A DNA stretch of 64,000 nt from Patescibacteria group bacterium. Its GTDB lineage: Bacteria; Patescibacteriota; Patescibacteriia; 2-12-FULL-57-11. The notes under the pieces were generated by a model. That model was given only the letters and a program-made list of their open reading frames with translations, did not search any database and had not been told where the DNA came from. The stretch is from contig SCUL01000001.1 of the NCBI GenBank assembly GCA_004297205.1, positions 29,862-93,861 of the forward strand, in the 5' to 3' direction. The position numbers were made by a program, and so were the translations under genes. Positions 1 to 64,000 of this stretch are shown piece by piece (the stretch's first letter is position 1; each line of letters starts with the position of its first letter).

Positions 1-171
1 CATGGCCACGAAGGCCAGATCCCAGGCCAGCCGCGCCTCGAGTCCCTCGCGCTTCAGGGTGCGGGACAGGAGCGCCGTTGCAGCGACGATGCCGAGCGCC
101 ACGAACGAGCCCCATACCTGGATGGGGATGGGGCCGAGCGGAATCACGTGCAGTTCAAAATACGGAATCAT
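1..171 (-). CDS. lgt: Prolipoprotein diacylglyceryl transferase Lgt, N-terminal fragment (gene continues beyond window start)
   Basis: Minus-strand ATG at 171..169 translates to MIPYFELHVIPLGPIPIQVWGSFVALGIVAATALLSRTLKREGLEARLAWDLAFVAM. This is the Lgt-like N-terminal pattern (GP..I..WG...LG, then a basic stretch). The ATG overlaps the ubiB stop in an ATGA arrangement. Confidence 0.5.
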   Translation of the reverse strand, partial: MIPYFELHVIPLGPIPIQVWGSFVALGIVAATALLSRTLKREGLEARLAWDLAFVAM

Positions 172-1853
172 GCCGGTTTATGGCGTGCTTGCAGGAAGAC
201 GCCGAGCAGCATCACGGCGGCGGCGAGCAAGCCCATCTTGCCGAAGACGCTCCCCCACGGCAAGACGCCGGGCGAGGCCAGAACGAGCGCCGAGGCCACG
301 AGGATGGCGGCCGCCACGATCGCCAGGATGCGCAGATCGTTCTCGCGGTCGAACTCCTCCATCAGCACCTTCAGTTCGTCGAGATCGAGCCGCACCGAGA
401 AGTTCCCCTCTTCCATGCGCTTCAGAAGGGCCGAGGTACGCTCCGGGATCAACGGCAGCTTGCGGACGAACTCCAGAGCCTCCTCCCGTGTTTCCGGCAG
501 CCAGCTGCGCGGGTCAAGGCGCGCCATGGTCAACTGGTCGAACAACGGCGCCATGGACGCATCCAGGTTGATCTTCGGATCAAGCTTCTGCAGCACGGTC
601 TCGATGGTCAGGAGCGCTTTGGCGAACAGCACGAGGTCCGTCGGGAACCGCACGCCGTGGCGGCCGCCGGAGACGATGATCTTGTAGTAAGCGTGCGGCA
701 ATCCCTTGTGCGACGACGGCCGGTAGACCACGGCGTCGACGTGCTTGCGCACTTCCGCGCTGAAACCGACGACGTCGGCCTCCGGCGCAAGCGTCGACAT
801 GTCGAGCACGTGCTTCACGAAGGCCTCCATGTCGCGGCGCAGGTAGGCCTGGAAGGCGGAAACAAGCTCGTAACGCAGCGCCGAAGGCAGATAGCCCATG
901 ATGCCGAAATCGTAGAGCACGATGCCCCCGCCCGGCGCGACGAGCAGGTTGCCCGGATGCGGGTCGCCGTGAAAGAAGCCGGTGACGAAGAACTGGTGCA
1001 GGAAGGCTTCCATGACGAAGGCGGCAGTCTCCTTACGGTTGACCTTTGTGCTGCGCAGCCGCTTCAGCTGTCCGAGGCGGATGCCGGAGACCTCGTCGAG
1101 CGCGAGGAGTCCCGGCCGCGTGTAGTCCCAGTGGACGGCCGGCACGTGCATGCGCGGCTCCTCGGCGAAGTCCGCGCGGAAACGTTCGACGTGCCCGGCT
1201 TCGACGGTGAAATCCAGCTCGCGCAGCGTCCATTCGGAAAAAGTGCGGACGATGTCCACCGGCTGGTAGTTGCGCGCGGCCGGCAGGGCGCGTTCCAGCA
1301 GGCGCGCCAGGAGCGCCAGGAGATGCAAGTCACGCGTCACCTCGGCGCGGATGCCGGGCCGCTGCACTTTCAAGACGATGTGCTTGCCGTCATGGGTCAC
1401 GGCGCGGTGCACCTGCGCCATGGACGCCGAAGCGATCGGGCGGGGCGACACGGATCGGAAAAACGTCTTCACGCCGCCGCCCAGCTGTTCTTCGAGCGCG
1501 GCCAGCACGTCCGCGTACGGCACCGGCGCGGCGCGCTCCTGCAATTTGGCGAATTCCGCGGCCGCATCCTCCCCCACCACGTCCGGCCGCAGCGCCAGCA
1601 TCTGTCCGAATTTCACGAAGGTCGGCCCGAGCTGTTCGCAGGCTTTGCGGAAACGCACCTCGACCGACACGGCCGGACCGGCCTGCGCCGCACGCAGACC
1701 GCAGACCAGCCGCCGCGGCAGCGGCACCAGTCTGCACAGGTTGATGTCCTGGAGCTGGCGCTCAAAACCCGCTTCAAAAAGAACACTGACAATTTCTCGC
1801 AGGCGCTGCGCGTCGTCGATGCCGCGGCGCAGATTGTATGCCTCCTTTTTCAC
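168..1853 (-). CDS. ubiB: UbiB/ABC1 (AarF) family atypical protein kinase, C-terminal TM helices
   Basis: Contains FVKFGQMLALRPDVV, ASASMAQVHRA, VLKVQRPGI and HGDPHPGNLLV, the ABC1/UbiB kinase signature blocks. GTG start with upstream AGGAGG. Confidence 0.85.
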   Translation of the reverse strand: MKKEAYNLRRGIDDAQRLREIVSVLFEAGFERQLQDINLCRLVPLPRRLVCGLRAAQAGPAVSVEVRFRKACEQLGPTFVKFGQMLALRPDVVGEDAAAEFAKLQERAAPVPYADVLAALEEQLGGGVKTFFRSVSPRPIASASMAQVHRAVTHDGKHIVLKVQRPGIRAEVTRDLHLLALLARLLERALPAARNYQPVDIVRTFSEWTLRELDFTVEAGHVERFRADFAEEPRMHVPAVHWDYTRPGLLALDEVSGIRLGQLKRLRSTKVNRKETAAFVMEAFLHQFFVTGFFHGDPHPGNLLVAPGGGIVLYDFGIMGYLPSALRYELVSAFQAYLRRDMEAFVKHVLDMSTLAPEADVVGFSAEVRKHVDAVVYRPSSHKGLPHAYYKIIVSGGRHGVRFPTDLVLFAKALLTIETVLQKLDPKINLDASMAPLFDQLTMARLDPRSWLPETREEALEFVRKLPLIPERTSALLKRMEEGNFSVRLDLDELKVLMEEFDRENDLRILAIVAAAILVASALVLASPGVLPWGSVFGKMGLLAAAVMLLGVFLQARHKPA

Positions 1854-1876
1854 ATCCTCCCAGATGAGAGCGGCGG

Positions 1877-2464
1877 TTATGTCCGCTTCGGCGCACGCCA
1901 GACGGCGCGGGCGGGCAGGTCGTCGCTGCCGTAGCTGATCTCCAATTTCCCCCCTTTACGGCTCTCATTTAGTTTTTTCCCGATCCGGACGGCGAGATGG
2001 TTCTGCGTCGTCAGGACGCGGATCTCGGCGCCGCGCATGTCCACCGACAGCACGCGCGTTTCCGAATTGCGCTGGCGCTCACGGGCCGCGTAAGCGGCGA
2101 TCGTCTGAAGCACCAACGGCCGGTCGTCCGCCGCCAATCCTTTGATGACGAGTACCCCTTCGGCGGCGGTCACGCCACGGGTGCGCTCGCTGGCGCAGGC
2201 CGGGCAGGTCGCGCCACGGGCGATGCGCACGAGCTTCTTTTCGAGCGTCGCAGGAACGAACAACCAGTGCCCCTTCAGGAAGTAGGCGCCGCAAGCCGAA
2301 CACCGCACCGCACCGCGCTTTTTGACTTCCTTTTCCCACCACTGCGGCGTGTGCTGCTCGATCAGCCGTTTGCGCGCCTTCATGGAACGCGCAGTGACGC
2401 CGCGTCCGGTGGAACGCGCCGTCTTCGTCTTGATCCGTTTGTTGGAGTTGGGTCCGGTGCGCAT
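1877..2464 (-). CDS. Hypothetical basic protein with CxxC...CxxC zinc-ribbon
   Basis: ATG at 2464. Has CSACGAYF ... CPACASER cysteine pairs and a Lys/Arg-rich N-terminus. No family recognised. Confidence 0.5.
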   Translation of the reverse strand: MRTGPNSNKRIKTKTARSTGRGVTARSMKARKRLIEQHTPQWWEKEVKKRGAVRCSACGAYFLKGHWLFVPATLEKKLVRIARGATCPACASERTRGVTAAEGVLVIKGLAADDRPLVLQTIAAYAARERQRNSETRVLSVDMRGAEIRVLTTQNHLAVRIGKKLNESRKGGKLEISYGSDDLPARAVWRAPKRT

Positions 2465-2467
2465 AGT

Positions 2468-3916
2468 TCAGCCGAACAGACGCGGCTCCGTCGTTCCCAT
2501 CGGGTGGGTATCTTGATAGAGGCCGGCGGCCGCCAACAGCGTTCCTTCGGACAACGCCGGACCGATCAGCTGGAGACCGACCGGCAAGCCGTGCGCGAGT
2601 CCGCACGGCACGGACACGGCCGGCAGCCCGGCGATGTTCACGGACACGGTGTAGACGTCGGACAGGTACATGGTCAGCGGATCGCTGAACTTCTCCCCCA
2701 GCGGCCAGGCCACCGTCGGCGACGTCGGGGTCAGCAGCAGATCGACCTGGCCGAAGGCGCTGTCGAAGTCGGTACGCACCAGCGTGCGCACCTGCTGGGC
2801 GCGGCGGTAGTAGGCGTCGTAGTAGCCGGCCGATAACGCGTAGGTGCCCACCAGAATGCGGCGACGGACCTCCGGACCGAACAGCGCGCCGCGCGTGGCG
2901 GCGTAGGTGGCGTGCAGGTCGGCGGCACGGACGCGTTCGCCGTAGCGGATGCCGTCGTACCGCGCCATGTTGGACGAGACTTCCGCGGGAACGATGACGT
3001 AATACGCGGCCAGCGCGTGGGATGAGGCGGGCAGCGAGACTTCGCGCACCTTCGCTCCCATCCCTTCAAAGGCCTTGATGGCTTCACGTACGCGCGCTTC
3101 CACTTCTGCATCCATGCCCTCGGCGAAAAACTCCTGCGGCACGCCCACGGTCAGCCCTTCCAGCGAGGCGCGCGAGCTCCAGGCAAAGGCCTCACCGGCC
3201 AACGTCGTGGCGTCCTTGGGGTCGGCGCCGGAGATGATGGAAAACAAGATGGCGGCGTCCTCCGGCGTGCGCGTCAGCGTGCCGATTTGGTCCAAAGAGC
3301 TCGCCATGGCCATCAGACCGTGACGCGAGACGCGGCCGTAGGTCGGCTTCAGGCCGACGATGCCGGTCAGCGCGGCGGGTTGGCGGATGGAGCCGCCGGT
3401 GTCCGAACCGAGCGCGGCCGGCACCATGCCGGCGGCAACGGCCGCGGCCGAACCGCCGGAGGAACCGCCCGGCACGCGTTCCCTGTCCCACGGGTTGCGC
3501 GTCGCGCCGAAGGCCGAATTTTCCGTGGACGATCCCATGGCGAACTCGTCCATGTTGGTGCGCCCGACGATGATGGCGCCGGCCGAACGCAGACGCTCCA
3601 CGGCCGTGGCCGTGTAGGCGCTGCGGTACGTGGCGAGCATGCGCGAACCGGCGGAGGCGGCGTGGCCTTCGTCGACGAGGTTGTCCTTGATGGCGATGGG
3701 AATACCGGCCAGCGGCCCGAGCCCGCCGCCCGCGGCGCGCGCGGCATCGCAAATCTCGGCGGCGTGCACGGCCTCCTGTTCGTACACCTCAACGAAGGCA
3801 TGCACCGCCGGTTCGTGCCGGGCGATGCGCGCCAAGGTGTCCTTCATGGCTTCGGCGGCCGAGAGGCTCTTGCCGCGCAGGGCTTCCTGGAGTTCCGCAA
3901 CGGTCATGGCCGCCAT
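2468..3916 (-). CDS. gatA: Glutamyl-tRNA(Gln) amidotransferase subunit A (amidase signature family)
   Basis: True start is MAAMTVAELQEAL. Amidase signature GGSSGGSAAAVAAG and IAIKDN present. The first 40 aa of the ORF are a spurious Arg-rich extension. Confidence 0.9.
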   Translation of the reverse strand: MAAMTVAELQEALRGKSLSAAEAMKDTLARIARHEPAVHAFVEVYEQEAVHAAEICDAARAAGGGLGPLAGIPIAIKDNLVDEGHAASAGSRMLATYRSAYTATAVERLRSAGAIIVGRTNMDEFAMGSSTENSAFGATRNPWDRERVPGGSSGGSAAAVAAGMVPAALGSDTGGSIRQPAALTGIVGLKPTYGRVSRHGLMAMASSLDQIGTLTRTPEDAAILFSIISGADPKDATTLAGEAFAWSSRASLEGLTVGVPQEFFAEGMDAEVEARVREAIKAFEGMGAKVREVSLPASSHALAAYYVIVPAEVSSNMARYDGIRYGERVRAADLHATYAATRGALFGPEVRRRILVGTYALSAGYYDAYYRRAQQVRTLVRTDFDSAFGQVDLLLTPTSPTVAWPLGEKFSDPLTMYLSDVYTVSVNIAGLPAVSVPCGLAHGLPVGLQLIGPALSEGTLLAAAGLYQDTHPMGTTEPRLFG

Positions 3917-3917
3917 A

Positions 3918-4223
3918 TCAGCCCTGTTTATGTCCGAGCGCGGCTTGCGCTTTGACGTAGTCGCCACTTTTCTCCGGCGCGGCCTCAAGCAACGCCTGCC
4001 GCGTTTCCGCGTCGCCGGCATCCGGAATGTCCTCACGCAACCGCTGGCCGAGCTCGACGCCGCGGAACGTCGGGTCCACGCCGGTCACGTCGATCTTCTG
4101 CAAAGAAGCGACATAACCGATGATGGCGCCGACCTGCTCCTGCATGGTTTCGCGCTCCCCCGCCGGTACGTCCAAACGCGCCAGTTTTGCCAGATGATCC
4201 AGTTCTTCCGAAGTGAGCTTCAT
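3918..4223 (-). CDS. gatC: Asp/Glu-tRNA amidotransferase subunit C
   Basis: MKLTSEELDHLAKLARL... is a GatC-like N-terminus. Sits immediately upstream of gatA, separated by 1 nt. Confidence 0.85.
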   Translation of the reverse strand: MKLTSEELDHLAKLARLDVPAGERETMQEQVGAIIGYVASLQKIDVTGVDPTFRGVELGQRLREDIPDAGDAETRQALLEAAPEKSGDYVKAQAALGHKQG

Positions 4224-4249
4224 ATCGCCAAAGTATATCACGCCGCCCC

Positions 4250-7111
<2,862 letters not shown>

Positions 7112-7122
<11 letters not shown>

Positions 7123-7699
7123 ACAGGCGGCTGGCGACGGTAGTCTGGACGCGGACGGACGCGGCCGAGGCGCCGCTGCCGGAGCGCAAGGCGAGCACGA
7201 CGGTCACCGACGGCTGCGGCACGACCGAGCCGGGCGGCGAGACGAACGGGTCGGTGATCGGATTGACGACGACCATGAACTGCTCGACGACCGCGCCTTC
7301 CGGAGTCAGCGAGGCCGTTTCCCCGTTTTCCTCGACGAGCAGGCAGGGGCTCGATCCCGTCGGACAGCCGCTCTCCGACCGGCGGAAGGAAAACGTGCCG
7401 CCGCCGGACGCCGACAGGAACAGCCGCGTGTCGGTCAACCCGAGCGGGCCGCCTTCGGCCGGATCGGCGTACCGGGCATAGTCGATGCTCCCCCGCCGGA
7501 CGCCGCGGGCCATCTGTTCGACGGCCACGCGCGCCGTCGCCGCCAGCTCCTCGCGGCCCAGCACCTTGCGCTCGGCGCGGTTGGCGATCAGGAACATGTC
7601 GGTCACGGCGACCATGGCCGTGGAAAAAATCGCCACGACCACCAGCACCTCCATCAAGGTAAAGCCGGCACGACCCTTTTGTTCCTTACCTCCAGTCAT
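7112..7699 (-). CDS. Type IV pseudopilin (prepilin-type N-terminal cleavage/methylation domain)
   Basis: MTGGKEQKGRAG|FTLMEVLVVVAIF: leader ends in Gly, mature residue F1, Glu at +5. Confidence 0.75.
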
Positions 7700-8309
7700 A
7701 TAATTCGCCTTGCATTTCCAAACGATGGCCGCGGCCGGACACGGTCCAGGTGACGAGGACGCGCACGTCGGTGCCTACTTCGACCTGGCCGCCCGGACAG
7801 GCCGTGCCGTCGACCGAGGCGATCGTCGCCGCGTCGCCCTCCACCATGCAGATCGGCCGCAGCGTCAGCAGGCGGCGGAACGGCGACTCCACGGCGCCGG
7901 CCGGCGGCGCGCCGTCGTACTGGCGCAGCGAGCCGTCGGGGTCCTCGTAGACCACGGCGTCGGCGTCGCTGATCCCGGCGGCCGTAAAGTCGATCCGCCA
8001 ATCTTTTTCCGGCATGAAAAACGGCACGCCGGTGCGGTCGCCGCCGGGACCGACCAGCGCCGTGTTCCAGGGAACGGCGGCCAGCCAGTTGCCGTCGCGG
8101 ATGACGCGGGACGCCTCCATGGCTTCGCGGGCCAGACCGGTGGCCACGACGCGCGTCTGGCTTTCGTTGGAGGCGTTGAGCGAACTCGAGACGAGCGACA
8201 GCGTCCCGGCAATGCCGGACACGATGATGCCGAGCGCGATGATCATCTCCAGCATGCCTTGGCCGCGCGGAGGGAGGGGGTCGCGTGTCGCGTGTCGGAA
8301 ACGCGTCAT
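7686..8309 (-). CDS. Type IV pseudopilin, PilV-like (non-canonical +1 residue)
   Basis: ...PPRG|QGMLEMIIALGIIVSG has Glu at +5 relative to a Gly cleavage site, followed by a hydrophobic helix. Confidence 0.6.
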   Translation of the reverse strand: MTRFRHATRDPLPPRGQGMLEMIIALGIIVSGIAGTLSLVSSSLNASNESQTRVVATGLAREAMEASRVIRDGNWLAAVPWNTALVGPGGDRTGVPFFMPEKDWRIDFTAAGISDADAVVYEDPDGSLRQYDGAPPAGAVESPFRRLLTLRPICMVEGDAATIASVDGTACPGGQVEVGTDVRVLVTWTVSGRGHRLEMQGELYDWR

Positions 8310-8911
8310 AGCGGCTGGTCTTCGATCCGCCGGCTGATGCGGTTGTAGCGCACCTCGCGCCGGGTGTTATTCAGCAGCTGTTCGAGCGTCACGGAAAACT
8401 CCTGCGCAGCCTGCGCGCCGTTGATCCAGACGTCCGGCCGCGGCGGCACGAACACCATGTCTCCCCCGCCGGCCGAGACGCGCACCCCGCCGGAGGCCGA
8501 AAACTTCTCCGTCAACAGCACTTCGCCCGCGTTCATGATGCGGTTGGCGTCGAGATCGGCGAACAACATCGCGTCCAACTCGCCCGTACCGACGTGGATG
8601 CCGTAGCCGCCGCGCGGGACGGTGTCGGACGGTGTTCCGCCGCCCGGACAGGTGCGCTCCGCCGTGCAGACCGGACCCGTCGGATCCCCGCTCAGGCACA
8701 GACAAACGGTGACGCCGGACGAGGCGCGGGATTCGGCGTCACGGATGAGCGAGGCGAAGGTCTGGGCGCCGAGGCGCAGCTCGTCGCTGCGCTCGCCGAC
8801 GCGGAAGTTGACCATGACGAGCGCCGACATCACGGCGAAGATGCTCATGGAGACAAGCAGCTCGATGAGGGTGAACCCTTCGACGTGGTTCAGGGCAGGC
8901 CCGCGCTTCAT
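8306..8911 (-). CDS. Type IV pseudopilin
   Basis: MKRGPALNHVEG|FTLIELLVSMSIFAVM is a classic prepilin motif. ATGA overlap with the pilD stop. Confidence 0.75.
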   Translation of the reverse strand: MKRGPALNHVEGFTLIELLVSMSIFAVMSALVMVNFRVGERSDELRLGAQTFASLIRDAESRASSGVTVCLCLSGDPTGPVCTAERTCPGGGTPSDTVPRGGYGIHVGTGELDAMLFADLDANRIMNAGEVLLTEKFSASGGVRVSAGGGDMVFVPPRPDVWINGAQAAQEFSVTLEQLLNNTRREVRYNRISRRIEDQPL

Positions 8912-9699
8912 AGCACGCCGTACAAATACCAATCGAGCATGGCCCGGCCCCAGAACAGCACGACGACGGTGGCCGCGCTCAGGAAGGTCCCGAACGGAAT
9001 CTGGCTGCCGACGGTCTTCCGCTTCGATGCCAGCAGGACCGCGCCGACCGCGCCGCCGGAGAGGTAGGCAATGAAGAGCGCCACCAGCACCAACGGCCAG
9101 CCCAGGAGCACGCCCATCAGCGCGCCGAGCCGGATGTCGCCGCCGCCGATCCACTTCCCGCCGGAAATGACGTACTGCAGCAGGAAGAAACCGCCGCCCA
9201 CCGCCGCGCCGATCAGCAGCATCGGCAACGGCACGCCGAGCGCCAGATTCCAAAGCAGGAACACGGCGATCGCCGGCAACGTGACCTGGTCCAGGATATA
9301 GCCGAACCATAGGTCGTACAGGAAGATCTGCACGAGGACCACGATGGCCGCCCAGTCGCGCAACAACGGCAGCACCCAGTCCGGCGCCAGGAACGCCTCG
9401 ACGCCGCCGAATGCCGCGGGACCCAGCCGGATCACGGCGGCAAGCGCAAACAGCGCCGCCGTCGCCAGCTCCAACAACGGATAGCTCGCGCCGATCACGC
9501 CGCGGCAGTATCTGCACTTTCCGTCGAGCACAAGGTACGACAAGACCGGGACCAGGTCCCAGACGGCGAGCGGGTGGCGGCACTTCGGGCAGTGGGAACG
9601 TCCTGTCGCCCACCGCTCCCCCTTCGCCTGCCGCGAAATCAAGGCCGTAAGGACGCTGCCGAAGACCAGTCCGAGCAGCGCCGCAAGCGCGACGATCAT
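8908..9699 (-). CDS. pilD: Prepilin peptidase (A24 family)
   Basis: N-terminal CPKCRHPL...CRYC zinc-binding tetracysteine, polytopic membrane protein with GGGDI/KL motifs. Confidence 0.85.
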   Translation of the reverse strand: MIVALAALLGLVFGSVLTALISRQAKGERWATGRSHCPKCRHPLAVWDLVPVLSYLVLDGKCRYCRGVIGASYPLLELATAALFALAAVIRLGPAAFGGVEAFLAPDWVLPLLRDWAAIVVLVQIFLYDLWFGYILDQVTLPAIAVFLLWNLALGVPLPMLLIGAAVGGGFFLLQYVISGGKWIGGGDIRLGALMGVLLGWPLVLVALFIAYLSGGAVGAVLLASKRKTVGSQIPFGTFLSAATVVVLFWGRAMLDWYLYGVL

Positions 9700-9747
9700 G
9701 CCGACAGTATACCAAAAGCGCCCCGGTTGTGCCGGGACGCTCGCGTT

Positions 9748-10245
9748 TCAGTCGCAGCTGATGCCGTCCGGCGCGGACGTGCACTGGATGATCCCGTCGC
9801 CGCTGGTGTCCGCGAACTCGGCCGCCGGGCGTTCCAGGCGGAAGGTGATGCGGTAGGCGGCGCAGGGCGCGGCGCAGGTGTAACGGTAGACCCGGCCGGT
9901 CGCGGCGTCGTTCTGCGGGTCGCGGGGTACCTGGCCCATGTAGACCTGCTCCCCCGCCGCGGCCGCGGCGCGGAAGCCGGTGCCGTCGAGGACGCGGGAA
10001 GCGGCTTCGCCGAGCACCAGGTCCTGGGCCGGATAGGCGCTGGCGCCGGCGTAATGCAGCTCCAGCGCGTTGCCGATCTGCTTGAGGTCGGCGAGCCGCT
10101 TGGCATCGCGCGACTTGAGCCGGGCGTCGTTGAGCGCCGCGACGCCGATCGTCGCCAGCAGGCCGATGATGGCGATGACGACGAGCAGCTCGATCAGGGT
10201 GAACCCTCCGACGTGGCTCAGGACGGGCCCTTTCGTGTGTCGCAT
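9748..10245 (-). CDS. Type IVa pilin (major pilin candidate 2)
   Basis: MRHTKGPVLSHVGG|FTLIELLVVIAIIGLLATI... with a C-terminal Cys pair (C..C...DGISCD). Confidence 0.8.
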   Translation of the reverse strand: MRHTKGPVLSHVGGFTLIELLVVIAIIGLLATIGVAALNDARLKSRDAKRLADLKQIGNALELHYAGASAYPAQDLVLGEAASRVLDGTGFRAAAAAGEQVYMGQVPRDPQNDAATGRVYRYTCAAPCAAYRITFRLERPAAEFADTSGDGIIQCTSAPDGISCD

Positions 10246-10290
10246 AGGTAACGCGAAAGCCACCCCGTCTCGGCGGGGTGGCTGCGCGGC

Positions 10291-10758
10291 TTACGTGCAG
10301 GCGATGCCGTCCTGCGTGGCGGTGCAGGTGATGTTCCCGTCGCCGCTCGTGTCGGTGTACTGGCCGGTCGGGCCTTCCAGGCTGAAGCCGAGCGTGTAGC
10401 TCGTCACCGAATTGCGCGTGTAGGTGTAATTGATCGTCGGCGACTGCGGGTCCCTCGGCATGAGACCCATGTAGACCGGTTCGGTCGCCGCGGCGCCGAA
10501 GCCGTCGCCGTCGAGCCGCGTCAGCCCTGCGGCAGTACCGATCACGGAACCCGCTGCCGCGTCCGGATACTGCTGGTTGTCCGAGTAGTAGAGTTCGAGC
10601 GCGGTCTGGATCTGTTTGACGTCCGAGACGCGCTTGGCGTCGCGCGACTTCTCACGGGCGCTGTTGAGGGCGACGACGGCGAGGGTCGAGAGCAAACCGA
10701 TGATGGCGATGACCACCAGGAGCTCGATCAGGGTGAAGCCTTTGTGCGACTGTTTCAT
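10291..10758 (-). CDS. Type IVa pilin (major pilin candidate 1)
   Basis: MKQSHKG|FTLIELLVVIAIIGLLSTL... with a C-terminal Cys pair (NITCTATQDGIACT). ATG at 10758. The upstream part of the 357-aa ORF is spurious. Confidence 0.8.
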   Translation of the reverse strand: MKQSHKGFTLIELLVVIAIIGLLSTLAVVALNSAREKSRDAKRVSDVKQIQTALELYYSDNQQYPDAAAGSVIGTAAGLTRLDGDGFGAAATEPVYMGLMPRDPQSPTINYTYTRNSVTSYTLGFSLEGPTGQYTDTSGDGNITCTATQDGIACT

Positions 10759-10820
10759 AATGCCTCCTTCGAAAATGACGTGTGGATAAATGTTCGAACC
10801 TATTATAGCACTTTCCCGTC

Positions 10821-12026
10821 CTAGAAGCTGTTGGCGATGTTGTACATGGGCAGAATCACGGCCGCGACCATGGTGCCGACGGCGACGCCCATGATGACCA
10901 TGATCAGCGGCTCGATCAGCGTCACCAGGTTGCCGACCATGTTGTCGATCTCGCGGTTGTAGAAGGCGGCCAAACGGCGCAGCACTTCCCTGATCTTCCC
11001 GGTGTCTTCTCCCACGGCGAGCATCTGCACCAGCATCACCGGCACCGCCTTGTTCCCGCTCATGACCGTGACGATGGAGTTGCCGTCCTCGACTTCCTTC
11101 TGGGTGCGCAACAGGATGTCGCGGTAGGTGGCGTTGCCGACCACGTTCGAGGCGATGCCGAGCGCCGTCACTTCGTCCACACCGCCGGCCAGGAGCGTGT
11201 CCATGCTGCGGGCGAAACGCACCAGCGCGATGCGCTTGAACAACCCACCGAAGATCGGCATGCGGATCTTCATGGCATCCCACACGGCGCGGCCGAGCGG
11301 CTGGCGGATGGCGAACTGCAGGCCGACGATGGCGCCGACCACGAGGATGATCACCAACCACCACCAGTGCTGGAAGAACGACGAGACGCCGATCAGGATG
11401 CGCGTCGAGAGCGGCAGTTGGGCGCCGGTTTCGGCCAGCACGTCGGTCAGTTTGGGCAGCACCCAGGTCACCATGACGAAGCCGACGATGCTCAGGCCCG
11501 TCACGATGAAGGCCGGATACATCATGGCGCCGCGGATTTTCGCGGTCAGGTCGTAGTCCTTCTCCTCCTGGTCGGCCAGATATTCCAGCACGTCGGCGAG
11601 ACGGCCGCTGGTTTCGCCGGAGCGGATCATGTTGACCATGAAGTCCGAGAAGGCATGGTGCTGCGCCATGGCGTCGGACAGCTTGGCGCCGGCTTCCACT
11701 TCGTCGGCCACGCTCTCCAGAACCTTCTGCAGCTGGCTGTTGGTGGTCTGGTTGATCAGCGCGCGCAGCGACTGCACCAGCGGCACGTTGGCAGAGACGA
11801 GCACGGAAAGCTGCCGCGCGAAGATGACGATGTCGCGCCGGCTGATGCGCTTCAGCCGCGCCAGCAAGGATTCCACCGTGGCCACGCGGATGTGCTCGGT
11901 GATCTGGACGTCCAAAAGACCCCGGTCCGTCAGAGTCGAGGCGGCGAATTCAGGAGTGTCCGCGTTGACGACGCCGCGGACCTCCTTGCCGCTGCGGTTG
12001 CGTGCGACGTAGTCGTACAGCGGCAT
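10821..12026 (-). CDS. pilC: Type IV pilus inner-membrane platform protein (GspF/PilC family)
   Basis: Two T2SS-F domains and about 400 aa. Conserved position downstream of pilB. Confidence 0.9.
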   Translation of the reverse strand: MPLYDYVARNRSGKEVRGVVNADTPEFAASTLTDRGLLDVQITEHIRVATVESLLARLKRISRRDIVIFARQLSVLVSANVPLVQSLRALINQTTNSQLQKVLESVADEVEAGAKLSDAMAQHHAFSDFMVNMIRSGETSGRLADVLEYLADQEEKDYDLTAKIRGAMMYPAFIVTGLSIVGFVMVTWVLPKLTDVLAETGAQLPLSTRILIGVSSFFQHWWWLVIILVVGAIVGLQFAIRQPLGRAVWDAMKIRMPIFGGLFKRIALVRFARSMDTLLAGGVDEVTALGIASNVVGNATYRDILLRTQKEVEDGNSIVTVMSGNKAVPVMLVQMLAVGEDTGKIREVLRRLAAFYNREIDNMVGNLVTLIEPLIMVIMGVAVGTMVAAVILPMYNIANSF

Positions 12027-12031
12027 GCTGC

Positions 12032-12421
12032 TCAGGAGACGTGCGCCAGGATTTTGCGCACTTTGGCGACGGTGTCGGCGGGAACGAAATGGGCCTTGAT
12101 GAGGTAATCCACGGCACCGCCCTTGAGGCCGCGCTGGACGTCCTCCTTCTGGCCGAGGTTGGTCAGGATGACGACCGGAATGTGCTTGGTCGCGGCGTCC
12201 TTCTTGAGTTCGTCGAGCACTTCGAAGCCGTCCATCTTCGGCATCAGGACGTCCAGGAGGATGATGTCCGGCAGCTCCTTGCGCGCCACCTTGAGTCCGG
12301 CCAGGCCGTCGCCGGCCGAGAGCACGTCAAAGCCCTCCAGGGAGAACTTGGTGGTGTAGATGCCGGCCAGGAAAGCGTCGTCTTCGACGATCAGCACCCG
12401 AAATTTTTTCTTTGCGGCCAT
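12032..12421 (-). CDS. Stand-alone response-regulator receiver domain (CheY-like)
   Basis: RVLIVEDD...ILLDVLMPKMDGFEVL...VVILTNLG..K: receiver fold with the phospho-acceptor Asp in LLDV. No output domain. Confidence 0.85.
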   Translation of the reverse strand: MAAKKKFRVLIVEDDAFLAGIYTTKFSLEGFDVLSAGDGLAGLKVARKELPDIILLDVLMPKMDGFEVLDELKKDAATKHIPVVILTNLGQKEDVQRGLKGGAVDYLIKAHFVPADTVAKVRKILAHVS

Positions 12422-12430
12422 AGAAACGGG

Positions 12431-14191
12431 TTATTCGGTGTCCTCTTCCTCGCTGATGCGCAACACTTCTTCAACGGTGGTGATGCCGGCCAAGGCCTTC
12501 AGGATACCATCCTGCTTGAGCGAAATCATCCCTTGTCGGCGCGCTTCGGCGCGGATCTCGTCGGGCTTGGCGCCGCTGCTGATGATGCGCTGCAAGTCGC
12601 GGCTCACCGGGAGAATCTCGGCAATCGAGACGCGGCCCTGGTACCCCGAGTCGCCGCAGGTCTTGCAGCCCTTCCCGGCATAGAACACCAGCTGCCCCTC
12701 GATGCTGACGCCTTCCGGCAGCAAGCTGGCGGGCACGTTTTTCAGGTCCTTGCGCAGCACCTCGACGACCTCCTGCGGGATGTCGGTCGGGGCTTTGCAG
12801 TCCTTGCAAATGCGGCGTGCCAAACGCTGGGCGATGCCGACGTTGATGGTCGCGGCGATCAGGAACGGCTCCACGCCCAGGTCGACAAGCCGCGGAATGA
12901 TGCCGAAAACGTCGTTGGTGTGGATGGTGGAGAAGATCAGGTGGCCGGTCAGCGCGGCATGGACGGCCAGCTCGGCCGTTTCCTTGTCGCGGATTTCGCC
13001 GACCATGATGACGTTGGGGTCCTGACGGAGCAGGGCGCGCAGACCGGAGGCGAAGGTGTAACCGATCTCCGGGCGGATCTGCGACTGGTTAACGCCCTTG
13101 ATGTAGTACTCGACCGGGTCTTCCAAGGTCACGATGTTCTGCCCCTCGGCGTTCATCATGTTCAGCGTCGTGTAGAGCGTCGTGGATTTTCCGGAACCCG
13201 TGGGACCGGACACGAGCACGAGTCCGTGCGGCTGGGAAATTTCCTTCTTGATGATGGCGATGTTTTCCGGACGGTAGCCGAGCTGCTCCAGCGTCGGCAC
13301 GCCGACGGACGTGTCCAAGATACGCATCACGACCTTCTCGTTGTCGACGACCGGGATGGTCGACACGCGGAAGTCGATGACTTTGCCGCCCAGCGTCTGG
13401 GTGATGCGGCCGTCCTGCGGGATGCGCGTTTCGTCCAGCTTCAGGTTGGCCATCACTTTGACGCGGGAGACGACGGCGCCATGGATATAGGCGGGCAGGG
13501 TCAGCGAAGTGCGCAGCACGCCGTCGACGCGGTAGCGGACGCGCGTCTGCTTCCCGAACGGTTCGACGTGGATGTCGGAGGCGCCCTGTTCCACGGCGGC
13601 GCGCATGATGACGGACACCATGCGGGACACCGGTGCGCCCTTGATGACCTCTTCCATCGTGCCTTCGGCGGCTTCGGCGGCCTTGCCCGGGCCCTTTTCG
13701 AACTTGCCTTTGGCGATCTCCAGGGCCTTTTCGACTTCCTGTCCGAATTCCTCATAGCGGCGCAACGCCGCGGCCAGACTCGATTCCGACGTCACGGCGA
13801 GACGCGCCGTCATCCCCTTCCCTTCCGCGTAGAAGGTCACGGCCTGAACATGCGCGTAGTCTTCCGGATCGGCAATCGCCACGGACAGCTGGCTGCCGTC
13901 GACGGCATAAGCCACGGCGCGGTGCGCTTCGGCGATTTCGCGCGGCACCAGTTCAATCACTTCGCGCGGGATGTCCACGTCGCGCAGGTCGACGTAGGGC
14001 AGGCCGAGCACGGCGGCGCGGGCGCGGGCCAGCGCTTCTTCCGGAATGCCGGAGTCCTTGAGGATGCGCAGCTCGTCCGCGGGTTTTTTGGCGATATCGG
14101 CGCGCACCGCCGCGATTTGCGCGTCGGTGGCGTCTCCGGCGCGCTTGAGCGCGTCCAGAAGCGGCGAGGGTTGTGCGGGTGCAGCGGGCAT
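12431..14191 (-). CDS. pilB: Type IV pilus assembly ATPase (GspE/PilB family)
   Basis: Walker A VSGPTGSGKSTT and a tetracysteine (CKDC...CKTC). About 586 aa with GspII_E N-domain. Confidence 0.92.
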   Translation of the reverse strand: MPAAPAQPSPLLDALKRAGDATDAQIAAVRADIAKKPADELRILKDSGIPEEALARARAAVLGLPYVDLRDVDIPREVIELVPREIAEAHRAVAYAVDGSQLSVAIADPEDYAHVQAVTFYAEGKGMTARLAVTSESSLAAALRRYEEFGQEVEKALEIAKGKFEKGPGKAAEAAEGTMEEVIKGAPVSRMVSVIMRAAVEQGASDIHVEPFGKQTRVRYRVDGVLRTSLTLPAYIHGAVVSRVKVMANLKLDETRIPQDGRITQTLGGKVIDFRVSTIPVVDNEKVVMRILDTSVGVPTLEQLGYRPENIAIIKKEISQPHGLVLVSGPTGSGKSTTLYTTLNMMNAEGQNIVTLEDPVEYYIKGVNQSQIRPEIGYTFASGLRALLRQDPNVIMVGEIRDKETAELAVHAALTGHLIFSTIHTNDVFGIIPRLVDLGVEPFLIAATINVGIAQRLARRICKDCKAPTDIPQEVVEVLRKDLKNVPASLLPEGVSIEGQLVFYAGKGCKTCGDSGYQGRVSIAEILPVSRDLQRIISSGAKPDEIRAEARRQGMISLKQDGILKALAGITTVEEVLRISEEEDTE

Positions 14192-14556
14192 CAGGGAGCC
14201 GGTTCGGGTTCAGGAACGGCCGGCGCGGGCACTTCCGGCTCGGGCGGCGGCGCCGGCTCCTCCGCCGTCGCTCCCTCGGCGAGCCGCTCGGAGGCGGCGC
14301 CGGTCGCGTCGCGGAAGGGGTTGGCACGGCCGCGCACCGGCGGCGGCTGGACGGCGGCGGGCGCGCGCAAGGCGCTGAAGCGGGCATCGCGCAGCACGGC
14401 GGCGTCGAGCGTTTCCGGACGGCGGATCGGTGCGGCGTCCGGCGCCGCGCTATCGCGCAGGAAGAACCACCACGTGCCGAAGACGGCCACGGTGGCCACG
14501 GCGACGAGCAGCAGGATCAGCACCGGCCGGGAAAGTTGTGCGGAAGGTGCGGCCAT
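14191..14556 (-). CDS. Small membrane-anchored Pro-rich protein (PilP-like position)
   Basis: TM helix LILLLVAVATVAVFGTWWFFL followed by a Pro/Glu/Ala-rich tail. ATGA-coupled to pilB and pilO. Confidence 0.45.
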   Translation of the reverse strand: MAAPSAQLSRPVLILLLVAVATVAVFGTWWFFLRDSAAPDAAPIRRPETLDAAVLRDARFSALRAPAAVQPPPVRGRANPFRDATGAASERLAEGATAEEPAPPPEPEVPAPAVPEPEPAP

Positions 14557-14557
14557 A

Positions 14558-15151
14558 TCAACGGGCCAAAAGATGGTACGTCCGCAGGTTCAGGCTGTAG
14601 GCGCCGGATTGCTGGAAGGCCACGGCCGTCACGTCGAACAGCCGGAGACTCCCCTCCAGGTTGCGCACGAAGGCCTTGAGTTTGGGATAGTCGCCGCCGG
14701 CCAGTGAAACGGCCACGTCGGTGCCGCCCACGGACGGCAGACCGGCAATGCTGTCTTTGCGCGGATTGGTGTCGACGGCGAGCATCTGGAGACCGGCCAG
14801 GCGCGACAGCTCCTCCAATGCGGTGATCACGGCCGGGACATCCGCTTCCGACGGCAGAAACCGCTCCAGGCGTTCGGTGTCGGTGCGCGAGAGCGCCGCG
14901 AATTGCCGCTGCAACGCTTCGAGTTCGGTGAGCTTGGCCTCGCGCTCGCCGAGCGCGGCCCGCTTGGCATCCACGTCGTATTTTCCGCCGTCACGGAAGG
15001 CGGCAAACACCGGGTGGACCAGACCGAAGTAGCCGGAGGCGAGGATCGCCAGGGCGAGCACCACGGACACGCCCGGCCAGTTGCGGCCGACGGCGTCAAG
15101 CGCCGAGGGACGGCGCGGCGCGGCTTTGAGGGGTCTGATGGGAGCGGCCAT
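14558..15151 (-). CDS. PilO-like pilus assembly protein
   Basis: Single N-terminal TM followed by a coiled-coil (EREAKLTELEALQRQ) and a periplasmic domain. Position after pilN. Confidence 0.6.
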   Translation of the reverse strand: MAAPIRPLKAAPRRPSALDAVGRNWPGVSVVLALAILASGYFGLVHPVFAAFRDGGKYDVDAKRAALGEREAKLTELEALQRQFAALSRTDTERLERFLPSEADVPAVITALEELSRLAGLQMLAVDTNPRKDSIAGLPSVGGTDVAVSLAGGDYPKLKAFVRNLEGSLRLFDVTAVAFQQSGAYSLNLRTYHLLAR

Positions 15152-15166
15152 ATCCTTAAGGACGGG

Positions 15167-16222
15167 TCAGCGCGGAGTGGACGACGCCGTGGCGGCCGGA
15201 GTGAGCAGGGTCGGCGCCAGGGTCAACGTCATGGTGAAGCGCACCCCGCGCACTTCTCCGTTCGGGGCGACGTCGGCGGTCATGCCGCCGGCCTCGACGC
15301 CGCTGATCATGCCGGTCGAGGTGCGGAAGACGACGATCTGCTCGGCGGCCGCGGCGAAGGATTCCGCCAACCCGTCGAGGGTGACCGTGCCCACGGATTC
15401 GCTGCGCAGCTGGGTGAAGGTGACGGTCGGAATGGTGTTGCGTTCCAGATAATCAAAGAAGCGCGTCCACTGGATATGGCCGTCGAGGAGCTTGCGCACG
15501 GCACCAAGCTGCCGGCCGGCACGGCGCGTGCTGACGAGGTTGGCGTCGGCTTCGGCGATGCGGGCGTCGGTCTGGGCGATGACCGCTTCGACGTTTTTGA
15601 TCTCGGCGGTGCGCTGACCGGCCATGGCCCGGGCCACGCCGTAGCCTGCGGCCACGGCGATCACCGACACGATACCGACGGCCACGACGATGCGCAGACC
15701 GCCGCGGCTGCTCTTGACCGGCTTGCCGCCCTCTTCCGGAATCAGGGAGACGCGCAGCACGTGGTCGCTGCCGGCAGGCACGGAAAATTGCGGTCCGGTT
15801 TTGGTTTTGGCCGGCGGGGGCGGCGCAGCCGGCGGTTTGGCGGGCGGCGTCGGTTTCGGGGGGGGCGGCGGCGGGGGCGGCGCAGCCGGCGGCAACGGTT
15901 GCGGCCGGGGCGGTTGGGAAACGGCCGGCGGAGCGCTCATGGCCAGCGGCTTCGGCCCGGGCCCGGGCGTGGCGATCGGCGCGGGCTTGGTCGGCGGCTT
16001 GGCGATCAGCGGCTTCGGCTTGGCGCGGAACAAACGACCAAAGAACCCCGGTTGTTTGACCGGCGTTGCTGCGGACGGAGGCGGGGCGGCGGGCGCGTTC
16101 CCCGGGACGTACAGGGCGAATCCGGGTTTGTCCTTGGTGCGCTTTTTGCGTTCCTCCTCTTCTTTTTTCTTGAACTCCTCAGGAAGGAGCGAAATGCCGT
16201 CAGCCATCGGTGCGACGGTCAA
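15167..16222 (-). CDS. PilN-like fimbrial assembly protein with long poly-Pro linker
   Basis: Cytoplasmic N-terminus, a long Pro-rich tract (PPPPPPPKPTPPAKPPAAPPPP), TM helix IVVAVGIVSVIAVAAGYGV and a periplasmic domain. Follows pilM. Confidence 0.6.
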   Translation of the reverse strand: MTVAPMADGISLLPEEFKKKEEEERKKRTKDKPGFALYVPGNAPAAPPPSAATPVKQPGFFGRLFRAKPKPLIAKPPTKPAPIATPGPGPKPLAMSAPPAVSQPPRPQPLPPAAPPPPPPPPKPTPPAKPPAAPPPPAKTKTGPQFSVPAGSDHVLRVSLIPEEGGKPVKSSRGGLRIVVAVGIVSVIAVAAGYGVARAMAGQRTAEIKNVEAVIAQTDARIAEADANLVSTRRAGRQLGAVRKLLDGHIQWTRFFDYLERNTIPTVTFTQLRSESVGTVTLDGLAESFAAAAEQIVVFRTSTGMISGVEAGGMTADVAPNGEVRGVRFTMTLTLAPTLLTPAATASSTPR

Positions 16223-16248
16223 GAATCACGAGAGCAGTATAGCACGTC

Positions 16249-17310
16249 CTATTCAATATCACGCATCGCCAGGCCCACAGCAACGCTGAAGCGAGCGCCG
16301 ATCTGGTCCAGCACCGGCCGCAAATCAAGCGGGTAGACAACGCGGGCCCAGGGATCGCCGACGTAGGTCTTGATGCCGATGGTCGCGCCGATGGCATCGG
16401 CCAGCCGCGGAAACAACGCCGCGCCGCCGGTCAGGATGATCTTCTCGATCTGCCGCGGCGTTTCGTTCTGGCCGGCGTAGAGGTTCGAGGAGTAACGGAT
16501 TTCGTTGAGCAGCATGGTCAGCGCGCTGTCGAACATCTTGGGCAGGCCGACGTCCGGCATGATCTCGGCCACGGCCTGGGCGTCGATCTTCATCTGCTCG
16601 GCCTGGGAGAGCGGCACGCGCATCGTCTCCGACATGGCGCGGGAGAGCGCCAGGCCGCCGAGGTTGAGCGAGCGGGACAGGAACGGGATGCCGTTCTGCA
16701 CCACGACGATGTTGGTGCGCAACGCGCCCATGTCGATGATCATGACGTTGGCGCGGTCGCGGCCGATCAGCGAGCGGATCAGCGCGAAGGCTTCCGTCTC
16801 CAGCGACAGCAACTGCAGCCCGGCCAGCTTGAAGACGTCGATATATTTCTTGACCAGCGATTTCGAGGCGCCGGTCAGCAGCATGCGCGAGTAGTTGGCC
16901 TTCTTGGCCTCGCCACCGGCGTCCGGAATCGGCGTCGTCTCCAGGATCATCTCCTCGAGCGGCATCGGAATGAGTTTTTTGGCCTGCAGCTCGACCGCGG
17001 CGGACAGCGCTTTGCCCGTGGCCGCCGGCACGGTCACGACCGACGAAAAGACGGACGAGACCGGCAGGCCGGAGACGACTTTGACGGTGCTGGTTTTGGC
17101 GCGCTTGCAGATTTCCCGGAGCAACGCCGCGGCCGCGTCGGGCTTGTCGAGCAGGCTCTCCCCCACTTTGGCCACCGGATGCTCGGCAAAACCGTACGTC
17201 AAAAGCTTGGCGCGTCCTTTTTCGTTCATCAGTTCGACGACTTTGATGCCGCCGGCGCCGATGTCGATGCCGAGGTAGCTTTGCTTGGCGGGTTTTCCGA
17301 AGAGGGCCAT
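16249..17310 (-). CDS. pilM: Type IV pilus assembly protein PilM (actin-like ATPase fold)
   Basis: YLGIDIGAGGIKVVEL... is an actin/FtsA-like N-terminus typical of PilM. Confidence 0.85.
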   Translation of the reverse strand: MALFGKPAKQSYLGIDIGAGGIKVVELMNEKGRAKLLTYGFAEHPVAKVGESLLDKPDAAAALLREICKRAKTSTVKVVSGLPVSSVFSSVVTVPAATGKALSAAVELQAKKLIPMPLEEMILETTPIPDAGGEAKKANYSRMLLTGASKSLVKKYIDVFKLAGLQLLSLETEAFALIRSLIGRDRANVMIIDMGALRTNIVVVQNGIPFLSRSLNLGGLALSRAMSETMRVPLSQAEQMKIDAQAVAEIMPDVGLPKMFDSALTMLLNEIRYSSNLYAGQNETPRQIEKIILTGGAALFPRLADAIGATIGIKTYVGDPWARVVYPLDLRPVLDQIGARFSVAVGLAMRDIE

Positions 17311-17339
17311 GCGTGGAAGATTCGCCCCGAGTATATCAC

Positions 17340-19361
17340 CTATCGCGGCGCGACGTCTGTGAATTTCGGCAGCGACGACACCACGTCGGCCATGCCCGGT
17401 GGCGGATTGGCCACGGCCCGACCGTCATACGTGATGCGTTCCGCAGGCTCCCCGCCCGCGGACGCGGCGCGTTCGAAGTTGAACTGGCGCGCGATCATCA
17501 AGCCGCCGACCTTCAAATGCTGGGTGCTGCCCGCGCCGGTGTAGACCGTGCCTTCCACGTAGTACGTGCCGACGATCTGGCTGACGCTCGCTTCCGACAG
17601 GCTGACCACGGCCGGCACAAGGACGGCCCCGCCCGCCGCGCGCTTGTCCACCACGATCACGCCGAGGGACGCCAGGTTGCGCAGCGTCCCGCCGGGCGCG
17701 CCCGCAGCGTAGCTCAGGTCGGCGTTGATGCTGAGTTTGCCTTCCACGAGGATGAGTCCGGCGCCGCTGCGCGTTCCGGCGGCGTTGCGGAACGCGCGCA
17801 GCGCGTTCACGTCAAGACCGTCCGGGAAGTAATAAACGCGGCCGTCGAGCACGTCCGGCACCTCGTTCCATTCGTCGGGCTGCAGCGTGGTGACGCGGCC
17901 GTAGGCGCCGCGCTTGATCCCGGCGATGTCGAGGCGGCCGAGCGGGCTGGCGTAGTTGGAAGATGCCGTCGGCAGCAGGAAGTCCTCGGGGTTCGGCACC
18001 GGGTCGCAGCCGGCCGTGCCGGAACCAGCCGCACCGCTCTGCACGACGAAGTTGACCGGCGCTCCTCCGCCGGCGGACACCAGGCAGAAGGTGGCGTTGG
18101 CCTGACCGGCGGGCGGCGGGTTCTCGGCGCGAATGCCGCGGCGCGAGTAAATATCCTCGAACAGCGCCTGCAGCCATGGCGTGTAGACCGGCTCGCAAAA
18201 CGTGGGGTTGCCGTCGCCGTCGACCGGACACTGGTTGGGATCGGCCGTCGGCATGCAGCGCAGCGCGTTGTCCACCTGGCAGATGCCCGGGCACCACGGC
18301 GCGCAGGAGGAGTCGAGGCAGTCGATGTCGCCGTCGACGTCGTTGTCGTTCACGTCGGAACAGGCCACCTGCTCCAGGCCGGCGCCGAAGACGAAGGCTT
18401 CTTCGTTTGCACAGACGCCGACGCCCAGACAATCCGTGTCCGCGCAGTCCACGCCGGAGGTCGGCTGGTCGTCGTAGTTGCCGAAGCCGTTGTCGACGTC
18501 GTTGTCCACGCCGTCGTCGCAGACGAGTTCCGTCGAGGGGCAGCCGTAAGCATCCTGATGCCAGCAGGTGTCGTTGTCGGCATCCAGCAGGTTGTCGGCG
18601 CAGTCGGTCCGGCCGTCGCCGTCGTTGTCGTTGGTGTCCGTGCACTCGGCCGGGGACGATTCGGGGCCGCAGGTGACGCCGCCCGGACCGGCCACGCCCA
18701 GGCAGTCGGTGTCCGCGCAGTCGACGCGGCCGTCCAGGTCGTTGTCGAGGCCGTCGGCGCAGAGCGTCTCGTTGGTCACGAGCGTGGCCGTGGAAAAATC
18801 GATCCAGCCGACGCCGGTGCCGTCGTCGTTGCCGTTCCAGGCGAACCCGGTGACCGTGCCGGTCCCCAGATTCATGGTCACGAAGTACTCGCCGCAACCG
18901 ACCGGTCCGCTGTTGTCGCAGTTCAGGGACACCCAACCGCGGCCCTTGAGCGACGGGATGTAGGCCCAGCCATGCACCTCATAATCGGCCGCCACCCAGG
19001 CGTAGACGCTGCCTCCGGGTTGCGTCGGCGCCGAGGCGTACGGGTTGCAGGTCTGACCGAAGCACATCCACCCCACGTTCTTGGACCAGGCCCAGCCCTT
19101 GATGCTGTAGCCGGTGGCGCCGCCGTACTGCCCGCTCACGGTATCCGCGATGTCCACGCCGTACTCCGGCGGACAGCCGCCGCCGGTGACGCAGTTCACG
19201 GAAAACCAGCCGACGCGCTCGCTCCACAACCACCCGCGCAGCCGGTCGCCGTCCGAGGCTCCCGCAGTCGACGCAAAAACCGCCGTGCCGAGCAGCACGA
19301 GGGTGCACGCCAACAATGCGGTGCGCCATGTCCTCCGCATGGCATCAGTATACCACGTCAA
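17340..19361 (-). CDS. Secreted 673-aa repeat protein: N-terminal aromatic GW...N.GW..F repeats plus Asp/Cys-rich calcium-binding-like repeats
   Basis: Signal peptide [28 protein letters not shown]. Four GWxWSxxVGWxxxNC-type repeats and four D-x-D-N-D-x-D-G-x-x-D-C-A-D-x-D-C units (MopE/TSP3-like). First gene of the pilus operon. Confidence 0.7.
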
Positions 19362-19768
19362 CGCGCGAGATGGGCGTCGATGGCTTTGTTGACCTCGGCG
19401 TCCGCCTCCGTGTTCTTCTCGCGGCGGACGTGGTGGAAGGTCACTTTCTTAAAACCGGTTTTGACGTTATGGATTTTGAGAAAAATCTGGGCCAGGCCGG
19501 GGTTCTTGACCTTGTACTCCCCGTTCATCTGCTTCACGACGAGCTCCGAGTCCATGCGCATCTCGACCTCCTCCGCGCCCAAATCTTTGCAGCGCTCGAG
19601 TGCCGAGAGCACGGCCGAGTATTCGGCGATGTTGTTGGTCTGCCTGCCGAGGTAGCGGCCGTACGCTTCGATCGTCTCTTTCTCGTCCTTGATGACCACG
19701 CCCAAAGCGGCCGGCCCGGGATTGCCCCGCGCGCCGCCGTCGGTGTAGGTGATGAGTTTCTTATGGGA
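19358..19768 (-). CDS. rnhA: Ribonuclease HI
   Basis: [14 protein letters not shown]...[13 protein letters not shown]...VKGH-like RNase H catalytic motifs (DEDD). Confidence 0.85.
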
Positions 19769-21515
19769 CATGGGGCCGCAGATCAACGATCTTCAACTGC
19801 AATTCGCTCTTGCCGTTCCATTCGTTCGTGCCGAGCGTGAAGGCGACGTCAATGGTATCACCACTTTTTAACCGCGTCGCCCACTCCCCCATCCGGAAAC
19901 CGATGGTCCGACGCACCGTGCCGTCCTCGCCGCGCACCGAGAGGCGCAGGTGTCCGCCGTCCTTCCCGACCACGCCGAACGAGTCGACGGTGACGCGCCG
20001 CGCCAGAAAACGCGGCTCCGGATTCTTTTCGCCGAACGGTTGGAAGCGTTCCAACGCTTCATGCAGTTCCCAACCGATGTCGGCCAGGCGCACCTGCGCG
20101 TCGAGATGCAACGTCGGCAGCAATTCGGCTTGCGCCAGGAGGGAGGTGGCATGCGCGCTCATCCGTTCACGGAACATCGGAAGCATCTCCGGTTTCACGG
20201 TGAACCCGCAGGCCTGAGGGTGACCGCCGTACTTCACGAAGAGTTCGGGCATGGCGTTCAAGGCCGTCATCATGTCGAATTCGGGGATGCCGCGGCCGCT
20301 GCCGACCCAGCCCGTTTCTTTTTTTCCGAGCGCGAACGTCGGCCGGTAAAACTGCTCGGCGATGCGCCCGGCGACCAGCCCGACGAGTCCGGCCGGCCAG
20401 TCTTCGCCGGCCACGACAATGGCGTGCCGCTCATCCTGCCGCTCATCGACGACCTGCCGGCGCGCTTCCAGCATCATCCGCTCGACCGCTTTCTGGCGGT
20501 CCTTGTTCAAATCCTGCAGCCGCTGCGCGAACGTCGTCGCCTCATCGTCATCCTCCGCCGTGAGCAGCCGGAAGGCATCTTCGGCATGGTGCATGCGTCC
20601 GGCGGCGTTGATGCGCGGACAGATCTGGAAGGCCACCGTCTCGCTGTCCACAATCTTCGGCTTCATCAGTCCCAACTTGTCGATGTGACCGGTCAGCTCG
20701 AGCAGTTTGCGCATGCCCGGGCGGCGATGCTTGTTCAGCACCACCAGCCCGTACTTCACGATGGCGCGCGTTTCTCCCAAGAGCGGGACCACGTCGCCGA
20801 TGGAGCTGATCGCCGCGAATTCCAGCAGCCACTTCTCCCAGCCGAGCGGCATGTCGGCGGTGCGCTCGGGAAACTTTTTGCGCGCTTCGCTCAACAGGGC
20901 GCAGGCCAGCTTGAAGGCCACGCCGCCGCCCGCAAGTCCCTTGTCCGGATACGTTTCTCCGGGCACCAGCGGATGAATGGTGGCGTGTGCCTCCGGCAGT
21001 TCCGCTGGCATGGCGTGGTGATCCGTAATGATGGTGTCGATGCCGAGCTCGTTGCCGCGGGCGATCTCCGCGCGGTTGGCGATGCCGCAGTCGCAGGTGA
21101 TCATCACGGTCGTGCCGCGCGCGGCCAGCATCTCCACGGTCCGCGTGATGATGCCGTAGCCGTCATCCTCGCGGTGCGGCAGGAAGACGTCGATCACCGC
21201 GCCCAGTTTTTTCAAAAGGATGTAGAGGAGCGCCGAAGCGTCCACGCCGTCGGCGTCGTAGTCGCCGTGGATGGTGACGGTCTCACGCTTCTCGATGGCG
21301 CGCATCAGCCGGTCCACGGCTTTCTGCATGTCGCGGAATAGGAACGGATCGTGCAAGGCCGTGGCGTACTGCGGATCCAAAAACGTCTCGGCCGCCTCGG
21401 GCGCGGCGATGCCGCGGCGGTACAGCAAATCGACCGCCACCGGATGCCACCCCGCAAACCGTTCACGCACCTCGCTCGGTGCGGGGTCCGCCACCTGCCA
21501 TCGCCGTTCGGCCAT
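19761..21515 (-). CDS. recJ: Single-stranded-DNA-specific exonuclease RecJ (DHH/DHHA1)
   Basis: HGDYDADGVDASALL (DHH motif), followed by a DHHA1 region and an OB domain. Confidence 0.9.
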   Translation of the reverse strand: MAERRWQVADPAPSEVRERFAGWHPVAVDLLYRRGIAAPEAAETFLDPQYATALHDPFLFRDMQKAVDRLMRAIEKRETVTIHGDYDADGVDASALLYILLKKLGAVIDVFLPHREDDGYGIITRTVEMLAARGTTVMITCDCGIANRAEIARGNELGIDTIITDHHAMPAELPEAHATIHPLVPGETYPDKGLAGGGVAFKLACALLSEARKKFPERTADMPLGWEKWLLEFAAISSIGDVVPLLGETRAIVKYGLVVLNKHRRPGMRKLLELTGHIDKLGLMKPKIVDSETVAFQICPRINAAGRMHHAEDAFRLLTAEDDDEATTFAQRLQDLNKDRQKAVERMMLEARRQVVDERQDERHAIVVAGEDWPAGLVGLVAGRIAEQFYRPTFALGKKETGWVGSGRGIPEFDMMTALNAMPELFVKYGGHPQACGFTVKPEMLPMFRERMSAHATSLLAQAELLPTLHLDAQVRLADIGWELHEALERFQPFGEKNPEPRFLARRVTVDSFGVVGKDGGHLRLSVRGEDGTVRRTIGFRMGEWATRLKSGDTIDVAFTLGTNEWNGKSELQLKIVDLRPHVP

Positions 21516-21589
21516 AGTGGGCGCATCCTAGCAGAGCCTTGAAAAAGCCGCGTTGGGGATAAAAAAGAGAGGCCGCCCCGTAGGGTGCC

Positions 21590-22057
21590 TCAGGCCGCGC
21601 GCTCGACCAGGAACTGGCCGACGGCGTTGGCGACGATGACCGCCTCCGGGGCGCGGATCTCGCCCAGGCTCTTCTGGGCAAGCACGCCGCCCGTCAGCCG
21701 GTCGTAGACGCCGTCCCACTGGAACAGCCGCTCCGACAGCTCGATGTGCAGCCGCCAGATCCCGGTCTTGAAGTGGAGCAGCAGCAGCCCGAGGCCGTCG
21801 GTGCGCGCCGGCCTCCCCGGCGTCATGTCGCTCACCGTGATGCTGAACTCGCACTCCTCCGGCTTGGTGCGCGGAGCGGAGCACCCCAGCGTCACCATGA
21901 AGTTGCCGACTAGGACGTTCTCCGTGAAGCCGCGCATGGTCCTGTCAGGCCCGGGGCCGAACAGTCCGATGGTCAGGCCGGCGTCCCGCGGTCCGGCCCA
22001 GAGCGCCGCACGCACCGCGCGGACTTCCTGCGGTACGTTGATGTCGTCTCGATGCAT
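21590..22057 (-). CDS. Hypothetical protein (155 aa)
   Basis: ATG preceded by GCGAGGAGGG. The ORF continues without internal stops, and no family was recognised. Confidence 0.5.
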   Translation of the reverse strand: MHRDDINVPQEVRAVRAALWAGPRDAGLTIGLFGPGPDRTMRGFTENVLVGNFMVTLGCSAPRTKPEECEFSITVSDMTPGRPARTDGLGLLLLHFKTGIWRLHIELSERLFQWDGVYDRLTGGVLAQKSLGEIRAPEAVIVANAVGQFLVERAA

Positions 22058-22103
22058 GGACCCTCCTCGCTTTCCCCTATCACGTTGAAGCGTCCGCGTC
22101 AAT

Positions 22104-22205
22104 CTAGAACCGGAAGAATGGCAGGAGCATGCCGACGACGGTCATGAGCGCCACGAGCAGCACGAAGAAAACCTTGGCAGCGTGGAACAGCTGTTTGCGT
22201 TTCAT
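22104..22205 (-). CDS. Possible 33-aa hydrophobic micro-protein, ATGA-coupled to lepA stop
   Basis: MKRKQLFHAAKVFFVLLVALMTVVGMLLPFFRF: a basic N-terminus followed by a single TM. No clear RBS. Confidence 0.25.
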   Translation of the reverse strand: MKRKQLFHAAKVFFVLLVALMTVVGMLLPFFRF

Positions 22206-23998
22206 GCGTTTCTGCGTAATACCGCGAGATAGGTCTCCGGCGGAATGTCAACGCTCCCCTGCCCGGCCATGCGCTTCTTGCCCTTCTTCTGCTTCTCCAG
22301 GAGCTTGCGTTTGCGCGTCACGTCGCCGCCGCTCATTTTGGCGAGCACGTCCTTGCGGAAGGCCGAGATGCGCTCCGAGGCCACGACTTTGCCGCCGATC
22401 GAGGCCTGCAGCTTCACTTCGAAGTTCTGGCGCGGCAGGGATTCCTTGAGCTTCTCGACAACGGCGCGACCGACGCGCAGCGTTTCCTCGCGCGGCAGCA
22501 GCGCGGCCAGCGCCTCGACCGGCTCTTCGGCCACCAGAATGTCCAGCTTCACGATGTCGGCTTCGCGTTCGCCGATCAGTTCGTAATTCATGGAAGCGTA
22601 GCCGGAAGACGCCGACTTCAGCCGGTCGTAAAAGTCGACGAGGATCGAGGAGAGCGGAATGTCGTAATGGAGCACGACGCGGCCTTTGCCCTGCTCGCCG
22701 CTCGTCAGATACTCCGTGTTCTTGTAGATGCCGCGCTTCTCGGCCACCAGCGCCATGATGCCGCCGATGGCCGCCTCCGGCGCCACGACATCGAGTTTGA
22801 CCCACGGCTCTTCCACTTTGGCGAGGCGGGACGGGTCCGGAAACGCCGCCGGGCTCTTGATGACGTTCACCTGCCCGTCGGTCGTGCTGACGCGGTAGGC
22901 CACGGACGGCGTGGTCACCACGATCTCCATGTTGTGCTCGCGCTTCAAACGCTCCTGGACGATTTCCAAGTGGAGCAGGCCGAGCATGCCGCAACGGAAC
23001 CCGAAGCCGAGCGCCGCCGAATGTTCCGGCTCGAAGGCCAACGAGGCGTCGGAGAGTTTGAGTTTCAAGATGGCGTCACGCAGCCGTTCGTATTCGTTCC
23101 CTTCTTTGGGGAAGATGCCGGCGTAGACCATCGGTTTGACCTCGCGGTAACCGGCCAGCGGTTCCGCGCCTGCGCCTTTCACGGTGACGGTGTCGCCGAC
23201 GCGAACGCCCTCGATATTTTTGAGCGCCGTGACGATGTAGCCGATCATGCCGGTTTCCAGATCCGGCTCCGCGATGGGCTGCGGCGTGAAGCGGCCGACC
23301 TCGAGCGCCTGGCCGTCCAGCGCCGTGCCGATCAGGTGGATCGGCGCGTTGGTGCGCACGCTTCCATCGACGATGCGACAGTAGGCCACCACGCCTTTGA
23401 ACTCGTCGTACTTGGAGTCGAAAATGAGCGCGCGCAGCGGCGCGGACGGATTCCCCTTCGGCGGCGGGATGCGCGCGAGAATCGCGTCGAGGATGGCGGG
23501 GACGCCCTCGCCGGTTTTACCGGAGGCGCGCAGCACGTCCTCGGGCGCGCAGCCGATCAGCCCGACGATTTCCCCGATCACCTTGTCCACCTGCGCGTTC
23601 GGGAGGTCGATCTTGTTGACGACCGGGATGATCGTCAGATTCTGCTCCATCGCGAGGTACAGGTTGCCGAGCGTCTGGGCCTGCACGCCCTGCGTGGCAT
23701 CGACGAGCAGCAGCGCGCCTTCGACGGCGGCCAGCGAGCGGGAGACTTCATAGGTGAAGTCGACGTGTCCCGGCGTGTCGATCAGGTTCAGCACGTGGTC
23801 CTTGTAGGTCATGCGCGCCGGCTGCAGCTTGATGGTGATGCCGCGCTCGCGTTCCAAATCCATCATGTCCAAGAGCTGCTCCTTCATCTTGCGCTTCTCG
23901 ACCGTGCCGGTGATCTCAAGCAAACGATCGGCAAGCGTGGACTTGCCGTGGTCGATATGGGCGATGATGCAGAAGTTACGGATCCGGTTCTGATCCAT
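22202..23998 (-). CDS. lepA: Elongation factor 4 (LepA)
   Basis: True start is MDQNRIRNFCIIAHIDHGKSTLADRLL. C-terminal LepA_C signature. The upstream 80 aa of the ORF are spurious. Confidence 0.92.
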   Translation of the reverse strand: MDQNRIRNFCIIAHIDHGKSTLADRLLEITGTVEKRKMKEQLLDMMDLERERGITIKLQPARMTYKDHVLNLIDTPGHVDFTYEVSRSLAAVEGALLLVDATQGVQAQTLGNLYLAMEQNLTIIPVVNKIDLPNAQVDKVIGEIVGLIGCAPEDVLRASGKTGEGVPAILDAILARIPPPKGNPSAPLRALIFDSKYDEFKGVVAYCRIVDGSVRTNAPIHLIGTALDGQALEVGRFTPQPIAEPDLETGMIGYIVTALKNIEGVRVGDTVTVKGAGAEPLAGYREVKPMVYAGIFPKEGNEYERLRDAILKLKLSDASLAFEPEHSAALGFGFRCGMLGLLHLEIVQERLKREHNMEIVVTTPSVAYRVSTTDGQVNVIKSPAAFPDPSRLAKVEEPWVKLDVVAPEAAIGGIMALVAEKRGIYKNTEYLTSGEQGKGRVVLHYDIPLSSILVDFYDRLKSASSGYASMNYELIGEREADIVKLDILVAEEPVEALAALLPREETLRVGRAVVEKLKESLPRQNFEVKLQASIGGKVVASERISAFRKDVLAKMSGGDVTRKRKLLEKQKKGKKRMAGQGSVDIPPETYLAVLRRNA

Positions 23999-24128
23999 AG
24001 AACGCAGCCGATCATACGGGGAAAAGCCCGCCTTGGCTAACCCTCGTCGTTCTTTCTTCAGGCTTGACCGGAAGCCGTTTTTGTTGCATGATCTTGGCCG
24101 TCTTGGGAGCTCCCTTTCCCGGACCCAC

Positions 24129-24317
24129 GGAGGACGCGTGATCGACACCACCGGATACGGCCGCCTGCGCGCGCAGCAAGAGAACCGTCGCAAGCTCCGG
24201 GGCATGATCGCCGTCGCGATCATCCTCGGCCTCGTCAATTACCTGAAGTGGCAGGCCGAGCGCGACGCGCCGCCCCCGCCGCGCGACCTGCCGATCGCCA
24301 TCGGCCCCGGCATGTAG
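24129..24317 (+). CDS. Small protein with C-terminal TM helix (hypothetical)
   Basis: GTG preceded by ACGGAGGAC. Contains ...KLRGMIAVAIILGLVNYLKWQ. Plus-strand, inside an otherwise minus-strand region. Confidence 0.3.
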   Translation, partial: GGRVIDTTGYGRLRAQQENRRKLRGMIAVAIILGLVNYLKWQAERDAPPPPRDLPIAIGPGM

Positions 24318-24349
24318 GATTCGACACGTCTGCCGCCCTCTGAGCGGCC

Positions 24350-24377
24350 GCAGCGCACCCGCGCTGCTTCTTTTTTT
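24350..24377 (+). terminator. Rho-independent terminator, copy 1 (GCAGCGC-ACCC-GCGCTGC followed by a T-run)
   Basis: Perfect 7-bp GC stem, 4-nt loop and TTCTTTTTTT. The 33-nt string cgcagcgcacccgcgctgcttctttttttaca is repeated exactly at 25968..26000. Confidence 0.7.
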
Positions 24378-24408
24378 ACAGCCGTTCCCCTTCCCCATTG
24401 CTGGCGGA

Positions 24409-25944
24409 TTGACTCACCGCCTTTTTCATGATAGGAAAGTGACGCCTGGAGAACAACGAAAACAGTCGAGGTTCTTCGAGGTCGGTCCTGAACAAACGGA
24501 GCGAACATTGGAAATCCTGTTGATGCGGACGACGTTCCCCGAACCGACGTCATACCACGAAGCTACGGTTCGTCTGGCAGCCCTGAAGCAGGGCGTGAAG
24601 GAAGTCACGGCAGCCCTGAAGGACAAGCACCTGCGGTTTCCCGAAACCGGCCGTCGCATGACGACGGCGGAGTACTTCGAGTGGAAACTGACGGCGCGCA
24701 GGTCGCTGATGGAGAAGGAGCGCGAGATCGCCTTCCTTCGGGCATGGGTGAACGAGAACAAGTCGGTCGGCGTCCAGCACCACCAGGCCCAGTCGTCGCT
24801 GGACCAATCGATGCTGTCTGAATGCCGTACGGCCTTGCTGCGCCTCGATATGAAGGGACTGCTGCAGGAGCAGGAGCGCGTGTTGCTGCGACAGCTGGAA
24901 CATCGGCTCGGCGTCGGTCTGGATCCGCTGATCCAGAAGGCGCGGTCCTGCATGACGGGCAACCCGCACAATATCTTCTCGTACGGTTCCATGATCGTCC
25001 GGGCGACCCGCGACCAGGAGGACCTGGACGCCCTTCGCCGTCAATGGGAGTCCGTCAGCGGCGGCGCGTACGATCCCGTCGTCAAGGCACGGTGCGCGCG
25101 GGAGCATGTCCGGGCGCTGCTCGCGATGGGCGCCACCGACGAAGCGCGCGGAATCCTCGAATCCTGCGACGAATCGGTGATCGATACGGCCTACGCCTGG
25201 TTGTGGTTCGCGGAGGAGACGGAGGATGCCGACGCCCTGGAACGAGTGCGCGTCCTGGCAGCTTCACGCGCGGACTCGCGGGATGCGATGCTGTGGATCC
25301 TGACCTACCGAGTCTCGGGCGAGGCGGCCGACGCGCTGCAGGCGAATCGGATGGTCAGAGACCACAAGAATCCACCCCTCTTCCTGATGGTCCTCGGTCA
25401 GGCGTACGCGTGGCACGGGCGCGTCGAGGAAGCTCAGGCGATCCTGCGCGGACTTGACGACGAACGGGCGCTCGAGCTTTCCTGCACCATCGCCCTCGAG
25501 ACGCGCGATGAGGCGGATCGTACGCGCGCGATCAGCGTGCTGGAGCGGCATGTTCCCGAGAAACAGCGCACGATCCGCGAGGTCCTGCGCGTGCTCGCCT
25601 CGCACGGGGAGACGGATCTGGCTCTGCGGACCGTCAAGGATCTGAAGAGCCAGACGGACCGCTGTTTCGCCTTCGGACGCCTGTCGTGGGAGATCGACGA
25701 CCTCGACCTGCGCAAGAAGTTTCTGGTCAAAGCGGATGAACTGACGGTCAACTTGGTCGATAAGAGCAGTGCCGGTGCCATGGCCCTTCTGAACGTCAGC
25801 GTCGGCCACGCGATGCTGGACAACATCGCCCGCGCCGCGCAGATCGCGGAAACCATCAGGGACCGGGAATGCCGGTGCCGCGCCTTCTTGATCAGTTACG
25901 AAATCACGCGGGACGGCATGTCGCGCATCGTCGAAGACATCTAG
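24409..25944 (+). CDS. Hypothetical all-alpha protein (about 470-511 aa), start uncertain
   Basis: Long ORF opening at a TTG (24409). Internal ATG candidates exist, e.g. MRTTFPEP. No signal peptide or TM. Leu/Ala/Arg/Glu-rich helical repeats in the C-terminal two thirds. A TTGACT -35-like hexamer lies at 24409. Confidence 0.55.
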   Translation: MTHRLFHDRKVTPGEQRKQSRFFEVGPEQTERTLEILLMRTTFPEPTSYHEATVRLAALKQGVKEVTAALKDKHLRFPETGRRMTTAEYFEWKLTARRSLMEKEREIAFLRAWVNENKSVGVQHHQAQSSLDQSMLSECRTALLRLDMKGLLQEQERVLLRQLEHRLGVGLDPLIQKARSCMTGNPHNIFSYGSMIVRATRDQEDLDALRRQWESVSGGAYDPVVKARCAREHVRALLAMGATDEARGILESCDESVIDTAYAWLWFAEETEDADALERVRVLAASRADSRDAMLWILTYRVSGEAADALQANRMVRDHKNPPLFLMVLGQAYAWHGRVEEAQAILRGLDDERALELSCTIALETRDEADRTRAISVLERHVPEKQRTIREVLRVLASHGETDLALRTVKDLKSQTDRCFAFGRLSWEIDDLDLRKKFLVKADELTVNLVDKSSAGAMALLNVSVGHAMLDNIARAAQIAETIRDRECRCRAFLISYEITRDGMSRIVEDI

Positions 25945-25969
25945 ACGAACACGGCGGCACGAACCGCAC

Positions 25970-25997
25970 GCAGCGCACCCGCGCTGCTTCTTTTTTT
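25970..25997 (+). terminator. Rho-independent terminator, copy 2 (identical to 24350..24377)
   Basis: Identical hairpin and T-run immediately after the 24409..25944 stop. Confidence 0.7.
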
Positions 25998-26011
25998 ACA
26001 CGGAAATAAAA

Positions 26012-26045
26012 AAGGCGGGCTCCCGAGGGGGAACCCGTCGTCCGA
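26012..26045 (-). terminator. Terminator for the minus-strand 26057..27142 gene
   Basis: Minus transcript reads GGGUUCCC-CCUC-GGGAGCCC (8 bp with one G.U) followed by GCCUUUUUUAUUU. Confidence 0.5.
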
Positions 26046-26056
26046 CGGCCGCGCGC

Positions 26057-27142
26057 TCAGCCGAGCGCGGCGACGACGGCGTCCGCGATGCGCTCCGGCG
26101 CGTCCGGCGCGATCAGCGCCCGGAACGGGTCGGCGAGCGATCGCATGGCGTGCGCGCCGTGCGCCGTACCCGCGAGCACGTCGATGACGCGGTCGCGCAC
26201 CCCGGCCGGGGTCGTCGCCTTGATCGCGGCGCCGGCGGCCACGGCCGGCGAGTCGCCGCGCGGGTAGCCGACCGCGAGGCGCGGCTCCGGCGGCCCGTAG
26301 TGCGTGCTGATGCACGCCACGTGCGCCAGCACGGCCACGTAGCACTGCGTGCTGCCCCACGTCCCGACGACGACGTCGGAGCCGATCGTGAGCTCGTCCG
26401 CCCCGAGCGCCGTGGCCGCAGCCGGATCGATCCGGAACGACGCCGGCCAGGACGCGATGCGCTCCCGGATCTGGCCGAGCACTGGTTCGGCCATCTTGGG
26501 GTGCACGCGCGCGGCCACGCGCAGCTCCGGATGCTTCTGGAGCGGCTCGATGCCCTCGATGACGGTCGCGAGCTCCTCCGCGGGACGGTCGCCCCCCGAG
26601 TACCAGGTGAGCAGCTTCTCGGCGGTCCGTAGGCCGAGCGCCGTACGGACGCGTTCGCGCACGTCCACCTGCCGGGCGATCAGCTGACCGACGTGGGCGA
26701 ACGTCGGCTTGCCGCAGACGACGATCTGCGCGTCCGGCCACGCCTGGTGCGCGATACCCCCCGCCACCTCGTCGATGGCGCAGAGCACGCTCGGCCCGGC
26801 GCAGCCGCGCACCGAAGCGCGCTCGCCGGTGCCGTACAGATCCTCGATCCAAATCACCGGAATTCCGCGCGAGCGGCCCCAGTCCGTCCAGGCGATCTGC
26901 GCGCCCACCGCCGTGGCGCTCACCCCGACGACGATCGCGTCGGGCGCGTCGCCGTCGACCGGCATGCGGCCCTGCGACGTCGGACCGAGGTCCGGCGGCA
27001 GCACCGTCGCCGCCTTGGACTGCGGCGAGGCGTCGAGCACGATCTCGATCCCGACCCTGCGCTTCTTGAGGAGCGCGAGCGCCGGGACCGTCTCCTTGCA
27101 TCCTCCGATGTCGCCGAACACGGCGATGATGTGCTTCTGCAT
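26057..27142 (-). CDS. Hypothetical 361-aa protein, possibly GT-B-like/envelope-related (co-transcribed with murJ)
   Basis: Start MQKHIIAVFGDIGG preceded by GAAGGAGAG. The overlapping 422-aa ORF in another frame is Arg/Gly-rich junk. No confident family. Confidence 0.55.
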   Translation of the reverse strand: MQKHIIAVFGDIGGCKETVPALALLKKRRVGIEIVLDASPQSKAATVLPPDLGPTSQGRMPVDGDAPDAIVVGVSATAVGAQIAWTDWGRSRGIPVIWIEDLYGTGERASVRGCAGPSVLCAIDEVAGGIAHQAWPDAQIVVCGKPTFAHVGQLIARQVDVRERVRTALGLRTAEKLLTWYSGGDRPAEELATVIEGIEPLQKHPELRVAARVHPKMAEPVLGQIRERIASWPASFRIDPAAATALGADELTIGSDVVVGTWGSTQCYVAVLAHVACISTHYGPPEPRLAVGYPRGDSPAVAAGAAIKATTPAGVRDRVIDVLAGTAHGAHAMRSLADPFRALIAPDAPERIADAVVAALG

Positions 27143-27212
27143 GGAACCGTCTCTCCTTCTTCCCCGCTGGGGGTGCCGCGAACGTACGCGAGGAAATACC
27201 ATACGTCAAGGG

Positions 27213-28880
27213 CTACAGCCGCTCCCCTTCTCCCACGCCGAGCGGACGCGTAATGCGCATGACGCGCTTGTGCGCCGCGGACAGGAACAGTTCGGCTTCT
27301 TCCGTTTTAAAGGCCAACGCGGCAAGCATGTACACGGCGCCGCCCAGCCCGGCCGCGACCAGGAACTGCGCCAACAAACCGAGATAGGTACGGGTCTGCG
27401 CGAAAATTTCCGCCGCCTGCAGCCCGCCGTACGCGGCGACCGCCGCGAGCAGCGACGCGGCCAGCACCTTGACCGCGGACAATGCCAGCCGCCGGCCGCC
27501 GAACGAACCAAAACGCAGGCGCAGCACCACGGCCAGCGCCGTGACGTGCACGGCCGCCGCGGCCGAGAACGCCAGCGGCAAGGCCAGCATGCGCAGGTCA
27601 GCAATGTCCTCGAGGCGCAGCAGGCGCACCAGCGCGTCCACGACCGGACCGTCCGCCGCCAGGAATCCGGGGAAACCCCAGGCCAACGTCAGGTTGACGG
27701 CCACGGCCGCGCCGGAGACGAGCACCGGAATCCAGGTGTTCTTCATGGCGTAGAAGGCGCGGGAAAACAGCGGCGCCAGCCCCTGCAGGAACAGCGTGAG
27801 CGCGAACAGCGCCAACGCCGCGGCGGCCAGCCGCGTGTCGCTCCAGGAAAGTTCGCGCGTGCCGATGATGAGGCGGATGATGTGGGCGCGCAACACGATC
27901 GTCAAAAATCCGATGGGCAACAGAAAGAACACGATTTGCCGGCCGGCGGCACCGAAGGCGCGGACAAAAGCCTCGCGGTTTTTGCTTGCCAACGATTCGG
28001 TCAGCGTCGGGAAGGCGGCGATGGCGAACGGATAGCCGAAGACCGCCACCGGCACCACGGCGATGTTCGTGGCCAGGTTGAACAACGCGACCGAACCGGA
28101 CGCGAGCATCGAGCCGATGGCCGTGCCGACGAAAACGCTGACCTGGGAAATGTCGACGCCCCAGATACGCGGCACGAACAGTTTCAGGAAATCCCGGAAG
28201 GCCGCGCCGGAAAAGGTGAACGACGGCCGGACGCGCCAGCCGGTCATGACGGCCGCCGCGGCCTGCACGCACAGGTGCAGCGCCGCACCCGCCACCACGA
28301 ACCAGGCCACGCCGCGCACGTCCTTGCCGGCCAGGAGCCCGGCGATGATGGCCGCGTTATAGACGACCGGGGCCGCGGCCACGGCCAGGAACCGTTTCCG
28401 CGCGTTCAGCACCGATCCGAAAACGTTGGAGAGGGAAAACAGGAACACCGACAACGCCAGGATGCGCGTCAGCTCGGCGGTCATCACACGCGTCGCCGGT
28501 GCGAAGCCCGGCAGGAAGGCGTCGGTCAACGGCGGCGCGAAGCAGGCCACGCCGAGCGCGAGCACGCCCATGACGAGCGCGGTCGCCGTCAGCACGCCGT
28601 CGGCAAAGCGCCAGGCGTCCTGTTCGCGTTTCTGCCAGAGCGCCGTGAAGACCGGAATGAAGGCCACGGACAGCGTGCCGAGCACGAGCAGGTTGTAGAC
28701 CATGTTCGGCACCTGGAAGGCCGCGTAATAGGCATCGAGCTCCGGTCCGACGCCGAACCGGCCTACCAGGAGCCGCTCGCGCAACACCCCGAGGATGCGC
28801 GATGCCAAAGACGCGGCGCCCAGCAGGAGCGCCGCGCCGGTGATGCTCGTGGTTTCGCGGGAGAGCAACTTGCCGATCAT
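27213..28880 (-). CDS. murJ: Lipid II flippase MurJ (MviN)
   Basis: True start MIGKLLSRETTSITGAALLLGAASLASRILGVLRERLLVGRFG matches the MurJ N-terminal consensus. About 14 TM helices. The upstream 104 aa of the ORF are spurious. Confidence 0.88.
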   Translation of the reverse strand: MIGKLLSRETTSITGAALLLGAASLASRILGVLRERLLVGRFGVGPELDAYYAAFQVPNMVYNLLVLGTLSVAFIPVFTALWQKREQDAWRFADGVLTATALVMGVLALGVACFAPPLTDAFLPGFAPATRVMTAELTRILALSVFLFSLSNVFGSVLNARKRFLAVAAAPVVYNAAIIAGLLAGKDVRGVAWFVVAGAALHLCVQAAAAVMTGWRVRPSFTFSGAAFRDFLKLFVPRIWGVDISQVSVFVGTAIGSMLASGSVALFNLATNIAVVPVAVFGYPFAIAAFPTLTESLASKNREAFVRAFGAAGRQIVFFLLPIGFLTIVLRAHIIRLIIGTRELSWSDTRLAAAALALFALTLFLQGLAPLFSRAFYAMKNTWIPVLVSGAAVAVNLTLAWGFPGFLAADGPVVDALVRLLRLEDIADLRMLALPLAFSAAAAVHVTALAVVLRLRFGSFGGRRLALSAVKVLAASLLAAVAAYGGLQAAEIFAQTRTYLGLLAQFLVAAGLGGAVYMLAALAFKTEEAELFLSAAHKRVMRITRPLGVGEGERL

Positions 28881-30058
28881 GCGTTCTTCGACCGTCGCCG
28901 CGCGCCTTCCGCGAGCGCCACCATGCCCGCGGCCACGGCACCGATCAGGCCCATGAGTGCCAGGAGCCGCCAGTTGCGCAGGTCGAAGAAAGCGATGTGT
29001 ACGCGCATGACATCCTTGGCTTGCACGCCGTCCGCGCCCGTCACGGTCAGCGTCACGTTGTAGGATCCGGGCGTGCCGAAGCGATGTTCCACTTCCGTAC
29101 CATCCGCGGACGAACCGTCGCCGAAGTCCCAATGCACGGAGGAGCCGCGTCCGCCGTCGGCGTCCTTGGCGATGAAGCGGAAGGTGTCCCAACCGACGCG
29201 TTTGCTGGAAATCGCAGCCACCGGCGGGAGCGCCGGCGTGCCGGTGGCGCTGCCGACGTTGACGATCTCCGGCGTGGTCGTGGCCGTGAGTGCAACGTCG
29301 GATGCAGCGGACGCGCGCGTGCCCTCCTCTTCTTCCGCGGCAGCGGGTTGCGGCGCAGGCGTCGGTGCGGGGGCTGGTGCGGGTGCAAGAGCTGGCGCGG
29401 GCGGCGGCGTCTGCGTGCGGTTCGGATCGGCCGGGAAAGCGTCTTGGCCGTCGTTCACGCCGTCGCCGTCGGAATCCGGATTGGTCGGCGACGTGCCGAG
29501 GCCGCCTTCATTGGCGTCCGGGATGCCGTCGTTGTCGTCGTCGGTGTCGCAGGCGTTGCCCTGGCCGTCGCCGTCGGTGTCGAGCTGGTCGGCATTGGCC
29601 ACGGTCGGACAGTTGTCGGCGTTGTCCGGTCTGCCGTCGCCGTCGCCGTCTTTGACGACGGTGAACAGCGCGGACACGGCGGTGTCGTTGGCCGGGTTCT
29701 GGTCGGCCGGATTCGTGCCCTGGACCTGGACGCGGATGTTGAAATCGTTGTCGGGCACGGTGAAGTCGACCCAGACTTCCTCGTCCTGGCTGCCGGCGCG
29801 CACGGAAATGACCTGCGACTGCCCGAGCAGCTGGTTGCTCTGGAAAAAACTGGCGTAGCCGCTGACGTCGAGATTGCCTTCGTTCTTGATGCGGGCGTAG
29901 ACGCGGATGTTGTCGCCCGCCAGAAGCGTCGGTTTGGAAAAACTGATGGTGTTGTTGTAGACCCCCAGGTCGTAGTCGAATTGCGCTGCGACGGCGGGCC
30001 AGGCCAGGCTGAGCATGGCGGCGGCTCCGACGGCGATCCTCCCGACGCGCTGGAACAT
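28877..30058 (-). CDS. Secreted/anchored surface protein: CARDB-like N-domain, TSP type-3 Ca-binding repeats, Pro/Ala linker, PKD domain, C-terminal TM
   Basis: Signal peptide MFQRVGRIAVGAAAMLSLAWPAVAA. TSP3-like DTDGDGQGNACDTDDDNDGIPD. PKD-like VHWDFGDGSSADGTEVEHRFGTPGSYNVTLTVTGADG. C-terminal hydrophobic anchor followed by RRRSKNA. Confidence 0.7.
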   Translation of the reverse strand: MFQRVGRIAVGAAAMLSLAWPAVAAQFDYDLGVYNNTISFSKPTLLAGDNIRVYARIKNEGNLDVSGYASFFQSNQLLGQSQVISVRAGSQDEEVWVDFTVPDNDFNIRVQVQGTNPADQNPANDTAVSALFTVVKDGDGDGRPDNADNCPTVANADQLDTDGDGQGNACDTDDDNDGIPDANEGGLGTSPTNPDSDGDGVNDGQDAFPADPNRTQTPPPAPALAPAPAPAPTPAPQPAAAEEEEGTRASAASDVALTATTTPEIVNVGSATGTPALPPVAAISSKRVGWDTFRFIAKDADGGRGSSVHWDFGDGSSADGTEVEHRFGTPGSYNVTLTVTGADGVQAKDVMRVHIAFFDLRNWRLLALMGLIGAVAAGMVALAEGARRRSKNA

Positions 30059-30068
30059 AGATGACCTG

Positions 30069-30392
30069 TTAGACGTCATTATCCGGTAGAAAAAGCACGA
30101 TCTTCCCGTCTTCAACCGCCAGCTCGGCGGGTGGTAATATGCTGCCTTCCGGCGCTTCGCCGGCGATACGCTGCCCGCTCACCGCGTCGAAGGTGGCATG
30201 GTGCCGCGCGCAGACCATGGCCTCGCCCCGCTGTTGCAAGGCGCCGCCCTGGTGCGTGCAAGAGTCATAGTAACCGCGCACCCGCTCCCCGCTGCGCCAC
30301 ACCCAGACGCTCCGAAACCCCGCCCGATACCGCCGCAGCGCGCCGTCCGCGTGCGCGGAGAGTGCACCGAGCGGCAAACGGATCGAACTCAT
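30069..30392 (-). CDS. Rieske [2Fe-2S] domain small protein (about 107 aa)
   Basis: CTHQGGAL...(17 aa)...CARHHATFD forms a CxH...CxxH Rieske box. ATGA overlap with the GT2 stop. The rest of the 298-aa ORF is an out-of-frame artefact. Confidence 0.6.
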   Translation of the reverse strand: MSSIRLPLGALSAHADGALRRYRAGFRSVWVWRSGERVRGYYDSCTHQGGALQQRGEAMVCARHHATFDAVSGQRIAGEAPEGSILPPAELAVEDGKIVLFLPDNDV

Positions 30393-31118
30393 GGGCGGTC
30401 GGAACCGACCGCTTCCCTGGTGTATCCGAAGCGGTAGCGGAAGATGTCCGTCTTCACCGGACCGAGCGTCATCATGTGCATCTCGCACAGCGCGTAGCGC
30501 GCGGCGATGGACAGGTAGCCGTCGCGCCGGAAACGGCGCATGGACACCCTGATGCGGGGCTCCTTGATGATGCCGGCGCGGAAACCGAGGCGGGCGGCGC
30601 GCTGGGCGTAGTCGTGGTCCTCCGCGAGCCGGACCTGCTCGTCGAAGCCGTTGATGGCGTCGTGCGCCGGGCGGCGCGCCATCATGCACGGCCCGTGGGC
30701 GTGCGGCAGGATGCGCTCCATGGCGGTGATGTACCCGTTGTAGAAATCGTGGGAGACGCGGTCGATGAGCTTGTCGGACATCGGTTCCACAAGACAGGTG
30801 GCGACGTCGAGGCCGCGGACGGTGAACTGCGTCTGCACCTCGGCCAGGAAGTGCTCGTTCGGCACGATGACGTCGGCATCCAGAAACAGGAGCATGTCGC
30901 CTTTGGCGGCGGCAGCTCCCCGGTTGCGTCCGGGCGCCGGCATCCCGCCGTCCACGACGCGGCAACCCGCCGCCGTGGCGATCTCGCGGGTGCGGTCGGT
31001 GGAGTGCGCGTCGGCGACGATCACCTCGAAATCCCGGAACGTCTGGCGTTCCAGGGAGCGCAAAAGAAGAGGAAGAAACCCTTCCTCGTTGTACGTCGGA
31101 ATCACGATCGAAAGCATA
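30389..31118 (-). CDS. Glycosyltransferase family 2
   Basis: MLSIVIPTYNEE...VIVADAHSTDRT...LFLDADV (DxD) is the classic GT-A/GT2 N-terminus. Confidence 0.85.
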
Positions 31119-31180
31119 GGTTGATCGTTCCCAGCATAGCAGAAACCCGGGGCGGTGTCGAGCATAAAAAAGGAACCCGT

Positions 31181-31800
31181 TCAGGGTTCTTCAGCGCATC
31201 CGTCGTCGATCCGCCCCGAGACGCTTCGGAAGTCCCCCGGGAAACCCTCGGGCATCCGGCCCTCGAAGAGGACGATGCAGGGAGTCCTCGGAAACCGGCT
31301 GGCGAACAGCAGGGCAACGTCGCGACGAACGAACTCGACGATGTCATCCCCCGTCAGGTTCCAGCGGCGTCCGTCATATCGCTGCAGCGAGAACGCCTGG
31401 AACTGCAACGGCAGCCATCTCGTATGGAAGCCGTCACCGGAACGCGCGTCGATGCGGATGTCCGCTTCCGTCATCGGCACCCGATCCGCGGCCAGGAACG
31501 ACAGCCGCGCGTCGATGCGATGTCCGCCTCCGCACATGCGGACGGACAGCATTTCCTTGCCGGTCAGCGGCTCCCGGCGAGGGGCCGCGCAGGCCATGAC
31601 GGCCGCGAGCTGCGCTTCCTCCTCCGCGGTCAGCGGAGCGGCCTCGTCCGCCGGCGCTTCCGACGACGTGGCATACGCGTGACGGGCGCGGGCGACTTCC
31701 TCGCGCCGCAGGTCGATCATCTCGTCCATCAGGAACGCGGCGACCGTGACGGACACGATCACGAAGACCAGTCCCCAGAACGGAGCATCTTTTTTGCTCA
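31181..31800 (-). CDS. Hypothetical membrane-anchored protein
   Basis: MSKKDAPFWGLVFVIVSVTVAAFL (single TM) preceded by GGAGGAGGA. Confidence 0.5.
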
Positions 31801-31884
31801 TTCCTCCTCCATGCAGGTTTTGCCACGCCGTTGCTTCCTCCGTCAACCCTTCCCGGTCGGGTCGTTCCCGCGTATGCTCGGGCC

Positions 31885-33243
31885 ATGAAATACGGCACGC
31901 CGGTCTCCGGCACCATCAGCAGCGTGTCTCCCGAGGGGCCGGGCGTCTTTGAAAAGGACGGCCGCACCTTTGCCGTGCGCTTCGCCGTCCCCGGCGACCA
32001 GGTGGACGGCACCTTCCGTCGGCGTGACAAAAAGACGCTCTTCCTCGACGCGCAGGTCACATCACCTTCCTCGGACCGCGTGACGCCGCGCTGCCCGTTC
32101 GCCGGCCGCTGCGGCGGCTGCGCCTGGCAACAGATGGACTACCCGGCGCAGCTTGAATGGAAACGACGTCTGGTCCACCAGGCGTTGGGCGACCACATCG
32201 GGTCGCCCCTGCCGCCGGTGGAACCGTCGCCGGACATTTTCTACTACCGCAACCGGATGGACTACGTCTTCGGCACCGACGGCACGCTCGGGCTCAAGGA
32301 ACCGGAAAAATGGTGGAGCGTGCTCGACCTCACGGACTGCCATCTGCTCTCGCCGGAGACGCCGCGCATCCTGGCCGAAGTGCGCGTCTGGGCGAAACGG
32401 CACGGGCTGACCTTCTGGAACGGGCGTTCCGGCACCGGACTCTTGCGGTACCTGATGATCCGTGAAGGCAAGCATACCGGTGAACGGCTCCTGAACCTCG
32501 TGACGAGCGCCGAACCGCTGCCGGACGATGCCGCGCATGATCTCGTCGCCCGCCTCTCCCCGCTCGCCACCTCCATCGTCCATGGCGTGCAGCCGAAGAT
32601 CACCGACCTGTCGCTGGCCGAGACGTTCCGCGTGCTCCACGGTTCGCTCGAGCTTCATGAAAAGCTGACGGACCACGCCTTCGCCATCCACCCCAACAGC
32701 TTCTTCCAGACCAACACCAAAGGCGCCGAGCAGATCGTGCACACCCTGCGCGGCATCTTCGGCGCGGACCGCACGGAGCAGGCGTTGCTCGACTTGTACT
32801 GCGGCGTGGGCGCGCTCGGCATCAATCTCGCCGACCGCTTCAAAACGGTGCGCGGCATCGAAGTCGACGCCGACGCCATCGCGCTGGCGCAGAAGAACGC
32901 CGCGGCGAACGACATCGGCAACGCGACGTTCGAGGCCGCCAAAGTCGAAGACGTGGTGACGCGTCCCGGTGCGGCGCTGGCCGAACAGATGAGCACGAGC
33001 GACGCCGTCATCCTGGATCCGCCGCGCGCCGGACTGCATCCGCGCGTCGTCAAAACGCTCGTCGCCTCCGGTCCGGCGGACGCCGTCTACGTCTCCTGCA
33101 ACTACCGGATGTTGGCCCGCGAGCTGCCGGAGATCCTCACCGCCTACCGCATCGCCTCGATCCGGCTCGTCGACCTGTTCCCCCACACCCCGCACGTCGA
33201 GACGGTGGTACACTTGCAACGAACGTCGAAACGTGGTACCTGA
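31885..33243 (+). CDS. rlmD: 23S rRNA (uracil-C5)-methyltransferase RlmD/RumA family (TRAM + 4Fe-4S + SAM MTase)
   Basis: Start MKYGTPVSGTI (TRAM). Cys cluster CPFAGRCGGCAWQ. DLYCGVGALG SAM motif. C-terminal ...DLFPHTPHVE. Confidence 0.85.
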   Translation: MKYGTPVSGTISSVSPEGPGVFEKDGRTFAVRFAVPGDQVDGTFRRRDKKTLFLDAQVTSPSSDRVTPRCPFAGRCGGCAWQQMDYPAQLEWKRRLVHQALGDHIGSPLPPVEPSPDIFYYRNRMDYVFGTDGTLGLKEPEKWWSVLDLTDCHLLSPETPRILAEVRVWAKRHGLTFWNGRSGTGLLRYLMIREGKHTGERLLNLVTSAEPLPDDAAHDLVARLSPLATSIVHGVQPKITDLSLAETFRVLHGSLELHEKLTDHAFAIHPNSFFQTNTKGAEQIVHTLRGIFGADRTEQALLDLYCGVGALGINLADRFKTVRGIEVDADAIALAQKNAAANDIGNATFEAAKVEDVVTRPGAALAEQMSTSDAVILDPPRAGLHPRVVKTLVASGPADAVYVSCNYRMLARELPEILTAYRIASIRLVDLFPHTPHVETVVHLQRTSKRGT

Positions 33244-33248
33244 CCCGC

Positions 33249-34133
33249 ATGACTCCCTCCCCCGAACTCAAGAAATCCGGCTTCGCCGTCCTCATCGGAC
33301 GTTCCAATGTCGGCAAGTCGACGCTCTTGAACGCGCTCGTCGGCACCAAAGTCGCCATCACGAGCCCCAAACCGCAGACCACCCGCCAGGCCATCCAAGG
33401 CATCGTCCATGATCCGCGCGGGCAGATCGTCTTCGTCGACACGCCGGGCGTTTTTGAAAAGGCGCGCGATCCGCTCACCAAGCACCTCAACGCCGCGGCG
33501 CGCGAGGCGCTGCAGGGCGTCGACCTGGTCATCTACGTGGCCGATCCGACGCGCGAAATCGGCAACGAAGAGCACATCGTGCTCCGCCTTCTGGAAGGCG
33601 TGACCGCGCCGAAAATCCTGGCCATCAACAAAACGGACCTGCGCAACCTGCCGTTCATCGAGGAGTACAAGGCGCTGGCCGACCGTTTCGACCGCGTCGT
33701 GGAAATTTCCGCGCTCCACCAGGTCAACCTGAAGCCGCTCATCGACGCCGCCATCGAACTGCTCCCCGCGGGCGAACCGTTTTATCCGCTCTACCAGTTT
33801 TCGAACATCGACCACCGCTTCTGGCTCTCCGAGCTGATCCGCGAGAAACTGTTCATCCAGCTGCAGCAGGAACTCCCCTACTCCACGGCCGTCGAAATCG
33901 ACGAGGTCGAGGACCGCGAAACGAACGAAGGAAAAAAGATCCGCTACATCAAGGCGCGGATCCTGACCAACGGCCAGCAGTACAAGCGCATGATCATCGG
34001 CGCCGGCGGCCGCAAGATCAAGGAAATCGGCTGGGCGACGCGCAAGGAACTGGAGCAGATTCTGGACACGCGCGTCTTCCTGGAGCTCGAAGTCGAGGTC
34101 GACCCGGACTGGATGCTGCGGATGGGCGCCTGA
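33249..34133 (+). CDS. era: GTPase Era
   Basis: GFAVLIGRSNVGKSTLLN (G1), DTPG (G3), NKTD (G4) and a C-terminal KH domain. Confidence 0.92.
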   Translation: MTPSPELKKSGFAVLIGRSNVGKSTLLNALVGTKVAITSPKPQTTRQAIQGIVHDPRGQIVFVDTPGVFEKARDPLTKHLNAAAREALQGVDLVIYVADPTREIGNEEHIVLRLLEGVTAPKILAINKTDLRNLPFIEEYKALADRFDRVVEISALHQVNLKPLIDAAIELLPAGEPFYPLYQFSNIDHRFWLSELIREKLFIQLQQELPYSTAVEIDEVEDRETNEGKKIRYIKARILTNGQQYKRMIIGAGGRKIKEIGWATRKELEQILDTRVFLELEVEVDPDWMLRMGA

Positions 34134-34149
34134 GGTATACTGGGCGGGT

Positions 34150-34893
34150 ATGCCCAAGCCCAAAAAACCCTCGCCCGAACGTTTCCATGGCGACCTGGCC
34201 CGCATCTGCCGCAACCTCGTGACGGAAGAATACGGCGAACGGCCGCTCGATTTCCGCAAGGAATTCTCCTGGCGCATCTTCCGCATCATGTCGGAATTCG
34301 TGGAGGGCTTCGAGTTCCTCTACGACCTGCGCCGCGAAGTCTCGTTTTTCGGATCGGCGCGCTTCAAAGAGACGAACTACCACTACAAGGAAGCGCAGGA
34401 ACTTGCCCGGATGCTGGCCAAGGAAGGGTTCACCATGATCACCGGCGGCGGTCCGGGCATCATGGAGGCGGCCAACCGCGGCGCCGTGGAAGGCAAGGGA
34501 TTGTCCGTGGGGCTGAACATCCAGCTGCCGAACGAACAGCGCGTCAATCCATGGGTGCGCCGTTCCATGGCCTTCCACTACTTCTTCACCCGCAAGGTGA
34601 TGTTGTCGATCAGCGCCCAGGCGTACGTCTTCTTCCCGGGCGGGTTCGGCACGTTGGACGAATTTTTCGAACTGGTGACGCTGGTGCAGACCAAGAAGGT
34701 CGAACCGATCAAGATCATCTGCGTCGGCAAGGATTATTGGCAGACCCTCGACACCTGGATCGCCAAACACGTCGAGCACGAGCACCATGCCATCAACCCG
34801 CAGGACCGCAAGATCTACACCATCGTCAGCGACATCCACGAAGCCTTCGCCATCCTCAAAAAGACGAAAGAGAAGAAATACGGTAACTCCTGA
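34150..34893 (+). CDS. LOG family protein (TIGR00730; cytokinin riboside 5'-monophosphate phosphoribohydrolase-like)
   Basis: TGGGPGIMEAANRGA and PGGFGTLDE are LOG signature motifs. Confidence 0.85.
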   Translation: MPKPKKPSPERFHGDLARICRNLVTEEYGERPLDFRKEFSWRIFRIMSEFVEGFEFLYDLRREVSFFGSARFKETNYHYKEAQELARMLAKEGFTMITGGGPGIMEAANRGAVEGKGLSVGLNIQLPNEQRVNPWVRRSMAFHYFFTRKVMLSISAQAYVFFPGGFGTLDEFFELVTLVQTKKVEPIKIICVGKDYWQTLDTWIAKHVEHEHHAINPQDRKIYTIVSDIHEAFAILKKTKEKKYGNS

Positions 34894-34895
34894 GT

Positions 34896-35183
34896 ATGGA
34901 AACCTCCCGGAAGTTCGAGATGGAACAGACGCCGCCCTGGGTCGCGGAAGGGCTGGCCAAGGTCGCGCGCTGGCTCGAAGCCGATGCCGTGACCTACGAC
35001 CGCGCCTCCGATGCCGAGGCGGCCGAGCAAAAACGTGAACATGCCGAAGCCATCATCGGCCTGGCCAAGGGCAACGGCTCGGACGACCTGCGCAAACAAG
35101 CCATCGAATTCCTCAAAGCCTCGCGGGTGCCGAACTGGGAGAACATCATCGAATATTTGAAAGGGATGGATTTCCACGAATAA
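34896..35183 (+). CDS. Hypothetical small acidic protein (95 aa)
   Basis: ATG start 2 nt after the LOG stop, an open frame, and no family recognised. Confidence 0.45.
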   Translation: METSRKFEMEQTPPWVAEGLAKVARWLEADAVTYDRASDAEAAEQKREHAEAIIGLAKGNGSDDLRKQAIEFLKASRVPNWENIIEYLKGMDFHE

Positions 35184-35216
35184 GAAAACTCCCCCGGCCG
35201 GGGGAGTTTTCTTTTG
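35183..35216. terminator. Bidirectional intrinsic terminator between convergent genes
   Basis: AAAACTCCCCC-GGCC-GGGGGAGTTTTCTTTT: an 11-bp stem flanked by an A-run and a T-run. Confidence 0.6.
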
Positions 35217-35229
35217 CGCGCAGGGCGCA

Positions 35230-36111
35230 TCAAGAGTTGGTGTTGGACGCGTCGTCGTCGTCGTTTTCATCCTCGACGTCGCCGCGGTTGACGTTCGCGT
35301 TGGTCGTCGTGCGGGTCGCGCGCAGGGCTTCGAGCGCGGCCTTGCGCGTCGTGCGTGCGGTCTCCACAGCCGTCTTCAGCGTTTCGCGCGCGGACAGGGT
35401 GGACGCTTTGTACGCGGACTGCGCGTCGGACAACGCGGCGCGGTAGGTCTTGTTGGCGGATTCCACCGCGGCGACGTACGCGGTGCGGGCGGCGGCGACG
35501 TCCGACTTCAGCTTCTGCTGCGCGGCGGACAACGCGGCGCGGTCCGTGGTGTTGCAGATGGAAGACTTGAACGCGGCGACGGCGCTGTCGACGGCGGCCT
35601 TGCGCGTACTGAGTGCGCTGTCCATCGCCGCACGGCGGACCGCATGCGCTGCATCAACCGCGGCACGCCGGATTTCGAGCTGTCCGCTGACGGCGCTGCG
35701 ATGCGCGGCCTTGGCGGCTTCAACGCCCGCAGCGAACGCGTCGTTGATGGCCTTCACGTCCGCATTGCCGGAAAACTTCTCGTCGGCCTTGGCCTTGCGC
35801 TCCGCGATTTTGGCATCCACCTCGCCGCGGCGCTCTTCGAGTTTCGTGTCACGCGCGGCGCGCTGCTTGGCCAAGCGGGAGTCGATTTCTCCCCGCTTGT
35901 CACTGAGCTTCTTTGAGGTGTCGGCGCGGCGGGCATCGAGCCTTGCTTCCTGGGCGGCGATCCGCTCAACCAACTGGGCGTAGCGCGGATTCGTGCAGAA
36001 ACCCGCCGCGGAGGGCGTCGTCGTCCCTGTTTCCTGAGCGGATACCAGGTTCGCGGTCAGCAGCTGTGCCGCAAGTCCGAGCGCGACTGCCGAGACGATG
36101 GGTCGTTTCAT
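35230..36111 (-). CDS. Secreted Ala/Arg/Lys-rich alpha-helical repeat protein
   Basis: Signal peptide MKRPIVSAVALGLAAQLLTANLVSAQ, repeated AA...RKAAVD-like helical heptads, acidic C-terminal tail. Confidence 0.55.
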   Translation of the reverse strand: MKRPIVSAVALGLAAQLLTANLVSAQETGTTTPSAAGFCTNPRYAQLVERIAAQEARLDARRADTSKKLSDKRGEIDSRLAKQRAARDTKLEERRGEVDAKIAERKAKADEKFSGNADVKAINDAFAAGVEAAKAAHRSAVSGQLEIRRAAVDAAHAVRRAAMDSALSTRKAAVDSAVAAFKSSICNTTDRAALSAAQQKLKSDVAAARTAYVAAVESANKTYRAALSDAQSAYKASTLSARETLKTAVETARTTRKAALEALRATRTTTNANVNRGDVEDENDDDDASNTNS

Positions 36112-36164
36112 AGGCATGGGGATGAATGATGTCCGTAAGAATATACCATGTTGCCAGCCTTCCG

Positions 36165-37187
36165 TTACAGACGGTCCGAGCGCTCGACGCTCTTGCCGAT
36201 GAGGACGAATCCCAAAAACACCGCGATGTACGGGAGATGGCCGGTCAAGTCAGAGACCGGCAGGAAGATCGCGCTGACGCAAAACAGCAGCGCCAGGAAC
36301 GCGGCGAGCGGACGCAGCAGCCAGCCAGTCAGGAGCAAGCAGGCGATGACGATCTCGACCGCGGCGATCATGAACAGATAGAGGTTTTCCGAGAGCGCCG
36401 GCCAAATTGTGGAACGGAGGATGACCAGCGGATTCCAGGCGGCATGGGCCGCGATCAACGCCAGGTGCAGCTCCGGATGCCACAGCTTGTCGATGCCGCC
36501 CCAGAGCAACGCCAAGCCCGTGACGATGCGCAGGACCGACAACGCCACCGGCTTCATGTGCGCCGTGTCCATGGCGAACACGATGCGCGAGAAGACCGCG
36601 CCGAGCGCCAGCCGCCCGCGGCCCCAGACGAACAGGAAGAAACCGACGCCGAGGAAGAACAGGTTTTCGACGGCCGGAACGCCGTGCAGGGCGAAACTCC
36701 AGACGACGAGCACGATCAGGCCGCCGGCGGCGACCCGCGCGAACAGGCCGAGGACCAACAGCGCCGCGATGACCAGCTGGGCGATGACGAGCGCGGTGCC
36801 GCTGGACGTGTCCGGCAGCGCCAGATGCGGCGCCAGCAGCGTGCGGCCGAGCGCGGACACCGCCAGGACGACCGCCGTGGCCAGGCCGACCGCCAGCGGC
36901 ACGAACGGGGCGGTGCGTGCCAACGACACGGACGCGCCGCGGCCGAACTGCAGGCGGCGCAACCATCCGTCGACGATCCGCGCGGCCACGAGGACGAGGA
37001 GCGCGGCGACGATGGCAATCGGGATGTGCCAGCCGAAACTGCGGAAAAAGGCCGGCGTCTCCCCGACCGCGCCGCCGACGAACCAGCGTTCATGGGCGCG
37101 TGCAACAACGGGAAACGCAAACGCGGCCGCCGTAGCGACCGCCGTCCCCCATCGGCGCAGACGCGCGCGCTGGAGCATACGTGTCAT
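36165..37187 (-). CDS. Polytopic membrane protein with C-terminal DoxX-like domain
   Basis: ...VALSVLRIVTGLALLWGGIDKLWHPE... is DoxX-like. At least 8 predicted TM helices. Start ambiguous (MTRM or MLQR). Confidence 0.5.
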   Translation of the reverse strand: MTRMLQRARLRRWGTAVATAAAFAFPVVARAHERWFVGGAVGETPAFFRSFGWHIPIAIVAALLVLVAARIVDGWLRRLQFGRGASVSLARTAPFVPLAVGLATAVVLAVSALGRTLLAPHLALPDTSSGTALVIAQLVIAALLVLGLFARVAAGGLIVLVVWSFALHGVPAVENLFFLGVGFFLFVWGRGRLALGAVFSRIVFAMDTAHMKPVALSVLRIVTGLALLWGGIDKLWHPELHLALIAAHAAWNPLVILRSTIWPALSENLYLFMIAAVEIVIACLLLTGWLLRPLAAFLALLFCVSAIFLPVSDLTGHLPYIAVFLGFVLIGKSVERSDRL

Positions 37188-37444
37188 TTCTTTGCCGCCC
37201 ACTTCTTAAGCTCTTCGTACGAGACTTCGCCACAGATGCTCTCTCCGGTTTCCGTATTGAAGAAAAACGGCACGCCGCCGCAGATCCCCTTGTCGTAGTC
37301 CTGCATCCTCTGCTGGTTGACATCGTCATGCCAGACTTCGTAACTCTCGACCGCAACGCCGGTTTCCTTCTTCAACCGTTCAATAAGCGGCTTCATGCGC
37401 GTGCAGTGCGGACATTCGCGGCCGTAGAATTCAAGGAGGGGCAT
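37184..37444 (-). CDS. Thioredoxin-fold small protein (CPHC active site)
   Basis: MPLLEFYGRECPHCTRMKPLIERL... is a Trx/Grx-like CxxC protein of 86 aa. Overlaps the start of the DoxX-like gene. Confidence 0.75.
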   Translation of the reverse strand: MPLLEFYGRECPHCTRMKPLIERLKKETGVAVESYEVWHDDVNQQRMQDYDKGICGGVPFFFNTETGESICGEVSYEELKKWAAKK

Positions 37445-37486
37445 AGAAAGGGTGATGCCGCCATCATAGCATCGGCGCGGAAAACC

Positions 37487-37515
37487 AAAAACCCCGCCGT
37501 GAGGCGGGGTTTTTG
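37487..37515. terminator. Bidirectional intrinsic terminator
   Basis: AAAACCCCGCC-GTGA-GGCGGGGTTTTT. Confidence 0.6.
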
Positions 37516-37524
37516 GGCCCTTCG

Positions 37525-37875
37525 TTAGAAGGAGCGTCCCTGCCGGCGGTTGCGGTTGCAATCGCGGCAGTAGACCGGACGGTCGCTGGACGGCTGGAAC
37601 GGGAGTTCCGTCACGTCCGCGCCGCAGGAGGCGCATTTGAGGCCCATTGCGGCCACGTCGACCATCGGCCGGGGCGCGCCGCGGTCGGCGCCGCCCATTG
37701 CCGGGCGGTCGGACTGCTTGCGGTTGCGGTTGCAATCGCGGCAGTAGACCGGGCGGTCCGACGTCGGCTGGAACGGGAGCTCAGTGATCGCCGCTCCGCA
37801 ACCGGCGCATTTGAGGCCCATTGCAGACACGTCGACCATCTGGCGCGCTCCGAAGCTGTTGTTGTCGTAAGCCAT
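37525..37875 (-). CDS. Tandem double zinc-ribbon protein (2 x CxxC-x18-CxxC)
   Basis: Two roughly 50-aa repeats: MVDV(S/A)AMGLKCA(G/S)CGA(A/D)(I/V)TELPFQP(T/S)SDRPVYCRDCNRNR. Confidence 0.65.
   Translation of the reverse strand: MAYDNNSFGARQMVDVSAMGLKCAGCGAAITELPFQPTSDRPVYCRDCNRNRKQSDRPAMGGADRGAPRPMVDVAAMGLKCASCGADVTELPFQPSSDRPVYCRDCNRNRRQGRSF
37541..37840. repeat. Intragenic tandem direct repeat (2 units of about 150 bp, roughly 85-90% identical)
   Basis: ctgc(c/t)(g/t)gcggttgcggttgcaatcgcggcagtagaccgg(a/g)cggtc... appears twice in tandem. Confidence 0.6.
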
Positions 37876-37931
37876 GTTATTGGTGCTACGGTGGTGAATG
37901 ATTCGACCTTTCGCGGACCGTGCACCGTTCT

Positions 37932-37946
37932 CTATCGAATCGATAG
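37932..37946. promoter_or_regulatory. Perfect palindrome CTATCGA-A-TCGATAG, candidate operator upstream of the Zn-ribbon gene
   Basis: 7-bp perfect inverted arms with 1-nt spacer, about 57 nt upstream of the start at 37875. Confidence 0.35.
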
Positions 37947-38014
37947 CTGGTTTGACACGTCTCGCACGCCGAACAAGATATCACATTCCCAGAGGAATGT
38001 CAACCCTTCTGAAA

Positions 38015-38043
38015 GTATAAAAAGAGGACGCTTTTAGGCGTCC
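38015..38043 (-). terminator. Intrinsic terminator after 38069..39220 gene
   Basis: Minus transcript reads GGACGCC-UAAAA-GCGUCC followed by UCUUUUU. Confidence 0.55.
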
Positions 38044-38068
38044 CTCCGCGGGGTTCCGCGGAGACCGG

Positions 38069-39220
38069 TCAGCGCGAGCGCCGACCGGTCGTCTGGCCGC
38101 CGCGCTGCGACGGCAGCGGCGGGGGCGACTTGCCGCCACCGGACGGGGGCGACACCGGCACGGCGCCGACCGTGGTCCTGACGTCGTCCTCGTCGAGCTC
38201 GAGCGGCCCGTCGCCGTCGGGCTTCTTCTCCTTGTCCTTCTCGGCCTGCCCGCGCAGCAGGTCTTCGAGGGCGGCGTCGTCCTCGTCCGGATCCGACGCG
38301 GCACCGTCGCCCTTGCCGATCTCGACGATCGGCTCGTCGCTGTCGCCGTCGGGCTTCTTCGCCGGCGGCGGTGTCGTCGGCACCTTCTCGTCGTCGTCCG
38401 GATCACCGGTCGGGGCGAGCGTGGTCGACGCCGGAGGCGACGCGGGCTCCGCCGGAGGCTCGGGCTTCTTGACGAAGCCGAACGTCTGCGCAGCGGCCCG
38501 GATCGGCCGCATCAGCAGCGGGATCGGGAGGTGCTCCGACAGCACGTCCGTGCTGGCGACGAGCGCCATCACGTCGACGCTGAACGCCACACCCTGCGGC
38601 AGCGGACTCGCATCCGGCGCGCCCTTGCCGTCGTTCACCCCGCGCGCCGTGCGGATGATCTCGACGAGCACCTCCTTCGGCAGGTACTCGACGTAGGCCT
38701 CGATGCCGATCGCGTCCTCGATCGCGTGGAGCGTGCGCGTCGGACCCCCCCCGAGCTCGAACTCCTTGAACGCGGTGAGGCACGCGCGGACGAGCGTCCG
38801 GTGCTCGGGCGTGTCCTTCTCGTCCCACTTCTTGTCCTCGAGGAGCCCCCAGAGCTTGTCGGGCTCGAAGATGCGGACGAGCTCCTGCGCCGTGATGTAG
38901 CGGTAGATCGCGTCCTTCCCGAGCTCCTGCGCCGCGACCGCCGCCTCCAGGAGCTGCGTAGCGACCGCGCTGCCGAGCGTCTTGGCCGTGGCGCGGCCGA
39001 TGGCGCTGAAGCAGCCGCAGACCACGTCCGCGATGCGCTCGTCCTCCTGCGCCGCCGCGTACCGCTCGAAGACCAGCTTCGGCGGGAACGCCGCGTAGAG
39101 GTCGCTCCCCGTGATGTCCCCCGAGGCCTTGGCCTCGGGGATGACGCTCACGAGGAACTTCTTCCCGTTGTCGAAGAGCTTCTCGTAGTCGGGAAGCTTC
39201 ACTCCCCTGGTATCCACCAT
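38069..39220 (-). CDS. Hypothetical protein: about 270-aa folded N-domain plus about 110-aa acidic/Pro-rich disordered tail
   Basis: Start MVDTRGVKLPDYEKLF preceded by ACGGAGGACGAC. Tail rich in PDGD, PEPPAEP and DPDEDD. Confidence 0.6.
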   Translation of the reverse strand: MVDTRGVKLPDYEKLFDNGKKFLVSVIPEAKASGDITGSDLYAAFPPKLVFERYAAAQEDERIADVVCGCFSAIGRATAKTLGSAVATQLLEAAVAAQELGKDAIYRYITAQELVRIFEPDKLWGLLEDKKWDEKDTPEHRTLVRACLTAFKEFELGGGPTRTLHAIEDAIGIEAYVEYLPKEVLVEIIRTARGVNDGKGAPDASPLPQGVAFSVDVMALVASTDVLSEHLPIPLLMRPIRAAAQTFGFVKKPEPPAEPASPPASTTLAPTGDPDDDEKVPTTPPPAKKPDGDSDEPIVEIGKGDGAASDPDEDDAALEDLLRGQAEKDKEKKPDGDGPLELDEDDVRTTVGAVPVSPPSGGGKSPPPLPSQRGGQTTGRRSR

Positions 39221-39289
39221 GTCGTCCTCCGTTTCTCCCGTCGTGGGGTGCCGACACCCTTTCAAACCTGAAGGTTTCTGTCAATCCCT

Positions 39290-40180
39290 TTATGGCAGCT
39301 TGATCCGGCCCCGCTCCATGCTGATCAAACCATCAGCAGCCAGCCCGGTCAGCGCTTTCACGACGCGCAGTTCGGTGATGCCGCGGTCGCGTTGTTGCAG
39401 CGAGGTGAGCAGCGCCGGCACGGCCAGGCTCGGCCGCTCGCGCAGCAGCATCAGGACGAGTCCGCGCACGTAGCGTTGCGACTCCTTGAACGGCACGACT
39501 TTCTTCCTCCGCGACGCGGTGATCTCCATCCCCTTCCGCTCGATGGCCGGCCGCGCTTTGCAGACGGTAGCGAGCGGACAAGAGACGCACGCCGGACGCT
39601 TCGCGGTACAGACCGCGGAACCGAAATCCATGATCGCCTGATTCCAGTCGTAGCTGCCGCGCGGCACCAATGCATCGGCCGCGTCCTGCAACGCCGCATC
39701 GTCCTTGGCCGCCCTCCCCCACTCCGGCCCGAAGACGACGCGCTGCACCCAGCGACGCACGTTCACGTCGAGCACCGACAGCCGTGCGCCGAAAGCGAAC
39801 ACGGCGAGCGCGCGGCTGGTGTACGGGCCCACGCCGGGCAACTCTTGCAGCCCGTCGACATCTTTCGGCCAACCGCCACGCGCCACGACGGCTTGGGCCG
39901 TCTTCTGCAGAAACAACGCCCTGCGGTTGTAGCCGAGTCCTCCCCACAGACGGATGACATCCGCCGCAGACGCGCCGGCCAGCGCCTCGACCGTGGGAAA
40001 CCGTTCCAGGAACCGTTCGTAAAAAGGAATGACACGGTCGACCTGCGTCTGCTGGAGCATGACTTCGGACACCAGGATGCGGTACGGATCCGTCTCGCCG
40101 CGCCACGGCAGCATGCGGCCGTGGCGGCGGTACCAGGCAAGCACTCTTTTGGCGATGATCGGGCGATCTGGCGGCGGCAT
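39290..40180 (-). CDS. mutY: HhH-GPD DNA glycosylase, MutY-like (4Fe-4S)
   Basis: LVSEVMLQQTQV, LPGVGPYT (HhH-GPD) and CTAKRPACVSCPLATVC (FCL 4Fe-4S loop). 296 aa, no obvious NUDIX domain. Confidence 0.85.
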   Translation of the reverse strand: MPPPDRPIIAKRVLAWYRRHGRMLPWRGETDPYRILVSEVMLQQTQVDRVIPFYERFLERFPTVEALAGASAADVIRLWGGLGYNRRALFLQKTAQAVVARGGWPKDVDGLQELPGVGPYTSRALAVFAFGARLSVLDVNVRRWVQRVVFGPEWGRAAKDDAALQDAADALVPRGSYDWNQAIMDFGSAVCTAKRPACVSCPLATVCKARPAIERKGMEITASRRKKVVPFKESQRYVRGLVLMLLRERPSLAVPALLTSLQQRDRGITELRVVKALTGLAADGLISMERGRIKLP

Positions 40181-40198
40181 GACGATACCCTACCACCA

Positions 40199-40227
40199 TT
40201 GACGGGACGCCGAAAATCCGCTAGCTT
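40199..40227 (+). promoter_or_regulatory. Sigma70-like promoter for cellulose-synthase-like GT2 gene (leaderless or near-leaderless)
   Basis: TTGACG - 17 nt - TAGCTT, with the -10 ending 6 nt before the ATG at 40234 and no Shine-Dalgarno. Confidence 0.45.
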
Positions 40228-40233
40228 CGCCCC

Positions 40234-41775
40234 ATGTCCACCCCCGCCCTCAGCGCCTCGAAACCTGCGGACCCGACGGTCTACCTGATCCGCCATCCTT
40301 GGCAGATCCGCCTGGTGTATGTCCTCGGCATCCTGACCTGGTTCAGCGTTGTCTGGGGATACGTCTTGTTCTTCCAGCTCAACCCCTGGTACTGGCTGAT
40401 CTTCGGCCCGATCGTCGGCGTGTTCACGATCTATCACGTGCTCGCCTACGGCATCAACGCCTGCTATCCGGGCTTCGACCTGGCCGCGCACGAGCGGCGC
40501 GTGAAAAGCCATTGGCAGCACGCCACCGCTCCGGCCGTCGACATCTTCGTCCCCGTGGCCGGCGAATCCGTCGACCTCTTGCGCCGCACGTTTGCCGCGG
40601 TCCGTGTCATCGACTACGGGCCGAAGACAGTCTACGTCCTCGATGACAAGCCGAGCGCCGCCGTGCGCCAGCTGGCCGGCGAGATGGGTTTCCGGTACCT
40701 GACGCGCCCCGACCCGGGGCACATGAAGAAGTCCGGCAACCTCAAGCACGGCCATGAGAACAGCACCAGCCCGTTCATCGCCTACTTCGACGCCGACTTC
40801 GCGCCGCACCCGCAGTTCCTGCGCGAGCTGCTCCCCTACATGGACGACCCGAGGGTGGCCATCGTCCAGTCGCCGCAGTACTTCGACGTCGATGCCGCGC
40901 TGCATGAACGCGCGCCCGTGGCCTTCGGCGCCGGCCATTTGCAGCAGGACTTCTACCGCATCATCCAGCCGGCGCGCGACCGCTTCGGCGCGGCCATCTG
41001 CGTCGGCACCAACGCCCTCTACCGCCGCAGCGCGCTCGATGCGGTGGGCGGCGTCGAGCAGATCGAACACAGCGAAGACATCCTGACCGGCTTCAAGCTG
41101 ACCGCGCAGGGCTGGAAGATCCGTTACGTGCCGCTCGTGCTTGCCACCGGCTTCTGCCCCGAGGACATCCATACCTATTTCCACCAGCAGCACCGTTGGT
41201 GTTCCGGCACGCTCACGCTCTGCCTCTCGAAGCGTTTCTGGACGGCGCACCTGCCGCTCGCCATCAAGCTCTGCTACCTGGCCGGCTTTTTCTACTACCT
41301 GTTCCAGCCGCTGGCGCTTCTGATGGTGTTCCAAATGTTCGTCGTGCTGTTCCTCCACTTCGACGCCATCACCCTCCGCCATGCGCTACCGTTCGTGCCC
41401 CACATCCTGTTCATCACGCTCGTGATCCCGCTGACCCGCGGCACGGCCTCGCGCTTCGGCACATTCCTGGCGCGTACCACCCACGTCTTCAGCGCAAGCC
41501 ATGCCATCCTCTCGCACGCCGCCGGCCGCCGGCTTGAATGGCAGCCGACCAACGTCCGCGTGACGCGGGTCTCCCCCGCCTTCCTGCTGCTCCTGGGCAT
41601 GAGCGCGCTCCACTTCGGCCTGCAGGCAGTGCTCGTCGTCCTCGCGGTGATGACGTATCACGCCGCGCTGATCCGGCTCCACTATTTCCCGGTGACCCTG
41701 TGGATCGCCTACCACCTCGTCACCGGCGGCATGTTCCTCGCGCACGCGACGGCCGCAATGCGCCGTCCGGCATAA
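40234..41775 (+). CDS. Membrane glycosyltransferase family 2, cellulose synthase/BcsA-like processive beta-glycan synthase
   Basis: N-terminal TMs, a GT2 core (D, DAD...) with QQHRW (QxxRW) and C-terminal TMs. Confidence 0.85.
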   Translation: MSTPALSASKPADPTVYLIRHPWQIRLVYVLGILTWFSVVWGYVLFFQLNPWYWLIFGPIVGVFTIYHVLAYGINACYPGFDLAAHERRVKSHWQHATAPAVDIFVPVAGESVDLLRRTFAAVRVIDYGPKTVYVLDDKPSAAVRQLAGEMGFRYLTRPDPGHMKKSGNLKHGHENSTSPFIAYFDADFAPHPQFLRELLPYMDDPRVAIVQSPQYFDVDAALHERAPVAFGAGHLQQDFYRIIQPARDRFGAAICVGTNALYRRSALDAVGGVEQIEHSEDILTGFKLTAQGWKIRYVPLVLATGFCPEDIHTYFHQQHRWCSGTLTLCLSKRFWTAHLPLAIKLCYLAGFFYYLFQPLALLMVFQMFVVLFLHFDAITLRHALPFVPHILFITLVIPLTRGTASRFGTFLARTTHVFSASHAILSHAAGRRLEWQPTNVRVTRVSPAFLLLLGMSALHFGLQAVLVVLAVMTYHAALIRLHYFPVTLWIAYHLVTGGMFLAHATAAMRRPA

Positions 41776-41802
41776 AAAAGCCCCTCCGGCGAACGGATGG
41801 GC

Positions 41803-42459
41803 TCATGCCACGATGACCTGCCACACCTGCGGATGCAGCGTGCTGTTGTAGACCACGCACTCCGAGAGCATGCGGACGAGCGGCGTGCGCTGCAGCGCGA
41901 CCTTCCGCCACGGCGCGCCGAGACGCGCAGAGAGCAGCCATGCGCGCAGGATGTCGAGCGTATGCTGCAGGACGCGCTGCTCGATTTTGAACGCAGCCGA
42001 GTGGTGCGGGAAGAGCGACTTGAACGCCGCGGTCGTCTGCGCATGCAAGCGGATCCAGGCAGTGGAGGACTCCAGCTTCTTCAGGATCGCGGCCGTTTCC
42101 GGAGGATGATTCGCCGCGGCCATCAACCCCCGCAACAGCCACTGCTCGCCGAAGTTGCGCGTCGCGAGCGGATTCGCCCTCTCGTGACGATGGGACAGCG
42201 CAGGTGCGCCGTCCTCCGCCGTCGCCGCGGCGATGAGCGCGCGCAGCGAAACGGGGTGGACCTGGACGCCGTTGTGTCCGAAGGACGCGCCGATCGCTTC
42301 CGCCGTCCGGCAGAGCAGCGCATCGGATGCCGACGCCAGCGCGAACGATCCGCCCGTGAGCCGCGCCCGATACGTCGCCAACGCTTTCTCGAGAACGAGC
42401 CGTTGCTTCCTGGGAATCGACCGGGCCGGAAGCAGCACGGCCGCGTCTTTCGAAAACAT
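41803..42459 (-). CDS. Hypothetical cytoplasmic protein (218 aa)
   Basis: Start MFSKDAAVLL preceded by AAGAGGAAACGG. No family recognised. Confidence 0.5.
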   Translation of the reverse strand: MFSKDAAVLLPARSIPRKQRLVLEKALATYRARLTGGSFALASASDALLCRTAEAIGASFGHNGVQVHPVSLRALIAAATAEDGAPALSHRHERANPLATRNFGEQWLLRGLMAAANHPPETAAILKKLESSTAWIRLHAQTTAAFKSLFPHHSAAFKIEQRVLQHTLDILRAWLLSARLGAPWRKVALQRTPLVRMLSECVVYNSTLHPQVWQVIVA

Positions 42460-42535
42460 CCGTTTCCTCTTTCTGCCGCGGCTCTTCCGCAGCCGCCGCA
42501 CCTTAGCGCGCCTGCCGCAAAAGCAAAAGAGTCTT

Positions 42536-45500
42536 CTAAAAATTCCTGCCGTCCCCCGGATACTGGACCGACGCCGCGGCGGTCGCCGGATCGTAGTCGG
42601 CGGGAGAGATCACGTCGCTGCCAAAGGCGTAGTTGCCGTAGAGGACGTCATTCACGTCATCGACCATCTGATTCCAATCGGGGCCGTAGATCGTGGCCGC
42701 GATGAGTTCGGAGGTGATCCAACGCAGGATGCCGCCGGAAGCGACGGCGTAGACTTTGGGATCGGTCAGGAACTTCACGAGACTGACGCCGGGCTTCGAG
42801 GTGACGTTTGCGCCGAGCGGGATGGTGGCGAGGTCCGACGCGCTCACGATCTGGATGCCGTTGAAGTCAGGGTACCAGGTGAAATAGACGTTTTCGTTCG
42901 GAAACGCATGGCGCTTGCCGTCGGTGCCGACGTCATAGACGGCGGGGTTGTCCGGCGTTTTGACGAGCGCATGGACAGCGACGTTGAGTCTTTGGAGATT
43001 GTCGAGAAGAGCGGTGGTCGGGGCGTTTGACGGCAGGGGTGCGGAGGTTGCAGGTGCGGGAGAAGCCGAAACCGTTCCTGTGACGGTGAGGAGGATCGTA
43101 TCCGTGTATGTCCCGGATGCGCCGCCGTTTGCGGTGTAGAACCGGACGTACACCGAGTGGTTGCCTGCGGCACAGACGGACAGACCCGTACAAAGGTTCC
43201 AGGATTTCGTTCTCGAGTACGTCTCAAGAGGAATGTTCGTGAAGTCCGCGCTGTTTGAAATCGCCATCGTCGCCGTGTCCGAACCGCCGATGAGCGTCAG
43301 CGTCACCGCCGTGCTCGTCGTGGATGGAGCGCCGCCGTTCACCGAGATGCTGAACCCGGTCATGGGGGGCTGGGGCGCGGAAACGTCGCCCCCGCCGCGG
43401 GTGACAGCCACGGTCGCCTGCCCGAACAAACCGAAGGTCGAGAATTGCGTGGTGGTGCACGTGACGGTATTCGTCTGTTCGTTCACGGAACAGCCCGTGA
43501 GCACGCTCCAAGCGGTCCCGTTCCAGCGGTAGATCCGCAAACTGGATTCATCAATGCCGGAAACATCGGCGGAGGCATACGCAATTCTCAGCGTGATGGG
43601 GTTGTTGAAGGACGTGATGGCCGTCGAAACGCCGGAGAGCGCTTGCAGGCTGTACATGTAACTGCCAATGGCGGAATAACCGCTCGGGGCGCTCGCCGTT
43701 GCAAGCACGGAGGCGGAATCCAGCTGGTTGATCTGGAAATTCGCATCGCTGCCGGAGAACGCCGCGGGCACGGTGAGCGTGATGCCGGTAGCGCCGCTCA
43801 ACAGGTTCATGGTGCCGCCGGCGGCAGCCGTCATGTCGGCGCTCGTTGATGCGGTGACGGCCGCGGAGCCGGTGCATCCGGTCGTCGTGAATGTGGCGTC
43901 CGACCCGGTGCCCAGGTTCGCATACGAGTCATTGGAACGCGGACGGTAATGGTAGGTCGTACACGGCAACAGTCCCGTGAGCGAGACGCTGTGGCTCGTG
44001 ACACGCGGCGATGTATCCGCTTCGGTGGACGTGCTGCCGTAGGCCGTCGTCAATCCGTAGTTGACCATCGAAGACCCGAGCTCGTTTGTCGTCCAAACGA
44101 CTTCCGCTCCCGACGCATTCGGCGTGGCGACAACGGAGGAGAACGTCGGACCAGCGAGATCGAATGCGAGAGAAATTTCCGCCGCGTTCGCCGTCTCATT
44201 CACCGTGGTCGCGTCGTTGTCATACGCAGAAACCGTGAAATAGTAAGTCTGTGCCGTGAGGCCGCTGATGTTCTTCGATAAGACGTTACCGACGTCCACC
44301 GTCGTCGTATAAACGCCCGGGGACGTGCCGTACTTCACCTTGTATCCGGCGACGGTGGCATCCACGGTCGAAAGATTGTTCCATGACAGTTGAACCGTAC
44401 TCGTCACCTGCGATGCGCTGAAACTCTTCGGACTCATGATGGAGAGCGCCCACAATCGCGCCATCTGCGTATGTCCGGCGGCGGTCGGATGCACGGGATC
44501 GCCCCCGTATAAGGCGATGTGGTTGCCGTAATACGTCCAGAAATCAGGCCCGCCGCCGAGTGCGTTGTTGCTCCGCAAGGTGACGATGTTCGGCAGATAA
44601 TTTTCGGTGTACGTATAGACGTTGCTGTAACTCGGTTTGGCGAGCCACATGGACGAACTCGCCGCGCCGTACGTGCTGGCGAGCGTGTTCATGATGGTCT
44701 GCATCTGTGACTGAAAATTCGTCGGTGTGACGGTCGCAATGCCGTCGTTCACGCCGAGGTGGATCAGCCACTTGTTCGGCACCAATGCCGCCTGCCGCGT
44801 CGACCACTGGCCGGTAGCCATGAGCGTGATGTAGTCCGTGGCTTTATAGCTTCCCCAGCCTTCATTCATGACGAACACCGGGTATCCGTAGTAGGTCGTG
44901 AGTTCGTCATTCAGTTCCGACATCCAGCTTTTCTTGTAAGAGAGCGATGTGGGTCCGAACTGGGCGAAGTTGCGATTGTCTGCTGACAGTGAACCCGCTG
45001 GCGCGTCTATCCAGCTCGTCACGGCCGTGGCGCCGTAATCCGTTCCGTAATACCCCTCCGTGATGGAATCGCCGATCGCCGTAATGATGTCGCCGATGCC
45101 GATGCTTGTAGCAGTGTCCTGATCGCCGGCGCCGGTCTGCACCACCTGCGAAGAATTCACGACATGCGCATCCAGGGTATACGTACCCTTGGCAAGCCCA
45201 GTAAAACTCGCGGTGAACGGCGAACTCATGTCGTACAACGACTGCTCGGTGCCGAGCCCCTCATTCAAAATGAACTTCACGCCGCCTCCGGCCGGTAAGA
45301 CGGTGCTGCCGACCGTTGCTGCGACCGCAAGCGTCGTGCTCGTCTGGATGTACGGGATGTAAAAGGTACCGCCCTCGTCGGTGATCGCGACGGTCGCGGT
45401 CTGAGGAGAAAGCGCGACGCTGCGAGACGGCGACGTGATGCTGATCGCGTCACTCGACGTGCCGTAGGCGTAAAAATTGTCGAACGAACCCGCGACCACA

Positions 45501-47014
45501 TTCACCCCGGCGGCAACGTATCCGGAAGCAAACGGACTTGAACCGTCCGTGTACGTCATGAGCGGCGCGCCGCGCGTTCCGCCCACCGGGTAGATGTAGG
45601 CTTGCAACACGGGGTTTCCGCTCGGATTGTCGACGGCTTCGAGCTCCATCGTGTACCACACGCCGTTCGTCAGGGCGTAGCTCGCCGTGGTCAACGTCGT
45701 ATTGCCCGGTGCGCCGGCCGCGTGTTTCAACAAGTACCACGAGCTGGCATCGGCATGATGCAGCAGGTACCCGCCCCCGTTGCCCGTCGCCGCGGTTTTT
45801 CTCACCCACAACTGATGGTTATCTCCCGTTGATTCCAAAAAATCCACTTTCACCCGTTCGTTGACCCAGGCCGACTGGCCGTTTGCGATTTGATTCGTAT
45901 CGAACGTCCCAACGCCGCTCGTCTCACTCACCACTTTACCGCCGTTTCCCGCGGCGACCGCCCACGTTCCTGCGCCGACCGCTTGCCAGCTGTTTTGGCC
46001 GGCAATGGCCGCGGTGTTCAGCGCGTCAAACGTGTCCGAAAAAATCAAGTCCAACGGCTTTGAATTCGGATTGTTCGACGAAAGCCCTGTCCCGTCCGAT
46101 GTCACCGCCTTGACGTTGAACTCGTATCGGACGCCGTTCGTCAATCCCGTGACGGTCGCCGTTGCGGAAGCGCTCGTCCCATCGTCGAAGGTCGTCCATG
46201 TTGTTGCACCGTATATGCGGTATTGGATGACGTAATCTGTTACTGGATTGGCCGTCGAAGGCGCCGTCCAGTTCAGCAACATCGACCCGTCAAGACTGCT
46301 TGCCGTGAGGTCGGTAACGACCGCATCCGTGCCGGTCACGGAGACATCATCAAAGGTGCTCGCCGTCGTTGATGACTCGAGAAAAATCGGCTTATTCGTA
46401 ATGCTCGTGTCAACGGTCATGGAACACTGCGAGACAAGCCCGGCGCCCGTGTCCATCAACACATCGAAACCCGTTGCCGTCACGAGGAGTTTGTACGTCG
46501 CACCGCTGGTGAGCGTTCCACAACTTAGATTTGAATCTACTAACAATCCGTTGCTCCAGTGCAACGCATAAATCGGACCGGATGTTCCTGAGAGATCGAT
46601 AATATATGCCTTGGTGCCCGCTGCTTGAAAATTATAATCACCGTATCCAAGCAACTGAGCGGACCCCGGCGTCATCTTTGCGACGATGCTCAAATTCGTT
46701 CTTTGGAACGTACTCACGGAATAAACCGCCGTGTTCCCCCATGTTCCGGAAAGACTGTTTGAGACGGATAAGCTGCCGTTCTGCGAAATATTCGCGCCGG
46801 GATCGACGACCGTCCACTTGGCGGTGTCGATCGTCGAACCCGTGAACGTATCCGTCAAAAGAGTTGCTGCAAAAGTGAACGGTGCATGATGAAGGAAAGC
46901 GACGACGCTACCGATGACAAACAATGCGCCGAATACAAATACGCGTAACTTCGAGGACCCCCCCCCCGCGGTTTTTGCCGTTTTTTGATCATAATTCCGT
47001 TGCAACGACCGCAA
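42536..47014 (-). CDS. Giant secreted surface protein (1492 aa) with multiple FN3-like modules and an SGNH/GDSL hydrolase domain
   Basis: TTG-initiated ORF. Signal peptide ...LRVFVFGALFVIGSVVAFLHHAPFTFA. IGDSITEGYYG (GDSL block I). Several about 90-aa modules with ...YEFNVKAVT... / ...YYFTVSAYD... FN3 signatures. Confidence 0.8.
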   Translation of the reverse strand: MRSLQRNYDQKTAKTAGGGSSKLRVFVFGALFVIGSVVAFLHHAPFTFAATLLTDTFTGSTIDTAKWTVVDPGANISQNGSLSVSNSLSGTWGNTAVYSVSTFQRTNLSIVAKMTPGSAQLLGYGDYNFQAAGTKAYIIDLSGTSGPIYALHWSNGLLVDSNLSCGTLTSGATYKLLVTATGFDVLMDTGAGLVSQCSMTVDTSITNKPIFLESSTTASTFDDVSVTGTDAVVTDLTASSLDGSMLLNWTAPSTANPVTDYVIQYRIYGATTWTTFDDGTSASATATVTGLTNGVRYEFNVKAVTSDGTGLSSNNPNSKPLDLIFSDTFDALNTAAIAGQNSWQAVGAGTWAVAAGNGGKVVSETSGVGTFDTNQIANGQSAWVNERVKVDFLESTGDNHQLWVRKTAATGNGGGYLLHHADASSWYLLKHAAGAPGNTTLTTASYALTNGVWYTMELEAVDNPSGNPVLQAYIYPVGGTRGAPLMTYTDGSSPFASGYVAAGVNVVAGSFDNFYAYGTSSDAISITSPSRSVALSPQTATVAITDEGGTFYIPYIQTSTTLAVAATVGSTVLPAGGGVKFILNEGLGTEQSLYDMSSPFTASFTGLAKGTYTLDAHVVNSSQVVQTGAGDQDTATSIGIGDIITAIGDSITEGYYGTDYGATAVTSWIDAPAGSLSADNRNFAQFGPTSLSYKKSWMSELNDELTTYYGYPVFVMNEGWGSYKATDYITLMATGQWSTRQAALVPNKWLIHLGVNDGIATVTPTNFQSQMQTIMNTLASTYGAASSSMWLAKPSYSNVYTYTENYLPNIVTLRSNNALGGGPDFWTYYGNHIALYGGDPVHPTAAGHTQMARLWALSIMSPKSFSASQVTSTVQLSWNNLSTVDATVAGYKVKYGTSPGVYTTTVDVGNVLSKNISGLTAQTYYFTVSAYDNDATTVNETANAAEISLAFDLAGPTFSSVVATPNASGAEVVWTTNELGSSMVNYGLTTAYGSTSTEADTSPRVTSHSVSLTGLLPCTTYHYRPRSNDSYANLGTGSDATFTTTGCTGSAAVTASTSADMTAAAGGTMNLLSGATGITLTVPAAFSGSDANFQINQLDSASVLATASAPSGYSAIGSYMYSLQALSGVSTAITSFNNPITLRIAYASADVSGIDESSLRIYRWNGTAWSVLTGCSVNEQTNTVTCTTTQFSTFGLFGQATVAVTRGGGDVSAPQPPMTGFSISVNGGAPSTTSTAVTLTLIGGSDTATMAISNSADFTNIPLETYSRTKSWNLCTGLSVCAAGNHSVYVRFYTANGGASGTYTDTILLTVTGTVSASPAPATSAPLPSNAPTTALLDNLQRLNVAVHALVKTPDNPAVYDVGTDGKRHAFPNENVYFTWYPDFNGIQIVSASDLATIPLGANVTSKPGVSLVKFLTDPKVYAVASGGILRWITSELIAATIYGPDWNQMVDDVNDVLYGNYAFGSDVISPADYDPATAAASVQYPGDGRNF

Positions 47015-47091
47015 TGATTAGAGTATAACAAAATTCCAATCTCCATAAAAGGTTGTCCTTTGGGCATTTTTCGCGTATCTTTCCGTCGTAC

Positions 47092-47165
47092 TCCGGGGTC
47101 GTCTAATGGTAGGACATGGGCCTTTGAAGCCCAGTATCATGGTTCGAATCCATGTCCCGGAACCA
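47092..47165 (+). tRNA. tRNA-Gln (anticodon UUG)
   Basis: Cloverleaf: acceptor tccgggg/tcccgga, D-arm gtct..ggac, anticodon arm tgggc-cuUUGaa-gccca, T-arm catgg-ttcgaat-ccatg, discriminator A, encoded CCA. Confidence 0.9.
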
Positions 47166-47197
47166 AAAGAGCGCCACAGCTGTGGCGCTCTTTTCGT
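47166..47197 (+). terminator. Intrinsic terminator after tRNA-Gln
   Basis: AGAGCGCCACA-GC-TGTGGCGCTCT followed by TTTCGTTTG. Confidence 0.65.
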
Positions 47198-47279
47198 TTG
47201 AGAAAAAGAAGAACTTGCCACTCGAAAGCATTTGCCTCGTACCGCCGAGGCCTGTAGAGACATCAGTCGATGGGTCAAG

Positions 47280-47800
47280 CGCGGACTCTAGATTGTGACA
47301 AATCAACCTAAGAGATACCCTGCTCACTGAAAGGTGTTAACTTGTCTCTAGACTATGACCGCCGACCCATACTTTCAGCCAGTGTCGGGAGACGAGTTGG
47401 CTGATACTTTCCGGCAAAAATGTGGCGACTCCCCGATCGCAACATATGATACCGATTATCAGTTCAATTATCTGAATCTCACTCTACTTCTTGGAATAGT
47501 GATTGTTGCTGCTTTGATAATTCACAAAAACCGTTCAAGAGTTGCAAAGCATGCAATGAGGATTGGAATATTTCTAAAAAGCCATATTTTGACTTCTCTC
47601 TTAATAATCTTGGCAATCACGTTGTCCTTCTCAATTGCCGCAGGCAACTTGGAGCTCAGGAATCGGATGGAAGAAAGTCTTGGACGCATTCCCGATCACT
47701 TTTACTCGGTTAACCATACCCCAACAAAGGCATACTTGGATGCTTATCAGGAATATTGGGGGTGCGGTAACAGCTTCTAAAAGACCTCCTCGGAACCAAA
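47280..47800. other. Low-GC islet (about 40% GC against about 68% flanks) immediately 3' of tRNA-Gln
   Basis: Visibly AT-rich 60-nt blocks (30-45% GC) spanning one small ORF. Short imperfect direct repeats ctctagattgtgac (47286) and ctctagactatgac (47346). Confidence 0.4.
47355..47780 (+). CDS. Low-GC small membrane protein (141 aa), likely horizontally acquired
   Basis: ATG start. Two TM helices (LTLLLGIVIVAALII and ILTSLLIILAITLSFSIAAG). Codon usage clearly AT-rich, unlike its neighbours. Confidence 0.5.
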   Translation: MTADPYFQPVSGDELADTFRQKCGDSPIATYDTDYQFNYLNLTLLLGIVIVAALIIHKNRSRVAKHAMRIGIFLKSHILTSLLIILAITLSFSIAAGNLELRNRMEESLGRIPDHFYSVNHTPTKAYLDAYQEYWGCGNSF

Positions 47801-47830
47801 AGCGCCTCGCATCTTGCGAGGCGCTTTTTG
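47798..47830. terminator. Bidirectional intrinsic terminator
   Basis: AAAGCGCCTCGC-ATCTT-GCGAGGCGCTTT followed by TTG, flanked by an A-run and a T-run. Confidence 0.6.
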
Positions 47831-47851
47831 CATAAAAAACACCCGCCGCAG

Positions 47852-48370
47852 TCAGCGGAGGGGCATGCGGTAGACGTGCGTGTCCACGCGCTCGTAGCCG
47901 AGGTTGACGTAGAACTGATGTGCATCGGCGCGGTGCGCGCGGCTGGTGAGCTGCATGCGCACGACGTTCTCGGCCTTGGCGACGCGATGCGCAATCGTCA
48001 TGAGCGTCCGGGCGATCCCCTGGCGCTGATGGGACGCGGTGACGATGACGTTGTGGATCGTCGCGTAGCGCCCGTGCATCGACTCGTGGATGCACAGCGT
48101 GACCATGCCGACAACATGTCCACGCCAGTCTTCGGCAACGAAGACGCGCTCCTTCTCGACCGTCGCCGCGATCGCCTCGGGCTTCAGCTCCACGTCGCGA
48201 CCGGACAACTCGCACAGCAGTTTCCAGACGTCCTTGGTAGAACTCTCGTCCAACGGCACATCATGGCGGTCGATCTCCTGCGGCCAGGAGTCGACACGGG
48301 ACAGCTCTGGCCGGGACAGATACCCGTAGCTGAGCACTTTTGTAACCCAGAGCGGAATCTCTTCCGACAT
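47852..48370 (-). CDS. GNAT family N-acetyltransferase
   Basis: ...VVGMVTLCIHESMHGRYATIHNVIVTASHQRQGIARTLM... contains GNAT motif A (Q/RxxGxA-like). Confidence 0.85.
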   Translation of the reverse strand: MSEEIPLWVTKVLSYGYLSRPELSRVDSWPQEIDRHDVPLDESSTKDVWKLLCELSGRDVELKPEAIAATVEKERVFVAEDWRGHVVGMVTLCIHESMHGRYATIHNVIVTASHQRQGIARTLMTIAHRVAKAENVVRMQLTSRAHRADAHQFYVNLGYERVDTHVYRMPLR

Positions 48371-48430
48371 GACAAACCTCCCGGCGCAGCGTACGCGGCG
48401 GCCGGGAGGAGGTCAATGACGGCGACCTTC

Positions 48431-48700
48431 TTACTTCATCTTCACGACCGTGTTCCAAATCATGGCGAGGACCCAACCCACGACGTAGCCGAAGAGGAAC
48501 GTCACGACGACGAGCCCGATCGCCGATCCGAGATTGAACGGCAGCACGGTGTACGGCGGCGTGATCATGTGCAGCCGGAAAATGAAGTCCAAGAACGGCT
48601 GTGCCAACCCCAAGAGGACGAGCAGCGACCAGACGAGGTGCCACAGGCCGAGGAAACTGCCGAAAATAAGACCGCACTTCTGCACATTGAGGGTGTTCAT
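48431..48700 (-). CDS. Small membrane protein (2 TM), hypothetical
   Basis: MNTLNVQKCGLIFGSFLGLWHLVWSLLVLLGLAQ... Immediately upstream of ftsX. Confidence 0.45.
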   Translation of the reverse strand: MNTLNVQKCGLIFGSFLGLWHLVWSLLVLLGLAQPFLDFIFRLHMITPPYTVLPFNLGSAIGLVVVTFLFGYVVGWVLAMIWNTVVKMK

Positions 48701-48710
48701 ACCCAATGGG

Positions 48711-49625
48711 TTACCGCTTGAGGTATCTGCCGACCGCGATGCCGCTCGTGATGGTCGTGAGCGCGGCGGCGACCAGGAATTCGATGCCGAAGATGCGCCA
48801 ACCTTCGCGTTCGAAGAAGCCGAGCAGGTCGAACTGCGTGCCGTCGAAGAAGTTGCGGATGCTGGGGCCGACCGCGCCGGACAGCGGGAAGATCACGGCC
48901 GCGGCGATGAGCGTGCCGAGCAGGCTGTAGAGCAACGCCTCGATGATGTACGGCATGCGGATGAACCAGGCCGACGCCCCGACCAGCCGCATGATGCCGA
49001 TTTCTTCGCGGTGCGTGTAAATCGTGATGCGGATGGAGTTCCAGACGATCAGCAGCGAAATGATGGCGAACAGCGCGCTGACGCTGATCGCGGTGCGCTC
49101 GACCTTCTCGGAAATGCGGCGGATGCGGGCGATCAAGTCCCGGTGGTCGTCGAAGTTCTTTTCCTGGATGTACGGCGCATAGGACGGATGTTCGAGCGAC
49201 GCCAGGATGGCCGGGTAGTCGTTGGTGCTGCGTGCCTTCACGGCCAGCGACGGCCCGAGCGGATTCTTGCCGAGCTCGCTGACCGCGTTCTGGATGGCTT
49301 CGTTGTCGGGATGCCGTTCCTGCAGCTTACGCAGCGCTTCGTCGGCGCTCGTCACGGTCACTTCCATGACGCTCGGCTGCGCCAACAGCGACGACTTCAT
49401 GGCAGCCACGACTTCCTCCCCCGCCGTCGGCTTGAGATAGACGGAGACGGAAATGCGCTGCGAGACGGCGTCGAGTGCCACGCCCGCCAGGATGTTCAGG
49501 ACGAGCAGGATGTTCACGGAAATGAGCGCGAGCGCCAGGATGCTCGTCGTCACCACGGACAGCCAAAAATTCCGGACGAAGTCCTGGAGCGAGGCTTTGA
49601 TGACGCGGAAGAAGGAAATGAACAT
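48711..49625 (-). CDS. ftsX: Cell division ABC transporter permease FtsX
   Basis: 304 aa with 4 TM helices and a large periplasmic loop. Located directly downstream of ftsE. Confidence 0.88.
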   Translation of the reverse strand: MFISFFRVIKASLQDFVRNFWLSVVTTSILALALISVNILLVLNILAGVALDAVSQRISVSVYLKPTAGEEVVAAMKSSLLAQPSVMEVTVTSADEALRKLQERHPDNEAIQNAVSELGKNPLGPSLAVKARSTNDYPAILASLEHPSYAPYIQEKNFDDHRDLIARIRRISEKVERTAISVSALFAIISLLIVWNSIRITIYTHREEIGIMRLVGASAWFIRMPYIIEALLYSLLGTLIAAAVIFPLSGAVGPSIRNFFDGTQFDLLGFFEREGWRIFGIEFLVAAALTTITSGIAVGRYLKR

Positions 49626-49632
49626 GGTCCCC

Positions 49633-50325
49633 CTAGAGCAGATATTTGCCGACTTCCTGGTCGGACACCACCTGGCCGGCGTCCAGCGTGACGACGCGGC
49701 GGCGCAGGGTATTCACGACTTCGCGGTTGTGGGTCACGAGCAGCACGGTGGTGCCGAACTGGTTGATCTTAACCAGCAGGTCGATGATCTCGCGCGTGTT
49801 GATGGAGTCGAGGTTGCCGGTCGGCTCGTCGGCCACGAAAATCTTGGGTCGGTGGACGAGCGCGCGGGCGATGGCGGCGCGCTGCTTTTCACCGCCGGAC
49901 AGCTGGACCGGGTATCGCTGAGCCTTCTCTTCGAGCCCCACGATCTTCAGCACTTGCGGCACGACCGTTCGGATGCGCTTCATGGACGCACCGGAAACTT
50001 CCAGGGCGAAGGCCACGTTCTCGTAGATGGTCTTTTGCGGCAGGAGCTTGAAATCCTGGAACACGACGCCCATCTGGCGGCGTAACAGCGGGATGTCCTT
50101 TCCCTTGATCCGGGTCACGTCCCAGCCGCCGATCTCGATCCGGCCGCGATCCGGCCGCTCTTCGGCAATCAGGAGCTTGACCAGCGTGGTTTTTCCGGTG
50201 CCGCTCTGGCCGACGATGGAGACGAATTCTCCCGGGCGGATGCGCAAATTGACGTTGGTCACGCCCACGATGTCCGGATGGTACATCCGGCTCACGTCCT
50301 GAAATTGAATCATCGTGTCCGCCAT
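49633..50325 (-). CDS. ftsE: Cell division ABC transporter ATPase FtsE
   Basis: True start MADTMIQFQDV. Walker A GQSGTGKTT, ABC signature LSGGEKQR and Walker B IFVADEPTGNLD. The upstream 64 aa of the ORF are antisense translation of two tRNA genes. Confidence 0.92.
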   Translation of the reverse strand: MADTMIQFQDVSRMYHPDIVGVTNVNLRIRPGEFVSIVGQSGTGKTTLVKLLIAEERPDRGRIEIGGWDVTRIKGKDIPLLRRQMGVVFQDFKLLPQKTIYENVAFALEVSGASMKRIRTVVPQVLKIVGLEEKAQRYPVQLSGGEKQRAAIARALVHRPKIFVADEPTGNLDSINTREIIDLLVKINQFGTTVLLVTHNREVVNTLRRRVVTLDAGQVVSDQEVGKYLL

Positions 50326-50359
50326 GGGGATCCGGAGTTTTTTGCCGGCCTTCAAGATC

Positions 50360-50388
50360 TTGCTTAGCTGAAATAGCGGTGTTAGTAT
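50360..50388 (+). promoter_or_regulatory. Sigma70-like promoter for tRNA-Gly/tRNA-Thr
   Basis: TTGCTT - 17 nt - TAGTAT, ending about 33 nt before the tRNA-Gly 5' end. Confidence 0.4.
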
Positions 50389-50421
50389 AGCACACGCCGA
50401 AACCGGGCATAGCCCGCGCTC

Positions 50422-50495
50422 GCGGGTATAGTTCAATGGTAAAACGACTGCTTCCCAAGCAGTAGTCGCGGGTTCGATTCCCGCTACCCGCTCCA
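50422..50495 (+). tRNA. tRNA-Gly (anticodon CCC)
   Basis: Acceptor gcgggta/tacccgc, anticodon arm actgc-uuCCCaa-gcagt, T-arm gcggg-ttcgatt-cccgc, discriminator T, encoded CCA. Confidence 0.9.
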
Positions 50496-50512
50496 AGGGC
50501 ACGCTGCCGTTC

Positions 50513-50588
50513 GCCACCTTAGCTCAGCTGGTAGAGCAATGCTTTCGTAAAGCAGAGGTCCCGGGTTCGAATCCCGGAGGTGGCTCCA
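50513..50588 (+). tRNA. tRNA-Thr (anticodon CGU)
   Basis: Acceptor gccacct/aggtggc, D-arm agctcagctggtagagc, anticodon loop uuCGUaa, T-arm cccgggttcgaatcccgg, encoded CCA. Confidence 0.9.
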
Positions 50589-50622
50589 AAAGGACCGCAC
50601 CATGTGGTGCGGTCCTTTTGAT
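50589..50622. terminator. Bidirectional intrinsic terminator
   Basis: AAAAGGACCGCACCA-TG-TGGTGCGGTCCTTTTG. Confidence 0.65.
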
Positions 50623-50630
50623 TCACGCCT

Positions 50631-51245
50631 TTATTTCTTCATGAAATAAACCGTGACCTGCTGCGCATTGGCTGCTTCCTGCTGATAGATCTCATCGCCC
50701 AGCGCGCCGCGGAGTTTCTGCTGAAGCAGGTAGACGCGGATGACCCGGCGCTTGAACTCGGCTTCGGACCAACCGAACTGCTTGAGCATCTCCTGCAGCT
50801 CGGAGCCGCCCCGCGTCGCGGCGGCAAACTCGGCATCGACCTCGGCGTCGGTCACGACGATGCCGCGCTGGGCGGCGACCTGTTCAAACCACGCTTCCTG
50901 CACCAGCCGCGACAGGACGTTGGACTGGATCTGTTCGCGCGTCAGGTCCGCTCCCTGCACTTCCGGATGCGCCTCGCGGTAGGCCACGAAGGCATCGGTG
51001 TCGGACAACACGTCGCGCACCCAGACCGGGCGGCCGTCCACGATGGCCGCGGGAAACGGAAAGACGCCGGCGGCCCAGCCGCTCATGGTGCCGTGCCAGC
51101 CGCCGCTGTAGATGCCGATGGCAAAGGTCGCCATCACGCCGAGCAGCAGGATGAAAAGCCCGGCCGCCGTGGCCACCCACGGCGCCGGCGAGAGGCGCAC
51201 CTCGCGCGTCTCCGGCGGCATCTTTTTGTTCTCCCGTTCCGCCAT
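50631..51245 (-). CDS. Membrane-anchored hypothetical protein (SurA/PpiD N-domain-like chaperone?)
   Basis: N-terminal TM LFILLLGVMATFAIGI followed by a helical periplasmic domain. Family assignment is weak. Confidence 0.45.
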   Translation of the reverse strand: MAERENKKMPPETREVRLSPAPWVATAAGLFILLLGVMATFAIGIYSGGWHGTMSGWAAGVFPFPAAIVDGRPVWVRDVLSDTDAFVAYREAHPEVQGADLTREQIQSNVLSRLVQEAWFEQVAAQRGIVVTDAEVDAEFAAATRGGSELQEMLKQFGWSEAEFKRRVIRVYLLQQKLRGALGDEIYQQEAANAQQVTVYFMKK

Positions 51246-51248
51246 AGG

Positions 51249-51662
51249 TCAGGTGGAGGTGCGCAAGGTCTCCGGATCGAAGAAGAAAAGCCACCAGCGC
51301 TCGGCGTTGCTGTGATGGGCGCGGACCGGAACGGCACGGGCGGTGGAGCTTGCCGTCGCCGCGGCGCGTTCCACGACGACGACCGTCTCCCCCGGCTTCT
51401 GCAGGTTCAGTTTGAGCCGCGCCTCGCGCTCCAGGAAGCCGGAGGTCTCGAAACGCTTCAGGAGTTCCACCAACTCGACGTTGCGCGTTTCGAGCGAGCG
51501 CGCTTCGGCGTCCAGCCGCGCCAGGTCGGCGTCAATCGAGCGGTTGCGCAGGGACAGGCTGATCAGCCCGCTGCCGACAACGAACACGCTCAACGCGCCG
51601 AGGACGGCAAGCGTCCTGGCGTTCCACAGCCGTTGTGTCCAGCTCCGCGATCGCGTGCGCAT
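51249..51662 (-). CDS. Septum formation initiator family protein (FtsB/DivIC-like)
   Basis: Single TM followed by a coiled coil (DADLARLDAEARSLETRNVELVELLKR), about 137 aa. Confidence 0.6.
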   Translation of the reverse strand: MRTRSRSWTQRLWNARTLAVLGALSVFVVGSGLISLSLRNRSIDADLARLDAEARSLETRNVELVELLKRFETSGFLEREARLKLNLQKPGETVVVVERAAATASSTARAVPVRAHHSNAERWWLFFFDPETLRTST

Positions 51663-51691
51663 GCGTCAGTTGCCCCCTCACTATAGCAAAA

Positions 51692-52336
51692 TCAGCCCTG
51701 GTCGTCGCCTTCGGTCTCCGACGAAAAGTCGGCGAAGGCCTTCCGGCTGCGCAGATGGTCCACGTATTTTGCCACCGCCCGACGGTCTTCCGGGGCCAAG
51801 TCCTTCATGCGGCGATCCAGGTCCGGCAGCGATTCCGACGCGGCGTCGAGCTGCCGGCGGACGGCGTCCTGCGCCTCGGTGATGCGGGCACGCAGGGCGA
51901 AGGGGTGGGGAACGTGGCCGATTTCCAGGATGGCGGAGCTGCCGGCGGTCTGAATTTCGATGGCGCCGGTGCGGAAGGCGTAGTCAAGAAGGCCGTGTTT
52001 GTGCACGGAAATGTCCTGAATGCGGTCGAGGTCAGCCTCGGAGACCGTCCATTCGAAGAAGCCGTGGCGGTCCACGTCGATGACGCGATGCGTGGTGACC
52101 AGAAAGACGTTGGAAACCCAGAGCAGCCAGGCGCGCAGGGCGGCGATCAGGCAGAATCCCGCGACGAGCACGAAGATGATGCCGCCGAACACGCCGAGAC
52201 GGAACAGCTGCGACATGAAGAACGCGTCGAGCAGGAGCAGGCCGAACAGGAAGCCCAACGGCACCACGACCATCACGGCGTGGCGGCGGGCGTGCTGCAG
52301 GACTTTTTCGTTAGGACGAAGCGTGAAGCGTTCCAT
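51692..52336 (-). CDS. Membrane-flanked bacterial PH (bPH_2/YdbT-like) domain protein
   Basis: Two N-terminal TMs followed by a PH-like domain (...VTTHRVIDVDRHGFFEWTVSEADLDRIQDISVHKHGLL...). Confidence 0.55.
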   Translation of the reverse strand: MERFTLRPNEKVLQHARRHAVMVVVPLGFLFGLLLLDAFFMSQLFRLGVFGGIIFVLVAGFCLIAALRAWLLWVSNVFLVTTHRVIDVDRHGFFEWTVSEADLDRIQDISVHKHGLLDYAFRTGAIEIQTAGSSAILEIGHVPHPFALRARITEAQDAVRRQLDAASESLPDLDRRMKDLAPEDRRAVAKYVDHLRSRKAFADFSSETEGDDQG

Positions 52337-53681
52337 AGCGTTTGGCGATTTCTTCGCGAAGGATGGTACGGTCGTCCCAAGGGATCTTCCGTCCGCCGGA
52401 TACGGCCATGACCTGTTCCGCGCCTTTGCCGGTGACGAGCACCAGGTCGTCGGGCCGTGCCAGTTCCACGGCTTTGGCGATGGCGGCGCGCCGGTCGACG
52501 ATGTCGTAGAGCGTTTCTCCGGCGGTCTTTCCCTTCACCCCGACGATCACCTGGCGCGAGAGCTCCTGCGGATCGTCGTCATACGGGTCGTCGGTGGTGA
52601 CGATCACGATGTCGGCCCGCGACGAGGAGATCTCCCCCATCACCGGGCGGCGCGCCGCGTCGCGCCCGCCGCCGGTGGCCCCGAAGACGTGGATGATGCG
52701 GCCGGCCGGCTTTCCGACGGCTTCGAACAGCTGCCGGAACGATTCCGGCTCGTGGGCGTAATCAACGAACGCCGTGAACGGCTGACCCGACGCGACGCGC
52801 TCAAAGCGGCCGGGAACGCCGGTCACCGCGGCCAGCGCATCGACCGCGGTCTTCAAGGAAACGCCGAGCGCGGCTGCCGCGCCGAACGCGGCCAGGGCGT
52901 TCCAGACGGAGGCACTTCCCGGCATCTGCAGGCGCACGGCCGCGTCGCCGATGCGGAAGGAAACGCCGTCGGGTCCAAGGGCGATCTGCGTGGCCATCAG
53001 CCGCGTGTAGCCGGTCCGCAGGAAGGCGGGCGGGATGACGCAGCGCTCACAACCGTCCTCCACATGAAACGTGACCAGCCGGTCCGCAGGCATGTCCATG
53101 AAATGCGCCGCATCGGAAAAACACCCGTTGACCACGAACGTCCGCGGCACGACTTTGCCGCCGACCGCTTTGGGCGGACGCGTCGACACGGCCCGGAAGA
53201 GTTCGCGCTTGGCGTCGCGGTAGGCCTCAAAACTGCCGTGCGCCTGCAGATGCTCGGGCGTCAGGTTGGTGATGAGCGCCAGGTCGTAGGCGATGCCGCG
53301 GTGGCGGTGCTGCAGGATGCCCTCGGACGACGTCTCGATGACGGCATGCGTGCAACCTGCATCGACCATGTCCTTGAGCAGCTTCTGCAGCTTGAAGCGC
53401 CCCAACATCGTCATTTTGTAACGGTTCAACTCCTCGTGCTCCCCCACCTTGATGAGCGCGGTCGTTGCCAGGCCCACCTTGTGGCCGGCCTTTTCCAGGA
53501 TGCGGGCGATGAGCACGCTGGTGGTGGTCTTGCCTTTGGTCCCGGTCACGCCGACGACGACCATGCGCCGCGACGGGTAGCCGTACAAAAAGGCCGCCGC
53601 TTCGGCCAGGAAACGGTGGTACCAGAGGAGCGCGGCCGGCGGTACCAGCGGCCGCACCCAGGATTTCAGGCGTCCTATCAT
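52311..53681 (-). CDS. Mur ligase family protein (MurE/MurF-like UDP-MurNAc-peptide ligase)
   Basis: VGVTGTKGKTTT P-loop, Mur ligase middle domain and DYAHEPES-like C-domain. Short N-terminal region. Confidence 0.8.
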   Translation of the reverse strand: MIGRLKSWVRPLVPPAALLWYHRFLAEAAAFLYGYPSRRMVVVGVTGTKGKTTTSVLIARILEKAGHKVGLATTALIKVGEHEELNRYKMTMLGRFKLQKLLKDMVDAGCTHAVIETSSEGILQHRHRGIAYDLALITNLTPEHLQAHGSFEAYRDAKRELFRAVSTRPPKAVGGKVVPRTFVVNGCFSDAAHFMDMPADRLVTFHVEDGCERCVIPPAFLRTGYTRLMATQIALGPDGVSFRIGDAAVRLQMPGSASVWNALAAFGAAAALGVSLKTAVDALAAVTGVPGRFERVASGQPFTAFVDYAHEPESFRQLFEAVGKPAGRIIHVFGATGGGRDAARRPVMGEISSSRADIVIVTTDDPYDDDPQELSRQVIVGVKGKTAGETLYDIVDRRAAIAKAVELARPDDLVLVTGKGAEQVMAVSGGRKIPWDDRTILREEIAKRYGTLHASS

Positions 53682-53690
53682 GGTCTGATC

Positions 53691-55085
53691 CTACAGCCCC
53701 GCGACCGCTTCGCGGAAGCGCTCCCCGCGGTCGAACTCGTTTTTGAACAAGCCGAAGCTGGTGCAGCCCGGGGAAAGCAGCACGGTGTCGCCCCGTCCGC
53801 CGATGCCCGCGGCGAGCGTCACGGCGGCGTCCATGGAGTCGGCCGAGAAGGCCGGCATGCGGATCCCCTGCGTGCGGAACGCCGCCACCATCTTGTCGGT
53901 GCCGGATCCCGGCAGCAGGATCATGGTGCGCACGGCGCGGCGGACGGCCTTGGGAACGTCCCGGAAATCGAGGTTCTTGTCGGTGCCGCCGGCGATGAGG
54001 ACAAGATGTTTCTTGCTGCCGAAGGTGGCGAGCGCGGCAAGGAGCGCGTCCGGCGTGGTCGCCGTCGTGTCGTTGACGAAGCGGACGCCGCCGATCCGTG
54101 CGACGGTTTCCTGACGATTCGGCAGGCCGCGGAACGACTTCAGCGCCTTTCGAATGCCGGCGTCGGTCGCACCGGCGGCGATCGCCGCCATGGCTGCGGC
54201 GGCTGCGTTGGCACGGTTATGTTCTCCGGGGAGGGGCATCGACTTCAGGTCGGCAACGATGCGTTCTTTGCCGTTTTCCCGGACGATCAAGCGCGAACCG
54301 CGCAAGAAGGCGCCGTTCTCTTCCGGAAACGGCGCGGCCGACCACCAGTAGCGTCGGCCGACGACGCGCGCGCCCATCTTGCGCGTCCACGTGTTGTCAC
54401 GGCCGACCACCGCCGCGCTCGTCAGCGACTGGAACGAGAAGATGCGTTCCTTGGCCGCGGCGTAGGTCTTCATGTCCGGGTAAAAATTTAGGTGGTCGCG
54501 CATCAGGTTGGTGATGACGGCGACCTGCGGCGCACGGCGGTCGGGACCGAGCGTCTCCGTCAGGAAGCTGGAGAGCTCGAGCACCACCCGATGCCCCGGC
54601 TTCACGCGATGCAAAAAGGACAGAGGCGACACGAGGATGTTGCCGCCCAACCATGTCCGGTATCCCGACGCTTCGAGCATGGCTGCCGCAAGCGCCGAAG
54701 TCGTGCTCTTACCGCGCGTGCCGGTGATGCCCACGACCGGCGCCGGACAGGCCTCCAGAAACAGCGACACGTCCGAATGGACGGGAATGTGGCGCCGCTT
54801 GGCCAGCTCAAGATAGGGCGAGTGCCATGGCACGCCCGGATTGCGGACGATCAGGTCGGCGCGCAGGAAATCCGACCTGCGGTGCTTCCCCAGGACGAGC
54901 GTCACGTTGCGCTTCCCGCGCAGCTGCCGGACGGTGGCGGCCACGCGGTCGGCGGTTTTCATGTCCGTGACGGTGACGCGCGCGCCCCGTTTGGCGAACC
55001 ACAAGGCTGCGGTCACGCCGGACCCCTGGGGAAACTGGCCGAGTCCGAAAATCAGGACGCGCTTTCCGGTCCAGCGGGTCTTCAT
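53691..55085 (-). CDS. murD: UDP-N-acetylmuramoylalanine--D-glutamate ligase
   Basis: Start MKTRWTGKRVLIFGLGQ (Rossmann N-domain), GITGTRGKSTT P-loop and MurD-like C-domain. Confidence 0.88.
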   Translation of the reverse strand: MKTRWTGKRVLIFGLGQFPQGSGVTAALWFAKRGARVTVTDMKTADRVAATVRQLRGKRNVTLVLGKHRRSDFLRADLIVRNPGVPWHSPYLELAKRRHIPVHSDVSLFLEACPAPVVGITGTRGKSTTSALAAAMLEASGYRTWLGGNILVSPLSFLHRVKPGHRVVLELSSFLTETLGPDRRAPQVAVITNLMRDHLNFYPDMKTYAAAKERIFSFQSLTSAAVVGRDNTWTRKMGARVVGRRYWWSAAPFPEENGAFLRGSRLIVRENGKERIVADLKSMPLPGEHNRANAAAAAMAAIAAGATDAGIRKALKSFRGLPNRQETVARIGGVRFVNDTTATTPDALLAALATFGSKKHLVLIAGGTDKNLDFRDVPKAVRRAVRTMILLPGSGTDKMVAAFRTQGIRMPAFSADSMDAAVTLAAGIGGRGDTVLLSPGCTSFGLFKNEFDRGERFREAVAGL

Positions 55086-55086
55086 A

Positions 55087-55752
55087 TCAGAAAGCGCCGC
55101 GGCGGGCCGCCAGCCGCACGGCAAGGTAGGCCCAGGCCACCTGCTTGAACATCTTCACATATTCCACGATCCCGCGAACCACGCCGAATTTGGCGATCTT
55201 GCGGCGGATGTCGAGACCGGAGAGCTGCACGCTTCCGTACGGGATGCCGCGGCGTCGGCAGGCGTAGTTCAGGGCGGCCTCAAGCATGAATCCCTGCAGA
55301 TACTTGTCTGGAATCCGCTCAAAAATCGAACGCTGCAGCGCCCGCTCGCCGCCGATCAGCGGCAGGTGCGGCTGAATGCGCATCATCCAGCGGCCGCGGT
55401 CGCGCAAACCCACGCACATCCCCTTCTCCCCGGAGAGCACGGGGTCGAGGATGGTACGGATGTGCTGGACGGTCAGCCCGATCAGATCGGCGTCGCAGAA
55501 AAAAAGCACCGGCGCGTCGGTGTGCGCCACGCCATGCTGCACGGCCTTGCCTTTGCCGGCGCGGATCGGCAGCTCATGGACGAGCGTGGCCCCGGCGGCG
55601 CGGGCGCGTTCCGCGGTCGCGTCGGTGGAACCGTCGGAGATGACGACGATCTCGGAAATCAACGGTGAAGCACGCAGGGCGCTCACCACGTCCGCGATGG
55701 TCTTCTCCTCGTTGTAGGCGGGCACAACGGCCGCGACGGCAGGTCTCGGCAC
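55087..55752 (-). CDS. Glycosyltransferase family 2 (small, DPM/GtrB-like)
   Basis: AAVVPAYNEEKTI...VVISDGSTDAT...FFCDADL (DxD). Confidence 0.8.
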   Translation of the reverse strand: MPRPAVAAVVPAYNEEKTIADVVSALRASPLISEIVVISDGSTDATAERARAAGATLVHELPIRAGKGKAVQHGVAHTDAPVLFFCDADLIGLTVQHIRTILDPVLSGEKGMCVGLRDRGRWMMRIQPHLPLIGGERALQRSIFERIPDKYLQGFMLEAALNYACRRRGIPYGSVQLSGLDIRRKIAKFGVVRGIVEYVKMFKQVAWAYLAVRLAARRGAF

Positions 55753-55761
55753 AAGGATGCG

Positions 55762-56331
55762 TCAACGCAGCGAGAGGTCGTACAGGATTTCCTCGAGCTT
55801 GCGCAGGTTGGTCTTCAGCTGGTCGAACTTGTTGCGCATGTGCCCGGTGATGTTCATCTTGATGAGCTCCTGGGCGACGGCCTCCACCGCGGCGTGCGCC
55901 CGGCGGACTTCCTTCTCATCCCCGTTCGTCGCCGCTTTGACGGCGTAACGCACCGCTTCCCCGGTGAAGTCCATGACGCCGCCGAGATAAGCGTCCTCGT
56001 CGATGGCCGGCGCGTCCACGGCGCCGATCTTTTTCCGTTTCAGGAAGTCCAGGAACAGGCGCGCTTCGGCGTATTCCTCGAGCGCGGCGCGGTACGAGCC
56101 TTCATCCGAGAGGCCGACCGTCCGCTTGAAGCGTTTGGCGAGCATCCCGAGCAGGCGCTCGGCATGGGAGAGCAACCGCTCCCCGCCGGCCAGGTCGCCG
56201 CGGTGGAACGCGAAAATCGCCTGCTTGGCGTCGGCCAGCACATCGCCGGAGAGCTTGATGGTTTCGCGCCGCTCGGCGTCGTAGCCGGCGTAGCGTTTGC
56301 GCAAACCGGCGAAAAAGACGGAGTGGATCAT
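55762..56331 (-). CDS. Translin-family protein (Pfam PF01997-like)
   Basis: KQAIFAFHRGD..., EEYAEARLFLDFL and YLGGVMDFTGEAVRYAV correspond to conserved translin blocks (KKAIFLLHR / EYVEA..F / YLLGVADLTGEL). Confidence 0.6.
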   Translation of the reverse strand: MIHSVFFAGLRKRYAGYDAERRETIKLSGDVLADAKQAIFAFHRGDLAGGERLLSHAERLLGMLAKRFKRTVGLSDEGSYRAALEEYAEARLFLDFLKRKKIGAVDAPAIDEDAYLGGVMDFTGEAVRYAVKAATNGDEKEVRRAHAAVEAVAQELIKMNITGHMRNKFDQLKTNLRKLEEILYDLSLR

Positions 56332-56380
56332 GCCCTCATCCTACCGGAAAAACCCCGAATAAAAAAGGTCCCGCGGAGAC

Positions 56381-57184
56381 TCACGTCTTCTGCGGGGAGC
56401 CGCCCGGGGGCGGCACGAAAGACAAGTTGTGCAGGCGATAGAAGTACTGTCGCGCACCCTCGAGCAGCACGCTGTCGAGGGCCTCGCAGCCCATGGACTG
56501 CGCATACATCTCCAGGTGCCGGACGTAGTCCATGACCTTCTTGAGGTCGCGGCCGAGCACGTGGCAATCGTGCCGGATGGCGTTGACGTCCACGATGTTC
56601 TCGACCAACGCGTACACGACGTGCGGATCGCCGTTCTCGTCGCGACAGCGGAGCGGAACCCGGAACGGGCCGCACTCGTCCTCCTCCTGCACCTCGGTCG
56701 TCTCGCGGAACTCCGCGAGGGCGTCGGCGTACGGAGCGATGAAGCCGTCCGATTCGCCGCTGAACTCCATGGCCCGGGCGAAGCTGCGCACCAGATCCGA
56801 GAACAGCCGTCCGTGCGCCTCGCAGGACGCGAGGTGGCCGGCGGCCGCATCGGCCGTGGCACAATCGAGGTAGCCGCGCGCGATCGGCTCGCCCGTGATC
56901 GGGCAGACGTCGCCGCAGGCCTCGAGCATCAAGACGAGGATGTGGTCCGCCACCGCGCGCGCGTCCGGAAGCCAGATCGATCCGTCCGGCGGAAATACCG
57001 GATGGAAGCGCACGAACGGGTGAAGCCGCTGCAGGGCGTCGCGCAGGCGATCGAGCGCCGACGACGCGCCTTGTCGGTTGCAGGCGTCGCGCAGCGTGGC
57101 CGGATAGCCCGTCACGCCGATGACCGTCTGCTCCAGGGCAGCCACCACGGAATCGCTCCGCGGTTTGATGTGTTCGCTACTCAA
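56381..57184 (-). CDS. Hypothetical Cys-rich cytoplasmic protein (267 aa), TTG start
   Basis: AAGGAGG followed 7 nt later by TTG, then SSEHIKPRSDSVVAALEQTV... The N-terminal 72 aa of the track ORF are spurious. Confidence 0.5.
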   Translation of the reverse strand: MSSEHIKPRSDSVVAALEQTVIGVTGYPATLRDACNRQGASSALDRLRDALQRLHPFVRFHPVFPPDGSIWLPDARAVADHILVLMLEACGDVCPITGEPIARGYLDCATADAAAGHLASCEAHGRLFSDLVRSFARAMEFSGESDGFIAPYADALAEFRETTEVQEEDECGPFRVPLRCRDENGDPHVVYALVENIVDVNAIRHDCHVLGRDLKKVMDYVRHLEMYAQSMGCEALDSVLLEGARQYFYRLHNLSFVPPPGGSPQKT

Positions 57185-57242
57185 CGCCGTACCTCCTTCT
57201 TGGGGGCGTCCTTTTCGAATATACGGAAGGGGGGTCGCACTG

Positions 57243-58355
57243 TCAACCCCGCAACCGCTGGTATAGGGCGTCGGTTTTTGCGGCAATGGCGTCCCAGTCG
57301 AAATGGGCGCGGATGAAGGCTTTTCCGCACTGCCCCATCTCCCGCAGCCGCGGCTCGTCGGGCAGGAGTTCCTTGAGACGGACCCGCAGGTCCAAGGCAT
57401 CGCCCGAACGGAAGAAGTACCCGCAGCCGTCCACGGCTTCCTTGTTTTCCGGAATGTCGGAGACGAGTACCGGGAGTCCGTAGCTCATGGCTTCGAGCGT
57501 CGAAATCGACAGCCCTTCCGACTCCGACGGGCTGACGTAGACGTGGGCATGCGCAAACAGCGCCTGCAACGTGCGACCGCCTTGGTAGCCCAAGAACAAA
57601 ATGTCCGGGTTGCCATGTGCCATGCCGAGCAGGAACGATTGGTATTCCTTCGTGAACGACGGCGCGCCGACGATGACCAGCTTCTTGTCCGTGGTCAGGC
57701 CCTGATAGGCCTCGATCAGCGTGTGGATCCCCTTGTGCCGCACCAAACGCGCCACAACAAGCAGGTAGCCGCCGCTCTTCAGACCGAACTCGGCGAGCGC
57801 TTCGGGACCCGGCGCCGGCAGAAGCGACACGCCGTTCGGGATGTACACGGCCTTCTTCTTGAAGCGGGCTTCGATGATACCCTGGAGCGCCTGGGAGACG
57901 GCGATGGTGGCATGCGCCCAGCGCACTGCGGTCCATTCACCGAAGGTCAGATACCCGCGCGCCAAGATCCCCCACTTCCTGTGATAGCGGTCCTGGCTGT
58001 GGAAGGTCACGACGACCGTGGCGTGCCGCGCGAACAGCCGCGGAATCCAAGCCAGCGTGGACGGACCGACGCCGTGGTAGTGGATGATGTCGGCGTTGCG
58101 GCGGCAGACGTCGAGCGACGAAAAAAAGGCGTGGGTGATGGTGTCGAAGTTCTTGGTGTGCCAGCTCCAAGCCCGTATGAGGGTGATCCCGCGCCAGCTC
58201 GACCGGTTGCTGCCCGGATACCACGGCCGGACATATACCAAAACCTCGTGTCCGCGGGACACCAAGCGCGCCGAGAGTTCTTCCACGTGTTTCTCGATGC
58301 CTCCGCCCTGCTCCCCCATCGGGACCCCCTTTTGTCCGATCATGGCGATACGCAT
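57243..58355 (-). CDS. Glycosyltransferase family 4 (GT-B, group 1)
   Basis: MRIAMIGQKGVPMGEQGGGIEKHV... followed by a C-terminal ...SESEGLSISTLEAMSYGLPVLVSD (the EX7E region). Confidence 0.85.
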   Translation of the reverse strand: MRIAMIGQKGVPMGEQGGGIEKHVEELSARLVSRGHEVLVYVRPWYPGSNRSSWRGITLIRAWSWHTKNFDTITHAFFSSLDVCRRNADIIHYHGVGPSTLAWIPRLFARHATVVVTFHSQDRYHRKWGILARGYLTFGEWTAVRWAHATIAVSQALQGIIEARFKKKAVYIPNGVSLLPAPGPEALAEFGLKSGGYLLVVARLVRHKGIHTLIEAYQGLTTDKKLVIVGAPSFTKEYQSFLLGMAHGNPDILFLGYQGGRTLQALFAHAHVYVSPSESEGLSISTLEAMSYGLPVLVSDIPENKEAVDGCGYFFRSGDALDLRVRLKELLPDEPRLREMGQCGKAFIRAHFDWDAIAAKTDALYQRLRG

Positions 58356-58378
58356 GGCGGGAGTATATCATGGAGGGG

Positions 58379-58407
58379 TTGAAATGCGCGGGAAAATGTG
58401 TTAGTCT
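58379..58407 (+). promoter_or_regulatory. Candidate promoter for tRNA-Lys
   Basis: TTGAAA - 17 nt - TAGTCT, about 85 nt upstream of the tRNA. Confidence 0.35.
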
Positions 58408-58490
58408 CCCGGCAACTCGGTATCGACTTCGTCGATGCCGAGTCGGCGTTCGCTCGGCGCCGAAAGCAAGCTTTCGCGCCTCACTCACTT

Positions 58491-58566
<76 letters not shown>

Positions 58567-58598
58567 AAACGCGCCTCACCCGGTGGGGCGCGTTTCTA
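58567..58598 (+). terminator. Intrinsic terminator after tRNA-Lys
   Basis: AAAACGCGCC-TCACCCGGTGG-GGCGCGTTTCT. Confidence 0.55.
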
Positions 58599-58629
58599 TT
58601 AGATTAGCGAGTTGCCGTCTTCATTGGAC

Positions 58630-58658
58630 TTGACATTTTAATGAAAAAATGATATAAG
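58630..58658 (+). promoter_or_regulatory. Near-consensus sigma70 promoter
   Basis: TTGACA - 17 nt (ttttaatgaaaaaatga) - TATAAG, followed by AGAGG and a GTG at 58675. Confidence 0.55.
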
Positions 58659-58674
58659 CCATTCAGAGGTTACA

Positions 58675-58872
58675 GTGATACCGAAAGACTTCCTGATTGC
58701 GTTGGCAGTCCTGATCGCTGGTCTCGCTCTGGGTTCGGTGTTCGAGCGTATCGCCGGAGTCCACTACTCTGGTTCGGGTACGTGGTTCGTGTACAAGGTC
58801 GTACTCATGAGCAGCGGTACGCTCGCCGGAAGCATCATGGGCAGGACGCTCTGGCGACGTAAGACCAGCTGA
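58675..58872 (+). CDS. Small membrane protein (65 aa, GTG start), hypothetical
   Basis: VIPKDFLIALAVLIAGLALGSVFERIAG... with a second hydrophobic segment. GC lower than the genome average. Driven by the strong promoter above. Confidence 0.4.
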   Translation: MIPKDFLIALAVLIAGLALGSVFERIAGVHYSGSGTWFVYKVVLMSSGTLAGSIMGRTLWRRKTS

Positions 58873-58930
58873 AGATGAGGAGAGGACGCGGATCAACGGG
58901 GTCTTCCTGAACAAGGAGGGCCTCAATTTT

Positions 58931-59965
58931 TTATTTCTTGGCGACCCTCTGTACCACCTTCGAGAGCGGCCCCGGATCGCCGTCGCCCAGCGCGGCGCGC
59001 AGGTTGTCGCCGAGCATCTTGCGCTGGTCGGCGTCATCAAGGAGCCGCCGGACGACGCGCGTCAGCAATTGGACGGTGCAGGCGCGCTCGGCCAGGAGTT
59101 CGGCGGCGTTCCGGCCCACGACGTAGCGAGCGTTTTTCTCTTGCGGCGAGTCCGGCAGCGGCACGAGCAGGGTCGGCTTCTTGAAAACCGCCAGTTCACT
59201 GAGCGTGCCGAATCCGGCGCGGGAGATCACGAGATCGGCGGAGCGGTAGGCGTCGGCCAGTTCTTCCCTCATGAACGGCACCGGACGGTAACGCGCCCGT
59301 TCCGGCGCCGCCTCCTTGCCGCCCGTGACGTGCACAACCTGGCAAAACTTGATGAGCCGGTCGAGCGCCGCATTGATGCGCCGGTTCAAACCAAGCGCGC
59401 CGGTGCCGCCGCCCAAAACGAGCAGCGTGGGTGGCGTTCCCGACACGGCCGGGCGCGCCGCAGCGTCGCGCAGGAATGTTCGGACGGGATTGCCGACGAG
59501 CGTCGGCGCAAAACGCGTGAATCCTGCGGCCGCGCCGTCGCAGGAGGCGGTCACGGCCGCGGCGAGGCGCGCCATCAGCAGGTTGGAGCGCACCGGCTCG
59601 ATGTCCTGCTGGTGCACCACAAGCGGTACGCCGCGCATCTTTCCCGCAGCAGCTACCGGCACGGACACGAATCCTCCGGCAGTGACATGCACGTCGGGTT
59701 TGAACTCACCGATCAGGGAAAGCGCCGCAGCCGTCCCAGCCACGTTCTTGAAGGGGTCCGTGACGTTACGCACGTCGGCGTAGCGGCGGATTTTGCCCGC
59801 CGGCACGGAGGCAAAGCGGATGCCGGCGGCCTCCACAAGCGCGCGTTCCGGCCCGTCGGCCGTGCCGATCCAGAGGAAATCGTTGCCGTCTTTGAGATGT
59901 TCGGCCAGGGCCAGAAGCGGGGTCACCGGCCCCAGCGTCCCGCCGCCGGAAAGGAGGATCTTCAT
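58931..59965 (-). CDS. murG: UDP-GlcNAc:undecaprenyl-PP-MurNAc-pentapeptide GlcNAc transferase
   Basis: True start MKILLSGGGTLGPVTPLLALAEHL matches the MurG N-terminal G-loop. The upstream 80 aa of the ORF are spurious. Confidence 0.9.
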   Translation of the reverse strand: MKILLSGGGTLGPVTPLLALAEHLKDGNDFLWIGTADGPERALVEAAGIRFASVPAGKIRRYADVRNVTDPFKNVAGTAAALSLIGEFKPDVHVTAGGFVSVPVAAAGKMRGVPLVVHQQDIEPVRSNLLMARLAAAVTASCDGAAAGFTRFAPTLVGNPVRTFLRDAAARPAVSGTPPTLLVLGGGTGALGLNRRINAALDRLIKFCQVVHVTGGKEAAPERARYRPVPFMREELADAYRSADLVISRAGFGTLSELAVFKKPTLLVPLPDSPQEKNARYVVGRNAAELLAERACTVQLLTRVVRRLLDDADQRKMLGDNLRAALGDGDPGPLSKVVQRVAKK

Positions 59966-61107
59966 GCGTGTTCCATCTTCCCGTGGCTGGAGATGTTCAG
60001 CAAGATCCCCATGGCGCCCATCAGCACCACGAGCGACGTGCCGCCGTAGGAGACGAACGGCAGGGTGATGCCGGTCAGGGGCAGCACGGAGAGCATCGAG
60101 CCGATGTTCACGAAGGCCTGGACGGCGACCAGCGCCACGATTCCGGAAGCAAGCAACTTCCCGAAGCGGTCCGGCGCGCGGTCGGCGATGGTCAGGCCGC
60201 GCCACAGGAACAGCAGCAGCAGCAGCACGATGAACGCCGCGGAGAGCAGGAACCCGAGTTCTTCCGCCATGACCGCGAAGATCGAATCACCGGCGACTTC
60301 CGGCAGGTAGGAAAACTTCTGGCGCGAACGGCCGAAACCGAGGCCGAACAGCCCGCCGGAGCCGATGGCGAGCAACGCCTGGTTGATGTGGTAGCCGACG
60401 CCCTGCGGATCCAGTTCCGGATGCAGGAAGGTCGTCAGACGCAGGGCGCGGTACGGCGCCACTTTGATGAGCAGCAGGATGAGACCGAACCCGGCCGCCG
60501 AGAGCGCCGCCAAATGCTGGACCGAGGCGCCGCCCAGGAAGTAGACGACGAGCGACACCATGACGATGACCGAAAAGGTGCCAAGGTCCGGCTGCAACAT
60601 GATGAGCGTGCCGATCACGGCCAGCAGGGTCAGAAACGGCACCAGCCCGGCGTGCAGATCGCGGGCGCCGGCATCACCGCGGGCCTCGAGCCAGGCCGCG
60701 AGATAGATCAAGAAGGTGATTTTTACGATTTCGGCCGGCTGGAGGGAGAAGCCGCCGATGCCGATCCAGCTTTTGCTGGTCCCCCAGTCCGCGGAAAGAC
60801 CTGGGATGAAGACGAGGACGAGCAGCACGATGGTCACGAGCAAGATCGGCATGGCCCAGACGCGGTACAACCGGTAGTCGACCTGAGACAACACGAACAT
60901 GACGACAATACCGGGCAGGAAGCCGAACAGCAGCTGGTGGCGGACGAACCAGAACGCGTCGCCGAAGCGCGCAAAGGCAGACGGTCCCGAGGCCGACGAC
61001 AACATGGCAAGCCCGAAGATCGCCAGCCCCAGCACGGCGAGGAGCAGCGGTCGGTCGACGCGCTGCAGGTGCGCGCGCAGCCGTTCCACGACCTTCGGCT
61101 TTTTCAT
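59962..61107 (-). CDS. ftsW: SEDS-family peptidoglycan glycosyltransferase FtsW
   Basis: 10-TM SEDS protein with ...SYGGTSL... near the C-terminus, between murG and lon-adjacent region. Confidence 0.9.
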   Translation of the reverse strand: MKKPKVVERLRAHLQRVDRPLLLAVLGLAIFGLAMLSSASGPSAFARFGDAFWFVRHQLLFGFLPGIVVMFVLSQVDYRLYRVWAMPILLVTIVLLVLVFIPGLSADWGTSKSWIGIGGFSLQPAEIVKITFLIYLAAWLEARGDAGARDLHAGLVPFLTLLAVIGTLIMLQPDLGTFSVIVMVSLVVYFLGGASVQHLAALSAAGFGLILLLIKVAPYRALRLTTFLHPELDPQGVGYHINQALLAIGSGGLFGLGFGRSRQKFSYLPEVAGDSIFAVMAEELGFLLSAAFIVLLLLLFLWRGLTIADRAPDRFGKLLASGIVALVAVQAFVNIGSMLSVLPLTGITLPFVSYGGTSLVVLMGAMGILLNISSHGKMEHA

Positions 61108-61117
61108 AGATGGACGG

Positions 61118-63487
61118 TCAGCTCTTGGCGCGGGGCATCATGGCCGTCTTCATGACGTCGTCCATGGTGCGGGCGTAGACGAAGCGCAGCGCCTTGCGCA
61201 CCTCCTTGGGAATCTCCGCGATGTCGCGTTCGTTTTCCTTTGGCAATATCACGGTATGCATGCCGGCGCGGTGCGCTGCCAGGACCTTCTCTTTGACGCC
61301 GCCGATTTCGAGCACCTTGCCGCGCAGCGTGACCTCCCCTGTCATGGCCACGTCGTGGCGGATGGCGCGCCCGGAAACGAGCGAGGCCAGAGCCAGCGCC
61401 ATGGCCACGCCGGCGGACGGACCATCCTTGGGGATGGCGCCTTGCGGCACGTGCACATGGATATCGGACGTTTTGTGGAACGGGACTTTCACGCCAAGCT
61501 CTTTGGAGCGCGCCCGGGCGTAGGAAAACGCGGCCTGCGCCGACTCCTGCATGATCTTGCCGAGGTTGCCGGTGAGAATGAGCTGGCCGCTGCCCGGCAT
61601 GATGGCCGCTTCGATGCGCAGGATCTCCCCGCCCGCTTCGGTCCATGCCAGGCCGGTGACGACGCCGACCTCATCGCGCTTCTCGCTCCCCGCGGCGTGG
61701 AAGCGTTCCGGACCGAGGTACTTCGCCAAATCGGAAATGCCGACGGCGAAGTGTCCCCGCTTCCCCTCCGCTACCTGGCGCGCGATCTTTCGGCAGACCG
61801 TGGACAGTTCGCGTTCCAGGTTGCGCACGCCCGCTTCCCGCGTCCAGGAACGGATGACGGTGCGCACGGCGTTGTCCGTGAAGGTGAGCTTCTTGCCGGC
61901 AAGGCCGTTCGCCTCGACCGCTTTGGGGATCAGGTACCCCTTGGCGATGTGGAACTTTTCGTCTTCCGTGTAGCCCGGGAACTCGATCACTTCCATGCGG
62001 TCGCGCAACGGCGCCGGGACGGTGTCGAGCAGGTTGGCCGTGGTGATGAACAGCACGTCGGACAAGTCGAACGGCGACTCCAAGTAGTGGTCGGAAAATT
62101 CGTTGTTCTGTTCCGGATCGAGGGCTTCCAAAAGCGCCGCCGAGGGATCGCCGCGGAAGTCGTTCCCGAGCTTGTCGATCTCGTCGAGCATGAAGACCGG
62201 ATTCTTGGTGCCGGCTTCGGCGATGCCCTGGATGATGCGGCCGGGCAACGCGCCGACGTAGGTGCGGCGGAAGCCGCGGATCTCGGCTTCGTCGCGCACG
62301 CCGCCCAGCGAAATGCGGACGAACTTGCGCCCGAGCGACCGGGCGATGGATTTGCCGATCGAGGTTTTGCCGGTACCCGGCGGTCCGGCGAAGCACAAGA
62401 TCGGCCCTCTCACGCGGCCGACCAGCTTCTGCACGGCAAGGTAATCAAGGATGCGTTCCTTCACTTTCTCGAGGCCGTAATGGTCGTCGTCCAGAATCTT
62501 TCCGGCCTTGGCGATGTCGATCTCGGAGGCGGTCTTCTTGTTCCACGGCAAACCCACGAGCCAGTCCAGGTACGTGCGCACGTAGGAAATTTCCGGCGAA
62601 AACGACGGCATGGCCTGGAGCCGTGCCAGTTCCTTGGTCGCCGTGGCCTTGACCTTGTCCGGCATGCCGGCCGCCTCGATCTTGGCGCCGAGCTCGTCGA
62701 ATTCGCTCTTGCCGCCGACCGTGCCGAGTTCCTTTTCAATCGACTTGAGCTGTTCGCGGAGGAACATCTCGCGCTCCATCTTGCCGAGCTCCTTGCCGGT
62801 GTCGTCCTGGATCTTGCGGGAGAGTTTGAGCACCTTGTTCTGGCGGGCCACGGCCAAGCCGGTCTTCTCCAGCTTTTCTTCCGTGGTCTTGGCCTCGAGG
62901 ATGGCCTGCTTCTCGTCGGCCCGGAAATCCATGTTGAGCGCGATGAGGTCGGCAAGCTGCCAGGGATCGGTCAGGTTCATGACCACGAGCATCACATCGA
63001 ACGGCACCGGCGCGCCGAGCGAGACGGCTTCCTTGAACTGGTTCACGACGGAGTACATCTCGGCCTCGACGCGGTCGTTCTTGGCCGACTGCGGCGCGGG
63101 CCAGGCCGCGACGTCGGCTTCGAGGTGCCCGCCGACGGCGACGACCTGGGAGACGCGGACGCGCTCCAGTCCTTCCACGAGCAGGCGCATGGTGTCGTCC
63201 GGCAGCTTCATGGCCTCCCGGACGCGGCAGGCCGTGCCGACGTCATACATATCGTCCGGCTGGGCTTTTTTGTCCGGCCGCGCCTTTTTAACGGTGATGA
63301 AAGCCACGATCTGCCCGGCGGCCTGGGCCGTGGTGACCGCTTCCTGCGCCTGCGGATCCGTCAGGAGCAGCGGCACGGAAATCTTCGGGAACATCACCAG
63401 GTCGGCCAACGCCACCACAGGGACGTGCGGCGGAATGACGGCCGGGGGCGGCGCGGCGGCGATGGGGAGATCACGAGGTTCGGGCAT
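61118..63487 (-). CDS. lon: ATP-dependent Lon protease
   Basis: Lon N-domain, AAA+ GPPGTGKTSIGKSIA and Ser-Lys dyad protease domain (...PKDGPSAGVAMA...). 789 aa. Confidence 0.93.
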   Translation of the reverse strand: MPEPRDLPIAAAPPPAVIPPHVPVVALADLVMFPKISVPLLLTDPQAQEAVTTAQAAGQIVAFITVKKARPDKKAQPDDMYDVGTACRVREAMKLPDDTMRLLVEGLERVRVSQVVAVGGHLEADVAAWPAPQSAKNDRVEAEMYSVVNQFKEAVSLGAPVPFDVMLVVMNLTDPWQLADLIALNMDFRADEKQAILEAKTTEEKLEKTGLAVARQNKVLKLSRKIQDDTGKELGKMEREMFLREQLKSIEKELGTVGGKSEFDELGAKIEAAGMPDKVKATATKELARLQAMPSFSPEISYVRTYLDWLVGLPWNKKTASEIDIAKAGKILDDDHYGLEKVKERILDYLAVQKLVGRVRGPILCFAGPPGTGKTSIGKSIARSLGRKFVRISLGGVRDEAEIRGFRRTYVGALPGRIIQGIAEAGTKNPVFMLDEIDKLGNDFRGDPSAALLEALDPEQNNEFSDHYLESPFDLSDVLFITTANLLDTVPAPLRDRMEVIEFPGYTEDEKFHIAKGYLIPKAVEANGLAGKKLTFTDNAVRTVIRSWTREAGVRNLERELSTVCRKIARQVAEGKRGHFAVGISDLAKYLGPERFHAAGSEKRDEVGVVTGLAWTEAGGEILRIEAAIMPGSGQLILTGNLGKIMQESAQAAFSYARARSKELGVKVPFHKTSDIHVHVPQGAIPKDGPSAGVAMALALASLVSGRAIRHDVAMTGEVTLRGKVLEIGGVKEKVLAAHRAGMHTVILPKENERDIAEIPKEVRKALRFVYARTMDDVMKTAMMPRAKS

Positions 63488-63500
63488 AGAGAACCCCGTG

Positions 63501-63506
63501 ATTATA
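63501..63506 (-). promoter_or_regulatory. TATAAT -10 element 14 nt upstream of lon ATG
   Basis: Minus strand reads ...ctgttctgcTATAATcacggggttctctATG. No convincing -35. Confidence 0.3.
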
Positions 63507-63518
63507 GCAGAACAGGAT

Positions 63519-63549
63519 AAAAAAAGACGACGCCGCGAGGCGCCGTCGG
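63519..63549 (-). terminator. Intrinsic terminator after purE
   Basis: Minus transcript reads GACGGCGCC-UCGC-GGCGUCGUC (9 bp with one G.U) followed by UUUUUUU. Confidence 0.5.
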
Positions 63550-63579
63550 TCGAGCTCAGCTCGACTCGGGACCGTCCGC

Positions 63580-64000
63580 TCAGGCCGGGGGCACGAGCGG
63601 CGCGTTGAGCTGCGCCGGCTTGCTGCCGAAGGTCGTCGGCGGGAACTCGTGCTCCATCGCCGCCCGGCAGGCTGCGAAGAACCCCTGTCCCCCGAAGTAG
63701 GCCCGGCCGTTGCTGTGGAGCACGACCGGCTGACCCGGCAGCTGCTCCATCGACAGCACGGCCGCCTGGTTGGCCGCCTCGTTGCCCGAGCTCTCGCAGG
63801 CGATGCCGATGACCGGGATGTGCGCCTTGCCCAGCTTCACGAGATGGGCCTTGAGCACGCCCGGCAACTGCGCCGCCATGCCCGCCCCGGCGATCACCAC
63901 CGCGTGGTCCGGCAGCTCCCGCGCGATCTGCGCGAGCTCCTCCGGATGCCGGTGGCAGCTGACGATGTGACGCTCGGCGGTGATCTTGCCCGCCGCCTGC
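63580..64000 (-). CDS. purE: N5-carboxyaminoimidazole ribonucleotide mutase PurE, C-terminal part (continues beyond window)
   Basis: ...SCHRHPEEL...VVIAGAGMAAQLPGV...PVIGI...MEQLPGQPVV matches the PurE blocks (SAHRTP / AGGAAHLPG / PVIGVP / QMPGGVPV). Confidence 0.7.
   Translation of the reverse strand, partial: QAAGKITAERHIVSCHRHPEELAQIARELPDHAVVIAGAGMAAQLPGVLKAHLVKLGKAHIPVIGIACESSGNEAANQAAVLSMEQLPGQPVVLHSNGRAYFGGQGFFAACRAAMEHEFPPTTFGSKPAQLNAPLVPPA

Follow-up and report, generated by a model that had tools for sequence, protein, structure and literature searches.

The largest gene in the 64-kb window (the whole 64,000-nucleotide stretch of DNA analysed) encodes a protein of 1492 aa, its runners-up reaching 804 and 789 aa, and on balance this protein is best read as a Sec-exported, wall-retained, stalked surface enzyme that removes O-acetyl groups from glycans, the catalysis being predicted. 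The size and extent given for it in the initial annotation agree with the ORF list. Judged by its sequence modules, it is a member of a family of 1.2–2.3-kaa surface proteins, found across Patescibacteria, which combine a hallmark N-module and a stalk with alternative heads. The organism was taken to be CPR because its LepA groups with Patescibacteria and Ca. Uhrbacteria (93% identity to a protein of a 'Patescibacteria group bacterium', ~70% to several Ca. Uhrbacteria); by this comparison the organism is a high-GC member of the Patescibacteria near Ca. Uhrbacteria, and the CPR membership on which the initial annotation had made its interpretation conditional holds.

After cleavage at FTFA|ATLL, the C-terminal module S9 would hold the protein at the cell wall, while FN3b, FN3c, S7 and S8 would form a stalk projecting it outward. 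The distal head would then comprise the lectin-like N-module and module 2, one FN3 module and the conserved Ig-like and SGNH cassette. The likeliest reaction would be removal of an O-acetyl (short acyl) group from a glycan; candidate substrates are polysaccharides from the wall or capsule of a partner cell, or from the environment. A role in interaction with host or prey, as put forward in the initial annotation, is a possibility. The beta-sandwich modules would bind this acetylated glycan.

Table 1. Features of the esterase gene and its surroundings (window positions; aa, residues of the 1492-aa product).
Feature	Position	Strand	Remarks
Extended -10-like element	47022..47030	(-)	TGTTATACT; orthologue has TGATATACT there
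Whole ORF	42536..47014	(-)	1492 aa; TTG start as assembled; stop 42538-42536
Signal peptide region	46868..47014	(-)	aa 1-49; charged n-region, h-region VFVFGALFVIGSVVAFL, c-region HHAPFTFA
Out-of-frame ATG	46990..46992	(-)	canonical signal peptide MIKKRQKPRGGGSSKLRVFVF... if the tract is 11 (or 8) G
Poly-G tract	46958..46967	(-)	G10 in coding sense, inside signal-peptide n-region
N-module	46319..46867	(-)	aa 50-232; LLTDxFTGTTIDTAKW ... LLGYGDYNF ... FDDV; beta-rich, family hallmark
FN3 module a	46055..46318	(-)	aa 233-320; Pfam fn3 234-314; titin/FN3con PDB matches
Module 2	45452..46054	(-)	aa 321-521; second beta-rich, lectin-like module
Ig-like beta-sandwich	45089..45451	(-)	aa 522-642; TFYIPYIQTS ... 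KGTYTLDAH; N-terminal half of Ig+SGNH cassette
SGNH/GDSL hydrolase domain	44444..45088	(-)	aa 643-857; Pfam, alignment, AF2, PDB folds
Block I	45065-45067	(-)	GDSITEG; position given is the Ser650 codon
Block II		(-)	Asn717/Gly719
Block III		(-)	GVND, Asn756/Asp757
Block V	44498-44500; 44489-44491	(-)	DPVHP; positions given are the Asp839 and His842 codons, in that order
FN3 module b	44153..44443	(-)	aa 858-954; Pfam fn3 on segment, E 1.7e-4
FN3-like module c	43874..44152	(-)	aa 955-1047; Pur_ac_phosph_N type, 37.7-40.1 bits; family-wide stalk begins
Stalk module S7	43418..43873	(-)	aa 1048-1199; conserved Cys pairs, FSTFGLFG end; family-wide
Stalk module S8	43028..43417	(-)	aa 1200-1329; Ig-like, MAISNSADF ... 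HSVYVRFYT; then Pro/Ala/Ser linker
C-terminal module S9	42539..43027	(-)	aa 1330-1492; widespread unannotated domain
Downstream co-directional gene	41803..42501	(-)	232-aa ORF, probably 217 aa from Met15

The Ig-like and SGNH cassette

The SGNH domain matches Pfam Lipase_GDSL (PF00657) at 27.0 bits in the whole protein and 34.1 bits as an isolated segment (cut-off 23.6); Lipase_GDSL_2 scores 26.6 and 31.9 bits, just below its cut-off of 32.9. Homologues of the module number 95 (E 1e-51 to 1e-17) and share 35–47% identity with it over at least 90% of its length, save the two weakest, truncated matches. In an alignment of 31 sequences (the protein and 30 homologues), the block residues are invariant or at least 90% conserved. 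The AF2 model of the two-domain cassette is confident (pLDDT 86.9, pTM 0.88), and its Ig-like module (aa 522–642) is all-beta and conserved in the 31-sequence alignment. The SGNH/GDSL domain first proposed from the motif was borne out by Pfam, alignment and structure prediction, and it is predicted to be a catalytically intact serine esterase. Ser650 would act as the nucleophile with His842 and Asp839 completing the triad, and Gly719 and Asn756 would form the oxyanion hole. Between blocks I and II lies a subfamily-specific insertion of ~45 residues with the conserved motif S-x-D-x-R-N-F-x-Q-x-x-P-T. A spurious GDSIT match was rejected on the above-threshold PF00657 score and the 95 homologues, and a degenerate, catalytically dead domain on the integrity and conservation of all four blocks.

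Foldseek comparison of the model with the PDB returned SGNH folds (E 1e-9 to 1e-6), among them the phage tail proteins 9d84 and 9yf5. The whole model is matched best by carbohydrate acetylesterases that begin with a beta-sandwich, namely XAC1771 of Xanthomonas citri (7kmm, E 5e-9), B. subtilis YxiM (2o14), the sialic-acid esterase SIAE, CE2 4xvh, and the acetylxylan esterases PbeAcXE (7tog) and Axe2, at a low TM of 0.4–0.5 and 9–17% identity. XAC1771, YxiM, 4xvh and PbeAcXE (E 5e-9 to 6e-8, TM 0.38–0.49, 12–16% identity) share with this protein a beta-sandwich followed by SGNH, are secreted and act on acetylated glycans. This protein has no Pfam CE2_N match, and it differs from the two-domain enzymes in its Asp839, from which a full triad is expected, its insertion and its 1,492-aa stalked setting.

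The same cassette also occurs as stand-alone enzymes of ~310–400 aa (P0121–P0213) in other phyla (Armatimonadota, Verrucomicrobiota, Hydrogenedentes, Victivallaceae and Bacteroidota). These are true cassette homologues with 35–47% identity over the whole SGNH module, all motifs and, in the full-length proteins aligned, the upstream Ig-like module; they differ in being a single cassette without stalk, lectin-like modules or S9 tail. They are uncharacterised, their annotations going no further than 'SGNH/GDSL hydrolase' or 'lysophospholipase L1-like', and two of three lie near sugar-related genes (a BNR sialidase-like gene; lyxose isomerase and an FGGY kinase). A further parallel is offered by receptor-destroying lectin-plus-esterase proteins, which include the haemagglutinin-esterases of coronaviruses and influenza C as well as phage tail spikes or fibres that are SGNH deacetylases. 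By analogy only, a glycan-binding module is there fused to a surface-displayed SGNH-type O-acetylesterase where a surface must engage the glycans of another cell.

A stalked scaffold with alternative heads

The several fibronectin-III-like modules suggested by sequence motifs were recovered as three stretches of Pfam fn3 (58.6 bits, cut-off 25), alongside an FN3-like Pur_ac_phosph_N match (40.1 bits, cut-off 30), and all motifs quoted were located (YEFNVKAVT at aa 297, IGDSITEGYYG at 647, YYFTVSAYD at 924 and YHYRPRS at 1021). The N-module, which gave no family in Pfam and in the PDB only sub-threshold matches, to GH16 enzymes at their N-terminal strand, is probably a lectin-like beta-sandwich. 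It is frequently duplicated in relatives; for most of the distant relatives examined, one of their two copies shows 49–62% identity to it, against only 30–35% in the MOD3-headed P0028, P0035 and P0040. Module 2 found no sequence match in Pfam or the PDB, and neither module significantly matched any known carbohydrate-binding family; every large relative found to have the GDSL cassette (P0001, P0002, L084, L085 and L086) also has module 2.

The long Thr/Ser/Ala-rich C-terminus was described correctly in composition (a fraction of 0.39–0.45 in the C-terminal third), but it is neither low-complexity nor a disordered tail: it consists of three folded, conserved modules shared with relatives. Module c is 49–66% identical in distant relatives, S7 gave a weak NCBIfam match to PGF-pre-PGF (E 0.007, below cut-off), and S8 is common to P0003, P0004, P0008, P0028 and P0339. 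S9 has homologues in 4356 representative proteins at E<=1e-3, is C-terminal in 123 of the 149 top matches, and is partnered with varied extracellular domains; many secreted enzymes with no relation to one another, GH5 and GH10 among them, end in it. It stands where relatives have PG_binding_1, and both occur together in L011 and L023. Its AF2 model (pLDDT 95.2) has weak fold matches, among them the EccB1 repeats (E 0.02), which have been likened to the wall-binding PlyCB (PMC4769845). Position and these weak fold matches make a wall-retention module probable.

The suggested comparison with the giant surface proteins of Patescibacteria proved fruitful: 479 stalk relatives were found in species-representative genomes, and the best 80 of the 479 are nearly all Patescibacteria records. 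In relatives, the equivalent position is taken by a carbohydrate esterase of the SASA family (PF03629; P0003 scores 48.7 bits) or by a third, unannotated module, and P0339 bears a CE2_N+GDSL head on an S8–S9 tail as in this protein. The SASA-headed giants (P0003, P0008 and P0013; 1.5–2.3 kaa) share the signal-peptide junction, the N-module (~50–60% identity), FN3 modules and the FN3c-S7(-S8) stalk (40–66% identity). They differ in having a SASA-family esterase with 'ITGESNSGG' instead of the GDSL cassette, a duplicated N-module, no module 2 and mostly a PG_binding_1 end. As the same scaffold bears different heads, the head may be a swappable glycan-modifying unit. The GDSL cassette was found in none of 79 species-representative family loci, and a GDSL head is rare within this family.

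Start region and genomic setting

The only hydrophobic segment of the whole protein is aa 20–49, followed by FTFA|ATLL, and this region aligns with ...A|ATLL(T/S)D of relatives P0003, P0013, P0022 and P0044. The single segment and the conserved cleavage position support the proposed signal peptide and secretion, with cleavage predicted before ATLLTD. The G10 tract leaves the choice of start codon in doubt. A census identified this tract as the only homopolymer of at least 9 in the window; across 805 kb of family loci just 4 such runs occur. In-silico frame analysis placed the canonical ATG one G out of frame, both here and in the orthologue (L001), which has G9 at this point and an equivalent ATG with a Lys-rich n-region. 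The state of expression is therefore uncertain. The upstream element TGTTATACT is an inferred promoter, recognised from its sequence, that a consensus scan demanding a -35 misses.

Tract length, within the signal-peptide coding region, may gate expression, switching the gene on or off, which we regard as a lead; the out-of-frame ATG could just as well reflect a mis-called homopolymer or transcriptional slippage. The arrangement resembles phase-variable contingency loci of Neisseria, Haemophilus and Campylobacter in having a G9/G10 tract early in the coding sequence of a gene for a large surface protein, where a change in length would, in silico, bring the canonical start and signal peptide in or out of frame. 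It differs from them in that, in both assemblies, the tract would need one more G to bring the ATG into frame. We know of no report of homopolymeric contingency loci in CPR.

Synteny comparison gave the tRNA and low-GC islet noted beside the gene no functional tie to it: the adjacency of the tRNA-Gln is conserved synteny, and the islet has been inserted separately, as a variable element, at the 3' end of the tRNA. The downstream 232-aa ORF, which begins 34 bp past the stop, is kept in the orthologue locus and is possibly co-transcribed; a Pfam search with it returned nothing.

Competing readings of the protein

Lipases, thioesterases, proteases and acyltransferases all occur among SGNH enzymes. 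A surface lipase or (lyso)phospholipase, attacking the host membrane or free lipids to feed fatty acids or lysolipids to a lipid-auxotrophic CPR cell, is unlikely, if a serious contender; CPR bacteria, as far as is known, do not synthesise lipids. Taken alone, the SGNH core finds its closest superposition in TesA-type lysophospholipase L1/thioesterases (TMt ~0.8), yet at 16% identity this similarity is generic to the whole superfamily. A profile search against the PDB also matched TesA and GDSL lipases, and relatives carry the JGI name 'lysophospholipase L1-like esterase', although this is an automatic COG label. The nearness of the core to TesA, these names, the low whole-model TM and the failure of the N-module and module 2 to match a carbohydrate-binding family significantly count against the carbohydrate reading. 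On the other side, comparison of the whole model points to two-domain carbohydrate esterases, orthologous scaffolds have carbohydrate esterases of SASA or CE2 type in the same slot, and the fused beta-sandwich modules and stand-alone enzyme contexts indicate glycans. As to the 'envelope-displayed esterase/lipase' of the initial annotation, the fold neighbours, the fused modules and SASA at the same position make the evidence lean to a carbohydrate O-acetylesterase and away from a lipase.

A housekeeping role in the cell's own envelope, as an Ape-like O-acetyl-peptidoglycan esterase or a modifier of exopolysaccharide made by a neighbouring GT2 synthase, is rather less likely again. It would suit the PG_binding_1 ends of relatives, the MurE and MurJ peptidoglycan synthesis genes in the window, and the cellulose-synthase-like GT2 two genes away, an arrangement repeated in the orthologue. 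The GT2 is convergent, however, not co-oriented, and its adjacency gives no independent support because the genome sharing it is collinear along its whole length at ~80% identity. Further afield, the genes around GDSL-headed relatives are unrelated to those here and include no GT2. No O-acetyltransferase of the OatA/PatA/PatB type was seen near the gene, and a 1,492-aa stalk with two lectin-like modules exceeds housekeeping needs. That the protein is mainly an adhesin or S-layer-type structural protein, with a vestigial esterase, or that the gene is a decaying pseudogene, is improbable. The many Ig/FN3 modules, the ATG frame broken in both assemblies, the lack of a signal peptide in the annotated orthologue P0001 and a GC3 of 0.74, below that of neighbouring genes, fit such a reading, but the catalytic residues are all intact and conserved. 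The 4.4-kb ORF is unbroken in both genomes at 84% protein identity (P0001, in a syntenic locus), which is incompatible with drift, and the sole frame problem falls at a homopolymer, the expected site of reversible slippage or sequencing error. The preferred reading remains a stalked glycan O-acetylesterase, and within a large family that has had little study and whose members carry different esterases, this protein represents a rare form.

Modules and genomic setting

The largest gene of the window, as the initial annotation had it, encodes a protein of 1492 aa, followed in size by LigA (804 aa) and Lon (789 aa). Its predicted signal peptide, also proposed earlier, comprises one hydrophobic segment (aa 20-49 by Kyte-Doolittle) and then FTFA|ATLLTD, and the junction with the mature protein is identical in place among relatives (...IQA|ATLL, ...VFA|ATLL and ...TFS|ATLL). 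The quoted peptides are all present (YEFNVKAVT at aa 297, IGDSITEGYYG at 647, YYFTVSAYD at 924 and YHYRPRS at 1021), and the claim of several fibronectin-III modules is borne out by Pfam scoring of the whole protein and of isolated segments against curated gathering thresholds: fn3 reached 58.6 bits on the whole protein in three stretches (cut-off 25), and the FN3-like Pur_ac_phosph_N 40.1 bits (37.7 on the segment, cut-off 30). Lipase_GDSL (PF00657) scored 27.0 bits on the whole protein and 34.1 on the segment (cut-off 23.6), while Lipase_GDSL_2 (PF13472), at 26.6 and 31.9, missed its cut-off of 32.9; SASA (PF03629) had no Pfam match in the protein. The C-terminus is Thr/Ser/Ala-rich as described, and it consists of conserved folded modules.

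A full-length search returned relatives in three tiers: the orthologue P0001 (84% identity, GCA_041643055.1, locus L001), P0002 (54%), and a large set of proteins of 1.2-2.3 kaa. P0002 is a partial-architecture relative with the same head and PG_binding_1 at its end; around its gene on contig L088 are an HTH regulator, a DnaG-like primase and many small ORFs, which may represent a mobile-element context. Segment-by-segment BLAST against these relatives (the BLAST set) gave the module map in the table.

Features of the gene, its protein and its surroundings (nucleotide positions in the window unless marked aa or L001)
Feature	Coordinates	Strand	Remarks
Gene of the 1492-aa protein	42536-47014	-	TTG start
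N-module	aa 50-232		49-62% identity to most distant relatives (30-35% in third-module-headed ones), often duplicated there
FN3a	aa 233-320		common to distant relatives
Module 2	aa 321-521		P0001 and P0002 only (BLAST set)
Ig+SGNH cassette	aa 522-857		P0001 and P0002 only (BLAST set)
FN3b	aa 858-954		P0001 and P0002 only (BLAST set)
FN3c, S7	aa 955-1199		most distant relatives, 40-66% identity
S8	aa 1200-1329		some distant relatives
S9	aa 1330-1492 (42539-43027)		P0001, P0102, plus repeat in P0018 only (BLAST set)
Poly-G tract, G10	46958-46967	-	sole homopolymer >=9 in 64 kb
Poly-G tract of orthologue, G9	L001 3419-3427		sole homopolymer >=9 in 15.8 kb
ATG, candidate start	46990-46992		in frame with 11 or 8 G
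Extended -10-like element	47022-47030		conserved; putative promoter
tRNA-Gln	47092-47165	+	77 bp upstream of the gene; kept in orthologue
Low-GC islet	47168-48431		starts exactly at tRNA-Gln 3' end
Membrane ORF in islet	47355-47780		141 aa, 46% G+C
GNAT acetyltransferase gene in islet	47852-48370
Conserved downstream gene	41803-42501	-	217-232 aa, without Pfam match; 34 bp after the gene
NF033662 ORF	17340-19361	-	673 aa, 66 bits
PilB/GspE-type type IV pilus assembly ATPase	12431-14191	-
Blocks collinear with orthologue locus	39279-47167; 48432-50495		~80% DNA identity

Sequence and profile searches of the PDB returned nothing significant for the N-module, its matches being sub-threshold ones to GH16 N-terminal strands and one compositional match to a designed protein, and no significant match for module 2; hhalign detected no kinship between the two modules (probability 6%). 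Because these comparisons gave nothing significant, "lectin-like" is applied to both modules by inference.

The window has ~65% G+C, and its gene set includes LigA, RecJ, LepA, Lon, MurE, MurJ, FtsEX and a PilB-type ATPase. An episymbiotic lifestyle had been raised in case the organism belongs to the CPR, and it does: LepA shares 93% identity with a protein from a "Patescibacteria group bacterium", likewise 93% with LepA of the orthologue's contig, and ~67-71% with proteins of several Ca. Uhrbacteria, one of which carries a name indicating 57% G+C. The PilB/GspE-type ATPase is consistent with reports on cultivated Patescibacteria, whose lifestyle depends on pili. The 673-aa ORF, an "acidic double-disulfide repeat" protein by NCBIfam, could likewise be secreted or displayed at the surface.

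The tRNA and the low-GC islet do lie next to the gene, as first described, and the islet proves to be a small variable insertion unrelated to it; an unrelated 282-aa gene occupies the same position in the otherwise collinear orthologue locus, and the site has the look of a hot spot for insertions beside a tRNA. An Rfam scan of the window found tRNAs only. The conserved downstream gene, on the same strand, may be co-transcribed with the large one. GC3 of the large gene is 0.74 against 0.80-0.92 in its neighbours, and along the gene it climbs from 0.55 (5' end) to 0.81 (3' end). This would fit head modules that were acquired or recombined from relatives of lower GC, and is a hint that these modules are of foreign or recombinant origin.

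Esterase cassette and C-terminal module

The SGNH/GDSL domain is genuine. A degenerate triad or a spurious GDSIT match would have spoken against it, and neither was found, as the catalytic blocks are conserved, the predicted structure is confident and 95 homologues were retrieved with aa 636-868 (E 1e-51 to 1e-17). Apart from the two weakest, truncated matches, these share 34-47% identity with the module over at least 89% of its length; stand-alone proteins of 310-400 aa make up most of them, and the named homologues belong to Armatimonadota, Hydrogenedentes, Verrucomicrobiota, Victivallaceae and Bacteroidota. Alignment of 30 homologues with aa 522-868 showed that the Ig-like module ("KGSYTIPYIQS ... 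PGEY") and the downstream SGNH domain form a single conserved cassette. Across the 31 sequences, block I (AIGDSITEG) has G-D-S-I-T-E-G invariant, with the nucleophile Ser650 near the domain N-terminus; Asn717 and Gly719 of block II (NEGWG) are invariant; Asn756, which with Gly719 makes up the oxyanion hole, and Asp757 of block III (GVND) are at least 90% conserved; and of the catalytic pair in block V (DPVHP) His842 never varies, with Asp839 kept in at least 90% of sequences. Between blocks I and II the subfamily has an insertion of its own, marked by the conserved motif S-x-D-x-R-N-F-x-Q-x-x-P-T.

Structure prediction, suggested earlier as a check on the triad, was performed with AlphaFold2 on the cassette alignment (pLDDT 86.9, pTM 0.88) and recovered the SGNH fold: an all-beta N-terminal domain is followed by an alpha/beta domain, a three-layer alpha/beta/alpha flavodoxin-like fold for which 83 PDB matches were obtained at E ≤ 1e-3, almost all of the 50 listed being SGNH enzymes. 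PDB sequence-profile matches of the esterase are generic SGNH proteins only (TesA and Bacteroides GDSL-like proteins, E 1e-6 to 1e-3), and when the SGNH core is superposed by itself, TesA-type enzymes fit it best (TMt ~0.8), a superfamily-wide resemblance. For the two-domain model the top match is XAC1771 (7kmm, E 5e-9), and YxiM (2o14), the mammalian sialic-acid esterase SIAE, the CE2 enzyme 4xvh and PbeAcXE are other leading ones; all five are carbohydrate acetylesterases with an N-terminal beta-sandwich like that of the cassette. Axe2, a single-domain acetylxylan esterase, is also among the top matches. Two of three stand-alone cassette contexts contain sugar-related neighbours (a BNR sialidase-like gene; lyxose isomerase and an FGGY kinase).

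The initial annotation had spoken of an esterase/lipase. With the catalytic blocks intact, the prediction of an esterase stands, and the whole-model fold matches together with the gene contexts, which are weak, lead to a moderate preference for a carbohydrate O-acetylesterase over a lipase, including one that scavenges lipids. No Pfam match to CE2_N (PF17996), the beta-sandwich in front of the SGNH domain in CE2 enzymes, was found on aa 522-642 at E ≤ 5.

The C-terminal module S9 is abundant and is covered by neither Pfam nor NCBIfam. Exhaustive HMMER searching placed it in 4,356 representative protein clusters at E ≤ 1e-3, of which 1,041 reach E ≤ 1e-30; it is C-terminal in 123 of the 149 top matches, in proteins with signal peptides and diverse extracellular domains (GH5, GH10, He_PIG, TSP3, PKD, LamG, CE2_N with GDSL esterase), and those partners that bear a name are from Patescibacteria. 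Its AlphaFold2 model is highly confident by the program's own measure (pLDDT 95.2). Searching the PDB with this fold gave no significant neighbour, the best being EccB1 repeat domains (E 0.02, TM 0.3), and a viral library gave uncharacterised proteins only, mostly from phage. The EccB1 repeats are weakly similar to the wall-binding protein PlyCB (PMC4769845). S9 sits in the slot otherwise held by PG_binding_1, and the two occur together in loci L011 and L023. The most economical reading is that S9 serves as a cell-wall retention module.

Scaffold family and alternative heads

Comparison with giant surface proteins of Patescibacteria, also suggested at the outset, places the protein in a family defined here by a signal peptide that runs straight into the N-module ("ATLL(T/S)DxFTGTTI") and by the FN3c-S7 stalk, all of which it possesses. 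A profile scan with FN3c-S7 of species-representative genomes, a set without those of the window and the orthologue, retrieved 479 relatives (best match 59%), and the titles of the best 80 are nearly all patescibacterial (Paceibacteria, Saccharibacteria, Woesebacteria, Nomurabacteria, Gracilibacteria, Peribacteria). In distant relatives the slot of the GDSL cassette is occupied by a carbohydrate esterase of the SASA type (PF03629, which scores 48.7 bits in P0003) or by a third module that lacks annotation. Local HMMs applied to 79 species-representative loci identified 7 SASA heads, 12 third-module heads and ~35 PG_binding_1-like tails, and the GDSL cassette in none of the 79. By these head counts its GDSL head is a rare variant, carried on a modular scaffold that is itself widespread. 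A metagenome scan added three large cassette proteins (L084, L085 and L086, 39-43% identity), each with cassette and module 2 and with S9 or S7-PG_binding tails, and a fourth, truncated cassette locus (L087, 47%).

The third head module, ~400 aa with the signature "QILSTGQSLSVG ... TIHGE(S/T)D", fills the esterase slot in 12 of the 79 family loci. Its carriers include P0040, P0035, P0028 and P0043, at L004, L005, L008, L009, L013, L014 and other loci. In P0040 the region has no Pfam match and no significant PDB sequence or profile match; its GQS motif suggests a SASA-like esterase. A further protein, P0339 (TAK05711.1, Patescibacteria group bacterium), bears a second type of esterase, a CE2_N + GDSL head behind a module-2-like N-terminus, and ends in S8-S9 as here, with 71% identity over 291 aa. 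More than one esterase head is thus in use on a single tail among related genomes.

Literature searches found no account of the scaffold family, and none of SGNH enzymes at the surface of CPR cells. As multidomain surface SGNH esterases are already known, the novelty is the rare head on an undescribed and widespread Patescibacteria scaffold.

Possible frame switching and proposed function

A poly-G tract in the n-region of the signal peptide came to light when the 5' ends of both orthologues were aligned. With the 10 G assembled in the window the ORF opens at TTG 47014 and there is no ATG start in frame; with 11 or 8 G the ATG is in frame and a textbook signal peptide, MIKKRQKPRGGGSSKLRVFVFGALFVIGSVVAFLHHAPFTFA, results; with 9 or 12 G no start precedes the hydrophobic core. 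The assembled G9 of the orthologue likewise leaves no start, P0001 being annotated without a signal peptide, and G10 would yield MNSLWKKVKNSGGGANKRFRLLSFVAVLVIGSAIALFIGGPFTFA there. The ATG frame is the only one conserved across both genomes, and each assembly is one G short of it. The extended -10-like element, TGTTATACT, went undetected in a consensus promoter scan; it would place the transcript start at about the TTG, and the ATG is therefore favoured as the start.

The G10 is a simple sequence within the 5' coding region at which a change of length would shift the reading frame, as is characteristic of contingency loci, and the two assemblies, differing in tract length, are in different frame states. 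Slipped-strand phase variation, transcriptional slippage or homopolymer mis-calling in assembly may each explain the frame shift. Homopolymers of at least 9 number 4 in 805 kb of family loci; no others turned up when 5' regions across the family were searched for homopolymers, so the tract is no general trait of these proteins, and a scan of metagenome contigs with the poly-G 5' region found no further copy.

As for function, the protein would be exported by Sec and its signal peptide cleaved, S9 would hold it at the wall, the FN3/Ig-like modules would build a stalk, and beta-sandwich modules of the distal head would offer a glycan to the Ser650/His842/Asp839 esterase for removal of O-acetyl groups. 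Of this picture, the gene, its domains and catalytic residues, the fold, and the family with its taxonomic spread are shown by the data, and the topology, the attachment to the wall, the glycan as substrate and any part in host interaction, as first suggested, are inferred. An enzyme acting on the cell's own wall or exopolysaccharide is a rival to this proposal, a cellulose-synthase-like GT2 being encoded nearby; however, the GT2 is convergent and does not recur beside more distant GDSL-headed relatives, whose neighbours are unrelated, and for this reason an exopolysaccharide-modification operon with the GT2 synthase was rejected. Another rival makes the gene mainly structural, or a decaying one, and is to be set beside the conserved catalytic residues.

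The proposal can be extended to a phase-variable, poly-G-gated "lectin-esterase" of a CPR episymbiont that recognises and deacetylates glycans on the surface of partner cells. This extended reading includes Patescibacteria-wide shuffling, on a common stalk, of heads (GDSL cassette, SASA, CE2-type, third module) and wall-binding tails (PG_binding_1 or S9) that tracks host-surface diversity. It is unlikely. Among cells, the protein would then be the analogue of the haemagglutinin-esterases of viruses and the deacetylase tail spikes of phages.

The means by which CPR/Patescibacteria recognise other cells, attach to them and exploit them are for the most part unexplained, and work on cultivated Saccharibacteria has implicated type IV pili and little besides. 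Few secreted proteins are encoded in these genomes (PMC11495043). If the proposal is true, giant stalked surface proteins with exchangeable glycan-esterase heads would be a family-level candidate for such interactions, of which the window supplies a rare GDSL-cassette variant with clear catalytic residues as targets for mutation. S9, abundant and unannotated, would be a candidate new wall-retention module, aiding prediction of surface proteomes in uncultivated bacteria, and in the poly-G tract a CPR genome may possess a contingency-locus switch. If the protein is no more than a polysaccharide-scavenging esterase, the multidomain CAZyme would be ordinary and only its organism unusual. Biochemically the enzyme is nothing out of the ordinary; concrete leads into the surface biology of CPR, open to testing, lie in the modular family, S9 and the poly-G tract.

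Follow-up and report, generated by a model that had tools for sequence, protein, structure and literature searches.

How did a short stretch of low-GC DNA come to lie directly behind a tRNA gene in a Patescibacteria genome of 65% GC, and where did it come from? We addressed this question within a 64-kb stretch of the genome, hereafter the window. According to the initial annotation, a low-GC islet was gained horizontally and adjoins tRNA-Gln on its 3' side; this proposal is supported by a flanking CGGAACCAAAAG repeat, empty sites in relatives, GC3 values and low-GC homologues. The islet has a foreign base composition, is absent from relatives, is flanked by a repeat and hairpins, carries a member of a conserved protein family and recurs in an independent assembly. 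It is probably a recently acquired single-gene islet of about 633 bp (47166-47798) that arrived by an att-type insertion at tRNA-Gln.

The islet comprises the following segments:

47197-47790, + strand: islet-specific DNA, 594 bp, 44.4% GC, without counterpart in any related locus (boundaries from alignment A2)
47197-47354, + strand: non-coding leader/promoter region of the islet, 158 bp
47355-47780, + strand: orf141, the islet's only gene, encoding a 141-aa two-helix membrane protein, GC3 0.465

When all 521-bp segments of the 64 kb were compared (mean 64.9% GC, sd 4.3), the lowest was 47281-47801 with 43.6% GC, about 5 sd under the mean, and the second-lowest non-overlapping one was 46521-47041 with 48.9%. 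The low-GC islet described in the initial annotation is therefore real (43.6% vs 64.9%), but 60-nt blocks in the islet range from 33 to 57% GC rather than from 30 to 45%, and the background, given as about 65-70% everywhere else, averages 64.9% over the 64 kb, yet only 53-63% in the adjoining few kb. Nor does the islet match intergenic DNA, as gaps elsewhere in the window had a GC content of 64.1% when pooled and 61.7% as a mean per gap, in a set of which two gaps turned out to contain missed genes. The islet's single 141-aa ORF with two transmembrane segments was recovered at 47355-47780 on the + strand, and its reported AT-rich codon usage is evident in a GC3 of 0.465 vs 0.74-0.95 in ~55 other genes; tm91, a host membrane protein of comparable type, has a GC3 of 0.86.

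At its left end, the islet meets the tRNA gene, and an exact copy of the end of that gene recurs at its right end:

47092-47165, + strand: tRNA-Gln (anticodon UUG), intact, CCA encoded, the presumed insertion target (ARAGORN; Rfam tRNA, 62.3 bits)
47158-47169, + strand: left copy of the exact 12-nt direct repeat CGGAACCAAAAG, attL-like core, made up of the tRNA's last 8 nt and AAAG (repeat search)
47791-47802, + strand: right copy of the 12-nt repeat, attR-like core, at the GC transition (repeat search; alignment A2)
47286-47299 and 47346-47359, + strand: two 14-nt repeats, CTCTAGATTGTGAC and CTCTAGACTATGAC, 12/14 matching, with a TCTAGA palindrome in each

As had been described, the islet adjoins the 3' side of tRNA-Gln, starting at 47166, the first base after the CCA of a tRNA that ends at 47165. 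Both CGGAACCAAAAG copies are identical at 12/12 positions, lie 633 bp apart and are each followed by a strong terminator hairpin. A 12-nt match to the tRNA-Gln end occurred in 0/300 dinucleotide shuffles of the next 2 kb, and tRNA-Gln is the sole tRNA of the window with a duplicated 3' end; the window holds no further copy of this tRNA-end motif and no second cassette. Extending the repeat into the tRNA body, as expected if a longer piece of decayed tRNA lay at the right end, gave no significant match (p about 0.07-0.09). No repeats flank the 1492-aa gene. The two 14-nt repeats, previously placed at the left edge of the islet, do exist, but they lie 120-190 bp within it, the second overlapping the orf141 start codon, and 6% of shuffles equal them (p about 0.06). 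Being internal and not significant, they were rejected as element ends, and possibly represent an operator rather than an element boundary.

Three hairpins accompany these repeats:

47161-47198, + strand: hairpin A, AAAAGAGCGCCACAGCTGTGGCGCTCTTTT, now the terminator of tRNA-Gln, an inverted repeat with 19-nt arms (-25.4 kcal/mol, z -6.05)
47798-47828, unstranded: hairpin B in its bidirectional form, now the terminator of orf141, with 14 perfect pairs (-23.9 kcal/mol)
47842-47859, - strand: a further terminator-like hairpin, which belongs to the convergent ftsEX-tm91-GNAT operon and overlaps the stop codon of GNAT (-14.1 kcal/mol)

Hairpin B, with arms at 47798-47811 and 47815-47828, an A-run before and a T-run after, is the bidirectional terminator in which the islet had been said to end. 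The third hairpin is host DNA and marks the right-hand limit of the islet. Both A and B have counterparts in islet-free relatives. Counted by eye, about 36/38 positions of hairpin A match the terminator native to tRNA-Gln in locus L012, with differences confined to the 2-nt loop, while hairpin B is orthologous to the terminator directly 3' of tRNA-Gln in L001 and L013, with which it has CGGAACCAAAAGCGCC and GGCGCTTTTTGCA, on its two flanks, in common (by eye). Judging from these alignments, hairpins A and B are alleles of the single native tRNA-Gln terminator of the relatives; the upper stems vary between alleles with full pairing kept. Given that both are native alleles at empty sites, a hairpin brought by the insert is not distinguishable from a resident one, and the duplication may have arisen in another way.

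Comparison of the tRNA-Gln neighborhood in related genomes, which the initial annotation had put forward as a check, revealed empty sites in L001, L012 and L013, where tRNA-Gln and a single terminator are followed by ftsX (stop codon). FtsX of L001 is 93% identical to that of the window, and position 7 of the tRNA is G in the window and L013, and A in L001. These three loci belong to one closely related population, Hainich H41, and therefore count as one observation. The more distant relatives L002 and L006 also have no orf141 near ftsX/tRNA-Gln. In the window, the islet is flanked by genes for an fn3/GDSL surface protein, a GNAT acetyltransferase, the 91-aa membrane protein tm91 and FtsX, FtsE being assigned by gene position alone. 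GNAT and tm91 are likewise missing from the empty-site relatives, and a search with GNAT matched only itself and returned no genome with the exact pre-insertion order (tRNA-Gln, hairpin B, GNAT). L012 and L001 are identical except for three short patches, two of them flanking tRNA-Gln: 27 of the 34 differing alignment columns in 5997 bp are clustered directly 3' and 5' of this gene, and the 3' patch reaches into synonymous sites of ftsX. Both sides of tRNA-Gln carry different DNA in every relative examined. The tRNA-Gln/ftsEX junction thereby emerges as an apparent strain-variable hot spot, at which exchange seems to be active.

The origin of the islet can be approached through orf141. A word-indexed protein search returned orf141 itself only, which among 5.8 billion clustered proteins is on record from one contig, that of the NCBI genome that supplied the window. 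A full HMMER scan of 1.84 billion representatives yielded seven homologues of similar length (E 1e-15 to 2e-4), and a profile search added two more, for a total of about nine distant homologues (30-36% identity). The residues C23, G24, P27, F116, Y117 and C137 are invariant in this family. All homologue contigs are low in GC (35-49%), with each gene at most about 7 GC points from the rest of its contig, and the closest homologue has a GC3 of 0.463, nearly that of orf141 (0.465). On this comparison, orf141 is evidently a real, conserved gene of low-GC origin and a member of a small uncharacterized family. The closest homologue and its contig suggest a donor GC of roughly 42-49%, and the donor was possibly another Patescibacteria lineage. 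The homologues had no conserved gene neighborhood and no DNA shared with the islet at their loci, and L021, the only one of these loci inspected for duplicated hairpins, showed none.

The orf141 protein has two transmembrane helices with a strongly basic loop between them, and its N- and C-terminal tails are acidic. According to the positive-inside rule, the basic loop would be cytoplasmic and the tails outward, giving a predicted N-out/C-out topology; both invariant cysteines would lie in a small helix/strand domain predicted for the tails. The site of action is most likely the cell envelope. Upstream of orf141, we found no consensus promoter, the leader had no significant RNA structure (z -0.76), and Rfam returned only sub-threshold, terminator-like matches to it. 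Shine-Dalgarno motifs were present at 8/52 longest-ORF starts. The only Pfam hit of orf141 was LrgB (PF04172), at 17.2 bits vs a cut-off of 25 and covering the hydrophobic helices only; with a score below gathering and 1/8 family members matching, an LrgB-like or holin-type identity was rejected. Pfam and PHROGs scans of each family member gave no consistent family, as the weak hits disagreed. A sequence-profile search of the PDB returned nothing under E 0.45, and no fold matches were obtained. The earlier suggestion of an Abi or superinfection-exclusion protein, to be pursued in phage and plasmid databases, did not survive: PHROGs and PADLOC (0 families each), NCBIfam, and tblastn against phage and plasmid collections gave no match. 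With no homology to a known defense or phage-exclusion family, this identity, or that of another defense protein, was rejected.

Under the explanation that we favor, low-GC DNA carrying orf141 would have entered tRNA-Gln by recombination at its very 3' end. The crossover would have fallen within the 12-nt CGGAACCAAAAG, leaving this repeat and the following terminator hairpin duplicated on either side. tRNA-Gln would have kept its 3' end whole, with hairpin A behind it, while the tRNA-end copy that was displaced, together with hairpin B, would have come to lie downstream of orf141, which it would now terminate. Such repeat geometry would be that left when a small circular molecule recombines at an att site (integrase-type), with a predicted empty-site sequence of ...ATGTCCCGGAACCAAAAGCGCCTCGCATCTTGCGAGGCGCTTTTTGCA and a predicted circle junction of ...AGCTTCTAAAAGACCTCCTCGGAACCAAAAGAGCGCCACAGCTGTGGCGCTCTTTT. 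Neither a circular nor an excised form was observed. Pfam and NCBIfam searches, confined to the 64-kb stretch, found no integrase or recombinase in or beside the islet (orf141, GNAT, tm91, FtsX and the fn3/GDSL protein tested), nor was a transfer gene, transposase, integron integrase or HUH/TnpA found at or near it. The statement that no integrase remains thus agrees with our results, both for orf141, the sole ORF of the islet, and for the tested neighbors. The hairpin-A/att pattern was absent from viral contigs. Given that there is no recombinase gene inside, the islet would be a decayed remnant, or would have been inserted by a recombinase acting in trans, as are cis-mobilizable elements; in the absence of an integrase, the site-specific mechanism is one that we infer.

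An unlikely, though not negligible, alternative is natural transformation with DNA of a related strain, followed by homologous or homology-facilitated illegitimate recombination with no site-specific integrase, the duplicated tRNA end and terminator being a by-product of microhomology joining or of mixed terminator alleles. Patescibacteria are thought to depend on DNA uptake, no integrase is present, and each of the two hairpins occurs natively in relatives as an allele of one terminator; two of the three patches that distinguish L012 from L001 flank tRNA-Gln, and the ftsX synonymous sites fit a gene-conversion tract from a diverged relative. However, homologous recombination alone does not directly duplicate a tRNA 3' end around new DNA, a 12-nt identity is shorter than RecA-dependent exchange usually needs, and precise regeneration of the tRNA end is a hallmark of att recombination. 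Transformation would, moreover, merely shift the original insertion event to another strain.

We give a low probability to a variant of the att-type insertion in which the islet is a live, minimal, integrase-less single-gene mobile cassette, moved between Patescibacteria lineages by a recombinase in trans, with the tRNA-Gln 3' end and hairpin as its attachment site. If so, the two terminator alleles at empty sites within a 99.4%-identical population would be footprints of insertion and excision, and the cargo family, with two helices and an outward cysteine pair, would be a surface factor for an episymbiotic lifestyle or phage exclusion.

Somewhat more improbable still is that the segment is old in the lineage and was deleted from the sampled relatives between the repeat/terminator copies, the pattern reflecting loss rather than recent gain. 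Two direct-repeat copies of about 40 bp (12 exact) around 594 bp make a natural substrate for deletion, and the three empty-site contigs, all from Hainich H41, amount to one observation. Against this, L002 and L006 have no orf141 at the corresponding position either, the orf141 sequence is on record from one contig only, with the independent assembly carrying the gene uncalled, and its GC3, equal to that of its closest homologue, is wholly unameliorated in a genome with a GC3 of about 0.85.

Very improbable is a mobile cassette that uses the hairpin and tRNA-end motif as a folded single-strand site (integron-attC-like or IS200/IS605-like). One ORF does lie between near-perfect hairpins, with the same 12-mer before each, and the variation in the upper stems with pairing kept would suit such a site. 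However, the hairpins are canonical Rho-independent terminators that are also present at empty sites, an integron integrase or HUH/TnpA gene is lacking nearby, the window has neither a second cassette nor another copy of the motif, and the homologue loci share no islet DNA, with no duplicated hairpins at L021, the one inspected. An assembly chimera, in which a low-GC fragment of another organism was spliced into the contig of a metagenome-assembled genome at a strain-variable site, can practically be dismissed even though contigs tend to break at the tRNA. Every base of the independent Logan assembly SRR8426588_277581 agrees with the window (2669/2669, 100%), and this assembly takes in part of ftsE, then ftsX, tm91, GNAT, hairpin B and the whole islet, with orf141 present and uncalled, as far as hairpin A. 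The tRNA-to-hairpin-A junction is native in L012, and the 12 nt shared at the junctions are presumably too short to mislead a k-mer assembler.

As a recent acquisition, the islet documents base by base how DNA of a low-GC lineage entered a Patescibacteria genome of high GC. To our knowledge, Patescibacteria are not culturable, and little has been described of their mobile elements. The orf141 family adds a small, previously unrecognized group of membrane proteins that have two helices and an invariant pair of cysteines. The locus shows no new mechanism, and horizontal transfer of this kind is ordinary; insertion at a tRNA 3' end with duplication of that end is textbook.

Among known systems, the small membrane proteins of mobile elements (superinfection exclusion/Abi, holins, LrgB-like) resemble orf141 in size, in their two helices and in being encoded on foreign DNA, but orf141 matches neither PADLOC, PHROGs nor a known fold, and LrgB stays below cut-off. 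MITEs and insertion sequences are likewise small, with a short direct repeat at either end, whereas a tRNA-end-specific 12-nt repeat is atypical as a target-site duplication; with no inverted repeat pairing the ends of 47166-47798 and no transposase ORF, this class was rejected. Like an integron gene cassette, the islet is a single-ORF unit with a hairpin-forming site, but it has no evident attC architecture, lacks IntI and has its own 158-bp leader and host-type intrinsic terminators; an integron cassette was rejected given that the perfect terminators also occur at empty sites and that the neighborhood has no integrase. tRNA-targeted islands of the tyrosine-recombinase type share with the islet the position exactly at a tRNA 3' end, a direct repeat that regenerates this end, foreign base composition and sporadic occurrence among relatives. 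Unlike them, the islet spans only ~0.6 kb with one cargo gene, lacks integrase, excisionase and transfer genes, and has an exact repeat of 12 nt in a duplicated unit that includes the whole tRNA terminator. Finally, CIMEs are decayed ICEs or IMEs that have kept attL and attR and lost their integration and transfer genes (PMC5704250). The islet is similarly bounded by att-like repeats, whose att function is presumptive, at the 3' end of its target gene and has no recombination or transfer genes. CIMEs descend from, and are mobilized by, known ICE/IME families in streptococci, whereas the islet is much smaller and no related element was found. Taken together, the islet is most likely an integrase-less, att-flanked remnant or minimal element.

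The low-GC segment beside tRNA-Gln is an instance of a kind already known: a small islet of foreign DNA, located at a tRNA gene and bordered by a duplication of the tRNA end. The window derives from a Patescibacteria (CPR) metagenome-assembled genome, and the islet's sole gene, orf141, encodes NCBI protein EPO33_00425 ("Patescibacteria group bacterium"), carried by a 231-kb contig. The surrounding features are:

42536–47014, minus strand: secreted fn3/GDSL protein, 1492 aa
47092–47165, plus strand: tRNA-Gln(UUG)
47161–47198: hairpin A, strong terminator hairpin after the left repeat copy, −25.4 kcal/mol
47355–47780, plus strand: orf141
47798–47828: hairpin B, strong terminator hairpin after the right repeat copy, −23.9 kcal/mol
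47852–48370, minus strand: GNAT acetyltransferase
48431–48706, minus strand: tm91, a 91-aa host membrane protein
48711–49625, minus strand: FtsX
ORF adjoining FtsX: FtsE, assigned by position
Beyond ftsEX in gene order: tRNA-Gly and tRNA-Thr

Positions 47281–47801 have 43.6% GC, lower than any other 521-bp stretch of the 64 kb (mean 64.9%, also the overall value; sd 4.3), with the runner-up non-overlapping window at 48.9%. This is far under the intergenic norm, given that gaps elsewhere in the window pool at 64.1% (two of them later found to contain missed genes), and the outcome named in advance as refuting, a GC no different from the intergenic average, does not apply. The low-GC segment of the initial annotation therefore stands, with its figures slightly corrected: 60-nt blocks span 33–57% GC, and the immediate surroundings 53–63% rather than 65–70%. 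The contrast with host genes is sharpest at codon position 3, where orf141 has a GC3 of 0.465 against 0.74–0.95 in about 55 other genes. Hydrophobic amino-acid content was ruled out as the cause, since tm91, of similar hydrophobicity, has a GC3 of 0.86. Among the remaining genes of the window, the 1492-aa gene alone also deviates in composition (GC3 0.74 as a whole, 0.63 in its N-terminal third).

A repeat search found CGGAACCAAAAG twice, at 47158 and 47791, as an exact direct repeat of 12 nt. The left copy comprises the last 8 nt of tRNA-Gln, encoded CCA included, plus AAAG, and the right copy marks the return of GC to host level; islet-only DNA covers 594 bp (47197–47790, 44.4% GC). None of 300 shuffles of the downstream 2 kb matched the tRNA end over 12 nt, and a duplicated 3′ end was sought in the window's other three tRNAs and found in none. 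CCA is encoded in all four tRNA genes of the window (47163–47169, 50493–50499, 50586–50592, 58564–58570), followed by an A-run in three (CCAAAAG in Gln and Thr, CCAAAAC in Lys); tRNA-Gly reads CCAAGGG. The first description of tRNA, ORF and bidirectional terminator (hairpin B, 14 perfect pairs) was correct. The short direct repeats at 47286 and 47346, initially taken as edge marks, are present but internal, and 6% of shuffles match them. They belong to a TCTAGAG/CTCTAGA motif occurring three times in the orf141 leader (47254–47359; direct at 47286 and 47346, inverted at ~47257), the copy at 47346 overlapping the start codon; the motif, statistically marginal, may be an operator.

An FtsX-based scan of species-representative genomes yielded two close relatives, L001 (FtsX 93% identical) and L002 (88%), and a metagenome scan with a tRNA 58-mer yielded contigs L012 and L013, which share their groundwater site with L001. 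Past the tRNA, L001 and L013 continue directly with AAAAGCGCCGAGCTGAGCTCGGCGCTTTTTGCA and L012 continues with AAAAGAGCGCCACATATGTGGCGCTCTTTTC; in each of the three the ftsX stop codon comes next, and all are empty sites. Hairpin A agrees with the L012 allele at ~36 of 38 positions, the mismatches falling in the 2-nt loop (alignment A2, by-eye count). Hairpin B and the L001/L013 allele have a common left flank, CGGAACCAAAAGCGCC, and right flank, GGCGCTTTTTGCA (alignment A2, by eye), and differ solely in the upper stem, fully compensated. The islet thus lies between two copies of the tRNA 3′ end plus terminator, each corresponding to a natural allele of the single native terminator; either hairpin may have come with the insert.

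GNAT, tm91 and the 1492-aa gene are likewise missing from the empty-site relatives. GNAT and tm91 (47852–48706, minus strand) are additions to the ftsEX operon with host-like GC3 (0.84–0.86), and we treat their presence as a separate, older difference. Searched against 5.8 billion clustered proteins, GNAT found nothing closely related; because only the query came back, the exact pre-insertion state of the window genome was not found. On its 5′ side, tRNA-Gln has the 1492-aa gene (with domains fn3, GDSL lipase and purple-acid-phosphatase-N) as its neighbor; in L001 and L012 that place is taken by a 230-aa ORF ~60 bp from the tRNA. A search for repeats flanking the 1492-aa gene found none. With this gene 5′ and the islet 3′, tRNA-Gln has strain-specific DNA on both sides. 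In the more distant relatives L002 and L006, tRNA-Gln lies near ftsX in opposite orientation, separated from it by unrelated genes: a 67-aa ORF in L002 (10915–11770), and in L006 (10918–12420) ORFs of 293 aa (SPFH/Band-7-like) and 99 aa (GIY-YIG-like), both by eye. After ftsX, L002 also has ~450 bp of non-coding DNA that is very rich in GC and matched nothing in Rfam.

A word-indexed protein search with orf141 returned only the query, while exhaustive HMMER against 1.84 billion representatives recovered seven homologues (132–166 aa, E 1e-15 to 2e-4, 30–36% identity), and a profile search two more. Their common architecture and invariant residues (C23, G24, P27, F116, Y117, C137), all kept in orf141, show this to be a genuine, though tiny, family of proteins. 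The homologue contigs are uniformly low in GC (35–49%), each gene differing in GC by no more than about 7 points from the remainder of its contig, and the closest homologue, P0003 (L021; 42% GC, GC3 0.463), has essentially the values of orf141. By composition, orf141 is at home in low-GC genomes and has not begun adapting to its present one, which points to a recent acquisition. Neighborhoods vary case by case (FUR and ZnuA with T4SS-pilin genes nearby; an HTH protein and DUF805; DUF1801 and a SET-domain protein) and include no mobility genes. Several homologue contigs come from 0.1–0.2 μm groundwater filter fractions, which together with the T4SS-pilin genes suggests other Patescibacteria as hosts. 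On L014 (35% GC), homologue P0008 is directly upstream of FUR and ZnuA genes; the contig also has four tandem T4SS-pilin (PF18895) genes, features noted at 838–2876 and 7196–7612, and 1.7 kb without a called gene after tRNA-Glu (4856–6526).

Hydrophobic helices occupy residues ~41–57 and ~78–96 of orf141, and because the connecting loop is strongly basic (KNRSRVAKHAMRIGIFLKSH), the positive-inside rule predicts a cytoplasmic loop with both tails, the N-terminal one acidic, facing outward. An AlphaFold2 model (7-sequence alignment; mean pLDDT 70, pTM 0.36) gives each tail a helix and a strand (H12–23, E31–37; E117–123, H125–139), as would fit a small domain that both ends build together and that faces outward; the terminal helices carry the two invariant cysteines, between which a disulfide is hypothesized. 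Searches of family, fold, phage, plasmid and defence collections gave no match, and we commit no further than to a protein of the envelope that works at the membrane's outer face.

The interpretation of an acquired islet at tRNA-Gln is supported, on evidence different from and stronger than that first given: the CGGAACCAAAAG repeat, the empty sites, GC3 and the homologues. We consider it rather likely that a small element, now without a recombinase, inserted site-specifically at the tRNA-Gln 3′ end in att fashion. The att site of a small circular molecule would have recombined with that end, leaving duplicated tRNA-end/terminator units on both sides.

The main rival, which we regard as unlikely, has the DNA arriving from a related strain by transformation and recombination, homologous or illegitimate. 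Across 5997 bp, the alignment of L012 with L001 shows 34 differing columns, confined to three short patches; two of these flank tRNA-Gln (L012 1–60 and 182–199 against L001 10894–11100), and the two contigs are otherwise identical over ~5.7 kb. In the 3′ patch the terminator allele is exchanged, its upper stem fully compensated, and the patch extends into the last ftsX codons (four synonymous changes); it looks like a short conversion or recombination tract from a diverged relative, and recombination at this spot is evidently frequent. Such conversion-like patches favor the rival, but it leaves the duplicated tRNA end unexplained. An ancestral islet lost from the relatives seems quite improbable, and a hairpin-targeted cassette system still less probable. 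An assembly chimera is very unlikely, as L026, an independent Logan assembly (run SRR8426588) reaching from ftsE through ftsX, tm91, GNAT, hairpin B, the whole islet and hairpin A up to the tRNA 3′ end, agrees with the window at 100% identity along its entire 2669 bp, and the tRNA-to-hairpin-A junction is native in L012.

Three things make the islet notable: it is very small (0.6 kb, a single gene), an entire terminator is duplicated in two allelic forms, and its cargo gene belongs to a membrane-protein family that is undescribed, in a phylum that is uncultivated. Under the favored att-type insertion, the recombinase-less element could be a decayed remnant, or it could resemble a cis-mobilizable element in the sense of PMC5704250.
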